From a virus: a stretch of DNA of 64,000 bases. The position numbers and the translations under genes are program-made. The DNA lies in the IMG/VR virus record IMGVR_UViG_3300008111_000003. One strand, 5' to 3'. Shown piece by piece: positions 1 through 64,000 of the stretch. The notes under the pieces were generated by a model. The model was not told where the DNA came from, searched no databases, and saw only the letters and a list, made by a program, of their open reading frames with translations. Numbering within the stretch: position 1 is the first letter of the stretch; each line of letters starts with the position of its first letter.

Positions 1-2
1 AT

Positions 3-671
3 TTTATATATGAGAATGATTCTACTGATAATACTAGTAAAACCTTATCTAGTCTTAAGTCCAAAGTTCAAAATTTCGATTATAGATCTGATAAACTAAA
101 TCTCAAACAGTTTGTTCACGGGAAAAACATGGACCTTAAATCCATAGAAAGAACGTCTAATCTTGCTAAACACCGTAACATTTGCTTATCTCATGTTCAA
201 AAGAATAATGACAAATTTGATTTTGTCATAGTGATGGATACAGATTTTCAAAAATTTAGTCTTGATGGTATCATTAATTCTTTTGGATGGCTGTCTGCTA
301 ATTATTGTGATGCTATGGTTGGTAATTCATTTGAGATGAAATCATTAACTATGGATCAAACATCTCAAATTATATGGAATTATGACTGTTGGGCATATAG
401 AGGCTCTTGGTGGGAAGATTTGCAAAAATATGCAGCAGTATATTCTCATGATCCTATGATGTGGTTTGGTTTTTGGCAACCGCCTATTGGAAGTAGTCCG
501 ATTAAAGTTAACAGTGCTTTTGGTGGTATTGCTATATATAAAAGCGCTGACTATATTAAAAGTAAATATGATGGATATGATTGTGAGCATGTATGTTTTC
601 ATAAAAATATGATCACTAAATTTCCAGATTATAAGATATGTATAAACCCATCTCAAATGATGTTTTTTTGA
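3..671 (+). CDS. Glycosyltransferase, GT69/CAP59-like (5'-partial; frame open from window start)
   Basis: Frame is open upstream of ATG 129 (FIYENDSTDNT). Motifs RN..L, VMDTD, YDCWAYR, VNSAFGGIAIY, DCEHVCFH, INP. Confidence 0.7.
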   Translation, partial: FIYENDSTDNTSKTLSSLKSKVQNFDYRSDKLNLKQFVHGKNMDLKSIERTSNLAKHRNICLSHVQKNNDKFDFVIVMDTDFQKFSLDGIINSFGWLSANYCDAMVGNSFEMKSLTMDQTSQIIWNYDCWAYRGSWWEDLQKYAAVYSHDPMMWFGFWQPPIGSSPIKVNSAFGGIAIYKSADYIKSKYDGYDCEHVCFHKNMITKFPDYKICINPSQMMFF

Positions 672-687
672 CTAAGGAGAATTTAAA

Positions 688-825
688 ATAACAATTGTAC
701 TTATTATTGCTATGTTGATTGGAGTATTTCAAGCATACATTTCAATTTGTGATGTTAGATTAAATAAAACTTCAGGTGTGAAACCTTCAAATAGTTTAAT
801 TGAATATATTTTTTTGAATCGCTAA
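688..825 (+). CDS. Small hydrophobic protein (~45 aa), start uncertain (ATA 688 after an AAGGAG SD, or ATG 712)
   Basis: Open frame ITIVLIIAMLIGVFQAYISI... fills the intergenic gap; SD near 674-680. Confidence 0.4.
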   Translation: MTIVLIIAMLIGVFQAYISICDVRLNKTSGVKPSNSLIEYIFLNR

Positions 826-826
826 G

Positions 827-1366
827 ATGAATAGACTTAATAATCAAAGAGTTTACCTTGCTGGTGCTATGGATAGGGTAATAGATCGTGGTACTGGATG
901 GAGAGATAGTATTACTCCATTTCTTACTAGTCTAGGAATAGTAGTTTTTAACCCAATTAGTAAACCAACCGATATCGGATTAGAAGATCATGATACTCAT
1001 CAAATTAAAACTAAACTGAAACATATGGGTCGATATGATGAATTGACTGCGATGATGAAAACTATACGAGCAGTAGATTTACGATTAGTTGATATTAGTG
1101 ATTTTCTGATAGTTAATCTTGATTTAGATCACTATGCTTGTGGAACATGGGAAGAAATAAGTCTGGCAAACCGTCAAAAAAAACCTATTATAGTTCATAT
1201 GGCTCAAGGTAAAAATCACGCACCTGACTGGCTTTTTGGAATGATCCCACACCAAATGATTTTTTCAAGTTGGGATGAAATCAAACATTATCTTAGCCAT
1301 ATTAATACATCAGAAAATATAGATACTCATAAGAGATGGTATTTCTTCAATGCAAAAAATAATTAA
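827..1366 (+). CDS. Nucleoside 2-deoxyribosyltransferase-like / nucleotide hydrolase
   Basis: VYLAGAM, WR, VFNP, D..LVD.SD, GT.EE motifs of the NDT-like fold. Confidence 0.7.
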   Translation: MNRLNNQRVYLAGAMDRVIDRGTGWRDSITPFLTSLGIVVFNPISKPTDIGLEDHDTHQIKTKLKHMGRYDELTAMMKTIRAVDLRLVDISDFLIVNLDLDHYACGTWEEISLANRQKKPIIVHMAQGKNHAPDWLFGMIPHQMIFSSWDEIKHYLSHINTSENIDTHKRWYFFNAKNN

Positions 1367-2468
1367 TGAAACTAAACTAGACTTCGATGATGTTCTCATA
1401 AGACCAAAAAGATCCACACTAAATAGTAGATCAGAGGTTAATTTAGTACGATCATATTCTTTTAAGTATTCTCCACGCAAATTATTAGCATCTCCAATTA
1501 TGGTTGCTAATATGGATACTGTTGGCACGTTAGATATGGCTAAATCCCTATGCCCACACTCCGCCATAACCTGCTTGCATAAACACTATACTAAAGAACA
1601 GTATATAGATTTTTATAAACAACAAGTTATTAATGATTTAGTTTTTTATTCTATAGGCACAAGCGAAAAAGATATCAATAAGGCGATAGAAGTATTTCGT
1701 TCTATTGAACAAACTAAACAATATCCAAATATTTGTCTTGATGTGGCAAATGGGTATACTGAACAGTTTGTAAAAACAGCATATAGATTAAGAAATTTAT
1801 TTCCAGAATCTATTATTATGGCTGGTAATGTAGTAACTCCAGAAATGACAGAAGAATTAATTATTCATGGACAGGTCGATATAGTCAAGGTTGGTATAGG
1901 GTCAGGCAGCGTTTGTACCACTCGTTTAAAAACGGGCGTTGGATACCCACAACTGAGTGCTGTAATGGAATGCTCCGATGCTGCTCATGGTCTAGGTGGT
2001 CATATTTGTAGCGATGGAGGTTGTAAAGTAGTCGGAGATATTGCGAAAGCTCTTGGTGGAAATGCGGATTTTCTAATGTTGGGAAGTATGTTTGCTGGTG
2101 TTGACGAGTGTGAAGGAGAATGGCAATATGAATATTTGGGAGGTAAAGATACAGATTATTTATTTTGGCAACCTTTTGATCCAGGCAATAACTCACCCAA
2201 AAGAAAAGTATCATTGAAATATTATGGTATGAGTAGCAAAGACGCTATGAATAAACACCATAATGGAGTAGCAGATTATAGAACAGATGAAGGCAAATGT
2301 GTGATTGTGCCATACAAAGGAACAGCACAAGATATTATACAAGATATCTATGGTGGATTAAGAAGTGCATGTACTTATATTGGAGCAAATAGCATTAAAG
2401 ATTTCGGTAAAAAAACAACTTTTATACAGGTAAATAATACTCATAATAAAATATATGAAAAACCTTAA
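1350..2468 (+). CDS. guaC: GMP reductase
   Basis: [57 protein letters not shown]. Confidence 0.95.
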
Positions 2469-3570
2469 TTTATTCTGCCCGATCAATGGTACTGGCTATG
2501 GAATAACATCATCAAATATAGCCAAGTCCCTAAATAAAGATTTAAATATCAGTCTATTTCCTATTGGATCTAATATAGATTGTAATAGTGAAGAAGATAA
2601 ACAGCTATTCCAAAAACTATTAAATAATAGTTCTACATTCGACTATTCTGCACCATGTCTAAAAATATGGCATCAATATGATTTGGCCATGAGGGTTGGT
2701 AATGGTCACTATTATAGTTTTCCATTCTTTGAAATTGATAAATTAACACCAAGAGAAATTCATCATTTAAACTATTGCGATTATATTTTTGTGGCTTCAT
2801 CGTGGGGTAAGAAAATACTTCAGGACAACGGAGTAAATAAGCCAATTATAGTTTGTCCACTAGGTGTGGATATGAATATTTTTAATGTTCCAGAATATAA
2901 AATTCGACTAGAGAAACCCACTTATACTTTTTATCATATTGGCAAGTGGGAGCATCGTAAGTCTCAAGATGTTTTGTTACAAGCGTTTGATGCCGCATTC
3001 AGACCAGATGATAATGTACAATTATTTCTATTGCCATTTAATCCATTTCTTAATGAACAAGAAAATAATTATTGGTTTAGTTTAGTAGATAATTGTAGAT
3101 TAAAAGATAAGATTAAAGTTTTTGGACGATTACAAACTCAATATCAAGTAGCACAATTTATTGATAATTGTGATTGTGGAGTCTTCGTATCTAGAGCAGA
3201 GGGCTGGAATAATGAAATTATAGAAAGTATGGCTATGAATAAACCTGTTATAGTAACAAATTATTCAGCTCATACTGAATACTGTAATAAAGACAATTCT
3301 TATCTGGTAGATATTGATAGCCTTGAGCCTGCTAATGACGGAAAATGGTTTGATGGGTCCGGTAATTGGGCTAAAATAGGACAAAATCAATTTGATCAAA
3401 TCGTTTCTCATATGAAATTTGTGTATAGTAACCATATAGACTCTAATTCCAATGGAGTTTTAACGGCCAAAAAATATAGTTGGGATCATACTGCCAGTAT
3501 TATACAATCATCATTCCTTAAGAATAATAGTTATTATGCCAATACCAAAAAGAAAACAAAACGAAGATAA
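2455..3570 (+). CDS. Glycosyltransferase family 4 (GT-B)
   Basis: TGYG, GKWEHRKSQD, SRAEGWN..IIESMAMNKPVIVTNYS. Confidence 0.85.
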   Translation: MKNLNLFCPINGTGYGITSSNIAKSLNKDLNISLFPIGSNIDCNSEEDKQLFQKLLNNSSTFDYSAPCLKIWHQYDLAMRVGNGHYYSFPFFEIDKLTPREIHHLNYCDYIFVASSWGKKILQDNGVNKPIIVCPLGVDMNIFNVPEYKIRLEKPTYTFYHIGKWEHRKSQDVLLQAFDAAFRPDDNVQLFLLPFNPFLNEQENNYWFSLVDNCRLKDKIKVFGRLQTQYQVAQFIDNCDCGVFVSRAEGWNNEIIESMAMNKPVIVTNYSAHTEYCNKDNSYLVDIDSLEPANDGKWFDGSGNWAKIGQNQFDQIVSHMKFVYSNHIDSNSNGVLTAKKYSWDHTASIIQSSFLKNNSYYANTKKKTKRR

Positions 3571-4204
3571 TCAGAAATTCGTGGCCCGTTGCATGGGTAA
3601 CGAAACCATGAAAAAGGAATATCCAGATTCTAAACAAAGAGTAGCGATCTGTCTTGGTCAAACTCGTACTAAATCTGGACTATTTGATTATGTATTAGAT
3701 ATCTTAGGTTTTTCGTTAGCCTATAATGATTGTGAAGAATGTGGAGATGTTGAAGAAATAAGCTTATCAAATATAGTTCCTCCAAAAGACGAGGATTATG
3801 TAGACTTTGGAGAAGATACAGAAGAATTAGAACTCCCAGTAGTTGCCAAATATGAATATATAGATCCTGTTACTTTTGAAAAATATTATTTTGAAAGAAG
3901 AGGAAACTACAAAAAAAATGGTCGATATCTTAGATATGAAGGGGAAAGTAAAGCTGCTGAATATCAAGGTCGCAAAGTAACATTAAATAAACCATTTAGA
4001 ACATCAAATGGTCCTAAAAAATTTGCTGTATATACTAAAAATGAAAGTGGTAATGTTGTAATAGTTCGTTTTGGTGATCCTGATCCGAATATGAAAATCA
4101 AAAAGAATATTCCAGAAAGACGTAAAAGTTTTAGAGCAAGACATAACTGCGATAATCCAGGACCAAAATGGAAAGCAAGATATTGGTCTTGCCGTGCGTG
4201 GTAA
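3536..4204 (+). CDS. Conserved phage protein with basic C-terminal domain
   Basis: C-terminal AEYQGRKV.LNKP...VRFGDP...RRKSFRARHNC...ARYWSC module seen in many large phages. Confidence 0.6.
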   Translation: MPIPKRKQNEDNQKFVARCMGNETMKKEYPDSKQRVAICLGQTRTKSGLFDYVLDILGFSLAYNDCEECGDVEEISLSNIVPPKDEDYVDFGEDTEELELPVVAKYEYIDPVTFEKYYFERRGNYKKNGRYLRYEGESKAAEYQGRKVTLNKPFRTSNGPKKFAVYTKNESGNVVIVRFGDPDPNMKIKKNIPERRKSFRARHNCDNPGPKWKARYWSCRAW

Positions 4205-4211
4205 ATTATTA

Positions 4212-4766
4212 ATGGAGATACAAAAAATGTCAGAACCCAAAATAGATCATCTATTAGAAACACATAATACAAAAGCTAATACAACAGAATATACAATATC
4301 TAATATCGGAGATATGCTAAAAGAACTGATCACAAACGTTAATAAATTAGCTGCAAATGATGATACAGATTTTACAGAAGTTGAGGAAACAGAGGAAGAA
4401 ACTCCAGAAATGGAAATGATGGAATACAAAAATGATTTTTATCAGATGAGTGTTGGATCGCTCAGGGCTATTATGAACCATAGTCAGGCTATTTTAGCGG
4501 CTCTGGAAAATCCATCAGTAAAGGAAAACTTGACAGAAAGCTGGCTACAGGGTAAAATTGCTATTACAGAGGACTACATGAGGACCATTCATGATTTTGT
4601 GATGTTTGTATCCGAGGCAGACGATAATAGTATCAGTGGATCCAAACCCGGTCTTTGGGAAAATATACGAAAGAAAAAAGAAAGAATGGGTAAAAAGTAT
4701 AAACCAGCGAAACCCGGCGACAAAGATAGACCAGATCCAGAATCCTGGAAAAAGGCTCAGAAGTAA
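4212..4766 (+). CDS. Hypothetical phage protein
   Basis: ORF track; C-terminal GLWENIRKK...KPGDKDRP module; start approximate. Confidence 0.6.
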   Translation: MEIQKMSEPKIDHLLETHNTKANTTEYTISNIGDMLKELITNVNKLAANDDTDFTEVEETEEETPEMEMMEYKNDFYQMSVGSLRAIMNHSQAILAALENPSVKENLTESWLQGKIAITEDYMRTIHDFVMFVSEADDNSISGSKPGLWENIRKKKERMGKKYKPAKPGDKDRPDPESWKKAQK

Positions 4767-4779
4767 TTAGGAATATAGT

Positions 4780-5091
4780 TTGTTTGAATCTGATAGTGAA
4801 TTTCTACATTGGTTATCTCTTAGACTACAGCATTTTCATAAGTATGATGCTGATCATGATATAATTCATAAATTACAAAACATAGCATCCAAACAAATGT
4901 TCCGTATTGATTTATCTAATCAGGATATAGATAAAATTATAGGACAATATTTGGTAGATTTTAATTTAACAAAAGACGACACTTGCGATATAGGATATTC
5001 TGAAGATCAAAGAAAAGCTGTTAGAGACTATATCAAAAGTATTGTATTAGATATTTATCATAAGCGCGTACCAAAGGATATTCTTAAATAA
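4780..5091 (+). CDS. Hypothetical protein (TTG start)
   Basis: ORF with an upstream AGGA; packs between neighbours. Confidence 0.55.
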   Translation: MFESDSEFLHWLSLRLQHFHKYDADHDIIHKLQNIASKQMFRIDLSNQDIDKIIGQYLVDFNLTKDDTCDIGYSEDQRKAVRDYIKSIVLDIYHKRVPKDILK

Positions 5092-5100
5092 GGAGAAATT

Positions 5101-5757
5101 ATGTTATTACAATTAAATGGTATTGGTAATCAAAAAATTCGATATAAAGATCATTCGGAGATTAATTTCGATAGTCTGGATCACTATGTGACTCTGGCTA
5201 AAAAATCTATAGCAAAATTTTCTAATCAGTTTTATCAAGGATTATCAACAAAAATGCTGAAGGATGAAGATGCTATATCCTCTGTTGCTAATGCTATTAT
5301 GATGGCAGATTGGAGATGGGATGAAAACTATCAAAATGAAAAAGGAACAAAAAAGACCAGATACTCCTATCGAAATCAGTGTGCATTATGGGCTATTCAG
5401 ACCTATATAACAAAAGATCACAAAAAAGACAAGAAATTTAAGAAAAAATTCTTTTCCTTGGACCATGAAATCGAATCAGATGATAGCACAGTATATAACT
5501 GTACACAAGATGAGAAGATGATGTCCCCAGATGATATTTTGATTCAAAAAGAAGACAAAGAAGAATTAACAAAGCTGATTGAGTCCCTACTCTCCTTAGA
5601 CTGCTTAACTCCTAGACAAAAAGACTATATCAAACTATATTACTTTGAGGCTTACACATTTGAAAAAATTGGTCAAAAATATGGTATAACACGAGAAGCA
5701 GTTAGACAGGGTTTAAATAAAGCTATTAATATGATAAAGGAAACAGTTAATGTTTGA
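5101..5757 (+). CDS. Phage RNA polymerase sigma-70-family factor
   Basis: Region 4 HTH LTPRQKDYIKLYY...TFEKIGQKYGITREAVRQ; region-2-like segment; AAGGAG SD. Confidence 0.8.
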   Translation: MLLQLNGIGNQKIRYKDHSEINFDSLDHYVTLAKKSIAKFSNQFYQGLSTKMLKDEDAISSVANAIMMADWRWDENYQNEKGTKKTRYSYRNQCALWAIQTYITKDHKKDKKFKKKFFSLDHEIESDDSTVYNCTQDEKMMSPDDILIQKEDKEELTKLIESLLSLDCLTPRQKDYIKLYYFEAYTFEKIGQKYGITREAVRQGLNKAINMIKETVNV

Positions 5758-6133
5758 AATAAATATTAGTTGTGTAGTGTTCGGTGTTAATCCAGGTTTG
5801 AATAAAAGATGTATACTATCTATCAAATCTGAAGATATAGAATTACCTAATTTTAAATTATCTATTGATCAAGCATCAAATATTAATCAGAGTATTATTG
5901 ATTTTCTAAGACAATATATTTTTGTGAATGAATTAGAATTATTACCACAGATAATTAATATTAATTCATCAAAATTAAAAACAGAAGATCATATCTTACA
6001 AACTATATATGGATTTATTATAGACTATAAAAGTAGCATAGATTCTTCTAAGGCACAATGGATAGATTTTGATCCACTACAAGAACATAGATTAAGTCCG
6101 GTTATTTTTGAAACCATGCAAAAACTATCATAA
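5750..6133 (+). CDS. Hypothetical protein
   Basis: Overlapping operon-style ORF. Confidence 0.55.
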   Translation: MFEINISCVVFGVNPGLNKRCILSIKSEDIELPNFKLSIDQASNINQSIIDFLRQYIFVNELELLPQIININSSKLKTEDHILQTIYGFIIDYKSSIDSSKAQWIDFDPLQEHRLSPVIFETMQKLS

Positions 6134-6134
6134 T

Positions 6135-6503
6135 ATGTTACAAAAACTAAAATCGTTATTTACACAAAAAGAACAACAAAAAGAATCTCAAAAAAGTAAG
6201 TCTAATTATTTAATATTTGAACTTGATGAAAATAATCAATCCCATATATCATTAGCGATTAATAATGATGACTTAGAAAGTGCTAAACAACTTGGTATTA
6301 TGTTATTTTTAATCAATGAAGGATATTATGTACAATTAATTTTAGATGTTTTACTAAAAATTTCTAAACAAGATATCAATCATAATATTTTTGTGCAGAA
6401 GGTTATATCTGACTGGTCATCTCATATTAATGATAATTTATTATCTGAAAACAATGATGAACCGATTATTAAACCAACTCATTTCAATTCAAAGGGCGAA
6501 TAA
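6135..6503 (+). CDS. Hypothetical protein
   Basis: ORF; ATG directly after the upstream stop is the preferred start. Confidence 0.55.
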   Translation: MLQKLKSLFTQKEQQKESQKSKSNYLIFELDENNQSHISLAINNDDLESAKQLGIMLFLINEGYYVQLILDVLLKISKQDINHNIFVQKVISDWSSHINDNLLSENNDEPIIKPTHFNSKGE

Positions 6504-6937
6504 TGGATAATAAACCACTAATTATGTGGGAAAAATGGGTTGATCCGTTTGGTCAAGATATGGACGAGGCTAAATGGACTGATTATAATAATGATATAGC
6601 TGATCTGGATAATATACTTAATAGTGATCCAGAAGAGGATGATGACGAGGATAAAGTCAAAGAACATAAACCTATTTCTCGTAATCCTATAAAAGTTATA
6701 GCCTCTCCATTGGGTCTTATCCCATACAACGAACATACTGCTAGTGGTAAAATTTTTAATTTTTGGTTAGGTCATACTAATTTTAGTATATCCAATAAGA
6801 TTAAAAATATTATTGAGCAGTGTGACGGGGTTGAGATATTAGATATCTTTACTAGATACCGATTCAGAATAGCCATAGGTAAATGTTTTAATGACTCCGA
6901 AGTTATTAATACTATTAATGAAAGTTTGAATCAATAA
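6503..6937 (+). CDS. Hypothetical protein (acidic N-terminal half)
   Basis: ORF coupled by TAATG overlap. Confidence 0.6.
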   Translation: MDNKPLIMWEKWVDPFGQDMDEAKWTDYNNDIADLDNILNSDPEEDDDEDKVKEHKPISRNPIKVIASPLGLIPYNEHTASGKIFNFWLGHTNFSISNKIKNIIEQCDGVEILDIFTRYRFRIAIGKCFNDSEVINTINESLNQ

Positions 6938-6941
6938 ATAT

Positions 6942-7625
6942 ATGACAAATGTTACCAACAATGACTTCACTCTTCTTAATACTATTCATGATTATAATAT
7001 TGATCTAAATAATAGAGAGATATATCTACACTCATATATGTCTGATGAATCTGATGAGGCTGGCGTTGATTATAGATCAGCAATAGTATTTGAAAAAAAC
7101 CTACGCTACCTTAACAGCATATCATTAGAACCCATTCTTGTGCATATGCATTTGCCTGGCGGCGACTGGCAAGATTGTTTGGGCATTTATGATTCTATAC
7201 GAGCCAGCAAAAGCAAAGTTATTATAGTCGCTACTGCTAAAGTTGAATCTAGTAGTAGTGTACTATTGCAAGCGGCAGACCTGAGAATTCTAACACAAAA
7301 TACTAATTTTTTGATCCATTATGGATCACTTAGTATTGATAACGAACACAAGGCCGCTTTAAGCACAGTACAGTGGAGTGAAAAAGAGAGCGAAAAGATG
7401 ATCGATATATTCACTGAAAAGTGTATGAATAGTATTATATGTAAAGAAAAAAATTGGAAAAGAATGATGGTACGAAAACATATTGTGAGTCAGTTAGCCA
7501 CAAAAAGAGATTGGATACTAACATCGGACGAGGCCGTAAGATATGGTTTTGCTGATGGAGTATTAGGCACAAAAAAATATCCCAACATAGAATATATCAA
7601 AAACTTAATGAAGAAATCAAAATAG
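6942..7625 (+). CDS. clpP: ClpP-like protease subunit
   Basis: REIYL, PGG, IYD, VES (Ser), FLIHYG (His), RDWIL (Asp), EAVRYGFADGV. Confidence 0.8.
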   Translation: MTNVTNNDFTLLNTIHDYNIDLNNREIYLHSYMSDESDEAGVDYRSAIVFEKNLRYLNSISLEPILVHMHLPGGDWQDCLGIYDSIRASKSKVIIVATAKVESSSSVLLQAADLRILTQNTNFLIHYGSLSIDNEHKAALSTVQWSEKESEKMIDIFTEKCMNSIICKEKNWKRMMVRKHIVSQLATKRDWILTSDEAVRYGFADGVLGTKKYPNIEYIKNLMKKSK

Positions 7626-7626
7626 C

Positions 7627-8295
7627 ATGTATATTGATTTTGCTTTTATAGATACTGATATTAATGATATTGACTCTAAAAATATAGTCACTGAAATAAT
7701 TCAATATCCTATTAATAGCATAACAGCTCCGTACTATTTAATCAAAGGAATTAAAAATCTGGTTCCTACTGACCGTATCAGTCTATCTTGCCTGATTGAT
7801 TATCCGTTAGGCATTTCTGATAGTAAAACACGGCGATTTTCTGTTGAGCAAGCATCTAAGATTGGTATAAACTTCGTGGATATTGCTATGCCACAGAATT
7901 TAGCAGCAAATAGGAGGTATGATAAAATAAGAGACGATATCAAATATGCGATGGAATTTTGTTCTACTAATAATATTCAACCTCGATATATACTAGAATA
8001 TAGAACTTTCGACCACCACTGTTTAAAGAAAATTTGTGAGATATTTGAGAGTTTCAAGATAACGTATGTTTTTCCATCAACAAATTTCTTTCTTGATAAT
8101 TTAGCCGATAATATACTAGCATCCGTTTTTCTATATCAAAACTCAAAAGACCTAAATATTATTTCCACTGGTAACGTATGGTGCGATAAACATTTTGATA
8201 CTATGATTAAATCTGGCCTATTTGGGTTTAGAACAACCTCAGTTCATAGTTTGAAAAATTTTGTAGCTTTTAATTCTGGCCTTAAACATAAATAG
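7627..8295 (+). CDS. DeoC (deoxyribose-phosphate aldolase)-like TIM barrel, degenerate
   Basis: IDYPLG, VDI, YILEY, PST motifs align with DeoC; the Schiff-base Lys appears absent. Confidence 0.65.
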   Translation: MYIDFAFIDTDINDIDSKNIVTEIIQYPINSITAPYYLIKGIKNLVPTDRISLSCLIDYPLGISDSKTRRFSVEQASKIGINFVDIAMPQNLAANRRYDKIRDDIKYAMEFCSTNNIQPRYILEYRTFDHHCLKKICEIFESFKITYVFPSTNFFLDNLADNILASVFLYQNSKDLNIISTGNVWCDKHFDTMIKSGLFGFRTTSVHSLKNFVAFNSGLKHK

Positions 8296-8296
8296 T

Positions 8297-8305
8297 GGTG
8301 TATAA
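8297..8305 (+). promoter_or_regulatory. GGTGTAT phage promoter-like motif
   Basis: Recurs at gene boundaries: 8297, 9314, 18694, 18951 (GGTGTAA), 26385, 37005, 38647 (TGTGTAT), 40870. Confidence 0.6.
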
Positions 8306-8344
8306 CCTGTTGTTCCACAAAATTCTTTAATATGGAGTATAATA

Positions 8345-8911
8345 ATGGCAACAGCTCAAGTAAATGGTAGTGCTACCACAGTTTCGCCATATGGCGCTAT
8401 AGTTGAAGCTAGCAATAATCACGGCACAATGAGAGCTAACGGAACATCAACATCTAATGTTGTAGAAAATGTTAACACAGTTAGACCAGTTGTTGATGCT
8501 TTTGGATCCAGGGTAGTTCCTGACTCTGTAACAGAAAAAGACTATGCTGGCAAAGCAGTTAGTGCTGGCACTTTTGCTCACAACCACGTTAAGCCGATTA
8601 GTAGTTTAGTTACCACAGAACTAGCCGGTGTTGATACTAATGTTATCAAATCTCCCGCTAATGATGGTGTTAAGCGTAGTATCAATAAAGTTGAGAATAA
8701 TAAGTCTGTACTATTTACAACAGCTATTAGAGCTAACAAGTACAATAGGGTAACTGGTAAATGGGATAGTAATTATCCTGCCGCTCAAACCATTAGTTTT
8801 GCTAGTGATGAGGCTGCTAATCCTACACTTAGTGTTCCTGGTGAACTAACATATCGCACAGGTTCCAAGGTTCCAGTTAATGATAACTATAAGAATAAAA
8901 CCAACGGCTGA
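8345..8911 (+). CDS. Probable virion structural protein
   Basis: Ala/Thr/Val/Asn-rich, GGAG SD, own promoter motif and downstream hairpin. Confidence 0.5.
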   Translation: MATAQVNGSATTVSPYGAIVEASNNHGTMRANGTSTSNVVENVNTVRPVVDAFGSRVVPDSVTEKDYAGKAVSAGTFAHNHVKPISSLVTTELAGVDTNVIKSPANDGVKRSINKVENNKSVLFTTAIRANKYNRVTGKWDSNYPAAQTISFASDEAANPTLSVPGELTYRTGSKVPVNDNYKNKTNG

Positions 8912-8941
8912 TAATCAACACTATTAACTTTAACGACACAT

Positions 8942-8980
8942 AATAAGCCAATGATACTTGAAGGTGTCGTTGGCTTATTT
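8942..8980 (+). terminator. Stem-loop, putative intrinsic terminator
   Basis: AATAAGCCAATGATAC...GTGTCGTTGGCTTATT inverted repeat with G-U pairs. Confidence 0.6.
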
Positions 8981-8997
8981 AGTTATGGAGAAGCCTA

Positions 8998-9314
8998 TGA
9001 GTGAAACTATTATTCATTTTTGGGAAAATATTGCAACAACTAGTATTGGTATTATTGTGACTATGATGGGGTTTTGGGTGGCTATAGGCCGCAATATGGT
9101 AACCAAAAGCGAAGTGGCTCAACTCATCAAAAATGAAAGTCCTTATCTTCAAGATCGTCAGTTTATTATGGAAAGATTAGCTAGTAATAAAGAGACTCAA
9201 GCGGCATTTGCATCAGCACTTCAGCGTAATACTGAAGTTATGAACGAACTTAAAATTCAAATAGCCACTCTTGGTAAAACACTAGAGGCTCTTGAAGATA
9301 GAATAGATCGCTAG
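8998..9314 (+). CDS. Membrane-anchored coiled-coil protein
   Basis: GGAG SD before ATG 8998; one TM segment followed by a heptad-rich C-terminus. Confidence 0.6.
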
Positions 9315-9353
9315 GTGTATTATACTATAACTCACTAGAATAAAGGTAAAAAT

Positions 9354-9566
9354 ATGGCTAATGACATTAATAAAATCGTATCGGCTAATCCCATTAAAAA
9401 TGGTACAGTTCTCGTTTCTTGCACTAGAACTGGAGAATATTCCACACTAGATACTAATGTTAAGAACACTCCAGCTATAGCGGATATACAAAATAAATAT
9501 GATGCTAGATTTGATGATCCAAGCTACTATTATGGTCTAGGTAACTCTAACGTGATAGGAACCTAA
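9354..9566 (+). CDS. Small hypothetical protein
   Basis: AAGG SD and upstream GGTGTAT motif. Confidence 0.55.
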   Translation: MANDINKIVSANPIKNGTVLVSCTRTGEYSTLDTNVKNTPAIADIQNKYDARFDDPSYYYGLGNSNVIGT

Positions 9567-9568
9567 TT

Positions 9569-10048
9569 ATGGGAATTGTAAGAATAAATGAACTTCCAGA
9601 AGGCTCTGGTAATTTAACTAATGATGATATTTTCATTTTTATGGATGATCCATCTGGTGGTGGAGTTACTAAAAAAATTAGTTTGAGTGAAATTAGTAAC
9701 GCTATTGGTGTAGGATCGCCTAGTTTTACAGTTATTAATCTTGGTAGTGTTAGTGGAAATATTAATACTGATGCTAGTTCTGGTGGCATTTTTGATCTAA
9801 CATTAACTGGTAGTGGACTATTAACCAATCCAACCAATCCAACAAATGGTCAAACATTAAGGTGGAGAATACGTCAAGATAATACTGGTAATAGAATATT
9901 AAGTCTTGGAAATAAATTTAAGATTCCATCTAGCGCAACCAATCCACTCCCTTTTAGTGGCGGGAGTGGCGTTATGGATATTCTTGGTGCCACATATCAT
10001 GCTGGTCGTGACAAATGGGATATTGTAGCATTTGTACCCGGTTACTAA
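9569..10048 (+). CDS. Tail/fiber-associated structural protein
   Basis: RINELP...TKKISL N-terminal motif; NPTNGQ...IRQD.TG.R C-terminal fiber-type domain. Confidence 0.55.
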   Translation: MGIVRINELPEGSGNLTNDDIFIFMDDPSGGGVTKKISLSEISNAIGVGSPSFTVINLGSVSGNINTDASSGGIFDLTLTGSGLLTNPTNPTNGQTLRWRIRQDNTGNRILSLGNKFKIPSSATNPLPFSGGSGVMDILGATYHAGRDKWDIVAFVPGY

Positions 10049-10076
10049 AATTTACATAATATAATAAGGAGATTTT

Positions 10077-10379
10077 ATGAATTTATCAAATCCTATTACT
10101 ATTCAGCCACCAACTATTATAAGAGCCGATGGAGAAGTGCGAGTTCAAAATCCCATAATAATTAAAGAACTTAGTTTAATAATTATTGATGATGTAAAAA
10201 ATAAAAATGTTATTGTTAAAATTAAACCATGTCCTTTTCCCTTGGTTGTATGGACAAAACAAGATTATGATACTGTAGGTGATTATACCCAAACCCAATT
10301 AGAAAATAGAGTATTAGAGTTGCTTGGGGATGATATTAAAAGTAGTCTAGAAAAATTATTTAAGCCTCCAACTAGATAG
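10077..10379 (+). CDS. Hypothetical protein (possible fiber chaperone)
   Basis: AAGGAG SD; located in the tail block. Confidence 0.55.
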   Translation: MNLSNPITIQPPTIIRADGEVRVQNPIIIKELSLIIIDDVKNKNVIVKIKPCPFPLVVWTKQDYDTVGDYTQTQLENRVLELLGDDIKSSLEKLFKPPTR

Positions 10380-10386
10380 TTTAAAA

Positions 10387-12200
10387 ATTATGGCAACATT
10401 TTATTTGTATGCTACCAATCTAGAAGATGGTTACATCAACTGGAATAGTCTTGGTAATTGGTGGATGAGCTATAATGCTGAAACCAATGTTTATTCTGTT
10501 CCAGCCTCAACTTTACCATCAAGTTCTGATGATGTTATAATTAAAGATCAAACTCTATCTATCTCTATTGGTAATAATGGACCAAACATAGTAATAAATA
10601 ATTTAACTATTGATATTTCATCCAACCAGTACGCATATCTTGAAAACATAACAATCACAATAAATAATACTTGCTATTTAAATAATACGACTTTGTCTCC
10701 TAATACAACCATAAATGGAAATTGTGTTTTTACTGGTAGTGCTACCATATATCAAGATGTTATTGTTAATGGAGATTGTATTTTTAATGCTAATGATGTC
10801 TATAATGGTTTTTATATAGGTGGTGGAATCATTAATGGAAATATAATATGTAATGATAATAATTGGAATACGATAATTATCGGAGCAGCGTATAGCCCAC
10901 TCGTTATAAATGGTGATCTCACTTTGAATGGTTGGTGTAGGATGGATAATCAGACTGATAACTTAACTATAAATGGAAATTTGATATTGAATAATATTTC
11001 ATATATAGAAAGTACTACACTTACTGTTAATGATGGAACTATCACTTTTAATGATTATTCTAGCAATTATGGTACTATAACCGGAAATTGTGTTTTTAAT
11101 GATTATTCTAACAATGGTGGTACTATAACGGGAAATTGTGTTTTTAATGGTTATTCTATAGGTGGTGGTACTATAACCGGAGATTGTGTTTTTAATCATA
11201 GTTCTCACCATAATGGAATAATTTATGGTATTGCTTTGTTTAAAGACTCAAGTTATCAAGAATCATCGTCTGTAGTAGAATATATTGAATATACTAATAG
11301 AACACCATATCCAATACCGGGTGGTATTAATGGAGGTATGCTAGCAATAGCATAGAAGAATTATGGCAACATTTTATTTGTATGCTACCAATCTAGAAGA
11401 TGATTATGGTTACATCGACTGGAATAGTCTTGGTAATTGGTGGATGAGCTATAATGCTGAAACCAATGTTTATTCTGTTCCAGCCTCAACTTTACCATCA
11501 AGTTCTGATGATGTTATAATTAAAGATCAAGACCCAAACTATCCTTATAGTAGTTTTATTATTTATAATAATGGACCAAACATAGTAATAAATAATTTAA
11601 CTATTGATATTTCATCCAACTGGTTCGTAGATCTTATAGACATAACAATCACAATAAATAATACTTGCTATTTAAATAATACGACTTTGTCCCTTAATAC
11701 AACCATAAATGGAAATTGTGTTTTTACTGGTAGTGGTACCATATATCAGGATGTTATTGTTAATGGAGATTGTATTTTTAATGCTACCACCATTAATGAT
11801 GGTTTTTATATAGGTGGTGGAATCTTTAATGGAAATATAATATGTAATGATAATAATTGGAATGTGATAGTTATCGGAACATCGTATAGCCCACTCGTTA
11901 TAAATGGTGATCTCACTTTGAATGGTTGGTCTTATATGTTTTATGACACTTATAACTTAACTATAAATGGAAATTTGATATTGAATAATATTTCATATAT
12001 AGAAATTAGTACACTTACTGTTAATGATGGAACTATCACTTTTAATGATTATTCTTACAATATTGGTACTATAACCGGAGATTGTGTTTTTAATGATTAT
12101 TCTTACAATAATGGCATTATAACCGGAGATTGTGTTTTTAATGGTTATTCTATAGGTGGTGGTACTATAACCGGAGATTGTGTTTTTAATCATAGTTCTA
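10387..12200 (+). repeat. Tandem ~0.8-kb direct duplication (about 10387-11206 vs 11360-12199) with internal 51-bp repeats
   Basis: Long identical tracts, e.g. actggaatagtcttggtaattggtggatgagctataatgctgaaaccaatg, in both copies. Confidence 0.9.
10390..11355 (+). CDS. Beta-helix repeat protein, paralogue A (putative receptor-binding/adhesin)
   Basis: 17-aa repeats GTITG(N/D)CVFNxYS; near-identical to 11363..12364. Confidence 0.7.
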   Translation: MATFYLYATNLEDGYINWNSLGNWWMSYNAETNVYSVPASTLPSSSDDVIIKDQTLSISIGNNGPNIVINNLTIDISSNQYAYLENITITINNTCYLNNTTLSPNTTINGNCVFTGSATIYQDVIVNGDCIFNANDVYNGFYIGGGIINGNIICNDNNWNTIIIGAAYSPLVINGDLTLNGWCRMDNQTDNLTINGNLILNNISYIESTTLTVNDGTITFNDYSSNYGTITGNCVFNDYSNNGGTITGNCVFNGYSIGGGTITGDCVFNHSSHHNGIIYGIALFKDSSYQESSSVVEYIEYTNRTPYPIPGGINGGMLAIA

Positions 12201-12364
12201 GTAATTATGGAACAACAATCTATGGTAATGCCACATTTAAACACGCTAGTTATAATAAGAATGATGGGGCGTATGTAATAACAGGAACTGAATCTTATTC
12301 TCAAAGAGATACTTGGCCATTACCACGCGGTATTAATAGATCAAATATTTTAGGATTAATTTAA
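11363..12364 (+). CDS. Beta-helix repeat protein, paralogue B
   Basis: Tandem duplicate of 10390..11355 with variable patches and a different C-terminus. Confidence 0.7.
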   Translation: MATFYLYATNLEDDYGYIDWNSLGNWWMSYNAETNVYSVPASTLPSSSDDVIIKDQDPNYPYSSFIIYNNGPNIVINNLTIDISSNWFVDLIDITITINNTCYLNNTTLSLNTTINGNCVFTGSGTIYQDVIVNGDCIFNATTINDGFYIGGGIFNGNIICNDNNWNVIVIGTSYSPLVINGDLTLNGWSYMFYDTYNLTINGNLILNNISYIEISTLTVNDGTITFNDYSYNIGTITGDCVFNDYSYNNGIITGDCVFNGYSIGGGTITGDCVFNHSSSNYGTTIYGNATFKHASYNKNDGAYVITGTESYSQRDTWPLPRGINRSNILGLI

Positions 12365-12365
12365 T

Positions 12366-12770
12366 ATGAGCGCAAAACTATATGATTTCTCTATTGAACA
12401 AGGAACATCCTTTAGATTATCTTTAATATATAAAGATAGCAATGGAGACGTTATTGATCTCACTAATTATTGTGCTAGATTAACTATGAAAACTGGAAAT
12501 AATGAGTATAAAACTTTTAGTAGTTTAAATACTAATTTTAGTGAGTATAAATTTACTATTGATGGACCTCAAGGAACCATAACATTACTGATCCCGGCCA
12601 CAACTACTAATAACTATAATTTCAATAGTGCCAAATATGATTTAGAATTACAAAGTGATCAAGATTTATATAGTGGTGGTGGCAAACTCACAATAAGAGT
12701 ATTATATGGTACAATAACCATAGTTAAAAGATTTAGCCAATCATCTATTATACTAGATTGTTCATTATGA
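12366..12770 (+). CDS. Virion structural protein (fiber/baseplate attachment-like)
   Basis: YDFSIEQGTSF...DLT.Y.ARL...YDLEL...LYGTITI pattern typical of this phage family. Confidence 0.55.
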   Translation: MSAKLYDFSIEQGTSFRLSLIYKDSNGDVIDLTNYCARLTMKTGNNEYKTFSSLNTNFSEYKFTIDGPQGTITLLIPATTTNNYNFNSAKYDLELQSDQDLYSGGGKLTIRVLYGTITIVKRFSQSSIILDCSL

Positions 12771-15700
12771 GTTGTTTTGATGTTAAAATTTTAGATCCTG
12801 ATATTAACACCATAACTATTGAAAGTTGTATTGGTGATCAACCAGCGTCTATAGAGGTTATCACTTATAATAATACGAATATTTTAGAAGTTAATAGTTG
12901 TGTTGCATTATTACCATCTGATATTAATGATTTAATACCGGTTAAAGATATATTACCAGGAAGCGGAATAGGTATAGTATCAACTAGTGGAATTTATACT
13001 ATATCATTAAATGATCCTAATTTAACATCTAGTGATATAATTGATTTTTTAGAGAGTGTTCAGGATATTATTGGGCAGAGTGGACTGTATGCGGGAAATT
13101 ACATTAATTTAAGTTATAATGATACTACAGGCTTTACCACAATATCAGTCACAGGATTACAGCCGAGTGGTAATTATAGCGTGGTCGGTCATACTCATAT
13201 AAGTTCTAATATTACTGACTTTAATAGCTCCGTTAGTGGACTGTTACCAATTAAAAATATAACCGCTGGCAGTGGAATAGGAATATCTTCAGTTTCTGGA
13301 GATTATATAGTTAGTGTAACAGGAACTTTTGGACTAACTAGTGAAGAGGTCGATGATAGGGTTAGTAAATTATTAATAGCTGATAATTATGTTAACTTAA
13401 ACTATGATGATATTGCTAATAGTTTAACAATCAGTGTAACAGGATTACAGCCAAGTGGCAATTATAGTTTAGCTGGTCATACGCACTTTAGTAGTGATAT
13501 TACCGACTTTAGTAGTTCTGTAAGTGGACTATTGCCACCATCAAATTTTACATCACTAATAGGAGTTAGTGGCATAACAGTTAGTAATAGTGGAACAAAT
13601 TATACTGTTAGTTTAACTGATCCAACAATACAACTAGCAGATATCACAGATTTGTCATCTAATAGTAGAACTTTCCTATTAACTCCATCTAGTTCCAATT
13701 TAGCCACCCTCATTACTGATGAAACTGGTTCTGGATTTTTGGTTTTTAATAATAGTCCAACATTAAGTGGAATACCTACAGCACCAACCGCACCAAGTGG
13801 AACCAATAATACTCAAATTGCTAATACAGCATTTGTACGAACAGAAATTAGTAATCTCATTAACTCTGCACCGAGTACACTAGATACACTAAATGAATTA
13901 GCCTCTGCTCTTGGTAATGATCCTAATTTTGCAACTAGTGTAACTAATAGTTTAGCATCTAAGGCCGCCCTTGCTGGAGCAATTTTTACTGGGCCAGTAA
14001 CTATTCCAAGTGGAACTGGTAATTTTAATAGTTTAACTGTGAATGGAATAGGAATAAGTTTAAGTGGTCATTCTCATACCATAGCCGATATAATAAACTT
14101 TAATAGTGGAGTAAGTGGTTTATTACCAAATATAACCGGTATCAATTATATAATATCAAACTTTTCTGATAATATTTATTCTATTGGTGTTACTGGCTTA
14201 CAACCTAGTGGAAATTATAGTGTTGTTGGCCACACTCACTCTAGTTTAGATATAACAAATTTTAATTCTAGTGTTAGTGGCTTATTACCAACTGTTACTG
14301 GAATTGATCAAGTAACCTCCAAATTTACCAATAATACTTACACTATTTCTGTAACAGGACTACAGCCGAGCGGGAATTATAGTGTGGTTGGCCACGCTCA
14401 CATAACCAGCGATATAACAAACTTTAGTAGCGGTGTGAGCGGACTACTTCCCGGCGTTAGTGGCTCTGGCTATGCTGTCTCAAACTTTGCTAACAACATT
14501 TATACTATTAGTGTAACAGGACTACAGCCAAGTGGTAATTATAGTGCTGTTGGACATAATCACACTATTAGTGATATTACTAATTTCTCTAGTGGAGTAA
14601 AAAATATAGTATCAACCACATTAGTAGCTGGTACCGGAATAGTATTTGATGAAAATTTAATTAATAATACATTTACTATTAGTACAACTGGATTACAACC
14701 TAGCGGAAATTATAGTATTGTTGGACATGTTCATACATCTAGCGATATTACTAATTTTGATAATAGTGTAAGTGGATTATTGCCAGTAAAAAATATATCT
14801 GCTGGAAGTGGTATAGGAGTAACCTCATTATCTGGTGATTATACAGTGAGTGTAACTGGGACATTTGGTTTAACTAGTGAAGAAGTTGACGATAGAATAT
14901 CATCATTATTAATTGCTGGTAATTATATTAATCTCAATTATAATGATAATCTAAATAGTTTGACTATTAGCACAACTGGACTACAGCCTAGCGGAAACTA
15001 CAGTTTAGTTGGTCATACACACGTTAGTAGTGAAATTACAAATTTCAATAGTAGTGTTAGTGGACTATTACCAAGTATTACTGGTTCTGGCTATATTACT
15101 TCTAACTTTAGTAATAATATCTATAATCTTAGTGTAACCGGATTACAACCTAGCGGAAACTATAGTTTAATAGGACATAATCATTCTAGTAGTGAAATTA
15201 CTGATTTTAATACCTCTGTTAGTGGATTAATTCAGGTTAAAGATATTCTTGGTGGGACAAATGTTAGTATTGGTAGTTCTAGTGGAGTATATACAGTTAG
15301 TATTACTGGTGGAGTTGTAGCTAGTAGTGCATCATCGTTAACAGTAAGTTGTCATAATCTAACCGGATCAACAATTAATAGAATGAGTGCTGTTTATATT
15401 AATGGTGGCCACGGCAACGAACCAACAATATCTCTAGCTATTGCTAATAGCGAAAGTACTAGTAGTAAAACATTTGGTTTAGCGGTTGAAGATATTAATG
15501 ATAATAATAGTGGTGATGTGATTGTTATTGGTTCCCTAATAGATGTTAATACTGATCAATTTGGAGTTGTTGAAGGAACCACTTTATATCTTAGTCCGAG
15601 TATTTCGGGTGCTTTAACAACAATTAAACCATTAGCCCCAAATCATTTAGTTACTATTGGTAAAATTGTTCGTAATCATATTAATCAAGGAATAATTCAA

Positions 15701-16162
15701 GTTAGTATACAAAATGGTTTTGAGCTATATGAACTACACGATGTTGCCGTAACAGGAGCTATTGCTGGTCAATTTTTACAACGTAATGGTAGTGGTTTAT
15801 GGATTCCATCCAGTAGTGGTAATTTTACAACGCTACAAGTAAATAATACAGACGTAAGTTTAAATGGTCATACTCATACTAGTAATAATATAACAAACTT
15901 TAACTCTAGTGTTAGTGGATTGTTACCAGTGACAAATATAATAGCTGGTTCTAATATTGGAGTTTCACAATCTGGAACAGTATTTACTATTGCGGTAACC
16001 GGTCTAACGGCAGAAGATGTCGATGATAGAGTAGCAAACTTATTAATAGCTGGTACTGGTATAAGCTTAAATTATAATGATAATGCAAATACTTTGACAG
16101 TAAACACTACAACAAATATTATTAATAGTTCTAATTTATATTTATGGTCATCTTTTAGGTAA
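12767..16162 (+). CDS. Long repetitive tail fiber protein
   Basis: Eight TGLQPSGNYSxxGHxH repeats; PTAPTA...TQIANTAFV and APSTLDTLNELASALGNDPNFA fiber motifs. Confidence 0.85.
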   Translation: MSCFDVKILDPDINTITIESCIGDQPASIEVITYNNTNILEVNSCVALLPSDINDLIPVKDILPGSGIGIVSTSGIYTISLNDPNLTSSDIIDFLESVQDIIGQSGLYAGNYINLSYNDTTGFTTISVTGLQPSGNYSVVGHTHISSNITDFNSSVSGLLPIKNITAGSGIGISSVSGDYIVSVTGTFGLTSEEVDDRVSKLLIADNYVNLNYDDIANSLTISVTGLQPSGNYSLAGHTHFSSDITDFSSSVSGLLPPSNFTSLIGVSGITVSNSGTNYTVSLTDPTIQLADITDLSSNSRTFLLTPSSSNLATLITDETGSGFLVFNNSPTLSGIPTAPTAPSGTNNTQIANTAFVRTEISNLINSAPSTLDTLNELASALGNDPNFATSVTNSLASKAALAGAIFTGPVTIPSGTGNFNSLTVNGIGISLSGHSHTIADIINFNSGVSGLLPNITGINYIISNFSDNIYSIGVTGLQPSGNYSVVGHTHSSLDITNFNSSVSGLLPTVTGIDQVTSKFTNNTYTISVTGLQPSGNYSVVGHAHITSDITNFSSGVSGLLPGVSGSGYAVSNFANNIYTISVTGLQPSGNYSAVGHNHTISDITNFSSGVKNIVSTTLVAGTGIVFDENLINNTFTISTTGLQPSGNYSIVGHVHTSSDITNFDNSVSGLLPVKNISAGSGIGVTSLSGDYTVSVTGTFGLTSEEVDDRISSLLIAGNYINLNYNDNLNSLTISTTGLQPSGNYSLVGHTHVSSEITNFNSSVSGLLPSITGSGYITSNFSNNIYNLSVTGLQPSGNYSLIGHNHSSSEITDFNTSVSGLIQVKDILGGTNVSIGSSSGVYTVSITGGVVASSASSLTVSCHNLTGSTINRMSAVYINGGHGNEPTISLAIANSESTSSKTFGLAVEDINDNNSGDVIVIGSLIDVNTDQFGVVEGTTLYLSPSISGALTTIKPLAPNHLVTIGKIVRNHINQGIIQVSIQNGFELYELHDVAVTGAIAGQFLQRNGSGLWIPSSSGNFTTLQVNNTDVSLNGHTHTSNNITNFNSSVSGLLPVTNIIAGSNIGVSQSGTVFTIAVTGLTAEDVDDRVANLLIAGTGISLNYNDNANTLTVNTTTNIINSSNLYLWSSFR

Positions 16163-16172
16163 GGAGAAATTT

Positions 16173-16562
16173 ATGGCTCTTAATCCAGCGTTTGCTGTTA
16201 CACCAAGAATAGGTAGTGTTGCATTGTCATCCTCTGCTGATACATCTTATACATCTCCCACAAATACCGTAACTGTAATCACGGGAGCCTCTTCTGGTAC
16301 TCGTATAGCTGAAGTAGTTGTGCAAATGACAAATACCGTGGCTAGTGCCACAATGGTTAGATTATTCTTAAATGATGGTTCTAGTAATTTTTTATTTGAT
16401 GAGATTGCTATACCTGCTGCAACAGGATCTCAGAGTGTTAAGCAAACAAGGGTGGCTACTATTTACAATAATCTAATATTACCATCATCTTCTTGGACTC
16501 TAAGGGCCACTGTTCATACTGTTAATGCAGGAGTAGTAACCGCTCTTGGCGCAGATTTATGA
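16173..16562 (+). CDS. Small virion/tail protein
   Basis: AAGGAG SD; beta-rich sequence. Confidence 0.55.
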   Translation: MALNPAFAVTPRIGSVALSSSADTSYTSPTNTVTVITGASSGTRIAEVVVQMTNTVASATMVRLFLNDGSSNFLFDEIAIPAATGSQSVKQTRVATIYNNLILPSSSWTLRATVHTVNAGVVTALGADL

Positions 16563-17407
16563 ATAACGGCATATTGAGTCAATCATTAGATCAAGGTATA
16601 ACTCTTCCATTTCCTATGCAGGAACAAAGATCAGTTATAGTTAATACATATGGAATTCAATCATTATCTCGTCAACCCAATCAAATATCTAATCTTTTAG
16701 CATGGTATGATGCAGCAGATTTGAAGACTCTATTTATTAATAGCAATGGTACCAATCCTGTTAGCTCTAATAATAATCCTATTGGTTGTTGGTTAGACAA
16801 AGGACCATCAAGATTTCATATGACTCAATCTACTAATAATAATAGACCAATTTTGAATATTTCTCCACAATCTGTTAATAGATTACCATCAGTATTATTT
16901 GATGGAATCAATGATTTTTTATTTAATTCTATACCATTTGTTCTTAATACATTATTAACAATATCTTTTGTTGTTCAAAGACAATCAGATACCGTGGCTC
17001 CTCATGTTGCGCCAATTATAACCTGTGGCCGTGCTGGATCATCAGACAATTTGCTAGAAATATCTTTAAGAAATACATACGCCACGGCTGGTACAGAAAA
17101 TGATCTTAGAGGAGGCGGCATGAGACGTAATGGAAGACAATCAGTAAGTACTGGAAATGCACCAACATCTTTTATGATTGGTTCTTCAACATGGGGTATT
17201 AGAACCATAGCAAATCTATCAGATGGTACCATACTTGGAGCATTAAGAGATAGTTCTGGAGATATCGGTTTTACATGTTGCGGAAACTTTTTTTTACCAG
17301 GAAGAATATGCGAACTAATTATTCATAGTAGAATATTAACTATATCAGAAAGAATATCTTTAGAAGTTTATTTATCCAATAAGTGGAATATAGGTATTAC
17401 ATTATGA
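16559..17407 (+). CDS. LamG/concanavalin-A-like lectin domain protein
   Basis: AWYDAAD, W.DK, FDG.ND, G.I.ELII..R.L...E...E.YL..KW. Confidence 0.7.
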   Translation: MNNGILSQSLDQGITLPFPMQEQRSVIVNTYGIQSLSRQPNQISNLLAWYDAADLKTLFINSNGTNPVSSNNNPIGCWLDKGPSRFHMTQSTNNNRPILNISPQSVNRLPSVLFDGINDFLFNSIPFVLNTLLTISFVVQRQSDTVAPHVAPIITCGRAGSSDNLLEISLRNTYATAGTENDLRGGGMRRNGRQSVSTGNAPTSFMIGSSTWGIRTIANLSDGTILGALRDSSGDIGFTCCGNFFLPGRICELIIHSRILTISERISLEVYLSNKWNIGITL

Positions 17408-17700
17408 ATAGATTTTTCAGAGCTTATGAATCGGAATATAATAGGATGTTGTCTCTATTTAATGAGTATTTAAGTTTGCCATCTAATGGTCAGGAAAACG
17501 CTTTTGATACAATAGAATACGCAAAAAAAGATTCTAATAATAGATATTATGTTGCTATTTCTACAGAAGATATTTCGTATGATATTATAAAAAATATTTT
17601 AGACGATTTGTTAAATAAAAATGAAATAGAAGAAATAGATCAAACAGCTTATATATTACTAACAAGAAATATTCCAAATAATTATGACAATACGCATTAA
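17404..17700 (+). CDS. Hypothetical protein
   Basis: ATGA overlap with the upstream stop. Confidence 0.55.
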   Translation: MNRFFRAYESEYNRMLSLFNEYLSLPSNGQENAFDTIEYAKKDSNNRYYVAISTEDISYDIIKNILDDLLNKNEIEEIDQTAYILLTRNIPNNYDNTH

Positions 17701-18691
17701 TCGTAATAAACTATTTAAAAATAAATGTTTATTAAAAATTGATAAAAGTATTATACCAAATCATATCAATTCTTTTACAGCTAATAAATTACTTAATAAA
17801 AATCCTAACACTAGTAGTTTAATATATTCCTCGCAGGATCCTTATTTTAATGGTTTGGGTAAATTTATCAGAAATCCAAATTGTTGGCTAAATGGTGTTA
17901 CAAATATTAGTTGCTTTAGTCCTGCTCAACTTAGCGGTGCTAATTGGTGGCAAAGAGCAGGAACATTAATCACCCGTAAACATGTATTATTTGCTGCTCA
18001 TTTTCAAACAAGCGTGATTCCCGGTGGTACTCCTTTGGTTTTTGTAGATGATAATAATAATGTTATACGTAGAAATATTATACAATATGGGCTTGATCGT
18101 GATAGTGGTGGTATATATGGAACCGACATATCTATAGCCCTACTAGATAGTGAGGTGCCAAGCAATATTAAAATTGCTAAAGTACTACCGACTAATTTCA
18201 AAAATTATATAAATGTAAATATTATTAATTCTATATACGATCAATATGCTCCGCCAGATACTAATACTTTTACTAATATTCCATTTTTATATGCTGTAGG
18301 ATTAAATCAGAATGAAAAAGCTATTCTTAAATTATGGACAAGCTGTAATCTATGGTCTGCCGGTAGTGGAGGATTTTCAAATTTATTATGGTATTTATCA
18401 GCTAGTACCACAAATATAGATCCTAATGGATCTTATGCGCTTATGAATCCGCAGCCTCAACAATTTGCTGCGTGGAGTGATAATATAGTAATTGGAGATA
18501 GTGGTAGTCCTTTATTTATTATAATAGATAATGAATTAGTAGTTTTGACAACATGGCTAACTCCAACATCTGGGCCCTTTATTACTAATAGATATAATCA
18601 AGTAAATAATATTATAGAAAGTTTATCCCCAGGACAAGGATATAGTTTAACTCCAATAGATCTAAGTGCAATCTATTCTAAATATGCATAA
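17684..18691 (+). CDS. Trypsin-like serine protease
   Basis: GTLIT.KHVLFAAH (His), TDISIALL (Asp), GDSGSP (Ser). Confidence 0.8.
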   Translation: MTIRINRNKLFKNKCLLKIDKSIIPNHINSFTANKLLNKNPNTSSLIYSSQDPYFNGLGKFIRNPNCWLNGVTNISCFSPAQLSGANWWQRAGTLITRKHVLFAAHFQTSVIPGGTPLVFVDDNNNVIRRNIIQYGLDRDSGGIYGTDISIALLDSEVPSNIKIAKVLPTNFKNYINVNIINSIYDQYAPPDTNTFTNIPFLYAVGLNQNEKAILKLWTSCNLWSAGSGGFSNLLWYLSASTTNIDPNGSYALMNPQPQQFAAWSDNIVIGDSGSPLFIIIDNELVVLTTWLTPTSGPFITNRYNQVNNIIESLSPGQGYSLTPIDLSAIYSKYA

Positions 18692-18778
18692 TTGGTGTAT
18701 AAGTATATTACTAAATATTAATAATGATCTTTTAGTGTAATATTAAATATTCTCTTTATAATATAACTATATTTAATA

Positions 18779-18957
18779 ATGTTTAAAGTTTGTACTCAGT
18801 GTAAAATACCTAAAGACTTAGCAGATTTCCCAAATTATAAAATGGGAAAATATGGAAAATTATCTAAATGCAGAACGTGTGATAAAATTAATCAAAGAAT
18901 ATGCAGCCATTATGGTGGGATCAGAATATAGCAAAATCAGATTCTGTTCTGGTGTAA
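18779..18957 (+). pseudogene. Internally deleted homing endonuclease remnant
   Basis: N-terminal CTQC...CRTC (18779-18931) joined out of frame to NMQPLWWDQNIAKSD, homologous to the C-terminus of 20518..21057. Confidence 0.75.
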
Positions 18958-18978
18958 ATATAGTCTGGAGTATTAATT

Positions 18979-19314
18979 ATGAAATATAAGCCAGGTTGGA
19001 AGACTTCAGAATTTTATTTCACACTAGTAAGTTTTTTATTTAGTGGCGCTTATTTACTAGGATTATTAGAGAGCGTCTCTCAAAAAGATGATCTTATAAG
19101 CGAAACTAATAAAGGTTTAGAAGCACTCATACTCATTATGGGACAATTAGCAGTACTATTTAGATATATTAAGGGGCGCACAGAAATTAAAAAAGCCTGG
19201 TGGACTACTGCTAGTCCAGAAGAACGAAAAATAGTTAATGAGCGTAATATAAAAGGAGCTAAAAATGTCAAACCAAGAACTAATAAAAAACGAAGTAGAA
19301 AAACTAATAGTTAA
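18979..19314 (+). CDS. Holin-like membrane protein
   Basis: KPGWKTSEF motif, two TM helices, basic tail. Confidence 0.55.
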   Translation: MKYKPGWKTSEFYFTLVSFLFSGAYLLGLLESVSQKDDLISETNKGLEALILIMGQLAVLFRYIKGRTEIKKAWWTTASPEERKIVNERNIKGAKNVKPRTNKKRSRKTNS

Positions 19315-19651
19315 TACTAAAGATAGTATTGGTTATGTTAAAAAATTTGCATTAAATGAAGCATGGAAACTATTACAATTAAATACAGCAACGATTGTAC
19401 AAATCATAGAAGCTATTGGTAATGATCTTAGTAGTCCCAAAAAAAAGGACTTAGCAATGGAGTTGCTTAATAGGTTCTATGATAAAATTTTTATTGTAGT
19501 TGACATTCCCTTTGTACCGAGCATAATTGAACCTATTATACATAGGTACATCAAAAGTATTCTCATGATCATGGTGAGTGCCACAATTGATGCTACTGTT
19601 ACCATTTTTAGAAATACGGGCGTTTTCATTAAAAAAGAGGCAGGTTTATGA
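19265..19651 (+). CDS. Hypothetical protein
   Basis: AAGGAG SD. Confidence 0.6.
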   Translation: MSNQELIKNEVEKLIVNTKDSIGYVKKFALNEAWKLLQLNTATIVQIIEAIGNDLSSPKKKDLAMELLNRFYDKIFIVVDIPFVPSIIEPIIHRYIKSILMIMVSATIDATVTIFRNTGVFIKKEAGL

Positions 19652-20025
19652 ATTACACAGAAAGTTTCGGTGAATTTGCTAGCAAAGTAACTCCAACGGA
19701 TCTTGCGTTATATGCTGGTGCTGGTTTGGTACTATGGGTATTGTTTAAAGAAAAACTTAGTCCCGTACAAGAATTTTTAGGTGGACTGGTAGAAAAAGTA
19801 AAAGGTGTACTATCATCTAATAAAACACCAACAGTACCAGTATTTCAACCAAGCGTTCCTGTTCTAGAAACAACAGATAAAGAAGATGTCTTTTTTAAGT
19901 TGGTTGTGAGTTGGAAACAAACACGAGATTTGGCTGTTGCTAGTGGATGCGATGAGGCTGTCAAAGTGGCCGATCAAATGTTTCCATATTTAAGTCCGGT
20001 AGTTTGTGGAAAGGAAAAAGTATGA
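19648..20025 (+). CDS. Membrane-anchored hypothetical protein
   Basis: One TM segment; ATGA coupling. Confidence 0.6.
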   Translation: MNYTESFGEFASKVTPTDLALYAGAGLVLWVLFKEKLSPVQEFLGGLVEKVKGVLSSNKTPTVPVFQPSVPVLETTDKEDVFFKLVVSWKQTRDLAVASGCDEAVKVADQMFPYLSPVVCGKEKV

Positions 20026-20513
20026 ACTCGAAAACATTACTATTGTTAATTGCGGCGTGTCTAATCGCAGTAGGATTATTTAAACCTAGTTTACCCACGC
20101 TAGATAATACTGATTATGCTGTCGGTTCTGTAAATGTTGTTAAGCCATCTAATAAAGAACTATTGGATGAGTGTGAATCTGTTACCAAAGCTCTAAAAAG
20201 TGGACCATCTAGTAGAAAGGTTGATGGTAAAAGATTAGCCTCTTTATATTTGGATCTTGCTACTCTAGTTAGTTTGGATGGTGAAGATTGTATTATTAAA
20301 AATACAGAAGAAATTCGTCAAGCTAACAGATTGGCCGGAATTATGCTTAAATTGGATATGAAAGGCAAGTATGAGAATCTCGCAGAAGCCGGAACTAATC
20401 TCATTAAAGCCGCTATAGGTGACGATAGTGTATTATTAGATGATAGCCTAAGAGAAAAAGCGGTTGAAGGTTTTAATGCTCTCGCTTGGGCATGCTATAT
20501 GGGATCTCAATAA
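20022..20513 (+). CDS. Secreted or membrane hypothetical protein
   Basis: Hydrophobic N-terminus MNSKTLLLLIAACLIAVG. Confidence 0.6.
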   Translation: MNSKTLLLLIAACLIAVGLFKPSLPTLDNTDYAVGSVNVVKPSNKELLDECESVTKALKSGPSSRKVDGKRLASLYLDLATLVSLDGEDCIIKNTEEIRQANRLAGIMLKLDMKGKYENLAEAGTNLIKAAIGDDSVLLDDSLREKAVEGFNALAWACYMGSQ

Positions 20514-20517
20514 TAAA

Positions 20518-21057
20518 ATGAAAAACTGTAATAAGTGCAAGTTATCTCAAGAAGATACTAATTTTTATAAGGATAAGACCAGACATGATGGGTTGGAATA
20601 CATATGTAAATCTTGTGCTCAGAAAAAAAAACAAAAATATAAATCTCATAATTATGAAATTTTACAAAAAAAAGCACTAAATTACTCCAGAAGACCAGAT
20701 ATTAAAATAAAAAGCAGGCTAAGAAAAAAAGAAAGACTTAAAACAGATATAAGTTATAGAATGTCAGAAAATATTAGACGCAGAATTAATTTAGCTCTAC
20801 ACGGAAAAAATAAATCTAAATCTACATTAGATATGCTTGGTTGTTCAATAGATTTTCTTAAACAATATATATCTAATAAATTTGATAAAAATATGAGTTG
20901 GGATAATTATGGATTATATGGTTGGCACATAGATCATATCATACCATTATCATCAGCAAAAAATAAAGAAGAATTAGAAAAATTATGTCACTATTCAAAT
21001 CTGCAACCACTGTGGGCAAAAGACAATTTACAAAAAAGCAATAAAATAAAGGCATAA
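20518..21057 (+). CDS. Free-standing HNH homing endonuclease (endonuclease VII-like)
   Basis: CxxC...CxxC N-terminus; MSWDNYG..GWHIDHIIP...CHYSNLQPLWAKDN. Confidence 0.85.
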   Translation: MKNCNKCKLSQEDTNFYKDKTRHDGLEYICKSCAQKKKQKYKSHNYEILQKKALNYSRRPDIKIKSRLRKKERLKTDISYRMSENIRRRINLALHGKNKSKSTLDMLGCSIDFLKQYISNKFDKNMSWDNYGLYGWHIDHIIPLSSAKNKEELEKLCHYSNLQPLWAKDNLQKSNKIKA

Positions 21058-21059
21058 TT

Positions 21060-21983
21060 ATGGCTAGATTAACATCTCAACAATTATATGAAAAATATAA
21101 AAATGGATTTAGTGGTTGTATATATGAACCCCATGTTTATGATTTATTTATGGAAAATGCTAAATATGCTTATTTTAGCGATGGTGCTAAAAAAATAAAA
21201 AATAGTGGTAAGGGATTATTAAGCAGGCCATACTTATCATATTTAAAATTTGATCAAGAAGCATTCACTGAAAGACAAACTTTAGGAGATTGTACTAGTC
21301 ATAGTACAAGGAACGCGTGTGATATAAGCAGAGCCGTAGAAATCGATATTAAAAAAGAAAAAGAAGGATGGGTTGCAAGAGGGGCAACAGAAGCTATCTA
21401 TGGTCAAAGAGGTCACGGAGGAGAAGGTTCTAGTTGTGCTAGAACAGTAGAATTTGTTACTAAAATTGGTGGTATTATAGCAAGAAAAAATTATCCTGGA
21501 ATTGCAGATTTTAGTAAATATAATGGGAGCATGGGGGGTAAGTGGGGATCGAGAGGGTTGCCAGATAAGGTTTTAGATTTGGCTAATGATTATCAGATGA
21601 AAACCGCTAGTCAGATTAGAACCATAGAAGAAGCACGAGATGCTCTTGCTAATGGTTATGGTATAACAGTATGTAGTGATCAAGGATTTAGTAGTGTTAG
21701 AGATAAAAAAGGATTTGCAAAACCACAAGGCTCATGGGCGCATGCGATGTGTTGGGCTGCTTGTGATGATACTGGTAACGATATGAGTTTTTTAATATGT
21801 AATAGTTGGGGTAAGTGGAATGATGGTGGGCATCCAGAATGGGGTCAATTACCAAATGGTTCATTTTTAATTCATAGTGATATCGCAGAAAGAATGATTA
21901 AACAAAATGGAGCATTCGCAATTAGTAACTTCGACGGTTTCCCACTGCAAAAATTACCAGATTACGGATTCGATTACTTATAA
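21060..21983 (+). CDS. Papain-like (C1) cysteine peptidase
   Basis: Q..GDC.SH, W.HAM, NSWG catalytic motifs. Confidence 0.8.
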   Translation: MARLTSQQLYEKYKNGFSGCIYEPHVYDLFMENAKYAYFSDGAKKIKNSGKGLLSRPYLSYLKFDQEAFTERQTLGDCTSHSTRNACDISRAVEIDIKKEKEGWVARGATEAIYGQRGHGGEGSSCARTVEFVTKIGGIIARKNYPGIADFSKYNGSMGGKWGSRGLPDKVLDLANDYQMKTASQIRTIEEARDALANGYGITVCSDQGFSSVRDKKGFAKPQGSWAHAMCWAACDDTGNDMSFLICNSWGKWNDGGHPEWGQLPNGSFLIHSDIAERMIKQNGAFAISNFDGFPLQKLPDYGFDYL

Positions 21984-21992
21984 GGAGATTTT

Positions 21993-22154
21993 ATGAAACT
22001 ATTAGACAGAATAGCTCTTCAAAGATTAATCTCTATGCTATTAACTTTTATACTAGCTGTACTAAAGATGTTTGCTCCAAAAACTATTGAAGATGATTCT
22101 TCTGTAGAAGATGATAAAAGGTGGCGCCCAAGATGGAGACGTAAGAAAAAATGA
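21993..22154 (+). CDS. Small membrane protein with basic tail (53 aa; not in ORF track)
   Basis: AAGGAG SD; MKLLDRIALQRLISMLLTFILAVLKMF...KRWRPRWRRKKK. Confidence 0.65.
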   Translation: MKLLDRIALQRLISMLLTFILAVLKMFAPKTIEDDSSVEDDKRWRPRWRRKKK

Positions 22155-22519
22155 AAACACTATCTTTTGTACTATTAGCCTCGGTATTAATTTTTGGTAG
22201 TCAATATACCGGCTCCACACTATCCTCTGTTGTTTTGAGTGGCGGTATAATCAAAGCACAAAATAGTCCAGTAGATCACAAATATGCTAGAAAAAATTGT
22301 CCTATTTGTAAAGGTACTGGTAAGTATCTTAGTGGCGACGGTATAAAAATGGTGGATTGTGGATACTGTGAACCACCAAAAACTCAAAATATTACCCACC
22401 CACAGTCGGTTATAAAACAGATTCCACAATGTAATGATACCCAGTGTGATATTCCTAAAGCTTATCAAACTTCTCCTCCTAGAAAAATATATTACCCACA
22501 GAGAGTTTATAAGAGATGA
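22151..22519 (+). CDS. Exported protein with DnaJ-like Cys motif
   Basis: Signal-like N-terminus; CPICKGTG...CGYC. Confidence 0.6.
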   Translation: MKTLSFVLLASVLIFGSQYTGSTLSSVVLSGGIIKAQNSPVDHKYARKNCPICKGTGKYLSGDGIKMVDCGYCEPPKTQNITHPQSVIKQIPQCNDTQCDIPKAYQTSPPRKIYYPQRVYKR

Positions 22520-22908
22520 ATAATATTGAATTAAAAAATATAGCCACAAAAATACTTCATAAAACTAATATTTCGGAAGATCAAAAGTTTGGTAGTGTTA
22601 TTGCCATATTAATGATTATTAGTATAGTATTAACTCTTGTAAGAATATTACAAGAATGTAATAAAAATAAATTAAGCTCAGATTGTTCAGCAGAACAGAA
22701 GTACGGTCTTTATGGTGAAAATATTAAGTCGTATAGTAGTCGTCGGGGATGGTTTACTAAAATGAGAATCAAAAAAGTTCTTCGTCGTGAACTAAGTCCA
22801 GAAGACTACCAAAAATATAGTTTCCAGCTATTAAATGCTATATTAGATAGTGGAGAAAATGTAACTCAAGAAGAAGTAATAACCCTAGTGGAGAATGCCC
22901 ATGTTTGA
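22516..22908 (+). CDS. Membrane hypothetical protein
   Basis: One TM segment. Confidence 0.6.
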   Translation: MNNIELKNIATKILHKTNISEDQKFGSVIAILMIISIVLTLVRILQECNKNKLSSDCSAEQKYGLYGENIKSYSSRRGWFTKMRIKKVLRRELSPEDYQKYSFQLLNAILDSGENVTQEEVITLVENAHV

Positions 22909-23149
22909 TATTATAGTATGGTGTGTATATGGTTTATTTGTGGGTTCCATAGCCAAGAGCATAGTACCTGGTGAAGAAAATTTTGGCTTTGTGAAAACTG
23001 TTGCTTTAGGCGTAATTGGTTCGTATACTGGTGGAGCCATACTATACCTATTAGGGTCATATAGTTCAGTATCTCCTGCTGGTATTTTTATGGGTATTGC
23101 TGGATCAATAGTATCACTAATAGTATATAATAAATTAGTGTTAAAATGA
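22901..23149 (+). CDS. GlsB/YeaQ/YmgE (transglycosylase-associated) membrane protein
   Basis: GLFVG.IAK.I.PG...T.ALGVIGS..GG...GS pattern. Confidence 0.8.
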   Translation: MFDIIVWCVYGLFVGSIAKSIVPGEENFGFVKTVALGVIGSYTGGAILYLLGSYSSVSPAGIFMGIAGSIVSLIVYNKLVLK

Positions 23150-24531
23150 GATGCTGCGGGCCTATTGATAGAAGATCTTTTCTAGAAATTGGTTCTTTAG
23201 GATTTGCTGGATTGACATTATCGGATATGATCCAACTACAAGCAGTAGAACCCAAACCTAGAAAGTCTTTGATTTTTATATGGTTACCCGGTGGTGTTTC
23301 TCAGTTAGAAACGTATGATCTTAAACCGCAAGCGCCAGACGAATATAGAGGTCTATTAAAACCAATTAATACTAATATTAATGGTATACAAATAAGTGAA
23401 CTATTTCCAAAGCAATCCAAGATTGCAGACAAGTTTACTATTATTCGCTCAATGAGTCATTCTTTTACCGATCATGGTGGCGGCTCTAAAAGAGTTATGA
23501 TGGCTAGAAGACCAGCAACACCAACAGGAACTATTAATGACCACCCGTCAACCTGTTCAATGATAAATAGATTTACAGAAAAAAATAATACATCATCTAT
23601 ACCTAATAGTATTATTTTAGGAGATAGTGGAGCAACCAAACCCGATAGCATAGCTTTGGGCGCAGCATATCTAGGACCACAGTATACCCCATTTGAAGTT
23701 GATGGGGATCCATCAAAACATAATTTTAAAGTTAATTCATTATCCCTAAGCATGGGTTTAACTTCTGAAAGACTAGATAATAGAATGAATTTACTCAAAT
23801 CTATAGATAAAGTTGATCGCTCAATAGATTTAACAAAATCGATGTCTACTATGGATAAGTTTCATGATCAGGCACAAAATTTATTATTTAGTTCCTCTGT
23901 GAAAGCTGCGTTTGATGTTTCTCTAGAAAAAGAAAATATAAGATTAAAGTATGGTCAACACGCCTGGGGACAAAGAGCTTTAATGGCAAGACGATTAATC
24001 GAAGCTGGATGCGGTAGTGTTATTGTTACTATGAGTAATCCTAGTGTATCTATTAAACCGCCGACAGATAATACTTATTATAACTGGGATTGTCATGCTG
24101 TTAATACTCATTTATTTGATGATATGAAATTTAGAGCGCCATTATATGACGAAGCCATAGCTGCTCTAATAGAAGATGTTTATGATAGAGGATTAGATAA
24201 GGATGTTATGATTGTAGTAATGGGTGAATTTGGACACACTCCAAAATTAGAATATAAATCTGGTAAAGGTGGAAAAATTTGGCCGGGCAGAGATCATTGG
24301 TCAAAAGCATATTCAATTCTTGTTTCTGGTGGTGGCTTTAAAATGGGTCAGGTTATTGGCAAGTCTGATGACAAGGGAGCTTTTGTTGAAGATAGAATGA
24401 TATTACCAGAAGATTTATGGACTACAATATTTTATCATATGAATATTAATCCAAAAAGTATTATCCATGATTTTACTGGTCGACCAATACCACTTTTACC
24501 AGAAGGTAATCTTATAAAGGAATTAATATAA
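23146..24531 (+). CDS. DUF1501-family protein (Planctomycete-type, Tat-like leader)
   Basis: DRRSFL leader, IWL.GG.SQLET.D.KP, ARRLIEAG, WD.H, MGEFG.TP, GRDHW, GQVIG.SD. Confidence 0.85.
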   Translation: MRCCGPIDRRSFLEIGSLGFAGLTLSDMIQLQAVEPKPRKSLIFIWLPGGVSQLETYDLKPQAPDEYRGLLKPINTNINGIQISELFPKQSKIADKFTIIRSMSHSFTDHGGGSKRVMMARRPATPTGTINDHPSTCSMINRFTEKNNTSSIPNSIILGDSGATKPDSIALGAAYLGPQYTPFEVDGDPSKHNFKVNSLSLSMGLTSERLDNRMNLLKSIDKVDRSIDLTKSMSTMDKFHDQAQNLLFSSSVKAAFDVSLEKENIRLKYGQHAWGQRALMARRLIEAGCGSVIVTMSNPSVSIKPPTDNTYYNWDCHAVNTHLFDDMKFRAPLYDEAIAALIEDVYDRGLDKDVMIVVMGEFGHTPKLEYKSGKGGKIWPGRDHWSKAYSILVSGGGFKMGQVIGKSDDKGAFVEDRMILPEDLWTTIFYHMNINPKSIIHDFTGRPIPLLPEGNLIKELI

Positions 24532-24533
24532 TC

Positions 24534-25884
24534 ATGAGTATTATTCTACCAACAATAACAAATAGAAGAAATTATATAAAAGGATTAACTCTTGGTGCAG
24601 GAGCTATTATTCTACAGCCTTTTTTAGATTCCTTAGCATCTCAAGCTAATGGAGAAAAATCTCCCCCCTCGTATAATATTTTTTATTGAATCCAATGGAC
24701 TATATCCCCGTCATATACAGCCAAAAGAAATAAAAACTACTAGTGAATCTAATATAATTGATAAATCTTTGAATGAATTAGAATTACCAGATGCTATAGC
24801 GCCACTTAATCCATTAAAGGAAAAAATGTGTATAATACAAAAACTATCACATAAAGTCTCTGGTGGCGGAGACCATGGAAAAGGATATGGCGGATTAGGA
24901 TGTTTTCATTGGAGAAAAGATGTTGCTGGTCAAACTATAGATCATGCACTAGCTGAATCTGTTAAAAGTATAATCCCAGTATTAGGTTTAGCTATACCTC
25001 CACAATCATCTGCAATTTTTGTTCAAAGTGTATCAGCTATTGGATATAAAAAACCGCTATCAATGATTTGTCAACCAAATGTTGCTTTTCAAACATTATT
25101 TGGTAGTGTAGCAGAGGGCGATGCGGGTAAAATATATAATGCTAGAAATAAACTACTAGACTATATTAAAACAGATATAAATAGAGTACGCAATAGTTTA
25201 CCATCAATGGATAAGATTAAATTAGATAATTATTTACAATCATTTGATGAGATTTTATATAGACAAAATGAAACTATTAAAATTCAGGATAAGATTAGAC
25301 GAAACCAACCAATAACAGATAAATTTCATAGTGAATTAAATATCGATAGATTTGAATCTCAGTGTGATATTTTAGTGTCAGCTCTTATTAGTGGACTAAC
25401 AAATATAGTTACTTTAGATGCTGCTGGTGGAATTCAACAATATCATACATGGAAATCTTTAGGTATTGATATTGATGGTCATGCTATTGGTCATATGAAT
25501 GGACCAGATAATTTATCTGTACCAATTCGTAAATATCATGCTGAAAGAGTATTAGATATTGCTAATAGACTCGATTCTATTAAAGAGGGCGATGGTACAA
25601 TGCTTGATAATAGTCTTATAGTTTGGATGAGCGACTCTGGTGAGGGTCATCATGGTTTTTGTGCCGAATGGCCTATTGTATTGATAGGTAATTTAGGCGG
25701 CAGACTAAAAACCGATGGTAGATTTTTACAATATCCAGCTTATGGTAGTACCGGCAACAGAACCATTCGCAATCTCTATCTATCGCTGCTACATGCTGTT
25801 GGAGATAACAGAGAAAAATTTGGAGAGCTTGATTTAGAAATGGCAGCAGCCGAACAGTCTGGTCCATTAACAGAAATACTATAA
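24534..25884 (+). CDS. DUF1552-family protein; Tat-like leader (24534-) lies in a different frame from the body, +1 shift at C6 run 24663-24668
   Basis: Leader NRRNYIKGLTLGAG; body PPRIIF...NG, TID..LA, H..GH, EGDGTMLDNSLIVWMSD.G..H, GGRLKT.GR. Confidence 0.75.
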
Positions 25885-25891
25885 TTGTGTC

Positions 25892-25919
25892 TTGACTCTG
25901 TGAACTGTTGGCATATAAT
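25892..25919 (+). promoter_or_regulatory. Sigma70-type promoter, probably giving a leaderless transcript
   Basis: TTGACT-N16-TATAAT; ATG at 25926 with no SD. Confidence 0.6.
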
Positions 25920-25925
25920 AGTTGT

Positions 25926-26396
25926 ATGAACAGACCATCGTGGACAGATTATTTTTTAGGTTTAGCAAAAGTTGTTTCTCAACGTAGTCATGATGAGCAA
26001 ACTCAGCATGGTTGTGTGATCACAGATTCTCATAATCGTATTCTAGGAGTAGGATACAATGGATTTCCAAGAGGATTAGATGATTCAAAACTACCCAAAA
26101 CTAGACCAGAAAAATATCCTTGGATGATTCATGCCGAAAGAAATGCTCTTTCTAATTGTATAGTTAGGCCGGATAATGGCATAGCATATGTAACTGGTCA
26201 AAGCTGCAACGACTGTATAATGGCTTTATGGCAAGAAGGAGTTTCTACGGTTGTTATGACAAAAGATCATGGAACCCATCTATTCGATCAAAAAGCAAAA
26301 GACAGATTTGATACTTTTGTCTCAATGAGCGGAATCAAAATTTTATATATCGATCCAGACCTTTCGTGGCTGAAACAATTGTGTGGTGTATTATAA
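25926..26396 (+). CDS. dCMP deaminase
   Basis: RPSW..YF, RS.D, GYNG, HAE.NA, C..C. Confidence 0.9.
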   Translation: MNRPSWTDYFLGLAKVVSQRSHDEQTQHGCVITDSHNRILGVGYNGFPRGLDDSKLPKTRPEKYPWMIHAERNALSNCIVRPDNGIAYVTGQSCNDCIMALWQEGVSTVVMTKDHGTHLFDQKAKDRFDTFVSMSGIKILYIDPDLSWLKQLCGVL

Positions 26397-26536
26397 TGTA
26401 CAAGATAGCATTTTATATTAGCATAGGAATCTATTTTTATCAACGATGGTTCACACAAAATCCCGAAATGATAAACTATTCTTTTCATGGCCTAGTCTTA
26501 TTTGGCCTTCTTACTTTAATAGATACAGATAAATAG
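26396..26536 (+). CDS. Small membrane protein (46 aa; not in ORF track)
   Basis: TAATG coupling; two hydrophobic segments. Confidence 0.5.
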   Translation: MYKIAFYISIGIYFYQRWFTQNPEMINYSFHGLVLFGLLTLIDTDK

Positions 26537-26544
26537 GAGATAAT

Positions 26545-28737
26545 ATGTCCGCTCTTCAAGAACTGCAAAATTATACTTTCGTTAGCAAATATGCTCGTTG
26601 GCTAGAAGATAAAAATCTCAGGGAAACTTGGAAAGAAGCGGTCGAAAGAGTTAAAAACATGATGCATACAAAGTATGCTGATTTTGGTATAACAGACCAA
26701 ATCAATTGGGCATACGATATGATGTATAAAAAGAAAGTATTAGGATCTCAAAGAGCATTACAGTTTGGTGGAGATCCAATACTAAAAAGAAATAGTAAAA
26801 TTTTTAATTGTACAGCAAGTTATTGTGATCGTTTAAGATTTTTCCAAGAATGTTTTTGGCTATTGTTGTGTGGTAGTGGCACAGGATTTAGTGTACAAAA
26901 GCACCATGTATCAAAACTACCTTCGCTAGAACACAATCCAGAACCAGAAACAGCCACAAAATATGTTATCGATGACAGTATCGAAGGATGGGCTGATGCT
27001 CTAGGTGTCTTATTAAGCAGCTATTCTAGCAAGCCTGTAGAAGAATTTAAGCAATATAAGAATACTCATGTGGTTTTTGATTATTCAAATATTAGAGCAA
27101 AAGGATCGTCGCTGGCTAGTGGGGTTGGTAAAGCCCCCGGTTATGAACCACTAGCAAACGGCCTAGAAAAAATAAGAGCACTACTAGATCGTTGTATTAG
27201 AAATGGTCAGAAAAAATTAAGACCAATTGATGCTTATGATATTGTTATGCACAGTAGTGATGCTGTATTAAGTGGCGGTGTTAGAAGATCTGCTAGTTTA
27301 GCATTATTTAGTCCAGAAGATGAAGAGATGGCTAAGGCAAAAACGGGTAACTGGTTTATAGAGAATCCTCAAAGAGCCCGAAGTAATAATTCTGCATTAT
27401 TATTAAAAGAACAAACAACATTTGAAGAGTTCCAAATTTTAATGGAAAGCGTTAAAGAGTTTGGTGAGCCAGGATTTATTTGGGCAGAATCAACAGAAAT
27501 GGTATTCAATCCGTGTGTCGAGGTTAACCTATATCCTGTTGATATTGATAGTGGCGCTAGTGGATGGCAAGGATGTAATTTGAGCACTATCAACTGTTCT
27601 TCATTAGAAGATGAAAATGATTTTTATGAAAGATGCAAAGCCGCTGCTATAATAGGTACTTTACAAGCCGGGTTTACAAATTTAGATTATCTTGGTAAAA
27701 TATCAGAAAAGATTTTTTGTAAAGAATCATTATTGGGAGTATCAATGACAGGTATTATGGAGAAACATGATTTGATATTGTCAGAAAAGGTACTCAAAAC
27801 TGGTGCTAAAGTTGCAGTAGAAACTAATAAAGAAATAGCTAAAAAAATTGGCATAAACCAAGCAGCACGGGTGACTTGCTTGAAGCCAGAAGGAACCGCA
27901 AGTTCTATGCTAGGTACTTCATCCGGTATCCACCCACACCATGCTAAACGATATATACGCCATGTACAGGCCAATATTTTAGAGGCGCCCTACCAGCACT
28001 TTAAGAAAATAAATCCGCAGTCATGCGAAAAATCATCGTGGTCTGCCAATAATACCGATGAGGTTATAAAATTTCCCATAGAGGTTCCAGATGGGGCTAA
28101 ACTTAAAAATCAATTACCAGCTATAGAGATGTTATCTGTAGTTAAGGATACTCAAAAGCATTGGGTGCAAAGTGGTAAAAATACTCATTTATGTACTCAA
28201 AAATATTTATGTCACAATGTTAGTAATACTGTAACAGTAAAACCAGATGAATGGGATGATGTTACAAAGTATATTTATGACAATAGAAAGTATTTTGCTG
28301 GTATTAGTCTAATTCCTCAAAGCGGAGATAAAGACTATCCACAAGCCCCATTTACTACTGTTTATACTAGTAGAGAAATAGTTAAAGAGTACGGAGATGC
28401 TGCGCTATGGTGTTCTGGATTAATAGAGCTTGCACTAAACGCATTCAATAATAATCTTTGGGCCGCTTGTGATTATGTAGTATTAAATCAAGCTAATAAA
28501 GACCATCATGAATCTAAATTAATGTTTGTAACCAAAATGAAAAACTTTGCTGGTAAATACTTTAATGGAGACACCAGAAGATTAACATACTGTATGAAGG
28601 ATGTTTATAACTGGAAGATTTATTGTGATTTGTTTAATAGTTTCAAGAAGGTTGATTATACACAACTATTGGAAACTGAAGATAATACTGTCGGGATCGA
28701 GGAAATTAGTTGTGCCGGTGGCGCTTGTCTAATTTAA
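26545..28737 (+). CDS. nrdJ: Class II (B12-dependent) ribonucleotide reductase, monomeric type
   Basis: FNC, G.GTGFSV, GGVRRSA, NPCVE, CNL, TCLKPEGT, C-terminal CAGGAC; no small-subunit gene adjacent. Confidence 0.9.
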   Translation: MSALQELQNYTFVSKYARWLEDKNLRETWKEAVERVKNMMHTKYADFGITDQINWAYDMMYKKKVLGSQRALQFGGDPILKRNSKIFNCTASYCDRLRFFQECFWLLLCGSGTGFSVQKHHVSKLPSLEHNPEPETATKYVIDDSIEGWADALGVLLSSYSSKPVEEFKQYKNTHVVFDYSNIRAKGSSLASGVGKAPGYEPLANGLEKIRALLDRCIRNGQKKLRPIDAYDIVMHSSDAVLSGGVRRSASLALFSPEDEEMAKAKTGNWFIENPQRARSNNSALLLKEQTTFEEFQILMESVKEFGEPGFIWAESTEMVFNPCVEVNLYPVDIDSGASGWQGCNLSTINCSSLEDENDFYERCKAAAIIGTLQAGFTNLDYLGKISEKIFCKESLLGVSMTGIMEKHDLILSEKVLKTGAKVAVETNKEIAKKIGINQAARVTCLKPEGTASSMLGTSSGIHPHHAKRYIRHVQANILEAPYQHFKKINPQSCEKSSWSANNTDEVIKFPIEVPDGAKLKNQLPAIEMLSVVKDTQKHWVQSGKNTHLCTQKYLCHNVSNTVTVKPDEWDDVTKYIYDNRKYFAGISLIPQSGDKDYPQAPFTTVYTSREIVKEYGDAALWCSGLIELALNAFNNNLWAACDYVVLNQANKDHHESKLMFVTKMKNFAGKYFNGDTRRLTYCMKDVYNWKIYCDLFNSFKKVDYTQLLETEDNTVGIEEISCAGGACLI

Positions 28738-28760
28738 CTCTATCCGCGAAAGGTTAACCA

Positions 28761-29498
28761 TTGAGAAAAAAAACTAAAAACTCACAGAAAAAATCCGCAG
28801 TTATTGATTTAACTAATGAAATTAGTAGTCCGGCAGAAACCAAATATCGCAATAGATTAAAACCACGCACAGATAATCAAAAAGAATATATCCGCACAGT
28901 GGCGGAAAATCACATCACCTTTTGTCAAGGTGTTGCTGGTAGTGGTAAAACACATATTGCCATAGGTATGGCTTTAGAATATCTGTTAGAGAACAAGGTT
29001 AAAAAAATTGTTATAACAAGACCAGTAGTAGAAAGTGGAGAAAAGATAGGTTATCTTCCAGGCACAGCAGAAGAAAAGCTACATCCTTATCTACTACCTC
29101 TTCTAGACGAGGTAAATCACTTTATCTCTCCCGCCCAATATAATAGTTTAAAAAGTAATAACAGAATAGAGATAGTGCCATTAGGCTTAATGAGAGGACG
29201 CAATTTTCATGATTCATTTATTGTGGCCGACGAATGCCAGAACGCATCGTATGATCAATTAAAAATGCTCTTGACAAGGCTTGGTAACAACAGTAAAATG
29301 GTACTAACTGGAGATATTAGTCAATCAGATTTACGAAGACATTTACAGGGCGGTTTTTACGTTTTAACTCAACTTTTAAATAACATTGACGGTATCGGCA
29401 TATCATATCTTGATATGAAAGATATTGTGCGTCATCCAATCATAGGTACTATTTTAACCAAACTTGACTCTTACGAAAATGGAAACCAAACACTCTAG
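28761..29498 (+). CDS. phoH: PhoH-family ATPase
   Basis: G.AGSGKT, TRP.VE.GE..GYLPG, MRGR, DECQN, GD..Q.D, VRH. Confidence 0.95.
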   Translation: MRKKTKNSQKKSAVIDLTNEISSPAETKYRNRLKPRTDNQKEYIRTVAENHITFCQGVAGSGKTHIAIGMALEYLLENKVKKIVITRPVVESGEKIGYLPGTAEEKLHPYLLPLLDEVNHFISPAQYNSLKSNNRIEIVPLGLMRGRNFHDSFIVADECQNASYDQLKMLLTRLGNNSKMVLTGDISQSDLRRHLQGGFYVLTQLLNNIDGIGISYLDMKDIVRHPIIGTILTKLDSYENGNQTL

Positions 29499-30057
29499 AT
29501 GCTTAGTGCTTAATGCTGATTATACTCCATTAACTATTATTGGTTGGCAAAAGGCTTTGTTATGGTCTATTAAACATTCATATGATGTTCGTATTGGTGT
29601 GGAGATAATAGATTTCTATAAAGATGATTTTATTTGTGGAGTTAATAAAAAATATCCTATCCCTGCTGTTGTAAAAACAGCAAAATATTTTAGAATAAAT
29701 AACTACAAAGTAAAATTTTCTAGAAAAAACTTATTCATAAGAGATAATTATACCTGTCAATATTGTAATAAAAGATTTGATATTGGTACATTAACATATG
29801 ATCATGTTATTCCAAAGTCGGTTTGGGATTATAATATAGGATCTCCAACATCTTGGACCAATATTGTTACAGCATGTAGAGAGTGCAACAGAAGAAAAGG
29901 TAGTAGAACACCTAAACAAGCCAATATGCCGTTACAGAATTTGCCAAATAAACCTCAAAAAAATGTAAAGTACTTGCCTATAACCACCTATCTATCTAAG
30001 ATAAGATCAGAGATCCCATCTGAATGGATTGGCTATTTACCAGAATCATATTTATAA
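29479..30057 (+). CDS. HNH endonuclease
   Basis: LVLNADY.P, RDNYTCQYC, T.DHVIP, W.NIVTAC..CN..KG. Confidence 0.9.
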   Translation: METKHSRCLVLNADYTPLTIIGWQKALLWSIKHSYDVRIGVEIIDFYKDDFICGVNKKYPIPAVVKTAKYFRINNYKVKFSRKNLFIRDNYTCQYCNKRFDIGTLTYDHVIPKSVWDYNIGSPTSWTNIVTACRECNRRKGSRTPKQANMPLQNLPNKPQKNVKYLPITTYLSKIRSEIPSEWIGYLPESYL

Positions 30058-30404
30058 TGCCTACTTATTCTTATTATTGCGAAAATTGTGAATCAGAGTT
30101 TGAGTTGTTTTTCTATATCAAAGACTATGTAGAAAAACCCAAATGTTCTTGTTGTAAAAGTAAAAAAACAATTAGGGAATATACTAAGGATATTATCACC
30201 CAAAATACATCTGTAAAAAAATCAGATAGCGAGTTGAAAACCATAGGTGATCTGGCTAATAGAAATAGAGATCGAATGAGCGAGGATCAAAAGGCTGATC
30301 TATATAGAAAGCACAATTCATACAAAGAAACAACAGAAGAAAAACCACTACCCAAAGGAATGTCACGCATGAAGAAAGGAACAAAAACCATATGGCCCAG
30401 TTAA
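30057..30404 (+). CDS. FmdB-like zinc-ribbon protein
   Basis: MPTYSYYCENC...KCSCC. Confidence 0.75.
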   Translation: MPTYSYYCENCESEFELFFYIKDYVEKPKCSCCKSKKTIREYTKDIITQNTSVKKSDSELKTIGDLANRNRDRMSEDQKADLYRKHNSYKETTEEKPLPKGMSRMKKGTKTIWPS

Positions 30405-30784
30405 ATGACGAAACCATGTTTTTTCAAAAGAATGTAACTCCATCTACTAAGTCTTATGCCTATTATACTATATTAGGCGATCATGACTATTTAGATGATA
30501 ATGGTAAACCACGATCTAACGAAGAGAATAATAAGGTTGCAGCCAAGTCTGTGGTTACAGACAATAAACCCGCAAGATATTATATCAAGGTTGGAACTTA
30601 TGGTAAAATCTATAATCCTATTGGATTATTTAGCGAAGGTAAAAATACCAAGTTTCTATCCAAAATAGGTCGTAAACAATTCGAATTCAAAGAAGTTAAT
30701 GCTAAAGTATTCGATCTATATATTAATTTTCTTGCTACCAAAAATACCGCATGGTTAAATAATGCTGAAAGGGAACTAAACTAA
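30392..30784 (+). CDS. Hypothetical protein
   Basis: Operon-style ORF. Confidence 0.6.
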   Translation: MAQLNDETMFFQKNVTPSTKSYAYYTILGDHDYLDDNGKPRSNEENNKVAAKSVVTDNKPARYYIKVGTYGKIYNPIGLFSEGKNTKFLSKIGRKQFEFKEVNAKVFDLYINFLATKNTAWLNNAERELN

Positions 30785-31098
30785 TGGCTAAAATTTCTAA
30801 AACCAAAGAGTATGCTATCAAATATTTATCTGATTATGCTAAGAAAAGTCCAGAAGAAATCTCTAATGAATTAAAGCTACCATTAGCAGAAGTAACCAAG
30901 GTTCTTGGTGATTCACAACCAAAACCAAAAAACAAAGACAAAACAGCAGATTTAATGATTCGTCATACTTCTGGTAAGAAAAACAATACCGTTAGTATCA
31001 TGACAGAAAGTGCTGCTCAGTTGTCTGATGAGTTTATCAAGAATATGAATACCAAGAAAACGAACGTAAACTATATTCATAGGCCAAAGACTGATTGA
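30784..31098 (+). CDS. Hypothetical protein (possible N-terminal HTH)
   Basis: SPEEISNELKLP segment. Confidence 0.55.
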   Translation: MAKISKTKEYAIKYLSDYAKKSPEEISNELKLPLAEVTKVLGDSQPKPKNKDKTADLMIRHTSGKKNNTVSIMTESAAQLSDEFIKNMNTKKTNVNYIHRPKTD

Positions 31099-31527
31099 AT
31101 GTCTGATAAACTTTATCCTTCAAAGTATTCTAACGGTAAACAAGTTACCGCAGCCCAGTATATCACAGAGATAATCTGTGAAAGAAAAGCTAAGAATAGT
31201 AAAAAAGATTTACATTATAGATTTTGGACCAATAAATTATGGGAAAAATTCTATAAGGATCAAATTGCTTCTGCGCATAAGTTGTTAAAAAAATACTCTG
31301 ATACTGCTATTATAAGAGCCCTAAATAGCGATAAGGCTCAAAAAATATACTCTCTGCGAGCACCTTTTTTAACTCCTATCATAGAGCAAGAAGAACAAAA
31401 ACTACAGAGTCAAAACCAAGAACTGTCACTAAAATTAAGTAGACCAAGCACAGTTAATTTTGATCGTAATTCAGTCAAACAGTCAAATATTATTTCCAAG
31501 TTAAAGGATCTAGATAATGAGTCTTAA
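31099..31527 (+). CDS. Hypothetical protein
   Basis: Operon-style ORF. Confidence 0.6.
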   Translation: MSDKLYPSKYSNGKQVTAAQYITEIICERKAKNSKKDLHYRFWTNKLWEKFYKDQIASAHKLLKKYSDTAIIRALNSDKAQKIYSLRAPFLTPIIEQEEQKLQSQNQELSLKLSRPSTVNFDRNSVKQSNIISKLKDLDNES

Positions 31528-32527
31528 AGATGATGTGGTTAAAAGCTTCGGTGATAATGTTATATTAAATGGTAATGCTATTATAGACCAAAAAGTATTA
31601 ACCATTCCAGTAAGTCCATCTATAGACTATGCTCTTAATGGAGGTATTCCAGAAGGCAGTTTTGTTATTTTAACTGGACATCCTAAATGTGGAAAAACGC
31701 TAACTTCGTTAGACTTTGCTGCTACGGCACAAAAAGAAATTTATCAAGGAGATTTAAAAAAACCAAGAGAGGTTTATTATTTGAATGTTGAGGGTAGGCT
31801 AAGAAAAAGAGACTTAGAAGGTATAGCTAATTTAGATTTATCCAGATTTAATGTTATTGGTAGTCAACAGGGTAAAATATTACATGCCGAGGAATATCTA
31901 ACCATAGCAGAAAAAATTATTAATGAGATCCCTGGGTCTATTCTTATTATAGACTCGTATTCATCGTTATGTACAGAAGCAGAAATCACCAGTGAAATGG
32001 ATAAAATGCAAAGAGCAGATGGTGCTAAATTATTGAAAAAGTTTTGCAGAAAGGTCGGCAATGTTATTCCGGTTAATAAAAATATTGTAATTGGTATCAC
32101 TCATTTAATAGGTAATCCAACCGGATATGGTGCAGAATTTAAAGAGGGCGGTGGTACCGGTATTGCTTATCAGGTAGATGTTAAGTTAAGAGCCAAATCG
32201 AGTAAGCCATGGCTATTAGGTGCTGAAAATACACAAATAGGACAAGAAATAGAGTGGATAGTTGGTTCTTCTCCATTAGGACCACCAGGACGCCAAGTTC
32301 TAGGTTATATTAGATATGGACAGGGTATAGATAAACAAATGGAAGCTATTGTAATGGCTTCTGATCTTGGATTAATACATAAGGGTGGGGCATGGTATAC
32401 CTTTACAAGCTTGCCTGATAAGCCTAAGTTTCAAGGAACAGAAAAGGCTAGACAGTACTTAGTTGAAAATGATCTTATATATCAAGATCTTGTAAAAACT
32501 ATAAAAATAACTTTAGGCATAGAATGA
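31517..32527 (+). CDS. recA: RecA/UvsX-like recombinase
   Basis: GGIPEG, G.PKCGKT Walker A, IIDS Walker B, GG, I.YG.GID, GAWY. Confidence 0.9.
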   Translation: MSLKDDVVKSFGDNVILNGNAIIDQKVLTIPVSPSIDYALNGGIPEGSFVILTGHPKCGKTLTSLDFAATAQKEIYQGDLKKPREVYYLNVEGRLRKRDLEGIANLDLSRFNVIGSQQGKILHAEEYLTIAEKIINEIPGSILIIDSYSSLCTEAEITSEMDKMQRADGAKLLKKFCRKVGNVIPVNKNIVIGITHLIGNPTGYGAEFKEGGGTGIAYQVDVKLRAKSSKPWLLGAENTQIGQEIEWIVGSSPLGPPGRQVLGYIRYGQGIDKQMEAIVMASDLGLIHKGGAWYTFTSLPDKPKFQGTEKARQYLVENDLIYQDLVKTIKITLGIE

Positions 32528-32934
32528 TAATTAAAGCTTTAGATGGTCAATCACATAATTGGCTATTAACCGGCAATATGGCTAAAGGTAAAGTTAGCAA
32601 TAGGTCTTCTTTGCATCTGTCTGCAAGAAAACTGATTACTGGCCACTTCCCCACTCTGCAACTACTAGAAGAAGTGCCGATACCATTGAGGAAGGGCGAG
32701 GTATTATATTTAGATTTTTATATACCATTAAAGAAAATTTGCATAGAAGTTCATGGTGAACAACATTTTAAATTTGTACCATTCTACCATTCTACTATGC
32801 TTAATTTTTTAAAAGCACAAAAAAGAGATAGAGAAAAACAAGAGTGGTGTGAAATAAATGGAATCAAGTATATTGGTCTTAGATTTGATCAAAAAGAAAA
32901 TGAATGGAGCGAGTTAATCCAAAATGAGTGCTAA
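32524..32934 (+). CDS. PD-(D/E)XK / Vsr-like nuclease
   Basis: LDFYIP...IEVHGEQH...RD..K..WC. Confidence 0.7.
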   Translation: MIIKALDGQSHNWLLTGNMAKGKVSNRSSLHLSARKLITGHFPTLQLLEEVPIPLRKGEVLYLDFYIPLKKICIEVHGEQHFKFVPFYHSTMLNFLKAQKRDREKQEWCEINGIKYIGLRFDQKENEWSELIQNEC

Positions 32935-33418
32935 AACATCCAAAGAGGAACTAAAGTATTGGGACGATATACTTGACGAATATGAGAATTCTATAGGACT
33001 AGGTATATATTCAGATGTTCATGGATTCACAGAAAGTGAACTAAATACATACTTCACCATGAATAGAGATGCTATAGAGAAATTAGATCCGGAAGATTGT
33101 GCTCAAATATCTTATAGATTAGCACAGTACGCATTCTTCTTACAGAGAACTCTTAATAGAGAAATTGCCAGACACAACTGGGCAGAAGAAAATATTAAAG
33201 AGACCATAGCAGATGAAATAAATAATTATAAAGGATACGGCTTTGTAGAAAAATCTATACAAGCCATTAAACATAATGATAAAGCCATCTCATTGAATAA
33301 GATTAAAAAGTATGCTCAACAGCGCATGGATAGACTATCATATTTAGCTAATAGCGTTAAAAATCTTTCAGATATTATGCTTTCTGTACAAAGGACAAAG
33401 GTGAAACATGGGTCTTGA
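32924..33418 (+). CDS. Helical hypothetical protein (possibly UvsY-like mediator)
   Basis: Coiled-coil character; lies between RecA and the helicase. Confidence 0.45.
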   Translation: MSAKTSKEELKYWDDILDEYENSIGLGIYSDVHGFTESELNTYFTMNRDAIEKLDPEDCAQISYRLAQYAFFLQRTLNREIARHNWAEENIKETIADEINNYKGYGFVEKSIQAIKHNDKAISLNKIKKYAQQRMDRLSYLANSVKNLSDIMLSVQRTKVKHGS

Positions 33419-33773
33419 TAATGATGATATCAAAGCATTAATAGCAATATTACAAAAGGGTTTAACTAATGATGATGAAAATGAGGTAGAGACACCAAAG
33501 CGTAAAACTCAGCGATCATCCAAACCACGACAAACCAAAAAGAAAAGCACAAACAAATTTGATAACATGCCAGAATTTGGTATGTGTAAAGAGGATGTGG
33601 AGATAGATCGTAAGATCAAAAAACCACCACCATCACTAAGAAATAGGCCGTTTGAACTTGTTAAGGTTCAATGTAGAATTTGTGGTAAAAAAGATAAGGT
33701 TGCACCAAGTATTCTTGAGTCTATGGAAATAGAGAGATACAAGTGTAACAAGTGCGCAACAGGAGCAGGCTGA
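33408..33773 (+). CDS. Zinc-finger hypothetical protein
   Basis: CRIC...CNKC. Confidence 0.6.
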   Translation: MGLDNDDIKALIAILQKGLTNDDENEVETPKRKTQRSSKPRQTKKKSTNKFDNMPEFGMCKEDVEIDRKIKKPPPSLRNRPFELVKVQCRICGKKDKVAPSILESMEIERYKCNKCATGAG

Positions 33774-35230
33774 TGATTTTGTGTGATCCCGCCGCAGAAA
33801 GAGCGGTATTGGCTGGTATTTGTTCGTATGGTGAAAATGCTTATTTGGACATTGCTGATATATTACAGGAATCATCTTTTACTGTAGATAGCAATACCAT
33901 TATCTTCAAATGCTTAAAGCATCTTTGCGAGAATAATCACGGAACTATTGATATAGCCTCCATCTATTCTGTGGCTCAGGATTTGGGAGTTTCTCATGTT
34001 CTTTCAAAGAAAGAGGAAACCCAGCATCTTAAGGCTATTATGGATTTTCCTGTTAGTCTTGATAATGTTAGAAAATTTGCGGCCAAGATAAGAAAGCTAG
34101 AAATAGCTAGACTATTAAGAAAGCAGCTAGAACTAGCTCAGGATAAAATCTTAGAGATAACAGGATCAGAACCAATATCTTCGATTATAGGATTGGCCGA
34201 AGATAGTATTTTTAATTTCACTTCGCTGCTAAATGATAGTGATAGTGGTCCAGAACAAATATCTTCTTCTATTGATGATTATATTAAACATCTAGAAGAA
34301 ACTAAATTGGATCAGGTGGGTATTCCAACAGGATTTCCAATATACGATCAGGCTATTGGTGGTGGACTAAGACGAGGAACAATCAATGTAATTGGTGCTA
34401 GACCAAAAGTTGGTAAAACTCTTATGTCTGATAATATGAGTAAAAACATAGCAGCATTAGGTATTCCCATATTAAATATGGATACCGAAATGAATAAAGA
34501 AGATCATATTCATAGACTATTGGCTATGATGAGCGAAGTTGATATTAACTCTATCGAAACTGGTAAATTTTCTGAATCTGTTGACAAAAAGAATAAGATA
34601 CTATCCTCAGCAGAAAAACTAAAAGGTATGAATATATACCACAAAAGTATTGCTGGTATGCCTTTTGAGGATCAATTAGCTATAATGAGAAGATGGCTAG
34701 TTAAAGAGGTAGGACTAAATGATGATGGTACAGCCAAAGAGTGTGTGATATTTTATGATTATCTAAAGCTTATGGATAGTGCTGGTATAAGCCAAGATCT
34801 TAAAGAATATCAGGTTTTAGGATTTATGATGACCAGTTTGCATAATTTTGCTGTTAGATACAAAGTGCCAATCGTAGCTTTTATACAGTTGAATAGAGAT
34901 GGTATTTCAAAAGAAAGTACCGACTCTGCTAGTGGTTCAGATCGAATCATTTGGTTGTGTAGCAATTTCTCAATTTTTAAACGCAAGAGCGATGAAGAAA
35001 TAGCAGAAGATGGGCCAGATGGTGGTAATCGTAAACTAATACCATTAGTATGCAGACACGGTGGCGGTCTGGACGATAACGATTATATCAACTGTCATAT
35101 GAAGGGATGGTGTGCCCAAATTAAAGAGGGAAGAACGCACTTGGAAATTAAGAATAATGTCAAATCTAATGAAGAAGGTTTTATTGTAGATGAAAACGAT
35201 AGCGATGAAGACCAAATCCCATTTGAATGA
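33773..35230 (+). CDS. dnaB: Replicative DnaB-like helicase
   Basis: AERAVL, GIPTGF, GARPKVGKT, DTEM, DYLKLM, QLNR, SGSD. Confidence 0.93.
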   Translation: MILCDPAAERAVLAGICSYGENAYLDIADILQESSFTVDSNTIIFKCLKHLCENNHGTIDIASIYSVAQDLGVSHVLSKKEETQHLKAIMDFPVSLDNVRKFAAKIRKLEIARLLRKQLELAQDKILEITGSEPISSIIGLAEDSIFNFTSLLNDSDSGPEQISSSIDDYIKHLEETKLDQVGIPTGFPIYDQAIGGGLRRGTINVIGARPKVGKTLMSDNMSKNIAALGIPILNMDTEMNKEDHIHRLLAMMSEVDINSIETGKFSESVDKKNKILSSAEKLKGMNIYHKSIAGMPFEDQLAIMRRWLVKEVGLNDDGTAKECVIFYDYLKLMDSAGISQDLKEYQVLGFMMTSLHNFAVRYKVPIVAFIQLNRDGISKESTDSASGSDRIIWLCSNFSIFKRKSDEEIAEDGPDGGNRKLIPLVCRHGGGLDDNDYINCHMKGWCAQIKEGRTHLEIKNNVKSNEEGFIVDENDSDEDQIPFE

Positions 35231-36350
35231 TCAATTAAAACTAAAGCTGATTTGTGATCAGGTTTGTGACAATATTGAGCCACTATTAGATTCTTTTGGA
35301 ATTGATTATAGAACTCAATCCAAGATGATCGTTATGGCCTGTCCCATACATGGTGGAGATAATGCGTCCGCACTTAACTTGTATCCAGAAGGAGACAGTT
35401 ATAGAGGAAACTGGAAGTGTAGAACGCACAATTGTGAAAAAACATTCAAAGGATCAGTACTAGGATTTATTAGAGGCATATTATCTCGTCATCATCATGG
35501 ATGGAATAAAGATGGTGATAAGATGTGCTCTTTTAATGAGGCTGTTGATTATGCCCTAAAATTTATTAAACAAGACCTATCCGATCTAAAAATATCCAAA
35601 ACAGAAAGAGAAAAGAAACAATTCACGAATGTTGTTAACTATCTCAACAAGACAGAAGAAAAAAGCACAAGCAGAGTAACCAGAAGTCAGATAGTCAAAT
35701 CTTTAATTATTCCTGCTCAATACTATTTAGATCGAAAATATTCACCAGAAATACTAACCAAATATGATGTTGGTTTATGTAGTAAATCTGGTAAAGAGAT
35801 GAGTGATAGAATTGTTGTGCCAATATATGACAATAACTATAGTTATATGGTAGGATGTACCGGACGAAGCATCCACGAAAAATGTCCAAATTGCAAAGGA
35901 TTTCATAATCCCAATGGTGGGTGTCCATTACCCGACGATGTTTGGAAATTTTGTAAATGGAAACATAACACAGACTTTAAAAGCCAGAATCATCTTTACA
36001 ACTTCTGGTTTGCTAAAGAACATATTCTTAAAACATCAACAGTTATTGTGGTAGAAAGTCCTGGTAATGTTTGGAGATTAGAAGAAAACGGTATTCATAA
36101 TAGTGTAGCTATTTTTGGATCATCCTTGAGCGATAGACAAAAGATCATATTAGATTCATCTGGAGCTATGAATATTGTGATACTAACAGACAACGATGAA
36201 GCAGGAATAAAGGCCGCTGAACAAATTAAGAATAAGTGCCAGAATACTTATAGAATTTTTATACCCAAAATATCAAAGAGCGATGTGGGAGAAATGAATA
36301 GTGAAGAAATTAATGATCAAATTAAGAATTATCTAGGAAAAATAGTATGA
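35205..36350 (+). CDS. dnaG: DNA primase (zinc-binding + TOPRIM) with extra Cys-rich insert
   Basis: CPIHGGDN...C.T..C; VVESPG; DNDEAG; DVGEM. Confidence 0.88.
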   Translation: MKTKSHLNDQLKLKLICDQVCDNIEPLLDSFGIDYRTQSKMIVMACPIHGGDNASALNLYPEGDSYRGNWKCRTHNCEKTFKGSVLGFIRGILSRHHHGWNKDGDKMCSFNEAVDYALKFIKQDLSDLKISKTEREKKQFTNVVNYLNKTEEKSTSRVTRSQIVKSLIIPAQYYLDRKYSPEILTKYDVGLCSKSGKEMSDRIVVPIYDNNYSYMVGCTGRSIHEKCPNCKGFHNPNGGCPLPDDVWKFCKWKHNTDFKSQNHLYNFWFAKEHILKTSTVIVVESPGNVWRLEENGIHNSVAIFGSSLSDRQKIILDSSGAMNIVILTDNDEAGIKAAEQIKNKCQNTYRIFIPKISKSDVGEMNSEEINDQIKNYLGKIV

Positions 36351-36985
36351 CAACAATTTTAGCATTCTCTGGACGAAAACAATCTGGTAAAAGTACATCT
36401 GGAGAATATGTACAGGATCTTATCCGTTCTATAAATCCAAAAATCAGCATTAAAACCTATAGCTTTGCTGATCCTCTAAAAAGAAATATTTGTATAGACT
36501 TATTAGGATTAACTGAGCAGCAGTGCTATGGTAGTGATGAAGATAAGAATAGTCTGACCAATATTCGCTGGAAAGATATGCCAGACTATGATATATCATG
36601 GACTTATGATTCTGAATATGATTCTAGCGGATTTATGACAGCAAGACAAGTTATGGAATTTGTGGGTACAAGAATTTTTAGAAAAATGAAAAATAATATA
36701 TGGGTAGATGCTACTATTAAACAAATCCATAAAGACAATATCGATATGGCTCTACTATTAGATAATAGATTTCCAAATGAAGTTGATGCTGTTTTAGACT
36801 CTGGTGGATTTGTGGTTAGATTAGCGAGAGATCCTTTTCATTCTTGGTCAGAACCTGAGATTGCTCTGGATCCAGTTAAGTACGATTGGTCGAAATTTAG
36901 TTGTGTAATAGACAACACAAACTGCTCAATAGACGAAAAGAATAATCTTATCAAACAATTTCTTATTAATCAAGGAATACTTTAG
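36347..36985 (+). CDS. Deoxynucleoside monophosphate kinase
   Basis: GRKQSGKST, FADPLK, R..ME..GT, D.RFPNE, H.SE-like. Confidence 0.85.
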   Translation: MTTILAFSGRKQSGKSTSGEYVQDLIRSINPKISIKTYSFADPLKRNICIDLLGLTEQQCYGSDEDKNSLTNIRWKDMPDYDISWTYDSEYDSSGFMTARQVMEFVGTRIFRKMKNNIWVDATIKQIHKDNIDMALLLDNRFPNEVDAVLDSGGFVVRLARDPFHSWSEPEIALDPVKYDWSKFSCVIDNTNCSIDEKNNLIKQFLINQGIL

Positions 36986-37041
36986 TGTGTCTTAAATAAT
37001 ATTCGGTGTATCTAAGATTAGACATATAAGGAGAAAAATTT

Positions 37042-37569
37042 ATGCCAGCTAAAAAATATTTTATAACTAAAGAATATTTAGAAGAACATTATACCAAACA
37101 AAAAAAGAGCACAACCACCATAGCAAAAGAATTAGGACTTAAATCCACAAATACGCTTAAAAGATTATTAAAAAAATACGATATACCCAACAATAATAAT
37201 AGGGCTGGTAGGCCAGTAAAAACCACACAAAAATTTGGTGAAATACACAAATCATATATCTGTACATTAAGATTACGAGCAAAAAGATTAGATTATGAAT
37301 TCAATTTAAATGGAAAATTTTTATGGGAATTATTTCTAAAACAAAATAGAAAATGTGCTTTATCTGGCATAGAAATAGGATTTCCTCAAGCCTGGGGCGT
37401 TAAAAGTAAAACAGATATTACTGCGTCTCTAGATAGAATAGATAGTAATAAAGGATATACAAAAGATAATGTGCAATGGGTACACAAGCATATAAACACT
37501 ATGAAAATGCATATGACAGATATGGAGTTTATAAGTATCTGTAAGAAAGTAGCGGAATACAACAAGTGA
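37042..37569 (+). CDS. Free-standing HNH-type homing endonuclease
   Basis: N-terminal HTH; Q..KCALSG, SLDRIDS.KGY..DNVQWVHK.IN.MK. Confidence 0.85.
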   Translation: MPAKKYFITKEYLEEHYTKQKKSTTTIAKELGLKSTNTLKRLLKKYDIPNNNNRAGRPVKTTQKFGEIHKSYICTLRLRAKRLDYEFNLNGKFLWELFLKQNRKCALSGIEIGFPQAWGVKSKTDITASLDRIDSNKGYTKDNVQWVHKHINTMKMHMTDMEFISICKKVAEYNK

Positions 37570-38609
37570 TTATAACCTATCTTCGAAGTTCAAGTTTTAA
37601 CACACACTGTTTCTGTGCTCAACAGTATTTTCTTGAATATGTACTAGGCATTAGATCCCCATCAGGAATTAAGGCCGATAAGGGCACTATAGTACATAAA
37701 GCTTTAGAGATTTTAGCCTATATTAAGCTAACATTACAAAATAAAGAAAATATTTATACTGATGATATTGTTGGTCCTATTAATGTTCATGACTATGATT
37801 TAGACCGAATTATTGATGCTGTTTATCAATACTATACGTCTCAGTTTAAACATCACTCATGGTCGGCCAAAGATTTAAAAGATTGTCGTCTATGGGTCAA
37901 CAAAGCGATCACAGATCACAACGGAACCTTCGATCCACGCAATAGAAACATACTTCAACCAGAGCAACATTTTGATATAGTTATAGATAAACCTTGGGCC
38001 TATTATTCGTACAAAACACAATCAGGAATTTTAGATGGTAATTTGGCGATAAAAGGAACTATTGATCTTATTACGGAAGTGGACGAAAATACCATAGAAA
38101 TTGTTGACTGGAAAACTGGCCGCAGACTAGACTGGGCAACTGGTCAAGAAAAAACTTTGGAAAAACTTCAAAATGATCCTCAGTTAAGAATATACCACTA
38201 TGCTGTGCAAAAATTGTATCCGAAAATGGATCATATTATTTTTACCATCAATTTTATTAATGATGGCGGAGCATTTAGTGTTTGTTATGATAAGAGCGAT
38301 TTGCCAAAAACAGAAAATATGATTAGACAAAAGTTTGAAACCATACGAGATACCACAAGACCATCACTTAACAAAAGTTGGAAATGCACCAAATTATGTC
38401 ATTTTGGAAAAACCACTTTTGAGAATAGTCATATTCTACCCATCATAGAATATAGAGATAATCAAATATGTGCCAAAGATACTTTCATGACCAAGTGTGA
38501 ACAAATCAAACACGATATTGATCTGAAAGGCATTAACAATGTGATTGACCAACACACTTTTCCTGGATATACTGTTGGTAAGTACAAAGCACCCGGAAGC
38601 GCAGAATGA
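37566..38609 (+). CDS. PD-(D/E)XK exonuclease (Cas4/RecB-like)
   Basis: GT.VH, E, GTIDL, IVDWKTG, QL..Y, Cys cluster (C...CTKLC). Confidence 0.85.
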   Translation: MIITYLRSSSFNTHCFCAQQYFLEYVLGIRSPSGIKADKGTIVHKALEILAYIKLTLQNKENIYTDDIVGPINVHDYDLDRIIDAVYQYYTSQFKHHSWSAKDLKDCRLWVNKAITDHNGTFDPRNRNILQPEQHFDIVIDKPWAYYSYKTQSGILDGNLAIKGTIDLITEVDENTIEIVDWKTGRRLDWATGQEKTLEKLQNDPQLRIYHYAVQKLYPKMDHIIFTINFINDGGAFSVCYDKSDLPKTENMIRQKFETIRDTTRPSLNKSWKCTKLCHFGKTTFENSHILPIIEYRDNQICAKDTFMTKCEQIKHDIDLKGINNVIDQHTFPGYTVGKYKAPGSAE

Positions 38610-38696
38610 ACACAACCCATTTCTTTTTCACCTCTTTTTTATTATCTGTGTATTCATACTATGAGTGATAATGCAAATTGAGTATAAGGAAATTTT

Positions 38697-39416
38697 ATGA
38701 GAGGCAGAAAAGTAGACAATGGTCGTTTTGTAAAATGTTACGATAATAAATTAACAAAAAAATATCTAGAAAAAGAATATCCAAAACAAGGAGCCTATAA
38801 AATAGCTAAAAGTTTGGGGATTCACGTTAAAACCGTATATAATTATTTAGGATATTACAAAATACCAAGAACTAGACAAGAAAATAATAAAATTAAAAAA
38901 GGCCAAATTTTTGGATTGTTAACTTTAGTAGAACCTGTTGGAAAATTAAAAAACGGCACAATTACATGGAAGTGTATGTGTGACTGCGGAAGCGAGACAA
39001 TAGTACCATCCTCTAGGATAAAAATAGGCAAGGTTAAAAGTTGTGGCTGTTTGAACAAAATTAGTGGCTCAAAAAGATGGAATTGGAAGGGGTATTGTGG
39101 TATTAGTGGAAGCAGATTTTGTGAGATTAGATTAAGAGCCAAAAAGAAAAAATGGGATTTCAACCTAACTCCAAAATTCTTATGGGAACTATTTCAACAA
39201 CAAAACAAGAGATGTGCTATAACTAATGAAATTATAGATTTGAATATTGATGGATCATTAGATAGGATAGACAGTTCAAAAGGATATGTAAAAAATAACG
39301 TTTGGTGGGTTAAAAAAGATATAAATAAGATGAAACTAGACTTTCCATTAAATTTGTTTATCGAATTATGTGAGAAGGTTGTAGCCAATAAGGAGAATAT
39401 AAGAAATGGGCGTTGA
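38697..39416 (+). CDS. Free-standing HNH-type homing endonuclease, paralogue of 37042..37569
   Basis: HTH, W.C.CDCG...SCGC, SLDRIDSSKGY..NNV.WV...IN.MK. Confidence 0.85.
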   Translation: MRGRKVDNGRFVKCYDNKLTKKYLEKEYPKQGAYKIAKSLGIHVKTVYNYLGYYKIPRTRQENNKIKKGQIFGLLTLVEPVGKLKNGTITWKCMCDCGSETIVPSSRIKIGKVKSCGCLNKISGSKRWNWKGYCGISGSRFCEIRLRAKKKKWDFNLTPKFLWELFQQQNKRCAITNEIIDLNIDGSLDRIDSSKGYVKNNVWWVKKDINKMKLDFPLNLFIELCEKVVANKENIRNGR

Positions 39417-39450
39417 GCAACGATATGTGCCGCTACACGTCCATTCCTAA
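39406..39450 (+). CDS. dnaE: DnaE extreme N-terminal peptide MGVEQRYVPLHVHS (not in ORF track)
   Basis: AGGAG SD at 39391; carries the PHP HxH motif missing from the 39458 ORF, which continues MFSLLDG. Confidence 0.8.
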   Translation: MGVEQRYVPLHVHS

Positions 39451-39457
39451 GTGAACT

Positions 39458-40843
39458 ATGTTTTCACTTTTGGATGGACTATCCAAACCAGAGCAAATAG
39501 CAGAAAGATGCAAAGAGATCGGAGCATCTGCTTGTGCGTTAACAGATCATGGTAACATAGCAGGAACCATCAAGTTTTATACTGCTATGAAAAAAGCTGG
39601 ACTAAAGCCTATACTTGGATGTGAACTTTACATTTGTAGTCAAAACCCAAAAATCAAAGAAAAAGATAACAAAAAACTAAGTCATTTTCTGGTATTGGCT
39701 AAGAATTATTCAGGATGGAGAAATCTTATCAAGATAGTTTCATCATCCAATAATCCAGAATATTATTATCATAAGCCGAGATTGGATTTACCAACACTAA
39801 AAGATCTTCATTCAGGGGATTTGATCGGAATAACTGGTCATCTTGGATCAACACTAGCAGATCAAATACTAGACGGGGATGCTCTTAGAGATGATTGGCA
39901 AAATATAGGAGTACAACATATATCTTATCTTAAGACTATATTTGGTGATCATTTGTTTTTGGAAGCTCAATTAATAGATAAAGATAATCTGCCAATCCAA
40001 GAAATCCTCACAAACTGCATCAGAAAATTGGGACAATTAACCAATACTAAAGTTATATGTACTCCTGATGCTCATTATTGTCGCAAAGAGGATGCTGTTG
40101 ATCAGCGAGTATTATTGTGCAACAATCTTAAGATTACATTCTCTGATATTAGTCGTAAAATCATAAACGATCAAGATATTCCTATGGGGTGCTTTTTTAC
40201 ATCAGATAATTATCATATTCCATCTCAGGAGGAAATGAAGAACATACACACAGAAGAAGAAATCAATAATACAAATTTTGTGTGTGATTTAGTGGAAGAA
40301 TATAACATACTAAGTAAACCTAAATTACCATTATTTAAATGTCCACCAAATTTCTCTCAGGATGAATATTTAAGAGAACTGTGTAGAAACGGATGGAGAG
40401 ATAAAATAGCAAATGTTGTACCTAAAGAAGATCAACAACCATACTTGGATCGTATCAAATACGAACTAGAGGTTTTACAGGGTGCTGGGCTGAGTAGTTA
40501 TTTTTTAATAGTACAAGATATTGTGAACTATGTTAAAAGAGAAGGATGGCTTCCGGGACCGGGACGAGGTTGTTTTATACCAGAAACAAGAGTTAAAATG
40601 GCTTCTGGTGAATTGATGCCTATCTATAATATAGAAATAGGAGATCAAGTAATAGATGCTTTTGGAAATAAACAAAGAGTCTATGATATAATGAGATATG
40701 AAATAGATGAAGAAATACTGGAAATAGAATTAGAAAATGGTAAAATCATAAGATGTACAAAAGATCATAGATTTTTAACACTAAATAGGGGTTGGGTTGA
40801 AGCCCAGTATCTATCAGAAAATGATGATTTGGCCAAAATATAA
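39458..40843 (+). CDS. dnaE: DNA polymerase III alpha, PHP/N-terminal fragment fused to the N-half of a split intein
   Basis: SLLDG, ALTDHG, GCE, DAHY, R..YEL, YFLIV.D, GPGRG, then intein CFIPET. Confidence 0.93.
   Translation: MFSLLDGLSKPEQIAERCKEIGASACALTDHGNIAGTIKFYTAMKKAGLKPILGCELYICSQNPKIKEKDNKKLSHFLVLAKNYSGWRNLIKIVSSSNNPEYYYHKPRLDLPTLKDLHSGDLIGITGHLGSTLADQILDGDALRDDWQNIGVQHISYLKTIFGDHLFLEAQLIDKDNLPIQEILTNCIRKLGQLTNTKVICTPDAHYCRKEDAVDQRVLLCNNLKITFSDISRKIINDQDIPMGCFFTSDNYHIPSQEEMKNIHTEEEINNTNFVCDLVEEYNILSKPKLPLFKCPPNFSQDEYLRELCRNGWRDKIANVVPKEDQQPYLDRIKYELEVLQGAGLSSYFLIVQDIVNYVKREGWLPGPGRGCFIPETRVKMASGELMPIYNIEIGDQVIDAFGNKQRVYDIMRYEIDEEILEIELENGKIIRCTKDHRFLTLNRGWVEAQYLSENDDLAKI
40571..40840 (+). 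mobile_element. Split intein N-fragment (90 aa)
   Basis: Block A CFIPETRV, block B CTKDHRFLT, GW.EA..L...D; ends at a stop codon. Confidence 0.9.
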
Positions 40844-40845
40844 TA

Positions 40846-40863
40846 AGAACCTCTTCCTGGACC
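40846..40863 (-). promoter_or_regulatory. Inverted copy of the intein-less insertion site (reads GPGRGS on the minus strand)
   Basis: Reverse complement is GGT CCA GGA AGA GGT TCT; ends 6 nt before the GGTGTAT motif at 40870. Confidence 0.7.
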
Positions 40864-40900
40864 ACTTTTGGTGTATCCTACTATGAAAGGACAATCTTGT

Positions 40901-41719
40901 ATGGAATATATAGCATTTAAATCTTTACAAGACAATAATTTTGAATACAGGGGATTAAGCAATAAACCTATTAAAGACATATGTATAAAATGCAATAAAA
41001 CTTTTGAATACGCTAAACTTAAGAAATTTATTAGGAGCAGAGTAAACATCCCAAAAATATATTGGTGTCAATGTCAGAAATGTTTTTTGCGATATAGAAC
41101 TATTGATAATTCAGACTGGATAGAAAAAAATAGGAAAGCACAACTTATAGCGCAAAATAAAGAAGAACAAAAGAAAAAGAACGCGGAGGCAGTATCAAAA
41201 TCTTGGACAAGAACAAGAAAAAATAAAGCTTCTGAATATCTTAAAGAAAGATGGGTTAATGATGAGGCTTTTAAAAATAAGGCTACTCTTAATTTAACCA
41301 ATAATAGAAGATATAATTTTACAAACGGAATTGCTACTGGGGGTCTTAGAGGATTATATAACGATATATACTATGATAGTGCGCTAGAACTATCTTTTAT
41401 ATTGTGGTGTGAATACAATAGTATGCCGATTAAAAGATATGATCAAGATTCTATTAAGTATGTAGATGAAAATACTATCGAAAGAGAATATTTTCCTGAT
41501 TTTATTATCAATAACACAACTATTGTCGAAATAAAAGGAAAAGGAATTTGGTATAATCGACACTTTGAACGCAATAAATTAAAAATGATAGCAGCAAAGA
41601 CCAAATTTAATGCAAAGTATTGCATATATTACGACTGGGATGAACAAACAAAATTATTTTATCGAAAGGCTAGAAAATTACATCATGAAAATAAAAAGAA
41701 AAACGTCGCTATCATATAA
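40901..41719 (+). CDS. Free-standing PD-(D/E)XK (TnsA N-terminal-like) homing endonuclease between the intein halves
   Basis: Zinc ribbon C..C...C..C; YDS.LE..F, YFPDF, IVEIKG; start 40901 (AAGGA SD) or 40883. Confidence 0.75.
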   Translation: MEYIAFKSLQDNNFEYRGLSNKPIKDICIKCNKTFEYAKLKKFIRSRVNIPKIYWCQCQKCFLRYRTIDNSDWIEKNRKAQLIAQNKEEQKKKNAEAVSKSWTRTRKNKASEYLKERWVNDEAFKNKATLNLTNNRRYNFTNGIATGGLRGLYNDIYYDSALELSFILWCEYNSMPIKRYDQDSIKYVDENTIEREYFPDFIINNTTIVEIKGKGIWYNRHFERNKLKMIAAKTKFNAKYCIYYDWDEQTKLFYRKARKLHHENKKKNVAII

Positions 41720-42518
41720 GGGTACTGTGTGCGATTTGTCTGTAACCAATACAGCATCTTATAATGTTGAAGGGATTGGAGTACACAATAGTGCGGCGGG
41801 GTGTTTGGTATCCTATCTCATCGGCATAACTAATATTGATCCTATAAAATATAGTCTGCTTTTTGAAAGATTCTATAATGAGGGTCGTAACACAGCAGAC
41901 AATATTTCCATGCCAGATATTGATGTAGATATACCTATCGAAAAGCGAGAAATGGTTATTCAATATATCAAAGACAAATATGGTTCGGACAAAGTTTCTC
42001 AAATGGTTACTTTCAATACGATCAAGGGTAGGGGCGCACTAAAAGACGTATTAAGAGTATATGGTAATATTACATTTGAAGAAATGAATAAGATAACCAA
42101 AAATATCCCCGATGAGTCTAAGATTGCCGATGATCTTCAAGAGATGAAAGAAGAAACTGGCGAAGCATCCATCGTTCGATGGGCTTTGGAAAACGATAAT
42201 GATAAGCTTAAAGAATGGTGCTTTATTGATGAAAAAGGACAACTACAAGGCCTCTTGTCAAAAAGGTTTGAACAGGCTATTAGACTAGAGGGCACCAAGT
42301 CAAATCAGTCCAAACATGCTGCTGGTATTGCTATCAGTAGTGAACCATTAAATGAATTATGTCCTATGGTTTATGATAGTAAGAATGATCAGTTAATAGC
42401 AGGAATGGAGATGCAAGACTTGGAAAGCATAGGAATTATTAAGTTTGATATTCTTGGTGTTGCTCTTCTTGATAAAGTGATGACAATCAGAGACCTTTTA
42501 AATGAAGGAGTTCAATAA
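41685..42518 (+). CDS. dnaE: Split intein C-fragment (35 aa, 41685-41789) + DnaE catalytic palm fragment
   Basis: MKIKRK...VCDLSV...SYNVEGIGVHN|SAAGCLVSYL.GIT.IDP, FERF.N..R, PDIDVD, HAAG, KFDILG. Confidence 0.93.
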   Translation: MKIKRKTSLSYKGTVCDLSVTNTASYNVEGIGVHNSAAGCLVSYLIGITNIDPIKYSLLFERFYNEGRNTADNISMPDIDVDIPIEKREMVIQYIKDKYGSDKVSQMVTFNTIKGRGALKDVLRVYGNITFEEMNKITKNIPDESKIADDLQEMKEETGEASIVRWALENDNDKLKEWCFIDEKGQLQGLLSKRFEQAIRLEGTKSNQSKHAAGIAISSEPLNELCPMVYDSKNDQLIAGMEMQDLESIGIIKFDILGVALLDKVMTIRDLLNEGVQ

Positions 42519-42703
42519 TGATGGTTAAGTTTAAAGATGTGGCTGAAAATACATTATTTAGCAAAGATGGTGTGGAATTCAAAAAAATACAACTAGTAAA
42601 AATTAGTTGTTGTAAAACAATAAATGCTATACAAGTATTAGATCCTAGAAATAGAGTGCTTTTTAATCAAGAAGATGAAGTAGAAGTGAATGATCAACTA
42701 TAA
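42518..42703 (+). CDS. Small hypothetical protein
   Basis: GGAG SD; TAATG coupling. Confidence 0.55.
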   Translation: MMVKFKDVAENTLFSKDGVEFKKIQLVKISCCKTINAIQVLDPRNRVLFNQEDEVEVNDQL

Positions 42704-43385
42704 TAAGATTTGTGTTTTTGATTTTGAGACAGACGGATCGGATCCATCAGAATGCAGTCCTGTACAGATTGCTGCTATTATGATAGATCCATTAAATTTG
42801 GACATTATACCCGGCTCAGAGTTCAATATAAACTTTAGGCCAGAAGTTTTGGAAAACAACGAAAACTACAAATACGAAACAGATATATTAGATTTTCATT
42901 CAAAGGTTAAAGGGTGTTCTCAAGACGAGGTTTTAGCCTCGTGGTATAAATATCCTAAACAGGATCATTCTTGGAAATTATTCACAGCCTATTTGGATAA
43001 ATACCATTCACGAGCAACTAAAAAAAGTCAATTTTCTGCACCTATTGCTGCTGGTTATAATATACATAGATTTGATCTACATATCATAGACAGATTAAGC
43101 AAAAAGTATGGTAATTTGAACAAAGAAAAAAGAACAGATTTATTTTATCCTAGAGACACTATAGATGCTATGCAATTAATGTTTTATTGGTTTGAGCATA
43201 GTAGTGATCTTAAAAGTTATTCGTTAGATACTGTGAGAGATTATCTGGGAATTAGCAAAGATGGTGCTCACGATGCTCTAAAAGATGTTCAGGATACAGC
43301 AGCAATAATAATTAGGTTTTTAAAGTTACATCGTAATTTGGGACAAAAGGTAAAGTTTAAGAATTCTTTTGCAAATCAGGCATGA
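42690..43385 (+). CDS. DEDDh 3'-5' exonuclease (DnaQ/epsilon-like)
   Basis: DFETDG, GYNI..FD, AHDALKDV. Confidence 0.9.
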   Translation: MINYNKICVFDFETDGSDPSECSPVQIAAIMIDPLNLDIIPGSEFNINFRPEVLENNENYKYETDILDFHSKVKGCSQDEVLASWYKYPKQDHSWKLFTAYLDKYHSRATKKSQFSAPIAAGYNIHRFDLHIIDRLSKKYGNLNKEKRTDLFYPRDTIDAMQLMFYWFEHSSDLKSYSLDTVRDYLGISKDGAHDALKDVQDTAAIIIRFLKLHRNLGQKVKFKNSFANQA

Positions 43386-44989
43386 CTAAAAAATATCAAT
43401 ATCCTTGTGGATGTTCTTTTGAGTTAAATGATAACAATGGATTAGTTTTTGATCCAGATATTAACTCTATAAATTTGGACTGTTCCAGAACATGGGGTCT
43501 AATTTCGGATGGTAATACTAAGGGTTGTTTTCAATTAGAATCTCGTCTAGGACGATCCATAGCCAAAAAACTTAAGCCAGAAAATATAGAGCAGCTTTCT
43601 GCACTAATTGCTGTGTTAAGACCCGGCTCATTAGAGGCTATTAGAGATGGTAAAAGTGTAACCAATCATTATATCGATAAAAAGAATGGTCAAGAAACAC
43701 TAGATAACTTTCATCCCGTTCTTGAGCCAATCCTAAATTCAACATACGGAGAGATGATATATCAAGAACAAGCAATGGAAATTGCTAAGATAGTTGCTGG
43801 TTTTAATTTGCGAGAAGCAGATATGTTAAGAAAAGCTATTGGTAAGAAAAAACCAGAAGAAATGGCAAAGGTTAAGTCAAAGTTTTTAGAAGGATCATCA
43901 AAACTGAATATCTTAAGCACAAATGAGGCAGAACAGGTGTTTGGTTGGATTGAAAAAAGTCAAAGATATTCTTTCAATAAGTCCCATTCTGTTAGTTATG
44001 CTATTAATGCGTACTTATCAGCATATGCCAAAGCACATTTTCCAAAAATATTTTTTGCATCATATCTCAGATTTGCCAAAGATAAAAAAGATCCTCAAGC
44101 AGAGATAAAAGAATTGGTACAAAATGCTAATGAAATGGATATTACTGTTCATACTCCTGATATTAGAAATCTTAATGAGTTCTTTATATTGAAGAACGAT
44201 AAGATATATTTTGGTTTAACAGATATTAAGGGTGTGGGCAAATCGGTATTTGATAAGCTTAGAGGAATATCTTTGAATGTTAAATTTGATTCATCTAATT
44301 GGCTTCAGTTTTTATTCTTAGTTTTGAATAGAATTAATTCTACAGCAGCCAAAGCTTTGATCCAAAGCGGGGCGCTTAGTTTTATACCAATAACCAGAAG
44401 TAAGATGTTGTATGAATATAATCTTGTTAGCACTTTAACAGCCAAAGAGATTGAGCATATTTGTAATAACTTGACCAAATTCACCACACTAAAGGAATGT
44501 TTGGGATTTGTGATGGGTTTACCTAGAGTTAATAAGAATAGACAAAATTCTATCAGAGATTCTTTGTATGCTTTAGATTTTCCACCACATTCATTGGATG
44601 ATAGTCCGGAGTGGATAGCAGACTGCGAAGATGCCTTACTTGGATGCTCTATTACTTGTTCCAAGCTGGATATGTATGATATTAGTATGACCAATATAAC
44701 ATGTAGAGAATTAAAGAATACGTCTATGAAAGATAATCTTATTCTTGGCGGAGAAATAGATAATATCAATATTGTAAAGACCAAAAGTGGTAAAAATCCC
44801 GGTCAAGAAATGGCTTTTGTTACAATGACAGATCAAACTGGTTGTGTTGACTCTATAGTATTTTTTCCTGAACAATACAAAACTTTCAAGAATTTACTAT
44901 TTTTGGGCAATATTGTTATTGTGAAAGGATCTAAGTCCAAGAACGGAGATGGTATCATAGTAGAAAAGGGTTATATAGCAAAAACTTGA
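43382..44989 (+). CDS. dnaE: DNA polymerase III alpha, C-terminal fragment (fingers, HhH, OB)
   Basis: G.FQLES, RPG, YQEQ.M, AD.LRKAIGKK, YSFNKSH, FGL..IKGVG, MAF....D..G. Confidence 0.93.
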   Translation: MTKKYQYPCGCSFELNDNNGLVFDPDINSINLDCSRTWGLISDGNTKGCFQLESRLGRSIAKKLKPENIEQLSALIAVLRPGSLEAIRDGKSVTNHYIDKKNGQETLDNFHPVLEPILNSTYGEMIYQEQAMEIAKIVAGFNLREADMLRKAIGKKKPEEMAKVKSKFLEGSSKLNILSTNEAEQVFGWIEKSQRYSFNKSHSVSYAINAYLSAYAKAHFPKIFFASYLRFAKDKKDPQAEIKELVQNANEMDITVHTPDIRNLNEFFILKNDKIYFGLTDIKGVGKSVFDKLRGISLNVKFDSSNWLQFLFLVLNRINSTAAKALIQSGALSFIPITRSKMLYEYNLVSTLTAKEIEHICNNLTKFTTLKECLGFVMGLPRVNKNRQNSIRDSLYALDFPPHSLDDSPEWIADCEDALLGCSITCSKLDMYDISMTNITCRELKNTSMKDNLILGGEIDNINIVKTKSGKNPGQEMAFVTMTDQTGCVDSIVFFPEQYKTFKNLLFLGNIVIVKGSKSKNGDGIIVEKGYIAKT

Positions 44990-45014
44990 CCTGTCGCCGT
45001 GGTCAATATACTAT
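44986..45014 (+). promoter_or_regulatory. Sigma70-type promoter for ssb, overlapping a TTGACC-N9-GGTCAA palindrome
   Basis: TTGACC-N17-TACTAT; inverted repeat 44986-45006. Confidence 0.55.
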
Positions 45015-45059
45015 ACTGTTAGTTGGCGTTGGTTCGTTTTATTTTTCAAAGGAGAATTT

Positions 45060-45422
45060 ATGAATATTGTTATGTTGCGTGGTAATCTTGCTAGGGATCC
45101 TGAGATCAGAGTTGTTGGTGATAAGCAAACTTCGGTTGCTAACTTTACAATTGCTGTATCTCGTGAGTTTGTAAAAGCAAACGGAGAGCAGGACAAGATT
45201 ACATCGTTTATTCAGTGTGAAGCATGGGATAGTGGTGCCGAGGCTATTGGATCATCTTTTAAGAAGGGTGATCTCGTGATGGTCGAAGGATCGTTACGAA
45301 ATGATAGTTGGGAGAAGGATGGTGTTAAGCATAGTACTCTTAAGGTAAGAGTTAACAACTTTGCTAAAATTACCAAAACCAAGAAAGTTGAGAAGTCCGC
45401 CGAAACAACGGTAGCTTTCTGA
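45060..45422 (+). CDS. ssb: Single-stranded DNA-binding protein
   Basis: GNLARDPEIR, FTIAV, C.AW, KGD.V.VEG.L...SW. Confidence 0.95.
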   Translation: MNIVMLRGNLARDPEIRVVGDKQTSVANFTIAVSREFVKANGEQDKITSFIQCEAWDSGAEAIGSSFKKGDLVMVEGSLRNDSWEKDGVKHSTLKVRVNNFAKITKTKKVEKSAETTVAF

Positions 45423-45437
45423 ACATTAATCTAAGAG

Positions 45438-45470
45438 AATCTCTAGCAGCTTTTGTTGCTAGAGATTTTA
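45438..45470 (+). terminator. Hairpin after ssb, putative terminator
   Basis: AATCTCTAGCAGC-TTTT-GTTGCTAGAGATT. Confidence 0.7.
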
Positions 45471-45487
45471 CTTAGGTCTATTAAATT

Positions 45488-47140
45488 ATGAATAAAAAAA
45501 GAATTTTAATTGCCAATGATGCTAGTTTTCTCGATACCGGATACGGAGTATACGGTAAAGAAATCATTTCACGCATTCATAACAGCGACAAATATGAAGT
45601 AGCAGAATTAGGATGTTATGCTGGTATAGGTGATTCAAGAATAAAAAATATTCCTTGGAAATTCTATCCAAATGCTGTTAAAACTGATGATCCTAGGTTT
45701 CAGCAGTATTCATCTAATAATCTCAATCAATTTGGATTATGGAGATTCAATAGATGCTTGGTGGATTTCAAACCACATATTGTTTTTGATGTTAGAGACT
45801 ATTGGATGTACTCTTATCAAGATACTAGTCCATATAGATCATATTTTAGTTGGGTTATAATGCCAACTACCGATTCTGATCCTCCAAAGATAGAATGGCT
45901 ATATACCTATCAAAATGCTGAATTAGTAGTACCATATACTAATTTTGCTAAAAATGTCTTACAGCGATCTTGTGGAAATAAAATAAATCTATTTCCAAAA
46001 ATAGCTAATGCTGGTATTAATCCTAATGAATTTTATCCTATAGAAAATAAATTAGCACATAAGATTAAATATCTAGGAAGAGATCTAAATATAGTAGGTG
46101 TTGTTATGCGTAATCAAAAACGCAAATTAATAGCTGAACTATTGCTAGCATTTAAAATGTTTCTGGAACAATTGAAGACTTCCAAGCAAGACGATATATA
46201 TAATAAAACATATCTTTATTTGCATACATCTTATCCTGAAGAAAATGGGTGGGATATTCCATCTTTACTATTAGAATATGGTTTATTAGATAAAGTATAC
46301 TTTACATACAAATGTAGATTTTGTAATAATGTTTCTGTAGGAAAATTTCATCCATCATTAAAAATATGTTCTAAATGCAATAATAGATCAGTATCATTAG
46401 CTGCGTCAAACAATGGTATTACAACCAGTGAACTAAATGAGATATATAATTTATTTGATATTTTCATACAGTATGCTATTTGTGAAGGATTTGGTATGCC
46501 ACAGGTAGAAGCGGCAGCATGCGGCTTACAAATAGCTTCTGTTGATTATAGTGCTATGAGTGAAATCGCAGAAAATTTAAATGGTATAAAAATACCTGTT
46601 CAAAAGATGTTTAGAGAAATGGAAATTAATGCTAATAGGGCATATCCAGATAATAATTTTACTGCTAATATGTTATATAACTTTTTTGTAAACACATCAG
46701 ATGATATTAAAGCAACTAATAGTGATCTTATTAGAGAAAAATGTTTATTAACTTATACTTGGGATAATGTTTATAGAGTTTGGGAAGAAGCATTTGATAC
46801 TATAGATATTAATAGTAAATTACCATGGTATCATAAGAATATGTCAAATATAGAAAATACATCAATTAAAGTACCAATCAATATAAGTGGAAAAGAGTTT
46901 ATAGAGTTTATTTGCTTAAAAGTTATTAATGATCCACATTTATTAAAAACAGCAAATATACAATCTCTAATAAAAGACATTACCAATACTTTAATTACTA
47001 GATCTGGTTCTATAGGAATTTTTGATAAAAAAGAAGCATTAGAAATACTAGAGGGATTTTTCAATAATAAAATTATATGTGAAAAAATGAGAACTAATCC
47101 AGAACTTATAACTAAAGAAGACTTTATCAATGCTCAATGA
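45488..47140 (+). CDS. Glycosyltransferase family 4 with zinc-ribbon insert
   Basis: TGYG, RNQ.RK, EGFGMP..EA.ACG; CRFC...CSKC. Confidence 0.85.
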   Translation: MNKKRILIANDASFLDTGYGVYGKEIISRIHNSDKYEVAELGCYAGIGDSRIKNIPWKFYPNAVKTDDPRFQQYSSNNLNQFGLWRFNRCLVDFKPHIVFDVRDYWMYSYQDTSPYRSYFSWVIMPTTDSDPPKIEWLYTYQNAELVVPYTNFAKNVLQRSCGNKINLFPKIANAGINPNEFYPIENKLAHKIKYLGRDLNIVGVVMRNQKRKLIAELLLAFKMFLEQLKTSKQDDIYNKTYLYLHTSYPEENGWDIPSLLLEYGLLDKVYFTYKCRFCNNVSVGKFHPSLKICSKCNNRSVSLAASNNGITTSELNEIYNLFDIFIQYAICEGFGMPQVEAAACGLQIASVDYSAMSEIAENLNGIKIPVQKMFREMEINANRAYPDNNFTANMLYNFFVNTSDDIKATNSDLIREKCLLTYTWDNVYRVWEEAFDTIDINSKLPWYHKNMSNIENTSIKVPINISGKEFIEFICLKVINDPHLLKTANIQSLIKDITNTLITRSGSIGIFDKKEALEILEGFFNNKIICEKMRTNPELITKEDFINAQ

Positions 47141-47882
47141 AAATATAAATAAAATCCATACTCCGTGTAAAGATTGTGTATTTGCAAAATATGAAAATAA
47201 TACCCAGATAGATTGTGAACTAGACTATATATCCAAATACAAAACTAAAAATATAGAGATACTAGAAGCCTATGATAATAGTAAAGAATTCTACATTATT
47301 AATGGGAAAAAATGTATTGGATACAGAGAAGATAAGTGGTTCGATAGGTTTGATTTGAAAGATAGTTCTATAAAGGATAAGATTGATAAATATAATGAGC
47401 TTAATAATCTTGATTATTTATTAGTAGTTGATCTTAAAAAGATAAGTATAAATCAATTAGAGGATATTCTAGAACAAGTTGATACACTGGATATCAAGCC
47501 TAAAAAATTAGTTATTATTAGATATGCTGATAATATGGGTTTTCCATATGAAATGTTAAAAAACCTACTGGATAAATATGCTAAGAATTATGTGTGGCGT
47601 ATTCAAACTATATTGGATCCATTATTAACATTTGATAATATACTAAAAAATATTGTGTCATTAAATTCTAATCGATTTATTGTATCTCTTACTAACTATA
47701 ATACAGACCTAAAGAAACTTATTGATCACACAAACAAAGTTGTCCATTATGACCTGGATCAATTCAATATTGTTTCCAATCAAAATAAAGACTGCTTAGT
47801 ATTTAGTCGTGGCATTTATGCTTTTGAAATTTTTAATGGTCAAAACCTACTGGATAATGAATCTAATTATACAATCATATGA
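47130..47882 (+). CDS. Hypothetical protein (possibly degenerate GT-A)
   Basis: Operon-style ORF. Confidence 0.5.
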   Translation: MLNENINKIHTPCKDCVFAKYENNTQIDCELDYISKYKTKNIEILEAYDNSKEFYIINGKKCIGYREDKWFDRFDLKDSSIKDKIDKYNELNNLDYLLVVDLKKISINQLEDILEQVDTLDIKPKKLVIIRYADNMGFPYEMLKNLLDKYAKNYVWRIQTILDPLLTFDNILKNIVSLNSNRFIVSLTNYNTDLKKLIDHTNKVVHYDLDQFNIVSNQNKDCLVFSRGIYAFEIFNGQNLLDNESNYTII

Positions 47883-48511
47883 ATATTATTATTCTTGGCG
47901 ATAAATATCAGAAAAGAATGAAATCACGAGGCTGTGTTGGTTTAATAAAGTTACAAAATAAGAACATATTACATCACCAATATAAAATACTTACCAATAA
48001 GTTTGCACTATCAAAAATAGTATATATCTACGGGTTTGATAATAAGAGATTACTATCTTATCTTGAAAAAAATAATCAAGCATATAGTCAACTTGAATTT
48101 GTTCATAATAACAGATATGATCAATATAATAATGCTTACAGTCTTTCTTTAGTTAAGGAATATCTAGACGATGATCTTTTAATAATGTTTGGAGATAAAA
48201 TTCTAACCGCTAATACCTTTAGTAAGTTTGATAGTAGTAAGTTTTCACAAATTTTTATAGATCATAATTCGCAGTCTAAACTAGGATGTATTATTCATAA
48301 TAATAAAGTAGAGAATATTTGTTATGATCTTGACAATAACCTATCTGAAATTTACTTTATTTCACGGGATCAAGCACAAGATCTAAAAAAAATAGTATCT
48401 AATCCATCATTTTACAATTACTTTGTATTTGAGCTATTAAATAAAATGATTGATTCAAATCAAACCATAGTTCCACATTTCATTAACAAAAAGACCTCTA
48501 ATGCGATATAG
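47879..48511 (+). CDS. Nucleotidyltransferase-like (LicC/MobA fold), degenerate
   Basis: IIILG...RMKS.G...L, N..Y...NN.YSL, GD. Confidence 0.65.
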   Translation: MNIIILGDKYQKRMKSRGCVGLIKLQNKNILHHQYKILTNKFALSKIVYIYGFDNKRLLSYLEKNNQAYSQLEFVHNNRYDQYNNAYSLSLVKEYLDDDLLIMFGDKILTANTFSKFDSSKFSQIFIDHNSQSKLGCIIHNNKVENICYDLDNNLSEIYFISRDQAQDLKKIVSNPSFYNYFVFELLNKMIDSNQTIVPHFINKKTSNAI

Positions 48512-48863
48512 TATATTTTCAACAGATATAGCAAAAGATATTGATCTAATAGAAAGAATAAAAACTTTTCTTTACAATAATACTGATATAGAAGACTTTT
48601 TTATTTTTAGTGATGAGACTATGTGTTTATTGCATGATCATAGTTCATTGCCAACTTTTTATACTGTAGGATATAATGGCACTATAATATTTTTGACGGT
48701 TCAAGACTATCTGTTATTCAGAGATAAGGCGAATGGGGATATAGCAGTATTTCTAAATAAAGAAGACCTATCAAATATTGATCGTAGTACGATAAAAAAT
48801 CACAAAATCATTATTGAGGATGTTGATTCGACTTTAAAATGGGTGCCGAGCTATGGATTATAA
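48501..48863 (+). CDS. Hypothetical protein
   Basis: Operon-style ORF. Confidence 0.5.
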   Translation: MRYSIFSTDIAKDIDLIERIKTFLYNNTDIEDFFIFSDETMCLLHDHSSLPTFYTVGYNGTIIFLTVQDYLLFRDKANGDIAVFLNKEDLSNIDRSTIKNHKIIIEDVDSTLKWVPSYGL

Positions 48864-49647
48864 CAAACTGTCTGATAAACAAAAAAGAGAGCTGCTTAGT
48901 AAAGAATATGAAACCAATAATAAAAGCTTTAAAGATATAGCCGATAGTGTTGGTACATACGCTAATAAGATAAGACGAGATGCTATTAAATTAGGAATAA
49001 AAATCAGAGATAAAAGCGAGGCCCAAAAGAATGCTCTTCAACGTGGAAAAGCAGTTCATCCAACAAAAGGAACAACAAGACCAGAAAGCATAAAAACTAA
49101 GATAGGGCTTGGTGTTATGCAATCATGGGAGGATATGGATGATCAAACACTGAATGATAGAAAAAATAAAGCCAGAATAAATTGGGAAAGTTTATCGCAG
49201 GATAAAAAAGATAATATTCTAAGAGAAGCTAATAGCGCTGTAAGAGAAGCTAGTAAACAAGGATCAAAACTTGAAAAGTTTCTACTGCAACAGTTGATTC
49301 AAGACGGATACAAGGTTGAATTTCATAAAGAGCAATCATTATTAAATACCAAATTGCAGATTGATCTATTTCTACCTACTCTGAATATAGCCATAGAGGT
49401 TGATGGACCATCGCACTTTAAGCCCGTATGGGGTGATGATAATCTTAAGCGTAATAAGGGTTATGATAATAAAAAGACAGGATTAATTCTTGGTAAAGGA
49501 CTCGTGCTAATAAGAATCAAACAAACCAAAGATTTTTCTAAAGCGCGAGGAATAACAATCTATAATGAACTAAAAATCCATATAGAGTCTATCAAAAACA
49601 AATTTCCGGATAAAGATAATAGGAACTTAGAAATAGGAGACAATTAA
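48853..49647 (+). CDS. Vsr/DUF559-like endonuclease with HTH and NUMOD-like region
   Basis: SKLEK, IDLFLP..NIAIEVDG..H, D..K. Confidence 0.7.
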   Translation: MDYNKLSDKQKRELLSKEYETNNKSFKDIADSVGTYANKIRRDAIKLGIKIRDKSEAQKNALQRGKAVHPTKGTTRPESIKTKIGLGVMQSWEDMDDQTLNDRKNKARINWESLSQDKKDNILREANSAVREASKQGSKLEKFLLQQLIQDGYKVEFHKEQSLLNTKLQIDLFLPTLNIAIEVDGPSHFKPVWGDDNLKRNKGYDNKKTGLILGKGLVLIRIKQTKDFSKARGITIYNELKIHIESIKNKFPDKDNRNLEIGDN

Positions 49648-50381
49648 TGGCCAGACCCAAAAAAGAAGTTACACAAACCGTTAACGATGGCATATCTTTT
49701 GAGGTTGAGGTCAATGCAAAAACTGTATCACCTAATGATTTGGAATGGACTGATCATGTATTGGGATTATTAAATGAAGATGAAAAAATTAGTGGTAATC
49801 CTACCACAGATGGATTAAGGCGTATATTTGAAAAGGTCTTAAATTGTACAGTTATAGAAGCCAGACCAGAAGTTGTTCAATCACCAGATTTGGCAAATGA
49901 ACGTCGAGCCACCGTAGTTTATAGTATAGGCTATGTTTTAAATGATCCTGATCTACCAGAGTCACTTAAATATCGGTCTGTTAGTGCCGCAGCAGACGTT
50001 TACTGGGGCAACTGTGATAAGATTTATCGTAATCATCCTGTTGCTGTTGCAGAAACGCGTGCAGAAGGACGAGCATTAAGAAAAGCTCTTAAATTACGAA
50101 AAGTTGTTACCGCTGACGAAATTGCTAAGGAAGTTGTGGATCATAGTAGCGAAAGTAGTAATAACACCATAAATACTAGCCAATTAAATTTCTTTGATGT
50201 TTTTGGTAAACGGCTAAACGTAAACATCAAAAAACTGCTAGATCACCTTGCTATTAATAGTTCTAATGTTTATAATATCTCATACGATGATGCTGTAAAA
50301 ACTATAGCCACATTGTCAGGATATCAACAAAGTAATGATATTCCAACAGAAGTTCTTGGATATGACTCCAACTGGAAGTAG
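49647..50381 (+). CDS. Putative ssDNA-annealing (Rad52/Sak-like) protein
   Basis: A.AETRA.GRALR..L motif. Confidence 0.5.
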   Translation: MARPKKEVTQTVNDGISFEVEVNAKTVSPNDLEWTDHVLGLLNEDEKISGNPTTDGLRRIFEKVLNCTVIEARPEVVQSPDLANERRATVVYSIGYVLNDPDLPESLKYRSVSAAADVYWGNCDKIYRNHPVAVAETRAEGRALRKALKLRKVVTADEIAKEVVDHSSESSNNTINTSQLNFFDVFGKRLNVNIKKLLDHLAINSSNVYNISYDDAVKTIATLSGYQQSNDIPTEVLGYDSNWK

Positions 50382-50388
50382 GTGAATT

Positions 50389-50718
50389 ATGAAAGTTAAA
50401 TATAAAGTTAGCGATAAACTAGAATTTGAATTAGAGGGAAGTGGACAAAAAGAAGTTTTTAAGGAATTAGCATTAATTCAGGAAATCTTTGGTGAGGAAT
50501 ATTGTGGACTTTGTAAAAGTCATAATCTAAAGTTTGTGGTTCGTAATGTGGAAGGTAATGACTATTATGAATTAAGATGTTCAGAATGTGGAGCATTATT
50601 AGCTTTTGGTCAACACAAAAAAGGAGGCACATTATTTCCAAAACGTAAAGATGATGATGGAAACTACTTACCAAATAAAGGTTGGCACAAATGGAGCAAA
50701 GACTCTAAGGATAAATAA
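50389..50718 (+). CDS. Zinc-finger hypothetical protein
   Basis: CGLC...CSECG. Confidence 0.6.
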   Translation: MKVKYKVSDKLEFELEGSGQKEVFKELALIQEIFGEEYCGLCKSHNLKFVVRNVEGNDYYELRCSECGALLAFGQHKKGGTLFPKRKDDDGNYLPNKGWHKWSKDSKDK

Positions 50719-53700
50719 TGAGCCCGCTTTATCTGTTGAATGGTAAATTGCTTATCAAAGACTCTAAATTGGCAACTAATGCTAATTGTTGTTGCTATAT
50801 ATGTAAACAACGTGGAACTTGCTCATGTGCAGGCGGACTAGAGATTACATATCAACAATTGTGGACAGAGGTTCAAAAATGGATAACTCTTGTAGGATCA
50901 CTATGTGAACATAGTGGTATAGTAACTCCGATAGTATGCGGAGAATGGAAACCAAATGATGCCTATCTATCTAGAGGATGTTGTACACAACAGTGTTATG
51001 ATATTTGGTATCGTCTATTAACGGATATTGGGTATGACGAACAAACTATCAACAGCACATCCCCTGCTCAATTTGATATTTTGTGTAGTGGAACGACTTT
51101 AGACCCGGCTCAGGTTCCTGGATTGCCTATTGGAATAGGCTCATGTTCGGGTTTTGCTGGCATTCCATTCGACCGGGACTATGACTATGAGTACGGAGGG
51201 TATACTGACTCATGTATCATGGATAAATATAAGCTGTTCATGCTAAGTATTGATCCAAAATTATCTGGACTACCAGTACCAAGAGCACGTATACACCCAA
51301 CACTATTCTATTTTAGTGATGGTTTTTCTAGGGAGGATAGACCAGTCACTTCATATAATGATATAGAATTTGCACATATAAAAATAGATCCTTTAGCTTT
51401 TGATGGTAACTTATGTTTTTCTAATACAGAACAAAATGTAGTTACACAATTATTTAGTTCAGGATCATATGCGCCATATTCTGGTACTACATATTATGAA
51501 AATCGGGGTGATTGTATAAGATGTTTTGGTTCTTTATATAAATTAGGTACACCTGATTTTCTAGATAGAGATACTACTGAATCATTCATGAGCGGATGCT
51601 TAATGAATCAAACTAGCGGAGATATGGTAGGTTACACAGAATTTTTTATTGGTACAAATATTATGTTATCAGGATCAGAATGTACTCAATCAAGATTTAA
51701 AGATGATATTCCTATCAAACCATATGGCATATTATTAAATGAATTAGGAAATCCAGATAATGTATTTCCAGAAGAAAATAGGGGGGAGCTTAATAATCAA
51801 GATGATAGTGAATATAAACCTGGATATATGAACCCAGCATTTACACCATCAGATATTGGAAATTTTTATTATGAAATAAATACGATAAAAAGCTCAACAT
51901 CGGGCGCAATTGTTGATGATCAACTATTTAGTGATAATCCTTATGATTATTTTTATGAATTTGAAGTATCCTATAAATATGCTATTACTTGGGATAATCC
52001 TGATAGCCTTGATCCTCCTCCGGTTTACTATCCATTTACTAATAAATGGAATATAAAATACGGTCCAATTTATCCTAATCCTAATTATACTCCAAGACAT
52101 ATTATAACATCACACAACGCTAATTATGAAAATGATCCTAGAATTCCACGACCAAGCGAATGGTGGACAAGTTCAAAATATTATCAATCTGATTCTGTAT
52201 TAGTTAGTGATTATAATTTTAAGGATATTTTATTAGAATCGGGGGTTCATTGGGGAACCACAATGACTTTAAAATGGGATAGTCCTATATTCGTAGGAAA
52301 TAATAATTATGACTATGAAGATATTCCTTTTAGATCAATCAGCGGAACAACGTTTCCTCCTGTGATAACACTTAGTACAACAGGATTAGATACTGGAGCC
52401 ACATTTAGTCCCATACTAATCGAAAAATTAGGGGTATGGAGCATATCGGGTGTTGAAATATCTGGTAATGCCAATAACTATGAAAATAATCAGAAGTTAA
52501 AAATAGAAGTATCAGATGGTGATACTATTGAAGAAAATGCTATTATAAAACTATTAACACAACCTTCTGGTACAATATCAGATGAGCAACCCTCATTAAT
52601 TGCTAAAATTAGTGGCTCAAATCAATCGGCTAATATTACTACTACATGGAGTAAATTAGAAAATAACCATTGGCAACCATCTTTCGAGTTGACTAATAAA
52701 GGAGCTAATTATAGCGATTTAATCATACCAATAGTATTTCATACTGGCATAGCAACACAAACAGTAATTCCATCAGTTGGAAGTGCGGTACTAAATACTG
52801 TAGTTCCTACATTTACTATAAATATAATTACTAGTACCGGATCTGGGGCACAGTTAAATATAAATAATATACTAAAAAACATACCGGAGGGCCCGTATCG
52901 TAATCCTTGGGACCCGGCGGATCAATGGAAATTACGCCCAAAATCATGGTTTTTTGAATTTAGAAGTTATGCTTACCCTGGAGAAGGTCCATGGATTAGT
53001 ACTGGTTCTGGTTATACTAATCAAGATTATATAGAAATTATTGTGCAGCCAGAGTCAACCATACTAGGCAATAATGTTGGATCTACGATTCAAAGATCTG
53101 CTCCTAATATATGGAGAATAAATTTAGATGTAAATAATAATGGAAGTATTAAAACCGTATTTCCAGGATTACCCATCAACCCATATACAGAAAATTTTTG
53201 TCTCAAAACACAACAAATAAATAGTATATATTTTATAGATACAATAGGCTATTATGATTATTATGAACCCCCCAGAACAACTTATGGGGAATATTATAGA
53301 GAATCATTAGGTGAAATTCCTGCTACGATACTAATTGAAAATAGTGGGAAATATTATAGAGAGATGGTTGATAAAAATTTCTCTATAAAACCTATTAGCG
53401 GTCCATGTATTAAAAATATTAAGATGGATATATGGCATCCTGGACCATGTGGGATAAATGAAGAACTCAAAGCAGAAACTAGTATTGGAACTCCATGGGA
53501 ATCACCTCATAGTGGAATGAATATTACTATACAAAATTCTGAATTAATAGATCCTAACGCCAATTTTTTAAATACAAAATGGTTAAAAAATCATACATTT
53601 ATAGATCCACAAAGAAGTGTATCATCATCTGGCTATGATTTGGATAATCAATATCTATTACTATTCAAGGAAGATACGACACTAAAATATAGAGTAAAAC

Positions 53701-54563
53701 AAGTATTAAGTAATACTAGACTTAAACTAGAAACCTTGGCGGGCGAACCAGCATATGATGAGATAAATAGTAATAATTCTTACTATATTGGCGGTAAATA
53801 TTATGGTAATTTAGAACAATTTTATTATTTTAAAACTTGGCAAAATGATCTCGGAGTAGACCAGTGCCCCGCTTTTGTGGGTAGCTATGGGTACAATTAT
53901 ATAATAAATCCTGGTGGTAGTGAGCTATATAATGGCGCTACTTTCGAACCAATGTATTGGGAATATGCATGTCCTTGTGGTTTCTTAACAAATATGGTTC
54001 TAAGAGTGATTAAAACTGAGGCGTGTAATGCTGCATATTATGATAATGATAAGTATTTCTTTCCTAGAGAGTGGTGGACCATATATGTTCAACACGATGG
54101 AACAAATTTGCTAACCAATAATTCTTTTCCCCTTAAGATATTTAAAACTAGTTGTCAAGAATCTACTAATAGTAATACTTTTTTCTGTAGTATGGCTACT
54201 GATTTTACATTAACTGGTGCGGCTCCGGATAATAAAGTGATACCGTGGGGAACTTTTGAAAATTATGGTGTAAATCCTTGTAGATATGACCTGGAAAACG
54301 ATCCCTATTTTTGGGAAGATGATACTTACATTAGCATACTACCATCAACAAATATTGAACTTATTGATGATCAGTTAGCTTGTATCGATCTGGAAGATTG
54401 TATTGCGAATGGGTACGGCTATTATCATCACCCAACGGTCCCGGATTATGCCGACATGGAAGATCTTTTTATCAGATGTGATCAAACAGAACCAACAGGC
54501 GTATGGGCATCTGGCTATTATATCACAAGCTACTCACTCTTCCCATGTTCTGGAGGATATTAG
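50718..54563 (+). CDS. Large Cys/Tyr/Pro-rich protein, probably virion-associated
   Basis: 1281-aa ORF; N-terminal NANCCC; repeated G.GA...I...G.GY modules. Confidence 0.6.
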   Translation: MSPLYLLNGKLLIKDSKLATNANCCCYICKQRGTCSCAGGLEITYQQLWTEVQKWITLVGSLCEHSGIVTPIVCGEWKPNDAYLSRGCCTQQCYDIWYRLLTDIGYDEQTINSTSPAQFDILCSGTTLDPAQVPGLPIGIGSCSGFAGIPFDRDYDYEYGGYTDSCIMDKYKLFMLSIDPKLSGLPVPRARIHPTLFYFSDGFSREDRPVTSYNDIEFAHIKIDPLAFDGNLCFSNTEQNVVTQLFSSGSYAPYSGTTYYENRGDCIRCFGSLYKLGTPDFLDRDTTESFMSGCLMNQTSGDMVGYTEFFIGTNIMLSGSECTQSRFKDDIPIKPYGILLNELGNPDNVFPEENRGELNNQDDSEYKPGYMNPAFTPSDIGNFYYEINTIKSSTSGAIVDDQLFSDNPYDYFYEFEVSYKYAITWDNPDSLDPPPVYYPFTNKWNIKYGPIYPNPNYTPRHIITSHNANYENDPRIPRPSEWWTSSKYYQSDSVLVSDYNFKDILLESGVHWGTTMTLKWDSPIFVGNNNYDYEDIPFRSISGTTFPPVITLSTTGLDTGATFSPILIEKLGVWSISGVEISGNANNYENNQKLKIEVSDGDTIEENAIIKLLTQPSGTISDEQPSLIAKISGSNQSANITTTWSKLENNHWQPSFELTNKGANYSDLIIPIVFHTGIATQTVIPSVGSAVLNTVVPTFTINIITSTGSGAQLNINNILKNIPEGPYRNPWDPADQWKLRPKSWFFEFRSYAYPGEGPWISTGSGYTNQDYIEIIVQPESTILGNNVGSTIQRSAPNIWRINLDVNNNGSIKTVFPGLPINPYTENFCLKTQQINSIYFIDTIGYYDYYEPPRTTYGEYYRESLGEIPATILIENSGKYYREMVDKNFSIKPISGPCIKNIKMDIWHPGPCGINEELKAETSIGTPWESPHSGMNITIQNSELIDPNANFLNTKWLKNHTFIDPQRSVSSSGYDLDNQYLLLFKEDTTLKYRVKQVLSNTRLKLETLAGEPAYDEINSNNSYYIGGKYYGNLEQFYYFKTWQNDLGVDQCPAFVGSYGYNYIINPGGSELYNGATFEPMYWEYACPCGFLTNMVLRVIKTEACNAAYYDNDKYFFPREWWTIYVQHDGTNLLTNNSFPLKIFKTSCQESTNSNTFFCSMATDFTLTGAAPDNKVIPWGTFENYGVNPCRYDLENDPYFWEDDTYISILPSTNIELIDDQLACIDLEDCIANGYGYYHHPTVPDYADMEDLFIRCDQTEPTGVWASGYYITSYSLFPCSGGY

Positions 54564-54626
54564 TTATTTATATTTCGCAAGATGTTGTATTGATCCATCT
54601 TAACCACAAATGAAATAGAAAATAAA

Positions 54627-56267
54627 ATGAATAAAAACAATAATAGAATAGTATTCATAACAGGTATCTGGGATCTAAATAGAGATACTAGCAAACCTGA
54701 ATGGCAGAGATCCTTTGATCATTATGTAACTAATTTTATTAGATTATTATCTGAAATGAAAGATCATAATTTAATTATTTTTATAGATCCATCATTAGAA
54801 GATTTGATATGGAAATATAGAGAAAAAAATAATACAAAAATCTATTATCATTCTAAGGACCAGTTTAAAGGATCTTTTTTTCCATTTTTTGATCAAGTTC
54901 AAGAGATTAGAAATAATCCAGAGTGGTATAATCAAGTTGGCTGGTTAAAAGATAGTACTCAAGCCTCACTGGAATATTATAATCCCATGGTAATGAGTAA
55001 GATGTTTTTATTACACAATGCTAAACTATTTAATCCATTTGATAGTGAATATTTTTATTGGATAGATGGTGGAATAACCAATACTCTGAGTTTGGGTTAT
55101 TTTCATAATCAAACAGTATTAAATAATCTAATTAGTCTTAGTTCTAAATTTTTATTCATATGTTTTCCATATGAAACAAATAGCGAGATTCATGGATTTA
55201 ATATTGACGGAATGAGAAAATATGCCAACAATGAAAATGTTAATAGAGTAGCTCGTGGTGGATTTTTTGGAGGTCACAAAAGCCATATTAGTGAAGCAAA
55301 TAACCTATACTACAATTTACTAAATTCTACTCTTAATGACGGATATATGGGAACTGAAGAAAGTATCTTTACGTTGATGACATATTTAGATCCGTATACC
55401 TATAATTTTGAAACTATTAATGATGATGGATTAATATATACTTTCTTTGAGAAGTTACAAAATAATAGTTATAGTAATAGAATTAAAAATAGAGTTAATC
55501 TATATATCAATACATTTAACTCTCCTGATCAATTACAGCTATTATTAGACTCTTTTGAAAAATATACTCCGGAATTTCTAAATAATTCTGTAGAAAAAAT
55601 ACTAATAAATAATAGTACACATACTGATCTATTTGAACAATATGATACTATATCAGCAAAATATAATTTAGCAGAAAAAAGGATGGGGAATTTAGGAATT
55701 TGTGGGGCCAGACAATGGGCCGCAGAACATTTTGATCAATCATCCTCTGACTTTATGGTGTTTTTTGAGGATGATATGCTTATGGACCTGAATGGTTTTT
55801 GTGCATTTGGATTCAATAAGAACACGAATAGATTGTATAGTACCGTTATAGATATTATGAATAAAGAAAATTATGACTTTCTGAAATTCAGTTTTAGTGA
55901 ATTTTATGGTCATAATGGAGATCAGTGGAGTTGGCATAATGTTCCAGAAACTAGAAAAAATGAATATTTTGGCAACAATTTAACAAAAAAACCACCAACA
56001 CTATTTCATAATATTAAGAGCTTAAATGGAATACCATATGCTGCTGGAGAGATTTACTATAGTAACTGGCCTCTTATAATAAATAAAGAAGGTAATAGGA
56101 AATGTTTTTTGGATACAAAATGGGCTCGGCCATATGAACAAACATGGATGAGTCATATTTATACTTTAACTAAAGAGAAAAGAGTAAAACCAGCAATACT
56201 ATTAGCTAGTCCCATAACACATAATAGAGTATATCATTATCATGGATCAGAACGAAAAGAAAATTGA
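54627..56267 (+). CDS. HtrL/YibB-like glycosyltransferase fused to a GT-A-like domain
   Basis: NPFDSEYFYWIDGG, GGFFGG, GTEESIF; second domain G....RQ, FFEDD. Confidence 0.7.
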   Translation: MNKNNNRIVFITGIWDLNRDTSKPEWQRSFDHYVTNFIRLLSEMKDHNLIIFIDPSLEDLIWKYREKNNTKIYYHSKDQFKGSFFPFFDQVQEIRNNPEWYNQVGWLKDSTQASLEYYNPMVMSKMFLLHNAKLFNPFDSEYFYWIDGGITNTLSLGYFHNQTVLNNLISLSSKFLFICFPYETNSEIHGFNIDGMRKYANNENVNRVARGGFFGGHKSHISEANNLYYNLLNSTLNDGYMGTEESIFTLMTYLDPYTYNFETINDDGLIYTFFEKLQNNSYSNRIKNRVNLYINTFNSPDQLQLLLDSFEKYTPEFLNNSVEKILINNSTHTDLFEQYDTISAKYNLAEKRMGNLGICGARQWAAEHFDQSSSDFMVFFEDDMLMDLNGFCAFGFNKNTNRLYSTVIDIMNKENYDFLKFSFSEFYGHNGDQWSWHNVPETRKNEYFGNNLTKKPPTLFHNIKSLNGIPYAAGEIYYSNWPLIINKEGNRKCFLDTKWARPYEQTWMSHIYTLTKEKRVKPAILLASPITHNRVYHYHGSERKEN

Positions 56268-57516
56268 TACAATCTTTATTCAGATAGCCTCCTACAGAGA
56301 TCCTCAATTATTATACACAATTAAAGATTGTTTAGATAAAGCACAATATCCAGAAAATTTAAGATTTGCTATTTGTTGGCAGCATTGTGATAATGATACT
56401 TGGGATCATCTTAATGACTATATTTATGATAGTAGATTTAAAATTATAGATATAGACTACAAAGACAGTAAAGGAGTTTGTTGGGCTAGAAATTTGGTTC
56501 AAAACTTATACCAGGGAGAAACCTATACGCTACAAATAGATAGTCATCATAGGTTTGCACAAAATTGGGATACAACACTAATAGAGATGTTGAAATCACT
56601 ACAGGATAAAGGATATCACAAACCACTTATTACTGCCTATATTCCAAGTTTTGATCCAGATAATGATCCTGCGGCCAGAGTTCAGGAACCTTGGAAGATG
56701 ACCTTTGATAGATTTATACCAGAAGGAGCAGTATTCTTCCTTCCTGCGTCATTTAATCCAACAATCGATAAATTAGATGAACCATTAATGGGACGGTTCT
56801 ATAGTGCTCATTTTGCGTTTACTCTTGGAATATTTTCTAAAGAAGTAAAACATGATCCAGAATACTATTTTCATGGTGAAGAAATTAGCATAGCAGCAAG
56901 AGCATTTACTCATGGTTATGATATCTTTTATCCTCATAAAGTAGTTTGCTGGCATGAATATACCAGAAAAGGACGAAGCAAACAGTGGGATGATGATAAA
57001 TATTGGGTAGATCGTAATAATCATTGTCACCTAAGAAATAGAAAACTATTTGGTATGGATGGATTAGTTAACGATATTGATTTTGGTAAATATGGATTTG
57101 GCGATATACGATCATTAAGAGATTATGAAAAATATGCTGGATTAAATTTTAGTACCAGATCAATTACTCAAGATGTGGTTGATCATAAACCTCCCAAATT
57201 GGACAATATGCTTATTGATGATTCCACCTTTAAGGGTAGTCTATTAAATATTTTTAAACATTGTATTGATATAGGATATAATCAAGTTCCACTAGAAGAC
57301 TATGATTTTTGGGCTGTTGCTTTTAAGGATGAAAATGGACACGATATGTATAGACACGATGCTGATAAAGATGAAATTATAAGAATGAAAAATGATCCTG
57401 ATGGATATTGTAAAGTATGGAGAACCTTTGAAACCTCTAAAAGACCATCTAGTTGGTTAGTTTGGCCTCATAGTGCTAGCCAAGGATGGAGTGAACCAAT
57501 AATAGGAAATATATAA
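56242..57516 (+). CDS. GT60-type polypeptide/Skp1 GlcNAc-transferase
   Basis: IFIQIASYRD, S.G.CWAR, LQIDSH.RF...WD, F.GEE....RAFT.G.D...P.....H.Y.R. Confidence 0.8.
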   Translation: MDQNEKKIDTIFIQIASYRDPQLLYTIKDCLDKAQYPENLRFAICWQHCDNDTWDHLNDYIYDSRFKIIDIDYKDSKGVCWARNLVQNLYQGETYTLQIDSHHRFAQNWDTTLIEMLKSLQDKGYHKPLITAYIPSFDPDNDPAARVQEPWKMTFDRFIPEGAVFFLPASFNPTIDKLDEPLMGRFYSAHFAFTLGIFSKEVKHDPEYYFHGEEISIAARAFTHGYDIFYPHKVVCWHEYTRKGRSKQWDDDKYWVDRNNHCHLRNRKLFGMDGLVNDIDFGKYGFGDIRSLRDYEKYAGLNFSTRSITQDVVDHKPPKLDNMLIDDSTFKGSLLNIFKHCIDIGYNQVPLEDYDFWAVAFKDENGHDMYRHDADKDEIIRMKNDPDGYCKVWRTFETSKRPSSWLVWPHSASQGWSEPIIGNI

Positions 57517-58127
57517 TGAATGGTGGATTTGTATATAATAACCTTTATATTAGTCAGCATCCTGATACTCCAAAGGTTTTTAAAACTTTTTTGAATACTG
57601 TTAGACCAAATAGAATATTAGAAATTGGTACTTTTCATGGAGGATTAACAATATTATTAAGAGATATTCTAGATGAGTTAGGTTTACAAGACAACACAAT
57701 AAGAACCTATGATATTAATGAACAAATTTTTCTAAAGCCATTAATACAAGATAGAAATATTGATATTTTTACCAAAAATTTATTTACTGTGAATTATGCT
57801 GATTGGTATAACGAATCTAGTAAACAGGAAATATACGATTACTTAATTCAAGATGGAGTTTCTTTGATTTTATGTGATGGTGGTTGTAAAAGGTGCGAAT
57901 TTAATCTAATTTCTCCGCTCCTTAAAAGTGGAGATATTATTATGGCACACGATTATGCTCCAAATAGTGAATATTTTGAAAAATATATAAAAGATAAGAT
58001 ATGGAATTGGCATGAGATACAAGATAAAGATATAATAGAAGTAAGTGAACAATATGGCTTAGAGCCCTTTTGTCAAGAACTAATGCAAAATATAGCGTGG
58101 TGCAGTAGAAGGAGGGAAAATGGATGA
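57516..58127 (+). CDS. SAM-dependent methyltransferase (CmcI/Methyltransf_24-like)
   Basis: ILEIGT..GG.T, CDGG, LKSGD.I.AHD. Confidence 0.75.
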   Translation: MNGGFVYNNLYISQHPDTPKVFKTFLNTVRPNRILEIGTFHGGLTILLRDILDELGLQDNTIRTYDINEQIFLKPLIQDRNIDIFTKNLFTVNYADWYNESSKQEIYDYLIQDGVSLILCDGGCKRCEFNLISPLLKSGDIIMAHDYAPNSEYFEKYIKDKIWNWHEIQDKDIIEVSEQYGLEPFCQELMQNIAWCSRRRENG

Positions 58128-59151
58128 GATATGGGTGGCCGGGTATCCTTCATTTGTTGGCGGTGCAGATACTGAGCTTGATCATAATATAGACTTATGG
58201 AGAATGCACAACATCGATGTTAATCTTGTGCCTATGTTTGGTTGTGATAAAAAAATGAAATCTTTATGTGATAAAAGAGGGTGCAAAACTATCGAATATA
58301 GTAAAGATATCTTTAGGGATAAAGTTGTAGTATCTTTTTGTAATGGAGAGTTCTTAAAAAAATTACCAGAAATAATGGAGTATGGAAAACCTAAAAGGGT
58401 CATATGGTTCAACTGTATGACATGGTTATTTGATAATGAAATAATAGCAATTAATAATAATTGGATAGATTTTCATGGGTTTGTTTCAGAATATCAAAAA
58501 AATATGCTATTAGAACAAATTCAACAAAAGACTGATAAAAATATCAATATTCTTGAAGGATATAAACCATACTTTAATCCTAATAATTTAAGTCAAAATT
58601 TAGTATTTTCTTATCGAAAACCAAGTGATTATTTTTGTATGGGTAGGGTTTCAAGGGATGATGCGTCAAAATTTTCTTCAGATATGTGGAATATATTTTA
58701 TAAGGTTAATTCTCCGTTACCTACAAAAACTTTTATATTGGGTTTTGGAGAGAATGCATTTAAAAAATGTGGTCAGGCACCAAACGGATTAGATTGGCAA
58801 ACATGGAGTCCCGGAGCGATACCAGTTAAAGAACTATATAATAAATTGCATTGTTTGATTCATAAAACAGGCGGCAGTAGAGAAAGTTATTGTAGGATTG
58901 TGCCTGAATGTTATGCTGCTGGAGTTCCTATTATAGCAGAGAATAACTATGCATTTAAAGAATTGGTAATAAATGAAGAAACCGGATTTCTCTGTGAAAG
59001 TTCAGACGAAATGAGTTATAGAGCAAGCGAACTAGCATTTGATGAAAAATTAAGAAAAAAAATAATTTATAATGCTTATAATTATCTGATGGATTGTATA
59101 TCTAACAAAAAACAATGCATAAGATGTTGGATGAATATATTTAATCAATAA
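58120..59151 (+). CDS. Glycosyltransferase family 4
   Basis: GGA.TE, GR.SR....K, RES..R...EC.A.G.P, ETGFL. Confidence 0.75.
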   Translation: MDEIWVAGYPSFVGGADTELDHNIDLWRMHNIDVNLVPMFGCDKKMKSLCDKRGCKTIEYSKDIFRDKVVVSFCNGEFLKKLPEIMEYGKPKRVIWFNCMTWLFDNEIIAINNNWIDFHGFVSEYQKNMLLEQIQQKTDKNINILEGYKPYFNPNNLSQNLVFSYRKPSDYFCMGRVSRDDASKFSSDMWNIFYKVNSPLPTKTFILGFGENAFKKCGQAPNGLDWQTWSPGAIPVKELYNKLHCLIHKTGGSRESYCRIVPECYAAGVPIIAENNYAFKELVINEETGFLCESSDEMSYRASELAFDEKLRKKIIYNAYNYLMDCISNKKQCIRCWMNIFNQ

Positions 59152-59162
59152 AGGAGAAATAA

Positions 59163-59918
59163 ATGAATGAATTACCAAGCATATCATGTAAATGTATAAC
59201 TTATGGTAGAGTAGATCTTTTGGAAGAAAGCATTCAGTCTTTTTTAAGACAGAAATATAGTGGAAAAAAAGAATTAGTTATTATTAATGATTATCCATTA
59301 CAAAAGCTTTACTATGATCATCCTGAGATTCGAATTATTAATTTAGATACCACGTTTCCAACAATTGGACATAAAGAAAATTTTGCTGTTAATAGTTGTC
59401 AATACGATATCATAGCTGTATGGGATGATGACGATATAGCACTACCTAATCATTTATCAAATATAGCTCAATATTTTAAAGATGGTAGTGATCTGTTACA
59501 CTGGGGTAGGGGTGTATTTTTTAATGAGCCAGATAATCTAGTAATTACAGGCTTAGGAAATTCTGGGATCGTATATAGCAAAAAAATTTGGAAAAAAATT
59601 GGTGGACATTTTCTAGAAAATGCTGGATACGATATGAGTTTTGTTATTAAGATTAAAGAAATATCAGATAAAATTATTATAGCTAATCCACCAGATAACG
59701 AAGTAAGTTGGTTTTATATGTGGGGAGATAGATGCTATCATATGAGTGGTCAAGGCGCTGATACAGGTCAGGGCCCGTCTGCATTAGAAAGACACATGGA
59801 ATATATAGAAAAACTTAGACTAGAGGATAAAATTCAAATAGGTGATATAGTACTTAACCCACACTGGAAAAAAGATTATATTGAATTATTAAAATTAAAA
59901 TTAACTATAAAATACTAG
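59163..59918 (+). CDS. Glycosyltransferase family 2
   Basis: TYGR...L.E.I.SF..Q.Y, ELVIIND, G.K.N, WDDDD. Confidence 0.85.
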   Translation: MNELPSISCKCITYGRVDLLEESIQSFLRQKYSGKKELVIINDYPLQKLYYDHPEIRIINLDTTFPTIGHKENFAVNSCQYDIIAVWDDDDIALPNHLSNIAQYFKDGSDLLHWGRGVFFNEPDNLVITGLGNSGIVYSKKIWKKIGGHFLENAGYDMSFVIKIKEISDKIIIANPPDNEVSWFYMWGDRCYHMSGQGADTGQGPSALERHMEYIEKLRLEDKIQIGDIVLNPHWKKDYIELLKLKLTIKY

Positions 59919-59968
59919 ATGGAACAGTATATGATATAATCAATATTTTTGTTTATTAACAAGCCATT

Positions 59969-60658
59969 TTAAGGACAAGGAGAGCTAGATACCGAAGGTG
60001 TTACTGTTGGTGTTGTTGTTGGAGAAACAAGGGGTGTGCCCGTAACACTATTTGTTGGGGTTTGGCTTAATGTTGGTAATGGCGTGCTAGTTATCGTTGG
60101 AGACATAGCTGGTGTTGCTGGAGGAGTTGCTGTTGGAGTTTTTGTAAATCCTTTACTAGAATCAGGAGTGCCCGATAATGATACTGTTGGTGTTGCTGTA
60201 TTAGAAGCAGAAATACTTATTGTTGGAGTACTTGTTACTGTCAAAGAAACTGTTCCTGTTTTTGTAAAACTAATAGTAGGAGTACCAGTAAAAGATCTAG
60301 AAGGCGTAGGAGTTAAGGTAATAGTTGATGATGGTGTTCTAGTAGGAGTTAATGTTGGCTGTGGCGTTTTAGTACGTGTAGGTGTAGGTGTTCCACTATT
60401 TGGTGGAGACGATGTTGGCGTACTAGAAGACGCTGGACTAGAACCCGCCGAAACCACTGGCACAGCAGTTCCAGCAACAGGAGTTGTATAAGAACAATTA
60501 GCAGCAGCACTCTGAGATAGTGATGGAGTTGTAGTAGGTGTGGATGTAGGGGTTTTAGCTAATGATTTAGATGGAGTGGCTGTTCTTGTTAAGGTCACAG
60601 ATGGTGTAACACTGTTTGTTGGGGTTCTAGTTATTGTTGGTGTTGGACAAGTAGCCAT
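59969..60658 (-). CDS. Mucin-like Thr/Pro/Ser-rich protein
   Basis: Essentially the whole protein is TPT/TPS repeats; Cys near both ends; co-oriented with the upstream gene. Confidence 0.75.
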   Translation of the reverse strand: MATCPTPTITRTPTNSVTPSVTLTRTATPSKSLAKTPTSTPTTTPSLSQSAAANCSYTTPVAGTAVPVVSAGSSPASSSTPTSSPPNSGTPTPTRTKTPQPTLTPTRTPSSTITLTPTPSRSFTGTPTISFTKTGTVSLTVTSTPTISISASNTATPTVSLSGTPDSSKGFTKTPTATPPATPAMSPTITSTPLPTLSQTPTNSVTGTPLVSPTTTPTVTPSVSSSPCP

Positions 60659-60670
60659 ATTAATCTCGCT

Positions 60671-63376
<2,706 letters not shown>

Positions 63377-63391
63377 ATTTATCTTTCTATA

Positions 63392-64000
63392 TTATTGTGG
63401 AGGTGTAATTGGTGTATCTGATACGGAGCCTTCGCCCTCAGCATGAACTTTATTTTCTAGCTTTCCTGCCGCTCCACCTTCTGGAATATCAAATTTACCA
63501 GCAACATTGAATATAGCAAAAGCATTAATTCTATTATCATCTGATCTAAAAAATCCGAGTTCTGGATCTCTAAGACCCAAAACTGGAACATCTCCATCTA
63601 CCCATCCACCCTCGTTTGTTGGAACATCCGTAAAGATTTTTTCTTGAAATTTTTCACCCTGATGATAACATATGGTTTGATTTAATGGAACTAACCATTG
63701 TTTGCCATAATAGGTTGTGCCTAGATTTTGTACAAATCTATGAATAGCCTCTAAGTCCATTAGTTGTTTTGGTTTGCCCATTTCTGCTCCACCTTGTCTT
63801 GGATTAAGATACATATCCACTAATTTTTTATATTGTTCAGCGTTATTGATATTACCATTAGCCCTAAAAGCTTCTAGAGCTTTTTTTATTTCTTGTTGAC
63901 ACTCTAAATATGTTTGTTTAATAGCGTTATTTAGTGTATTAGCTGGTGGCTGACCCTCATCAACTTTATCAGTTTCTGGATCTAATGCTCTCTTATGCCA
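63392..64000 (-). CDS. Probable structural protein, 5'-partial (frame open to window end)
   Basis: No stop in frame from 64000 to 63395. Confidence 0.65.
   Translation of the reverse strand, partial: WHKRALDPETDKVDEGQPPANTLNNAIKQTYLECQQEIKKALEAFRANGNINNAEQYKKLVDMYLNPRQGGAEMGKPKQLMDLEAIHRFVQNLGTTYYGKQWLVPLNQTICYHQGEKFQEKIFTDVPTNEGGWVDGDVPVLGLRDPELGFFRSDDNRINAFAIFNVAGKFDIPEGGAAGKLENKVHAEGEGSVSDTPITPPQ

Follow-up and report, generated by a model that had tools for sequence, protein, structure and literature searches.

A tandem gene pair in the tail-fibre module of an uncultured phage probably combines concerted evolution with maintained divergence

The window, by which we mean the whole 64,000-nucleotide stretch of DNA analysed here (IMG/VR record IMGVR_UViG_3300008111_000003), belongs to an uncultured tailed phage with ~32% GC and with nearly all genes on the plus strand. 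Public contigs carrying the same proteins reach up to 139-158 kb, and the source phage genome is about 140-158 kb in length. The window codes for a ribonucleotide reductase, a DnaB-like helicase, a split DnaE-type polymerase, a RecA-like recombinase, and PhoH, together with many glycosyltransferases and a tail-fibre block, and a Pfam scan identified a PD-(D/E)XK nuclease among the phage proteins; known phages are distant, with ~30% identity in the polymerase. Two adjacent genes of the tail-fibre module, copy A and copy B, are the subject of this study, and the features that bear on them are as follows:

9569-10048, plus strand: small fibre-like gene, with a weak match to phrog_7760 (tail fiber)
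10077-10379, plus strand: 100-aa gene adjoining the predicted beta-helix gene, with homologues in relatives
10390-11355, plus strand: copy A, open reading frame for a 321-aa predicted beta-helix protein of the tail-fibre module (family HMM E 5e-79)
10998-11254, plus strand: 48-nt (16-aa) tandem coil repeats in copy A (repeat family D1, spacing 48)
11363-12364, plus strand: copy B, open reading frame for a 333-aa paralogue with the same scaffold and 13 diverged patches (from the alignment and an AF2 model)
11992-12248, plus strand: 48-nt (16-aa) tandem coil repeats in copy B (repeat family D1)
12366-12770, plus strand: phrog_1084 gene before the long fibre, syntenic with the fibre in related loci L004, L007, L012, and L014
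12758-16162, plus strand: long tail fibre of 1134 aa, matching PHROG tail-fibre families (to E 6e-32) and Pfam PTR, phage tail repeat
31517-32527, plus strand: phage RecA/UvsX-like recombinase (Pfam RecA 1.2e-14, RecA_C)

Both copies are intact open reading frames lying in tandem on the plus strand, their products share 78% amino acid identity, and the duplicated unit begins at least 7 nt upstream of each ATG (repeat family D8). A preliminary description of this DNA reported long tracts common to both copies, and we find runs of identical nucleotides of up to 113 nt. We considered whether the pair is an artefact of assembly and rejected this, because the exact A and B proteins both recur on several independent contigs; the exact copy A protein is present on 21 public contigs. 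An inversion or shufflon system was also rejected, as the two copies are direct repeats and no recombinase of the shufflon type was seen.

Of the 272 codons aligned in the first 279 columns of the codon alignment, 228 are the same in A and B; 39 have non-synonymous and five have only synonymous differences, close to the roughly 35 and 4 counted by hand in the preliminary description; the three codon examples that it quoted (columns 86-92, 214-215, and 231-233) are exact. Differences in these columns are grouped into 13 patches and are divided among codon positions 1, 2, and 3 as 31:23:12 (chi-square p = 0.016 versus equal shares), with 54 of the 66 at positions 1-2, the bias that was first described. 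Eighteen codons carry two or three differences versus 6.8 expected if the 66 differences were placed at random (5000 simulations, maximum 16), and the clustering exceeds chance. Counts for the whole gene are 71 non-synonymous and nine synonymous codons, plus five indel events. The variation does extend across the whole gene, as had been claimed, with differences spanning codon 14 to the stop codon, and at the C-terminal end, for the last ~45-55 codons, B is diverged from A.

Using NG86, the scaffold has 56.2 non-synonymous changes at 644 sites and 9.8 synonymous changes at 172 sites. The dN/dS comparison that the preliminary description proposed thus gives an omega of 1.56, which is above 1 in value and not significantly so (Fisher p = 0.27), and because ~79% of the sites in this AT-rich gene are non-synonymous, the non-synonymous excess is weaker than is apparent from the codon counts. 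The informative signal is spatial, with synonymous differences lying beside non-synonymous ones: all five synonymous-only differences are within four codons of a non-synonymous difference (permutation p = 0.009). Outside the patches there are no non-synonymous differences and two synonymous differences at 137 sites (pS 0.015), inside the 13 patches pS is 0.23 and pN is 0.42, and in the last 45 codons pS is 0.45 and dS is 0.69, with omega ~1. In-patch pS is lower than C-terminal pS (binomial p = 0.006), and rare C or G third bases are retained in several patches. These three levels of pS correspond to three apparent ages within one gene pair, and the last 45 codons appear to be far older than the scaffold.

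Searches of Pfam and PHROGs with both copies returned no family. The Bactofilin model PF04519 scores 10.6 bits (E 0.71), below its gathering threshold of 27.9 bits; a few distant homologues bear a precomputed PF04519 match. The A/B locus has no DNA (blastn) or tblastn match in the phage collection, and no relative of the close pair turned up when the proteins or their alignment were used to scan contig collections from viruses, metagenomes, and genomes. When clustered at 50% identity, the wider family has 437 representatives at E <= 1e-3 and 186 at E <= 1e-10, ranging from 183 to 1914 aa; its members share a conserved N-terminal region of ~55 aa and a conserved C-terminal tail and differ in how many coils of 16-25 aa they have. 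Membership of A and B is indicated by significant full-length similarity together with a common neighbourhood in 17 related IMG/VR loci, in which the family gene is found within a fibre-gene cluster. Homologues of the 10077-10379 gene (48-58% identity) directly flank the family gene in 15 of the 17 loci (L001, L002, L004-L012, and L014-L017), homologues of the 9569-10048 gene are in the same fibre cluster in nine (in L015 as a fusion with the long fibre), and seven have the long fibre near the family gene. Most relatives have a single copy. Locus L014 contains a tandem pair whose members are only 32% identical, indicating that duplication recurs and that homogenisation is not universal.

An AF2 model of copy B (from a 49-sequence alignment) is all beta, with a pLDDT of 88 and a pTM of 0.85. 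In a VIA-align structural scan, the model aligned over residues 1-326 with many right-handed parallel beta-helix chains at Z 15-18; the best matches (Z 17-18) are to tailspike receptor-binding domains and adhesins, and the matched structures include the cyanophage Pam1 tailspike 7eea, CBA120 tailspikes, and the adhesin EtpA. Foldseek comparison of the same model with PDB and BFVD gave only beta-helix rows, none of which is significant, a profile search of PDB sequences gave only a weak match to YdcK, and a protein atlas lookup returned unnamed viral clusters with a score of 0.85. A right-handed parallel beta-helix is supported as the predicted fold, and we regard a receptor-binding or adhesin component as the most likely role of this candidate protein.

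Laid out from the sequence, the protein has 13 coils of 16-25 residues each. The preliminary description placed changes once per helical turn, and the coil layout agrees: 44 of the 55 variable residues (80%) are at coil offset 10 or beyond, versus 48% of coil residues (p = 1.3e-6). Within the 16-aa coils, the variable residues are at alternate positions 12 and 14, as expected of outward-pointing side chains on one strand, forming a predicted single outer face, and the variable positions coincide with those that are unconserved in the consensus of the whole family. Aromatic residues occupy 14 of 46 variable sites in B and four of 39 in A, and Asp is present at nine variable sites in B and three in A. 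On the predicted structure, the difference between A and B is a directional shift of surface chemistry, not random scatter, and the abundance of aromatic residues and Asp on the B face hints at a carbohydrate as its putative ligand.

Approximately 25 public variants of the A and B proteins were found in JGI, ENA, and NCBI assemblies, and every patch in them is in either the A or the B state, with four small exceptions (one two-residue insertion, one three-residue duplication, and two point-change pairs). Scored patch by patch at the protein level, each variant is a series of blocks in the A or the B state, switching between them one to four times. These include an A body with a B C-terminus, another A body that is in the B state at patches 124-167, and a B background that is in the A state at patches 189 and 214; four assemblies from several sources (JGI, ENA, and NCBI) contain the last form, on contigs of up to 97 kb. 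Some mosaics were found on contigs of 1-4 kb, and may be chimeras that assembly created across identical tracts of 55-113 nt. Coil number also varies, with two extra 16-residue coils in variants of 365 and 367 aa and about eight coils fewer in variants of 183-199 aa, and these changes would fit exchange between the 48-nt internal repeats. In four public variants, copy A is truncated after about residue 204. The long identical runs, the confinement of pS to patches, and the mosaic variants, some of them perhaps chimeric, together match what is expected of gene conversion.

Clustered non-synonymous variation at codon positions 1-2 in a protein of a phage tail-fibre module is shared with DGRs such as that of Bordetella phage BPP-1 (Mtd; PMC3240598). 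The preliminary description saw no RT or template repeat in the window and offered an atypical long-range, DGR-like diversifier as one of two readings. Pfam, motif, and third-copy searches bear out the first of these statements. RVT_1 is absent from 38 Pfam-scanned window ORFs of 179-1281 aa, including every unannotated ORF of at least 250 aa, and the few window ORFs annotated through PHROGs all have other functions, not reverse transcriptase; the DGR-type RT motif [ILV]GxxxSQ does not occur in the six frames of the 64-kb window, and sensitive blastn and tblastn searches found no third, template-like copy there. These searches covered 64 kb of a ~150 kb genome. PF00078 (RVT_1) is similarly absent from five IMG/VR records of related family-carrying phages, two of which are estimated to be complete.

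The substitutions themselves are not adenine-directed. Of the 66 differing sites, 23 have adenine in A, 15 have it in B, and 28 have it in neither copy, and there are 32 transitions and 34 transversions. Adenines common to both copies and unchanged number 253, with 20 of them inside differing codons, and 40 AAY codons are identical in A and B, consistent with the many invariant AAT codons described earlier; no pairing of template and variable repeats with mismatches at template adenines was found. Retrohoming is not known to produce indels, and the five indel events therefore speak against a DGR. A DGR is expected to introduce substitutions only, to confine them to a short 3'-terminal variable repeat of the target gene, and to give many states per variable codon; here the indels are accompanied by differences running from codon 14 to the stop codon, and many states per codon are not seen among the ~25 public protein variants.

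A DGR or another targeted mutagenic diversifier would use one copy as the template, or both copies would be variable repeats of a template elsewhere in the genome. The frequent retention of position 3 in variable codons agrees with this, the 42% of differing sites that are adenine-free are not in themselves incompatible with two variable repeats, and only the 64 kb of the window have been searched out of ~150 kb. Against it are the lack of RVT_1, RT motif, or third copy in the window and of RVT_1 in the five relatives, the 253 shared adenines left untouched versus 66 differing sites, the 28 differences without adenine, the near parity of transitions and transversions, and the indels. Unlike in the BPP-1 system, no RT was found in the window or the five related records, no template repeat in the window, and no adenine specificity between the copies. 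The A/B variation extends over ~800 bp of a predicted beta-helix, not a C-terminal lectin-type or Ig-type repeat, and has two states per patch across many samples, apart from the four small exceptions, rather than many. A relative of 386 aa, present in a single copy, does not vary among eight IMG/VR contigs (0-1 nt differences). On these data the A/B locus falls outside the definition of a DGR in PMC3240598, and we consider the DGR-like alternative of the preliminary description to be highly improbable.

The main rival explanation is a recent duplication followed by very fast adaptive point substitution without conversion, in which the C-terminus was acquired separately from another phage. It accommodates several of our observations, including the 54 of 66 differences at codon positions 1-2, the many differing codons that keep a rare third base (C/C, G/G), the lower pS in patches than at the C-terminus, and a scaffold nearly without synonymous change. 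However, it predicts that synonymous differences should be evenly spread, and those observed are clustered at patches (p = 0.009); three patches with indels or several third-position changes look replaced or old, the mosaic variants show that inter-copy exchange occurs, and the C-terminus needs an additional horizontal event. We judge this explanation to be somewhat unlikely. A non-adaptive origin, in which one copy drifts towards a pseudogene under relaxed constraint and changes accrue only at structurally tolerant surface positions, is compatible with an omega of ~1 to 1.5, with the location of variable residues at positions unconserved family-wide, and with the four truncated copy A variants. 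It is difficult to reconcile with two copies that are intact here and on many contigs, with multi-hit codons far above what the very low scaffold dS permits, and with the directional gain of aromatic and acidic residues in B, and neutral drift leaves the missing synonymous changes of the scaffold unexplained; we regard it as distinctly unlikely.

The best explanation, and probably the correct one, is an old duplication with a scaffold homogenised by conversion and with selection for two different faces. A candidate receptor-binding beta-helix gene would have been duplicated in tandem long ago to give copies A and B, as suggested by the dS of ~0.7 in the last 45 codons. Homologous recombination between the copies, by gene conversion and unequal exchange, would erase differences over the first ~280 codons, and selection for two binding surfaces would retain them at the C-terminus and at solvent-exposed positions within the final third of every coil, such that neutral differences would survive only when tightly linked to selected sites. 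The same recombination would reassort patch states between the copies and, at the 48-nt internal repeats, would add or remove coils. The RecA-like recombinase (31517-32527) is a plausible driver of this exchange, and the presence of this gene and of a PD-(D/E)XK nuclease counts in favour of the explanation. We infer selection from the clustering of differences rather than demonstrate it, because omega is not significantly above 1, and the lower pS in patches than at the C-terminus, with the rare third bases kept, would also fit patches that are younger and rapidly evolving. The other reading in the preliminary description, in which diversifying selection and gene conversion act on a single putative binding face, fits the mosaics, the patch-confined synonymous changes, and the coil bias, although dN/dS does not establish positive selection.

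The closest parallels in design are the T-even adhesins gp38 and gp37, in which hypervariable segments between conserved motifs are shuffled by recombination (Trojet et al. 2011, PMC3157838, citing Tetart et al. 1996, 1998); each segment comes in a limited set of forms, and crossing over inside the conserved motifs gives rise to chimeric specificities (PMC3157838). The A/B pair likewise alternates conserved structural elements with short variable segments having few states each, forms chimeras through exchange in the conserved elements, and has an adhesin-like product altered by duplication of small repeats. Neither copy has a match to a gp38 family in Pfam at E <= 1 or among the PHROG matches. 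Unlike gp38, which has a glycine-rich core with omega loops, the A and B products are predicted parallel beta-helices of ~330 aa, and whereas T-even adhesins exchange segments between co-infecting phages, the exchange partners here are in tandem within one genome. The resemblance to gp38/gp37 thus appears to be one of design only, without homology.

Phage tailspikes are a second point of comparison, with the Pam1 tailspike (7eea) and CBA120 TSP2-4 (6w4q/5w6p, 5w6f, and 5w6h) as comparators. Like these, the copy B model is a predicted beta-helix (7eea, Z 18.2 over 276 residues at 3.4 A rmsd; 5w6f, Z 17.2), and, as in phages with multiple tailspikes, there is more than one paralogue per genome and the gene is located in the fibre module. 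Unlike the tailspikes, with which identity is only 6-13%, A and B have no separate head-binding domain or recognisable catalytic site, and their coils, at 16-25 aa, are much more regular. The evolutionary pattern is similar to that in the population-genetic theory of Innan and Teshima, in which concerted evolution combined with selection for divergence reportedly leaves 'islands' around selected sites: A and B are identical save around the putatively selected sites, with linked neutral differences nearby and with mosaic alleles. Neisseria pilE/pilS and Borrelia vlsE undergo antigenic variation by gene conversion; unlike these, the A/B locus has just two expressed copies, with no archive of silent cassettes and no dedicated conversion machinery. 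We found nothing directly comparable in the literature on tandem tail-fibre paralogues with gene conversion.

We also consider it possible, if rather doubtful, that the tandem pair is a built-in diversity generator that operates without reverse transcriptase, using the fully conserved 26-113-nt scaffold tracts as recombination guides. Frequent conversion between the two expressed copies through the phage RecA-like system would then reassort the 13 two-state patches and the coil number. If so, the population would constantly carry many combinations of receptor-binding faces, and the architecture itself would be selected for, as proposed for the gp38 motifs.

The A/B locus is a real feature, a gene pair of a phage fibre module that is probably undergoing concerted evolution with maintained divergence; the type of mechanism is known, and the protein family is new and uncharacterised. 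The case illustrates that hypervariation resembling that of a DGR, here an identical scaffold, changes that cluster at codon positions 1-2, and a single patch in each structural repeat, can arise without a retroelement, and that the two origins can be told apart by an accounting of adenines, by indels, by how many states each site has in populations, and by the placement of synonymous changes. It also defines a fairly widespread family of predicted phage beta-helix proteins without a Pfam model, characterised by conserved ends, an adjustable number of coils, and a consistent location in a fibre module. Should the A and B faces prove to recognise separate receptors, the locus would offer a compact natural case of dual specificity reshuffled by recombination, of use in understanding and engineering the host range of uncultured environmental phages.

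Four public protein variants of copy A, the first of the two tandem beta-helix paralogues (P0088, P0089, P0091 and P0092, found on contigs of 43-134 kb), all have a reading frame that is broken past approximately residue 204, giving proteins of 207-219 aa in total with short out-of-frame ends that differ among the variants. These broken forms reflect either recurrent inactivation via deletions into the zone of 48-nt repeats or assembler mis-joins in that zone. Two further public variants are P0006, a protein of 183 aa, and P0075, one of 367 aa, and each has a longest listed contig of 28,987 bp; if they share one such contig, a single strain may carry a first copy that is shortened and a second copy that is two coils longer.

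A second phage also carries a tandem pair from the beta-helix family (locus L014, 7105-8822), with only 32% identity, and this pair shows duplication without homogenisation. Elsewhere in the family, members at L011:8001-12179, L016:498-3668 and L015:7986-10454 are 822-1392 aa long, and the longest in the protein library reach 1914 aa; coil number thus differs more than 5-fold among phages.

The window also codes for several other genes, the first three below lying upstream of the structural block and the glycosyltransferase genes being unusually numerous:

1350-2468, IMPDH/GMP-reductase-like gene
5101-5757, sigma-70 region 4 protein
6942-7625, ClpP-like protease
1-4204 and 45488-59918, glycosyltransferases of the GT1/GT4, GT2, GlcNAc-transferase family, CAP59-like and HtrL/YibB-like types

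Closer to the paralogues, a 100-aa gene (10077-10379) adjoins the beta-helix gene in 15 of the 17 related IMG/VR loci, lying upstream of it in some and downstream in others, and a 159-aa fibre-like gene (9569-10048) is joined to the long fibre as one gene in L015. The product of either gene could be a docking partner or chaperone for the beta-helix protein.

The C-terminal ~14 residues of copy B, the second paralogue (12320-12361), are the sole region of the AF2 model with pLDDT below 50, and this tail is conserved family-wide in the consensus. That it is conserved yet predicted to be unstructured suggests that the tail binds a partner or another subunit.

Follow-up and report, generated by a model that had tools for sequence, protein, structure and literature searches.

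A stop-led coding gap in phage dnaE as a probable programmed ribosomal bypass site within a mobile nuclease cassette

A stop-led gap interrupts the first PHP motif of dnaE

The dnaE gene of the phage in IMG/VR record IMGVR_UViG_3300008111_000003 (the window, meaning here the whole stretch of 64,000 nt that was analysed) is interrupted at the start of its PHP domain by a 10-nt gap. This gap is a genuine, conserved genetic element, and comparison of its relatives indicates that it is probably a programmed ribosomal bypass site within a mobile nuclease cassette. The features of the locus are collected in Table 1; when checked against the sequence, the Shine-Dalgarno (SD) site, the ATG at 39406, the TAA, the gap and the resume ATG at 39458 all lie where a first-pass annotation of the same DNA had put them. 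The mini-ORF (ORF1) closes with CAT TCC TAA and ORF2 opens with ATG TTT TCA. At its 5' side the mini-ORF shares 11 nt with a nuclease gene, the 3' end of which provides both the SD and the start of dnaE. The PHP match of ORF2 begins at profile position 8 and, since an ungapped relative aligns with solved DnaE structures from its third residue, the mini-ORF must hold the first PHP strand together with the His-x-His pair. Gene callers truncate the gapped polymerases and leave out two metal ligands.

The gap contains a second stop, TGA, which closes the resume frame, so that a one-base frameshift cannot join the two frames. Two further assemblies share these 10 nt exactly (L001/L089 in IMG/VR and L403, an NCBI MAG contig), and at least 109 loci have variants of them, which in practice excludes an assembly error. 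The codons before the gap had been singled out as unusually GC-rich, and they are: the mini-ORF has 55% GC compared with 33% for the window, a value reached by 0.6% of 42-nt segments. We ascribe this to the two hairpins described below.

Table 1. Positions of the dnaE gap, its predicted RNA structures and the surrounding cassette in the window
Feature	Position	Strand	Details
Cassette 5' edge	38606..38696	+	Starts where the native dnaE start codon lies; overlaps the stop of a PD-(D/E)XK gene; from alignment of L001 with ungapped L070 and spacer comparison
Free-standing HNH-like endonuclease gene, 239 aa	38697..39416	+	PHROG endonuclease/HNH/endonuclease VII matches, E 2e-20 to 5e-13
SD site of the mini-ORF, within the nuclease gene	39389..39396	+	SD-like TAAGGAGA
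dnaE ORF1 (mini-ORF), 14 codons	39406..39450	+	First PHP strand and His-x-His ligands, then TAA; 13-14 codons in 52/52 alleles
Hairpin 1 (5' stem-loop), predicted	39406..39444	+	39406-39413 (start region) paired with 39437-39444 (His-Val-His codons); RNAfold prediction
Hairpin 2 (take-off stem-loop), predicted	39439..39479	+	Upper stem 39449-39455/39463-39469, lower stem 39439-39446/39472-39479; RNAfold -18.9 kcal/mol
Putative take-off codon UCC (Ser)	39445..39447	+	TCN in all gapped alleles
Coding gap, 10 nt	39448..39457	+	TAA 39448-39450, resume-frame TGA 39452-39454, putative landing triplet ACU 39455-39457
dnaE ORF2	39458..40843	+	Remaining PHP domain, start of polymerase domain, N-half of split intein; Pfam PHP, DNA_pol3_alpha, Intein_splicing
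Tract co-transferred with the cassette	39458..39505	+	L001 versus L070: 12 differences in the first 48 nt, 12 in the next ~1030 nt

The gap belongs to a family of alleles in related large phages

A protein search blind to the gap returned 80 viral loci, 16 of which carry a stop-led gap at the same site while the others are intact. Pattern scans raised the gapped set to at least 52 distinct alleles from at least 109 loci, all in related large phages; most of these alleles were recruited with a search pattern in which the flanking codons are fixed, and they are related to one another, so the counts given here are not independent. Gap length ranges from 6 to 12 nt (6 nt in 1 allele, 7 in 2, 8 in 3, 9 in 11, 10 in 16, 11 in 18 and 12 in 1). 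The gaps fall in frames 0, +1 and +2 in 13, 18 and 21 alleles respectively, and no single frameshift can therefore account for the family. Without exception the first gap triplet is a stop codon (TAA 28, TAG 21, TGA 3), a property that also holds among the matches listed by scans with no stop requirement, and an SD-like tetramer lies 6-11 nt 5' of the start in all 52. The alignment of dnaE 5' ends across relatives, which had been proposed as a check, places every gap at one site; conservation of the mini-ORF, on which the first-pass annotation had staked its reading, extends across the 52 alleles. Five relatives are complete genomes of 180-238 kb, and in each the gapped gene is the sole PHP gene.

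Further scans bounded the family. A search for gapped alleles with an ACN/AGY take-off codon found none (it gave noise and one in-frame extra codon), one for longer stop-led gaps at the PHP motif gave nothing new, and one anchored on the 5' part of the gene found no long intron at the gap site. Of the 37 matches in bacterial genomes only L403, a close phage relative, carried the gap; the matches listed from metagenomes were mostly noise, and the best DnaE relatives among cultured phages have less than 40% identity.

Two covarying hairpins flank the gap

RNAfold predicts two stem-loops around the gap. For the 45 nt before the site the mean folding energy is -19.4 kcal/mol in gapped alleles and -3.9 kcal/mol in ungapped ones. 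In hairpin 1 a pair switches between G-C and A-U together with the His codon (32 versus 17 alleles), and a GTG start is accompanied by a compensating change; because a motif was used to place the start, these pair counts are partly built in, which does not apply to the folding energies. In hairpin 2 the gap base-pairs with the Ser-Leu codons that follow it, with the landing and resume codons left in the loop. Here the synonymous third base of the Ser codon covaries with the gap (U-A, A-U and C-G), and 239 pairs are observed against 211.6 +/- 3.8 with shuffled partners, part of the lower stem being fixed by the search pattern. The take-off codon lies within this lower stem, which competes with hairpin 1. 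As judged from covariation and predicted folding, the gap is flanked by two covarying hairpins and forms a conserved RNA device. These hairpins and the range of gap lengths were absent from the earlier description of the bypass and have to be added to it. Some gaps look SD-like, and we considered this as the feature under selection and rejected it: variants keep the hairpin and lose the SD match.

Selection acts on the protein on both sides of the gap

Both pieces of the reading frame bear the marks of translation. In the mini-ORF the Tyr, Pro and Leu codons, which lie outside the search pattern, encode invariant residues and change only synonymously. After the gap, two codons stay [HME][YF] with synonymous variation, the second in 51 of 52 alleles; they are unpaired loop bases 5' of the first TTG, and their conservation implies translation, even though a start codon is lacking there in most alleles.

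This last point bears directly on the simplest alternative, a two-piece protein in which translation terminates at the TAA and re-initiates at the ATG at 39458, the 14-residue peptide completing the PHP barrel in trans. The window allele itself suits such an arrangement, with an ATG exactly at the resume site in a locus where split genes are common, and across the family the landing triplet is mismatched in 9 of the 12 alleles that have this ATG. The remaining alleles do not follow: an ATG at the resume site is found in just 12 of 52 gapped alleles compared with 17 of 41 ungapped ones, in 26 alleles the first possible start is a TTG 3' of the conserved codons, two alleles have no ATG, GTG or TTG before codon 43, and the Ser-like last triplet of the gap is left unexplained. 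The peptide in trans, which the first-pass annotation had offered as an alternative, is thus possible for the window allele and, by sequence comparison, fails for most of the family; as an account of the gap we regard it as very unlikely.

It had also been suggested that the phage is giving up its PHP domain now that a separate DEDDh exonuclease is present; proofreading would then fall to that enzyme. Such a gene does lie at 42690-43385, but it is equally a neighbour of intact dnaE, being present at 37 of 41 ungapped loci (the remaining four are too short), and the eight metal-ligand positions of the PHP domain are invariant in 48 of 48 gapped and in 41 ungapped proteins. We give almost no credence to an abandoned domain, or to an assembly error, given the identical gap in three assemblies.

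The last triplet of the gap resembles the take-off codon

Take-off codon and gap together form 33 distinct types. The last triplet of the gap has C at its second position in 32 of the 33 and TC in 24, while C occupies 3 of 125 interior gap positions and TC never appears earlier in a gap. Exact codon matches include one allele with TCG/TCG and L034, which reads TCT-TAA-TCT. Mismatches at the first landing position affect 17 of 52 alleles, and the mismatched types ACT, GCT and GCC always keep a pyrimidine at position 3. Mismatched landing triplets may therefore keep at least two positions paired with tRNA-Ser(GGA), a trend that is only suggestive (p about 0.035, among related sequences).

The first-pass annotation had proposed take-off at UCC and a partly matched landing at ACU. 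The family-wide resemblance of the two codons favours this; in the window itself, ACU would pair with tRNA-Ser(GGA) at just two of three positions, one of them a wobble. The window gap equals a matched 11-nt gap less one T, from which we take its ACU to be a degenerate landing codon. The partial UCC/ACU match is the weakest point of the bypass reading for the window allele. Also to be set against bypass there are the ATG at the resume site, which would permit re-initiation, a peptide of only 14 residues and the lack of a mini-SD of the gene 60 type.

That the last triplet has an invariant C and a freely varying first base would equally be explained if the 6-12 nt were removed from the RNA as a structured micro-intron by a bacterial or phage cleavage-ligation activity, for example one that cuts ahead of the conserved C at each end and then ligates, and the pairing of the gap with its downstream exon is in keeping with such excision. 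If true, bacterial mRNA would be subject to splicing of a new type. Removal at the RNA level gives no reason for the in-frame stop, be it TAA, TAG or TGA, that invariably forms the first triplet, however, and the proposed junction would create a stop in L071. The insert, at 6-12 nt, has no group I or II intron match in Rfam and ends in T, A or C in 51 of 52 alleles, so there is no terminal G; its geometry is not bulge-helix-bulge; and, counting phage-encoded ligases only, RtcB and Rnl2-type ligases are present in just one of the five complete gapped phage genomes. We consider this very unlikely.

Recoding allele by allele, by stop read-through or +1/-1 frameshifting with a gain of 2-4 residues in the motif, would suit the 35 of 52 alleles in which the resume frame is open through the gap, and the 13 gaps that are in frame. 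It would nevertheless demand three mechanisms of one homologous element, it is blocked by the TGA in the window allele, the extra residues would fall inside a metal-binding motif, and the tRNAs scanned have no suppressor anticodon. We judge it highly improbable.

A programmed bypass of the gap is the reading that we prefer, and the comparative checks that were run all favoured it, as the first-pass annotation had anticipated.

The gap travels with a nuclease gene

Eight full-length relatives of the nuclease were found (58-74% identity), each directly 5' of a gapped dnaE. A complete nuclease gene accompanies 8 of 52 gapped alleles and 0 of 41 ungapped ones, with a remnant at no fewer than four further gapped alleles; the co-occurrence of gap and upstream HNH gene, a proposed check, was thus found. 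An exception to the link is seen in L010/L012 (L012:2726-2970), where a related nuclease remnant lies 5' of an ungapped dnaE with its native start. The description of the upstream gene as an HNH gene overlapping the start stands as regards the overlap and the profile matches, on which the HNH label rests and which are to generic HNH/endonuclease VII PHROG families; the nuclease motif itself has DRID where His is usual. A predicted model of mediocre quality (pLDDT 67) gave no significant match in the PDB, and among viral structures it matched putative HNH proteins with low TM-score.

The boundaries of the cassette are evident from L001, the flanks of which are ~99% identical to those of ungapped L070 except for a tract of ~50 nt after the gap. 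The cassette substitutes its own copy for the first ten dnaE codons. Between the window and L001 it matches at 155 of 157 positions, and further on 35-50 of 60 nt match. Cassette-plus and cassette-minus alleles, near-identical flanks and a co-transferred tract, the hallmarks of a homing cassette, are thus found among L001, L070 and the window. In a quick DnaE tree the gap state changes 19 times, and well-supported branches force nine of these changes. By these alignments the cassette has moved between lineages. That the nuclease drove its spread we only infer, because L001 moved with its nuclease already deleted. This deletion is shared with L403, and the two may have exchanged the cassette by ordinary recombination.

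Several neighbouring arrangements were recorded. Another nuclease gene of the same superfamily (37042-37569), which shares 47% identity with the cassette nuclease over 104 aa, overlaps the PD-(D/E)XK gene at its start and is patchy among relatives. In five gapped loci without the nuclease (L162, L110, L140, L155 and L150) a sigma-70-like promoter (TTGAC, ~17 nt, TACAAT/TATAAC) stands in its place; a promoter scan gave chance level. In the cultured Rhodococcus phages Francesca and Dorin (L365:1032-1505 and L366:1032-1505) the dnaE start is overlapped by an endonuclease VII gene, dnaE being annotated without a gap and in frame from 42 nt upstream. The start motif of dnaE may, on this sequence evidence, be a recurring nuclease target.

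Other features of the locus and its relatives

Further downstream in the window dnaE contains a naturally split intein (40571-41789; N-half to 40843, C-half from ~41685) that encloses a free-standing PD-(D/E)XK-type nuclease gene (40868-41719), as in the fractured gene arrangement (PMC2677866). This 1.2-kb intein/nuclease insert is missing from the close relatives L403, L089, L165 and L166. The C-terminal half of DnaE (finger, HhH and OB) is a separate gene behind the DEDDh exonuclease gene (42690-44989 in all), and the polymerase is accordingly made from at least three translation products.

A tRNA-Ser with anticodon ACT, an unusual one for bacteria, is encoded by four of the five complete relatives (L425:1409-1495, L414:1578-1664, L413:1734-1823 and L407:1575-1661); the codons it reads are AGY and not the UCN of the take-off. 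Two bacterial-looking genes at 23146-25884 in the window (461 and 411 aa, without PHROG match) resemble, by eye, what we take to be DUF1501/DUF1552-type proteins of Planctomycetota, a possible host clue. L403 (RFVO01000077.1), a contig ~90-95% identical to the window phage, is binned in a Chitinophagia MAG, more likely through mis-binning than as a host call.

A model for bypass of the dnaE gap

We propose that a ribosome initiates at 39406, reads 14 codons and would then stall with peptidyl-tRNA-Ser on UCC and, in its A site, a stop codon folded into hairpin 2. The tRNA would release its codon, the ribosome would slide 10 nt, and the tRNA would re-pair at the first Ser-like triplet, presented in the hairpin loop, with translation resuming at 39458; such a hop would bring the PHP motif back to its canonical form. 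As the mRNA exits, hairpin 1 probably closes like a zip, pushing the ribosome forward a short way, and probably hides the start codon from a trailing ribosome, which may limit a second loading. At the DNA level the gap probably disrupts the target of the nuclease while leaving the protein unchanged, so that the cassette-bearing allele would be immune to the adjacent nuclease, which would cut ungapped dnaE and spread the cassette. The hop and the exact point of its junction, what the hairpins do, and both cleavage and immunity are all modelled on gene 60.

Comparison with known bypass systems

Natural programmed bypass is known so far from the T4 gene 60 family, from the byps of yeast mitochondria and from the Hau3 terminase, and searches of the open literature brought up no description of the dnaE gap element. 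In T4 the gene 60 bypass lies in the MobA homing-endonuclease element (bioRxiv 10.1101/2022.08.31.505936; PMC5009743), and the likeness extends to many parts of the device. In both, a stop directly follows the take-off codon (here in 52 of 52 alleles), which resembles the landing codon and lies in the 5' arm of a stem-loop (here predicted and covarying); another stem-loop lies upstream of take-off (here the predicted hairpin 1); the ORF downstream is overlapped by a free-standing HNH-type gene; part of the host gene gives way to the element's own copy and a new N-terminus; and the nuclease decays while the gap persists.

The differences are as marked. The host gene encodes a topoisomerase large subunit in T4 and DnaE here, the codons are Gly/Asp in T4 and Ser here, and the gap is 20-50 nt there but 6-12 nt here. 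T4 has a mini-SD ~6 nt before the landing site, a position taken in the window allele by the take-off codon and stop. In dnaE, unlike gene 60, the putative landing codon sits in a hairpin loop, a third of alleles mismatch at the first position and the upstream hairpin includes the start codon. The nascent peptide is ~46 residues in T4 and 13-14 here; T4 bypass needs a nascent-peptide signal in the exit tunnel, 25-30 residues from the P site (PMC5009743), for which ORF1, with only 13-14 codons, is too short. By analogy the dnaE device would work like gene 60/MobA, and it stands outside that family because the two are unlike in host gene and codon, in gap length, and in mini-SD and nascent peptide.

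Similar in gap length is the terminase of Streptomyces phage Hau3, where a 10-nt insert lies in a conserved motif of an essential gene and the junction peptide was found by MS in E. coli (PMC10732093). Hau3 and dnaE share this setting as well as local RNA structure, whereas the trigger in Hau3 is a rare UUA with a proposed regulatory function and here it is TAA, TAG or TGA in a gap that is part of a nuclease cassette. The Magnusiomyces mitochondrial byps are also short inserts in essential genes, with many variants and tolerance of imperfect take-off and landing, but they are 27-55 nt long, act on mitochondrial ribosomes, are triggered by an unused sense codon and occur in many genes; the dnaE gap meets bacterial ribosomes at one site. 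In the synthetic stop-hops of Weiss et al. (1987) a stop sits between two matched codons, and a 2016 review knew of no natural in-frame stop-hop (both PMC5009743); L034 has exactly this form, TCT-TAA-TCT, although the natural dnaE alleles add dedicated hairpins.

If the bypass reading is true, bypass has had an independent origin, in a replicative polymerase, and homing nucleases and coding gaps have been paired on more than one occasion. The whole device would occupy ~75 nt, with a peptide of 14 residues, and the hop would be driven by a stop and two small hairpins without the long nascent-peptide signal of gene 60; its 52 natural variants, spread over three frames, offer a mutational series already at hand on what sets the landing site.

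Follow-up and report, generated by a model that had tools for sequence, protein, structure and literature searches.

In the DNA considered here, a viral stretch of 64,000 nucleotides hereafter called the window, AT-rich and phage-like with about 32% GC, the gene dnaE is broken by a split intein at GPGRG|S, i.e. GPGRG|C...IntN stop on one side and IntC...VHN|SAAG on the other. Between the IntN stop and the ATG of a gene for a free-standing endonuclease, a gap of 57 nt holds an 18-mer which, read on the minus strand, encodes GPGRGS, namely the insertion site of the intein in its uninterrupted form. The question raised by this locus is what such a copy of the empty site does directly in front of the endonuclease gene, and whether it is a relic, a guide for the nuclease or part of a control device. 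The layout is that of the fractured genes described by Dassa et al. (2009), as the gene of a conserved enzyme is broken by IntN and IntC at one site and the free-standing endonuclease gene lies between the two intein halves, overlapping the start of IntC (Table 1).

Table 1. Features of the dnaE split-intein locus, with positions in the window
Feature	Position	Strand	Evidence
dnaE N-extein (PHP and start of the Pol III alpha catalytic domain)	39458..40570	+	
Intein insertion (homing) site, upstream half, GPGRG codons	40556..40570	+	
IntN, 90 aa, beginning with Cys1, plus TAA stop	40571..40843	+	Intein_splicing E 6e-9
A/T flank in place of the GCN GCN (Ala-Ala) half of the target	40841..40845	-	
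18-bp homing-site mimic, minus strand GPGRGS; putative operator	40846..40863	-	
T-rich spacer ACTTTT, 6 nt	40864..40869	+	
GGTGTAT promoter-like motif; putative phage promoter of the endonuclease gene	40870..40879	+	
Shine-Dalgarno-like AAGGA	40887..40891	+	sequence inspection
Free-standing endonuclease, 272 aa, ATG at 40901	40901..41719	+	
IntC, 35 aa, C-terminal VHN; start overlaps the endonuclease gene	41685..41789	+	
dnaE C-extein, beginning SAAG, Ser codon AGT	41790..42518	+	

The surroundings of the cassette show further peculiarities. A second split of dnaE, this time without an intein, occurs at 42518-43382, where a 61-aa ORF and a DEDDh exonuclease gene lie between the pieces. At the 5' end of dnaE (39406-39460), 10 nt beginning with a stop codon (39448-39457) come right after the PHP motif YVPLHVHS and shift the frame to MFSLLDG, the true start of the N-extein being probably at 39406. 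A stop-initial insert of 10 or 8 nt is found at the same place in about 19 related loci (L151, L153, L166, L169, L179, L182, L183, L187-189, L195, L196, L064-66, L144, L224 and L017) and is absent in 75; in L144, neither ATG nor GTG is available for a restart. The insert might be explained by translational bypass, or else a 14-aa peptide might be made on its own. Besides, two more free-standing HNH-like endonuclease genes (37042-37569 and 38697-39416), each preceded by a GTGTAT motif, flank a PD-(D/E)XK exonuclease gene, and the one before dnaE is absent from the closest relatives (L001-L004). In two other loci (L125 and L128), the intein sits one residue later in the same motif (GPGRGS|C), i.e. 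at a neighbouring insertion site.

Regarding the 18-mer itself, its first base (40846) is the last base of a second TAA after IntN. A degenerate GPGRG[S/C] pattern has only two matches in the whole window, namely the element on the minus strand and the N-extein of the locus at 40556 on the plus strand, while shuffled sequences give 0.01 expected matches per window and none of 100 shuffles reaches two, so that a chance origin can be rejected. The homing site being deduced from the position of the intein, the rejoined exteins of the window differ from the element at five of the 18 positions (3, 6, 10, 16 and 17), that is 13/18 identical nucleotides for 18/18 at the amino-acid level. The factual part of the sequence-only reading thus holds throughout, i.e. 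an inverted copy of the intein-free site between IntN and the endonuclease gene, written in codons other than those of the resident exteins and ending 6 nt before GGTGTAT. The comparison with intein-less dnaE genes that it had proposed finds the exact 18-mer in such genes of other phages, among them L130 with a dnaE similar to that of the window. Its remark that the element is written in codons typical of the phage is right for the window, where CCA (55%) and AGA (66%) are common, and fails as an argument for capture, since the elements of relatives favour Arg codons that are rare in the window (CGG 2%, CGA 9%). In the leaders of the two HNH-like genes (37042 and 38697), a search for similar mimics returned short AT-rich matches only, which are unconvincing.

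For the endonuclease, 70 relatives of the 272-aa protein could be gathered, mostly at 43-84% identity, among which C28, C31, C58 and C61, an AQxIAQN motif and P199-D200...E210-x-K212 are invariant. The architecture comprises a Cys4 zinc-binding N-terminus, long basic helices and a C-terminal TnsA-N-like PD-(D/E)XK domain (predicted model, pLDDT 88). The C-terminal domain aligns with Tn7 TnsA at Z 7.0 and rmsd 4.2 over 124 residues (Foldseek probability 0.99 but E 0.06) and with Vsr and I-Bth0305I at Z 5.2-5.3 (for I-Bth0305I, Z 5.2 and rmsd 4.8 over 85 residues); Pfam, PHROGs and Atlas give weak matches to T7 endonuclease I, TnsA-N and DUF7487. The catalytic motif EDxHD is absent, the invariant residues being those of PD-(D/E)XK. 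Folded alone, the N-terminal half (zinc site and basic helices) has no clear structural match, the best one (Z 4.5) being helical only, and this is neutral on RNA binding. From its predicted fold class and its place between the intein halves, the protein would be a PD-(D/E)XK nuclease occupying the position of the homing endonuclease in a fractured gene. Every sampled member of the AQxIAQN family with readable context, very distant ones from a 50%-cluster search included, sits at dnaE GRG|S (P0132, which comes without DNA context, is outside this count), and such a constancy points to specificity encoded in the protein. Among cultured phages, none encodes a relative of the endonuclease, and a search of viral contigs with the single endonuclease protein gave no match. 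Two kinds of sister nucleases were met. In L088, a TnsA-like nuclease with a different N-terminus resides in the gene of a DnaB-like helicase, whose split intein has a very short N-part. In a second family, NUMOD3 is combined with a TnsA-like domain (L093, L100, L102, L106, L110, L120 and L121) and the genes adjoin P-loop kinase genes; their leaders contain G-x-P-x-x-G-like stretches resembling the coding sequence of the kinase Walker A motif, either operators or remnants of interrupted gene starts, and an automatic test for P-loop mimics in these leaders was mostly not significant.

As to the targets of such an enzyme, they are abundant, since an intein is missing from 74 of the 80 dnaE genes most closely related to that of the window. 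The empty sites, 52 of them distinct, all encode PGPGRGSAAGCLV, and downstream of the insertion point GC-N GC-N GG-N is fixed in 52/52. The element lacks precisely this part: at its positions 19-22, T is found in 18-22 of 24 elements, and the GC-N GC-N of the target (positions 19-23) is lost. Positions 1-15 are still present in the allele that bears the intein, which has to be immune, and the determinants of cleavage would hence lie at position 16 or beyond; the match of the window being perfect across 18 bp, the immunity of its element would rest wholly on the missing downstream half. One observation tells against an operator, namely that the +1 Ser is encoded by AGY in 41 of the 52 empty sites (L145-L224) and in the C-extein of the window (AGT), while the elements prefer T16, as in TCN. 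AGY at this codon might be a partial escape allele, although the window carries AGT in its own C-extein.

The conservation of the element was assessed in 56 related loci, three of which are near-duplicates. A weight matrix built from extein sequences only, searched right after the IntN stop and with significance set at p up to 0.05 against shuffles, detected a site in 39 of them, with enzymes down to 27% identity; a second matrix derived from these 39 elements, applied to the remaining loci across the whole gap, added seven. A degenerate copy is thus present in 46/56 loci, and some version of the element, as would be expected of homologous loci if it mattered, in all close loci whose leader is on the contig. 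With both matrices, about ten of the 56 loci, all of them borderline or with a distant enzyme, are without a significant element; the leader of L227 has no clear one either, and the short contig L225, from a MAG, has a typical one. The 24 close loci all have G11, G13 and G14, 23 of them have G8 and 22 have T16; the third codon positions vary, and the invariant G bases are those fixed by the codons of the target. Compared with the window, the changes are purely synonymous in two relatives, those at 83-84% identity. The elements of most others do not encode GPGRGS; SLGRGS, GPCRGF and a frame with a stop codon are examples, and a perfect GPGRGS is confined to the sub-lineage of the window, L142 and L143. 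Insertions were also noticed, of 3 nt between the Arg and last Gly codons in the forward elements of L052, L053 and L056 (~2587-2615), and of 2 nt in the inverted copies of L054 and L229; they may be another way to bind without cutting.

This pattern bears directly on the possibility that the element is a footprint of history devoid of present function, be it a captured piece of intact dnaE or a target-like site used when the endonuclease entered the intein. The perfect GPGRGS of the window, the occurrence of its exact 18-mer in real intein-less genes, the extension of the match into the +2 codon in L036 and L026 and the proximity of most copies to the IntN stop would all suit such an origin. 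Against it, the element is kept across enzymes of 27-60% identity while its flanks diverge, its G core does not change, and T3, C10, G12 and T16 are enriched compared with real alleles (each p < 0.001, the counts being uncorrected for relatedness). Copying from the extein of the same locus is also rejected, as elements and exteins share no third positions (p 0.2 and 0.74). What the element does follow is the residue of the host protein at codon -4 (permutation p ~0.001, uncorrected for relatedness), with Cys in L071, Val in L075 and L056 and Ile in L052 and L060, the exceptions being L014, L030, L036 and L042. Such preferences for non-allelic bases, combined with the tracking of codon -4 and the independence of third positions, are what selection for recognition by a co-evolving protein would be expected to produce, and copying from alleles would not. 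A mere footprint is therefore very unlikely and largely refuted by conservation, and the suggestion that the element is a captured intact allele does not stand as a general statement, most relatives carrying non-coding variants with base preferences unlike those of real alleles. The element is real and conserved, and very likely functional.

The position of the element indicates where this function is to be sought. In close loci, it lies 2-7 nt from a GTGTA-like motif, which is kept in all close relatives retaining a full endonuclease gene. In the window, nine of 20 plus-strand matches to the GTGTA-type motif fall in non-coding DNA, which makes up ~6% of the sequence; as the motif is enriched there and precedes both nearby HNH genes, it is probably a phage promoter. 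A scan for sigma-70 promoters found nothing over the element and no sigma-70 match in GGTGTAT itself, and the variable spacing between element and motif rules out that the element is a fixed -35 box. More telling are the loci in which it has been displaced from the intein break. In L044 and L048, which have an extra ORF between IntN and the endonuclease gene, and in L033, which has a long gap, it is 567, 202 and 129 nt, respectively, from the IntN stop and still 40-60 nt before the endonuclease ATG. Conversely, L005-7 and L079 have gained a 70-aa ORF downstream of the promoter motif, and there the element stays beside the motif. Since it moves with the leader of the endonuclease gene, the element would be part of the control region of this gene rather than a scar of the intein break, and these same displaced copies speak once more against a footprint.

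Binding of the enzyme could nonetheless serve another purpose than repression: the element may keep the nuclease in cis, as a decoy or loading site, or stop transcripts that run on from dnaE-N, as a roadblock. The sequence evidence for binding is the same as for an operator, and in nearly all loci the element is upstream of the GTGTAT motif rather than on it, which would suit this explanation. A decoy, however, has no need to stay 2-7 bp from the promoter motif or to travel with the leader, and the N-extein of the locus, 280 nt off, already scores as a near-equal site; as for a roadblock, it would cut the expression of IntC-dnaE-C too. Altogether, this other use of the same binding appears unlikely.

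The orientation of the element is informative in another respect. Most loci have it inverted. Forward copies occur in L073, which falls within a clade of 20 inverted loci with 100/100 support, in the truncated loci L084-87 and L109, and in a clade of their own (L038, L052, L053, L056, L059 and L060). On the tree, from which L109 and L032 were left out, this amounts to at least two changes of orientation. Both orientations before a promoter of one direction are tolerable for a protein site on double-stranded DNA. Of note, in L084-L087 and L109 (~2984-3255), the endonuclease gene has lost its promoter and the N-terminal two thirds, with the junction directly behind the forward element; the deletion is possibly the scar of self-cleavage next to the operator.

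The same flips within one clade, the promoter direction being unchanged, weigh heavily on the speculation of the sequence-only reading that a transcript of the element either guides the nuclease or acts in antisense on the dnaE mRNA of intein-less competitor phages. In its favour, the sense transcript of most loci would be able to pair with dnaE mRNA, the element varies along with the amino acid that the host has at codon -4, and long basic helices are present in the N-terminal half of the protein. Yet the elements show a median of 5-10 mismatches out of 18 to the 52 real alleles (4-9 when G.U pairs are allowed, on either strand), against four among alleles, this allele set, drawn from the closest dnaE relatives of the window, being best for its lineage and a looser proxy for others. 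The deviations (G>A 15, C>T 7, G>T 7) form no wobble pattern of one strand. Besides, the element is upstream of the promoter motif, in a leader of 45-70 nt with no scaffold, conserved fold or Rfam match, and programmable nucleases vary their targets, while the sampled family with readable context is all at one dnaE site. A guide or antisense function is hence highly improbable, and little credence can be given either to the version in which a read-through transcript supplies a short nucleic-acid guide that helps the TnsA-like nuclease to find intein-less dnaE, the tracking of codon -4 being then a reprogramming.

A further possibility at the RNA level is a cis element controlling translation, by pairing with its own N-extein on the dnaE-N mRNA or with the Shine-Dalgarno sequence of the endonuclease gene. 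The inverted element is complementary to its own extein at 14/18 positions, a CCTC/TCC tract could pair with the Shine-Dalgarno sequence, hairpins hiding the ribosome-binding site (RBS) are known in fractured genes (PMC2677866), and some relatives have hairpins between the promoter motif and the RBS. Pairing in cis with the extein is rejected, however, by duplex energies, which are no better with the extein of the same locus than with those of other loci (p 0.14; for GPGRG only, 0.63), and forward copies cannot pair at all. The leader of the window folds no better than shuffles (z +0.95), no common hairpin involves the element, and neither a conserved RNA hairpin nor an Rfam family was found in the leaders. 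Control of translation by such pairing is accordingly scarcely probable.

Taken together, the element is likely to be an operator for autorepression of the I-TevI type, which the enzyme would bind but not cut. The sequence-only reading had already considered a homing-site mimic acting as an autoregulatory operator, and the idea is backed by the copies in 46/56 loci, the linkage to the leader, the occurrence of both orientations and the missing half of the target. Third-position tolerance in the element is codon-periodic, as known for homing endonucleases (PMC3239194), and adds to this support together with the tracking of codon -4 and with the DnaB-associated enzyme of L088, whose leader (2426-2470) mimics its own N-extein in inverted form, with CAALSG for CAAPPG (p 0.005). 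In the proposed mechanism, the 272-aa enzyme would normally bind the GPGRG-coding arm of intein-less dnaE in related phages, cutting would be helped by bases at or beyond the insertion point, and repair would copy the split intein and endonuclease cassette into the empty allele, as in the fractured-gene model. The operator would keep the binding arm on double-stranded DNA while a T-run replaces the Ala-Ala half, which should permit binding without cutting. Once on the element, 2-7 bp from the promoter motif, the enzyme would block RNA polymerase, and this negative feedback would cap the level of the nuclease.

Should binding be confirmed, autorepression by target mimicry would have appeared in a nuclease of unrelated fold as well as in split-intein cassettes and been kept for long, and could then be viewed as a rule of design general to selfish nucleases. 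With its 46 natural copies, the element also provides a ready-made specificity profile for an uncharacterised endonuclease family. More broadly, the mimics in leaders could reveal which targets free-standing phage endonucleases have, no more than the sequence being needed, as fits the DnaB case of L088.

Among known systems, RNA-guided nucleases of mobile elements, namely OMEGA, TIGR-Tas and HEARO, share with this locus a target-like sequence beside the nuclease gene and nothing more; here, there is neither scaffold nor array, complementarity is poor, orientation flips and the target is one and fixed. The fractured genes of Dassa et al. (2009), for which DnaE is among the known hosts and the enzymes are GIY-YIG and Vsr-like, have the same organisation, i.e. 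a host gene broken in a split intein and an endonuclease gene between the halves overlapping the start of IntC. Their leaders bear hairpins with T4 late promoters and the word operator is absent from that paper (PMC2677866), whereas no such RNA hairpin is met in the endonuclease leader of the window, weak RBS hairpins being found in some relatives. I-Bth0305I, an EDxHD, Vsr-like enzyme (PMC3239194), resembles the present one in joining an N-terminal DNA-binding part to a C-terminal restriction-enzyme-like nuclease and in its codon-periodic specificity, but the catalytic motif is here PD...ExK and Tn7 TnsA is the better structural match; in the literature on I-Bth0305I, no operator is described. 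In the open literature, operators were found only for intron enzymes of T4 (I-TevI, and putatively I-TevII and I-TevIII) and none in fractured split-intein genes.

The closest parallel is I-TevI, from the td intron of phage T4 (Edgell et al., 2004), whose operator agrees with the homing site at 15 of 20 bases and is bound as well as that site; cutting is ~100-fold weaker, CXXXG being absent, and the promoter is occluded (PMC2988022). Removal of this operator from T4 has no visible effect on phage viability (PMC2988022), so that the strong conservation of the element described here counts as a puzzle against an operator. As with I-TevI, a look-alike of the homing site lies here at the putative promoter of the endonuclease gene and would lack the part needed for cutting, repression by binding without cleavage being the likely counterpart. 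Beyond this likeness, the enzyme of the window is a free-standing TnsA-like PD-(D/E)XK protein in a split intein rather than an intron-encoded GIY-YIG one, its site is mostly inverted and immediately precedes a promoter motif of non-T4 type, where that of I-TevI overlies a T4 late promoter, its orientation flips between lineages, and the element can be traced across dozens of diverged loci. In other words, the element is probably a familiar control device in modified form, carried by a nuclease family still uncharacterised, and it is neither a new class of system nor a new guided system.
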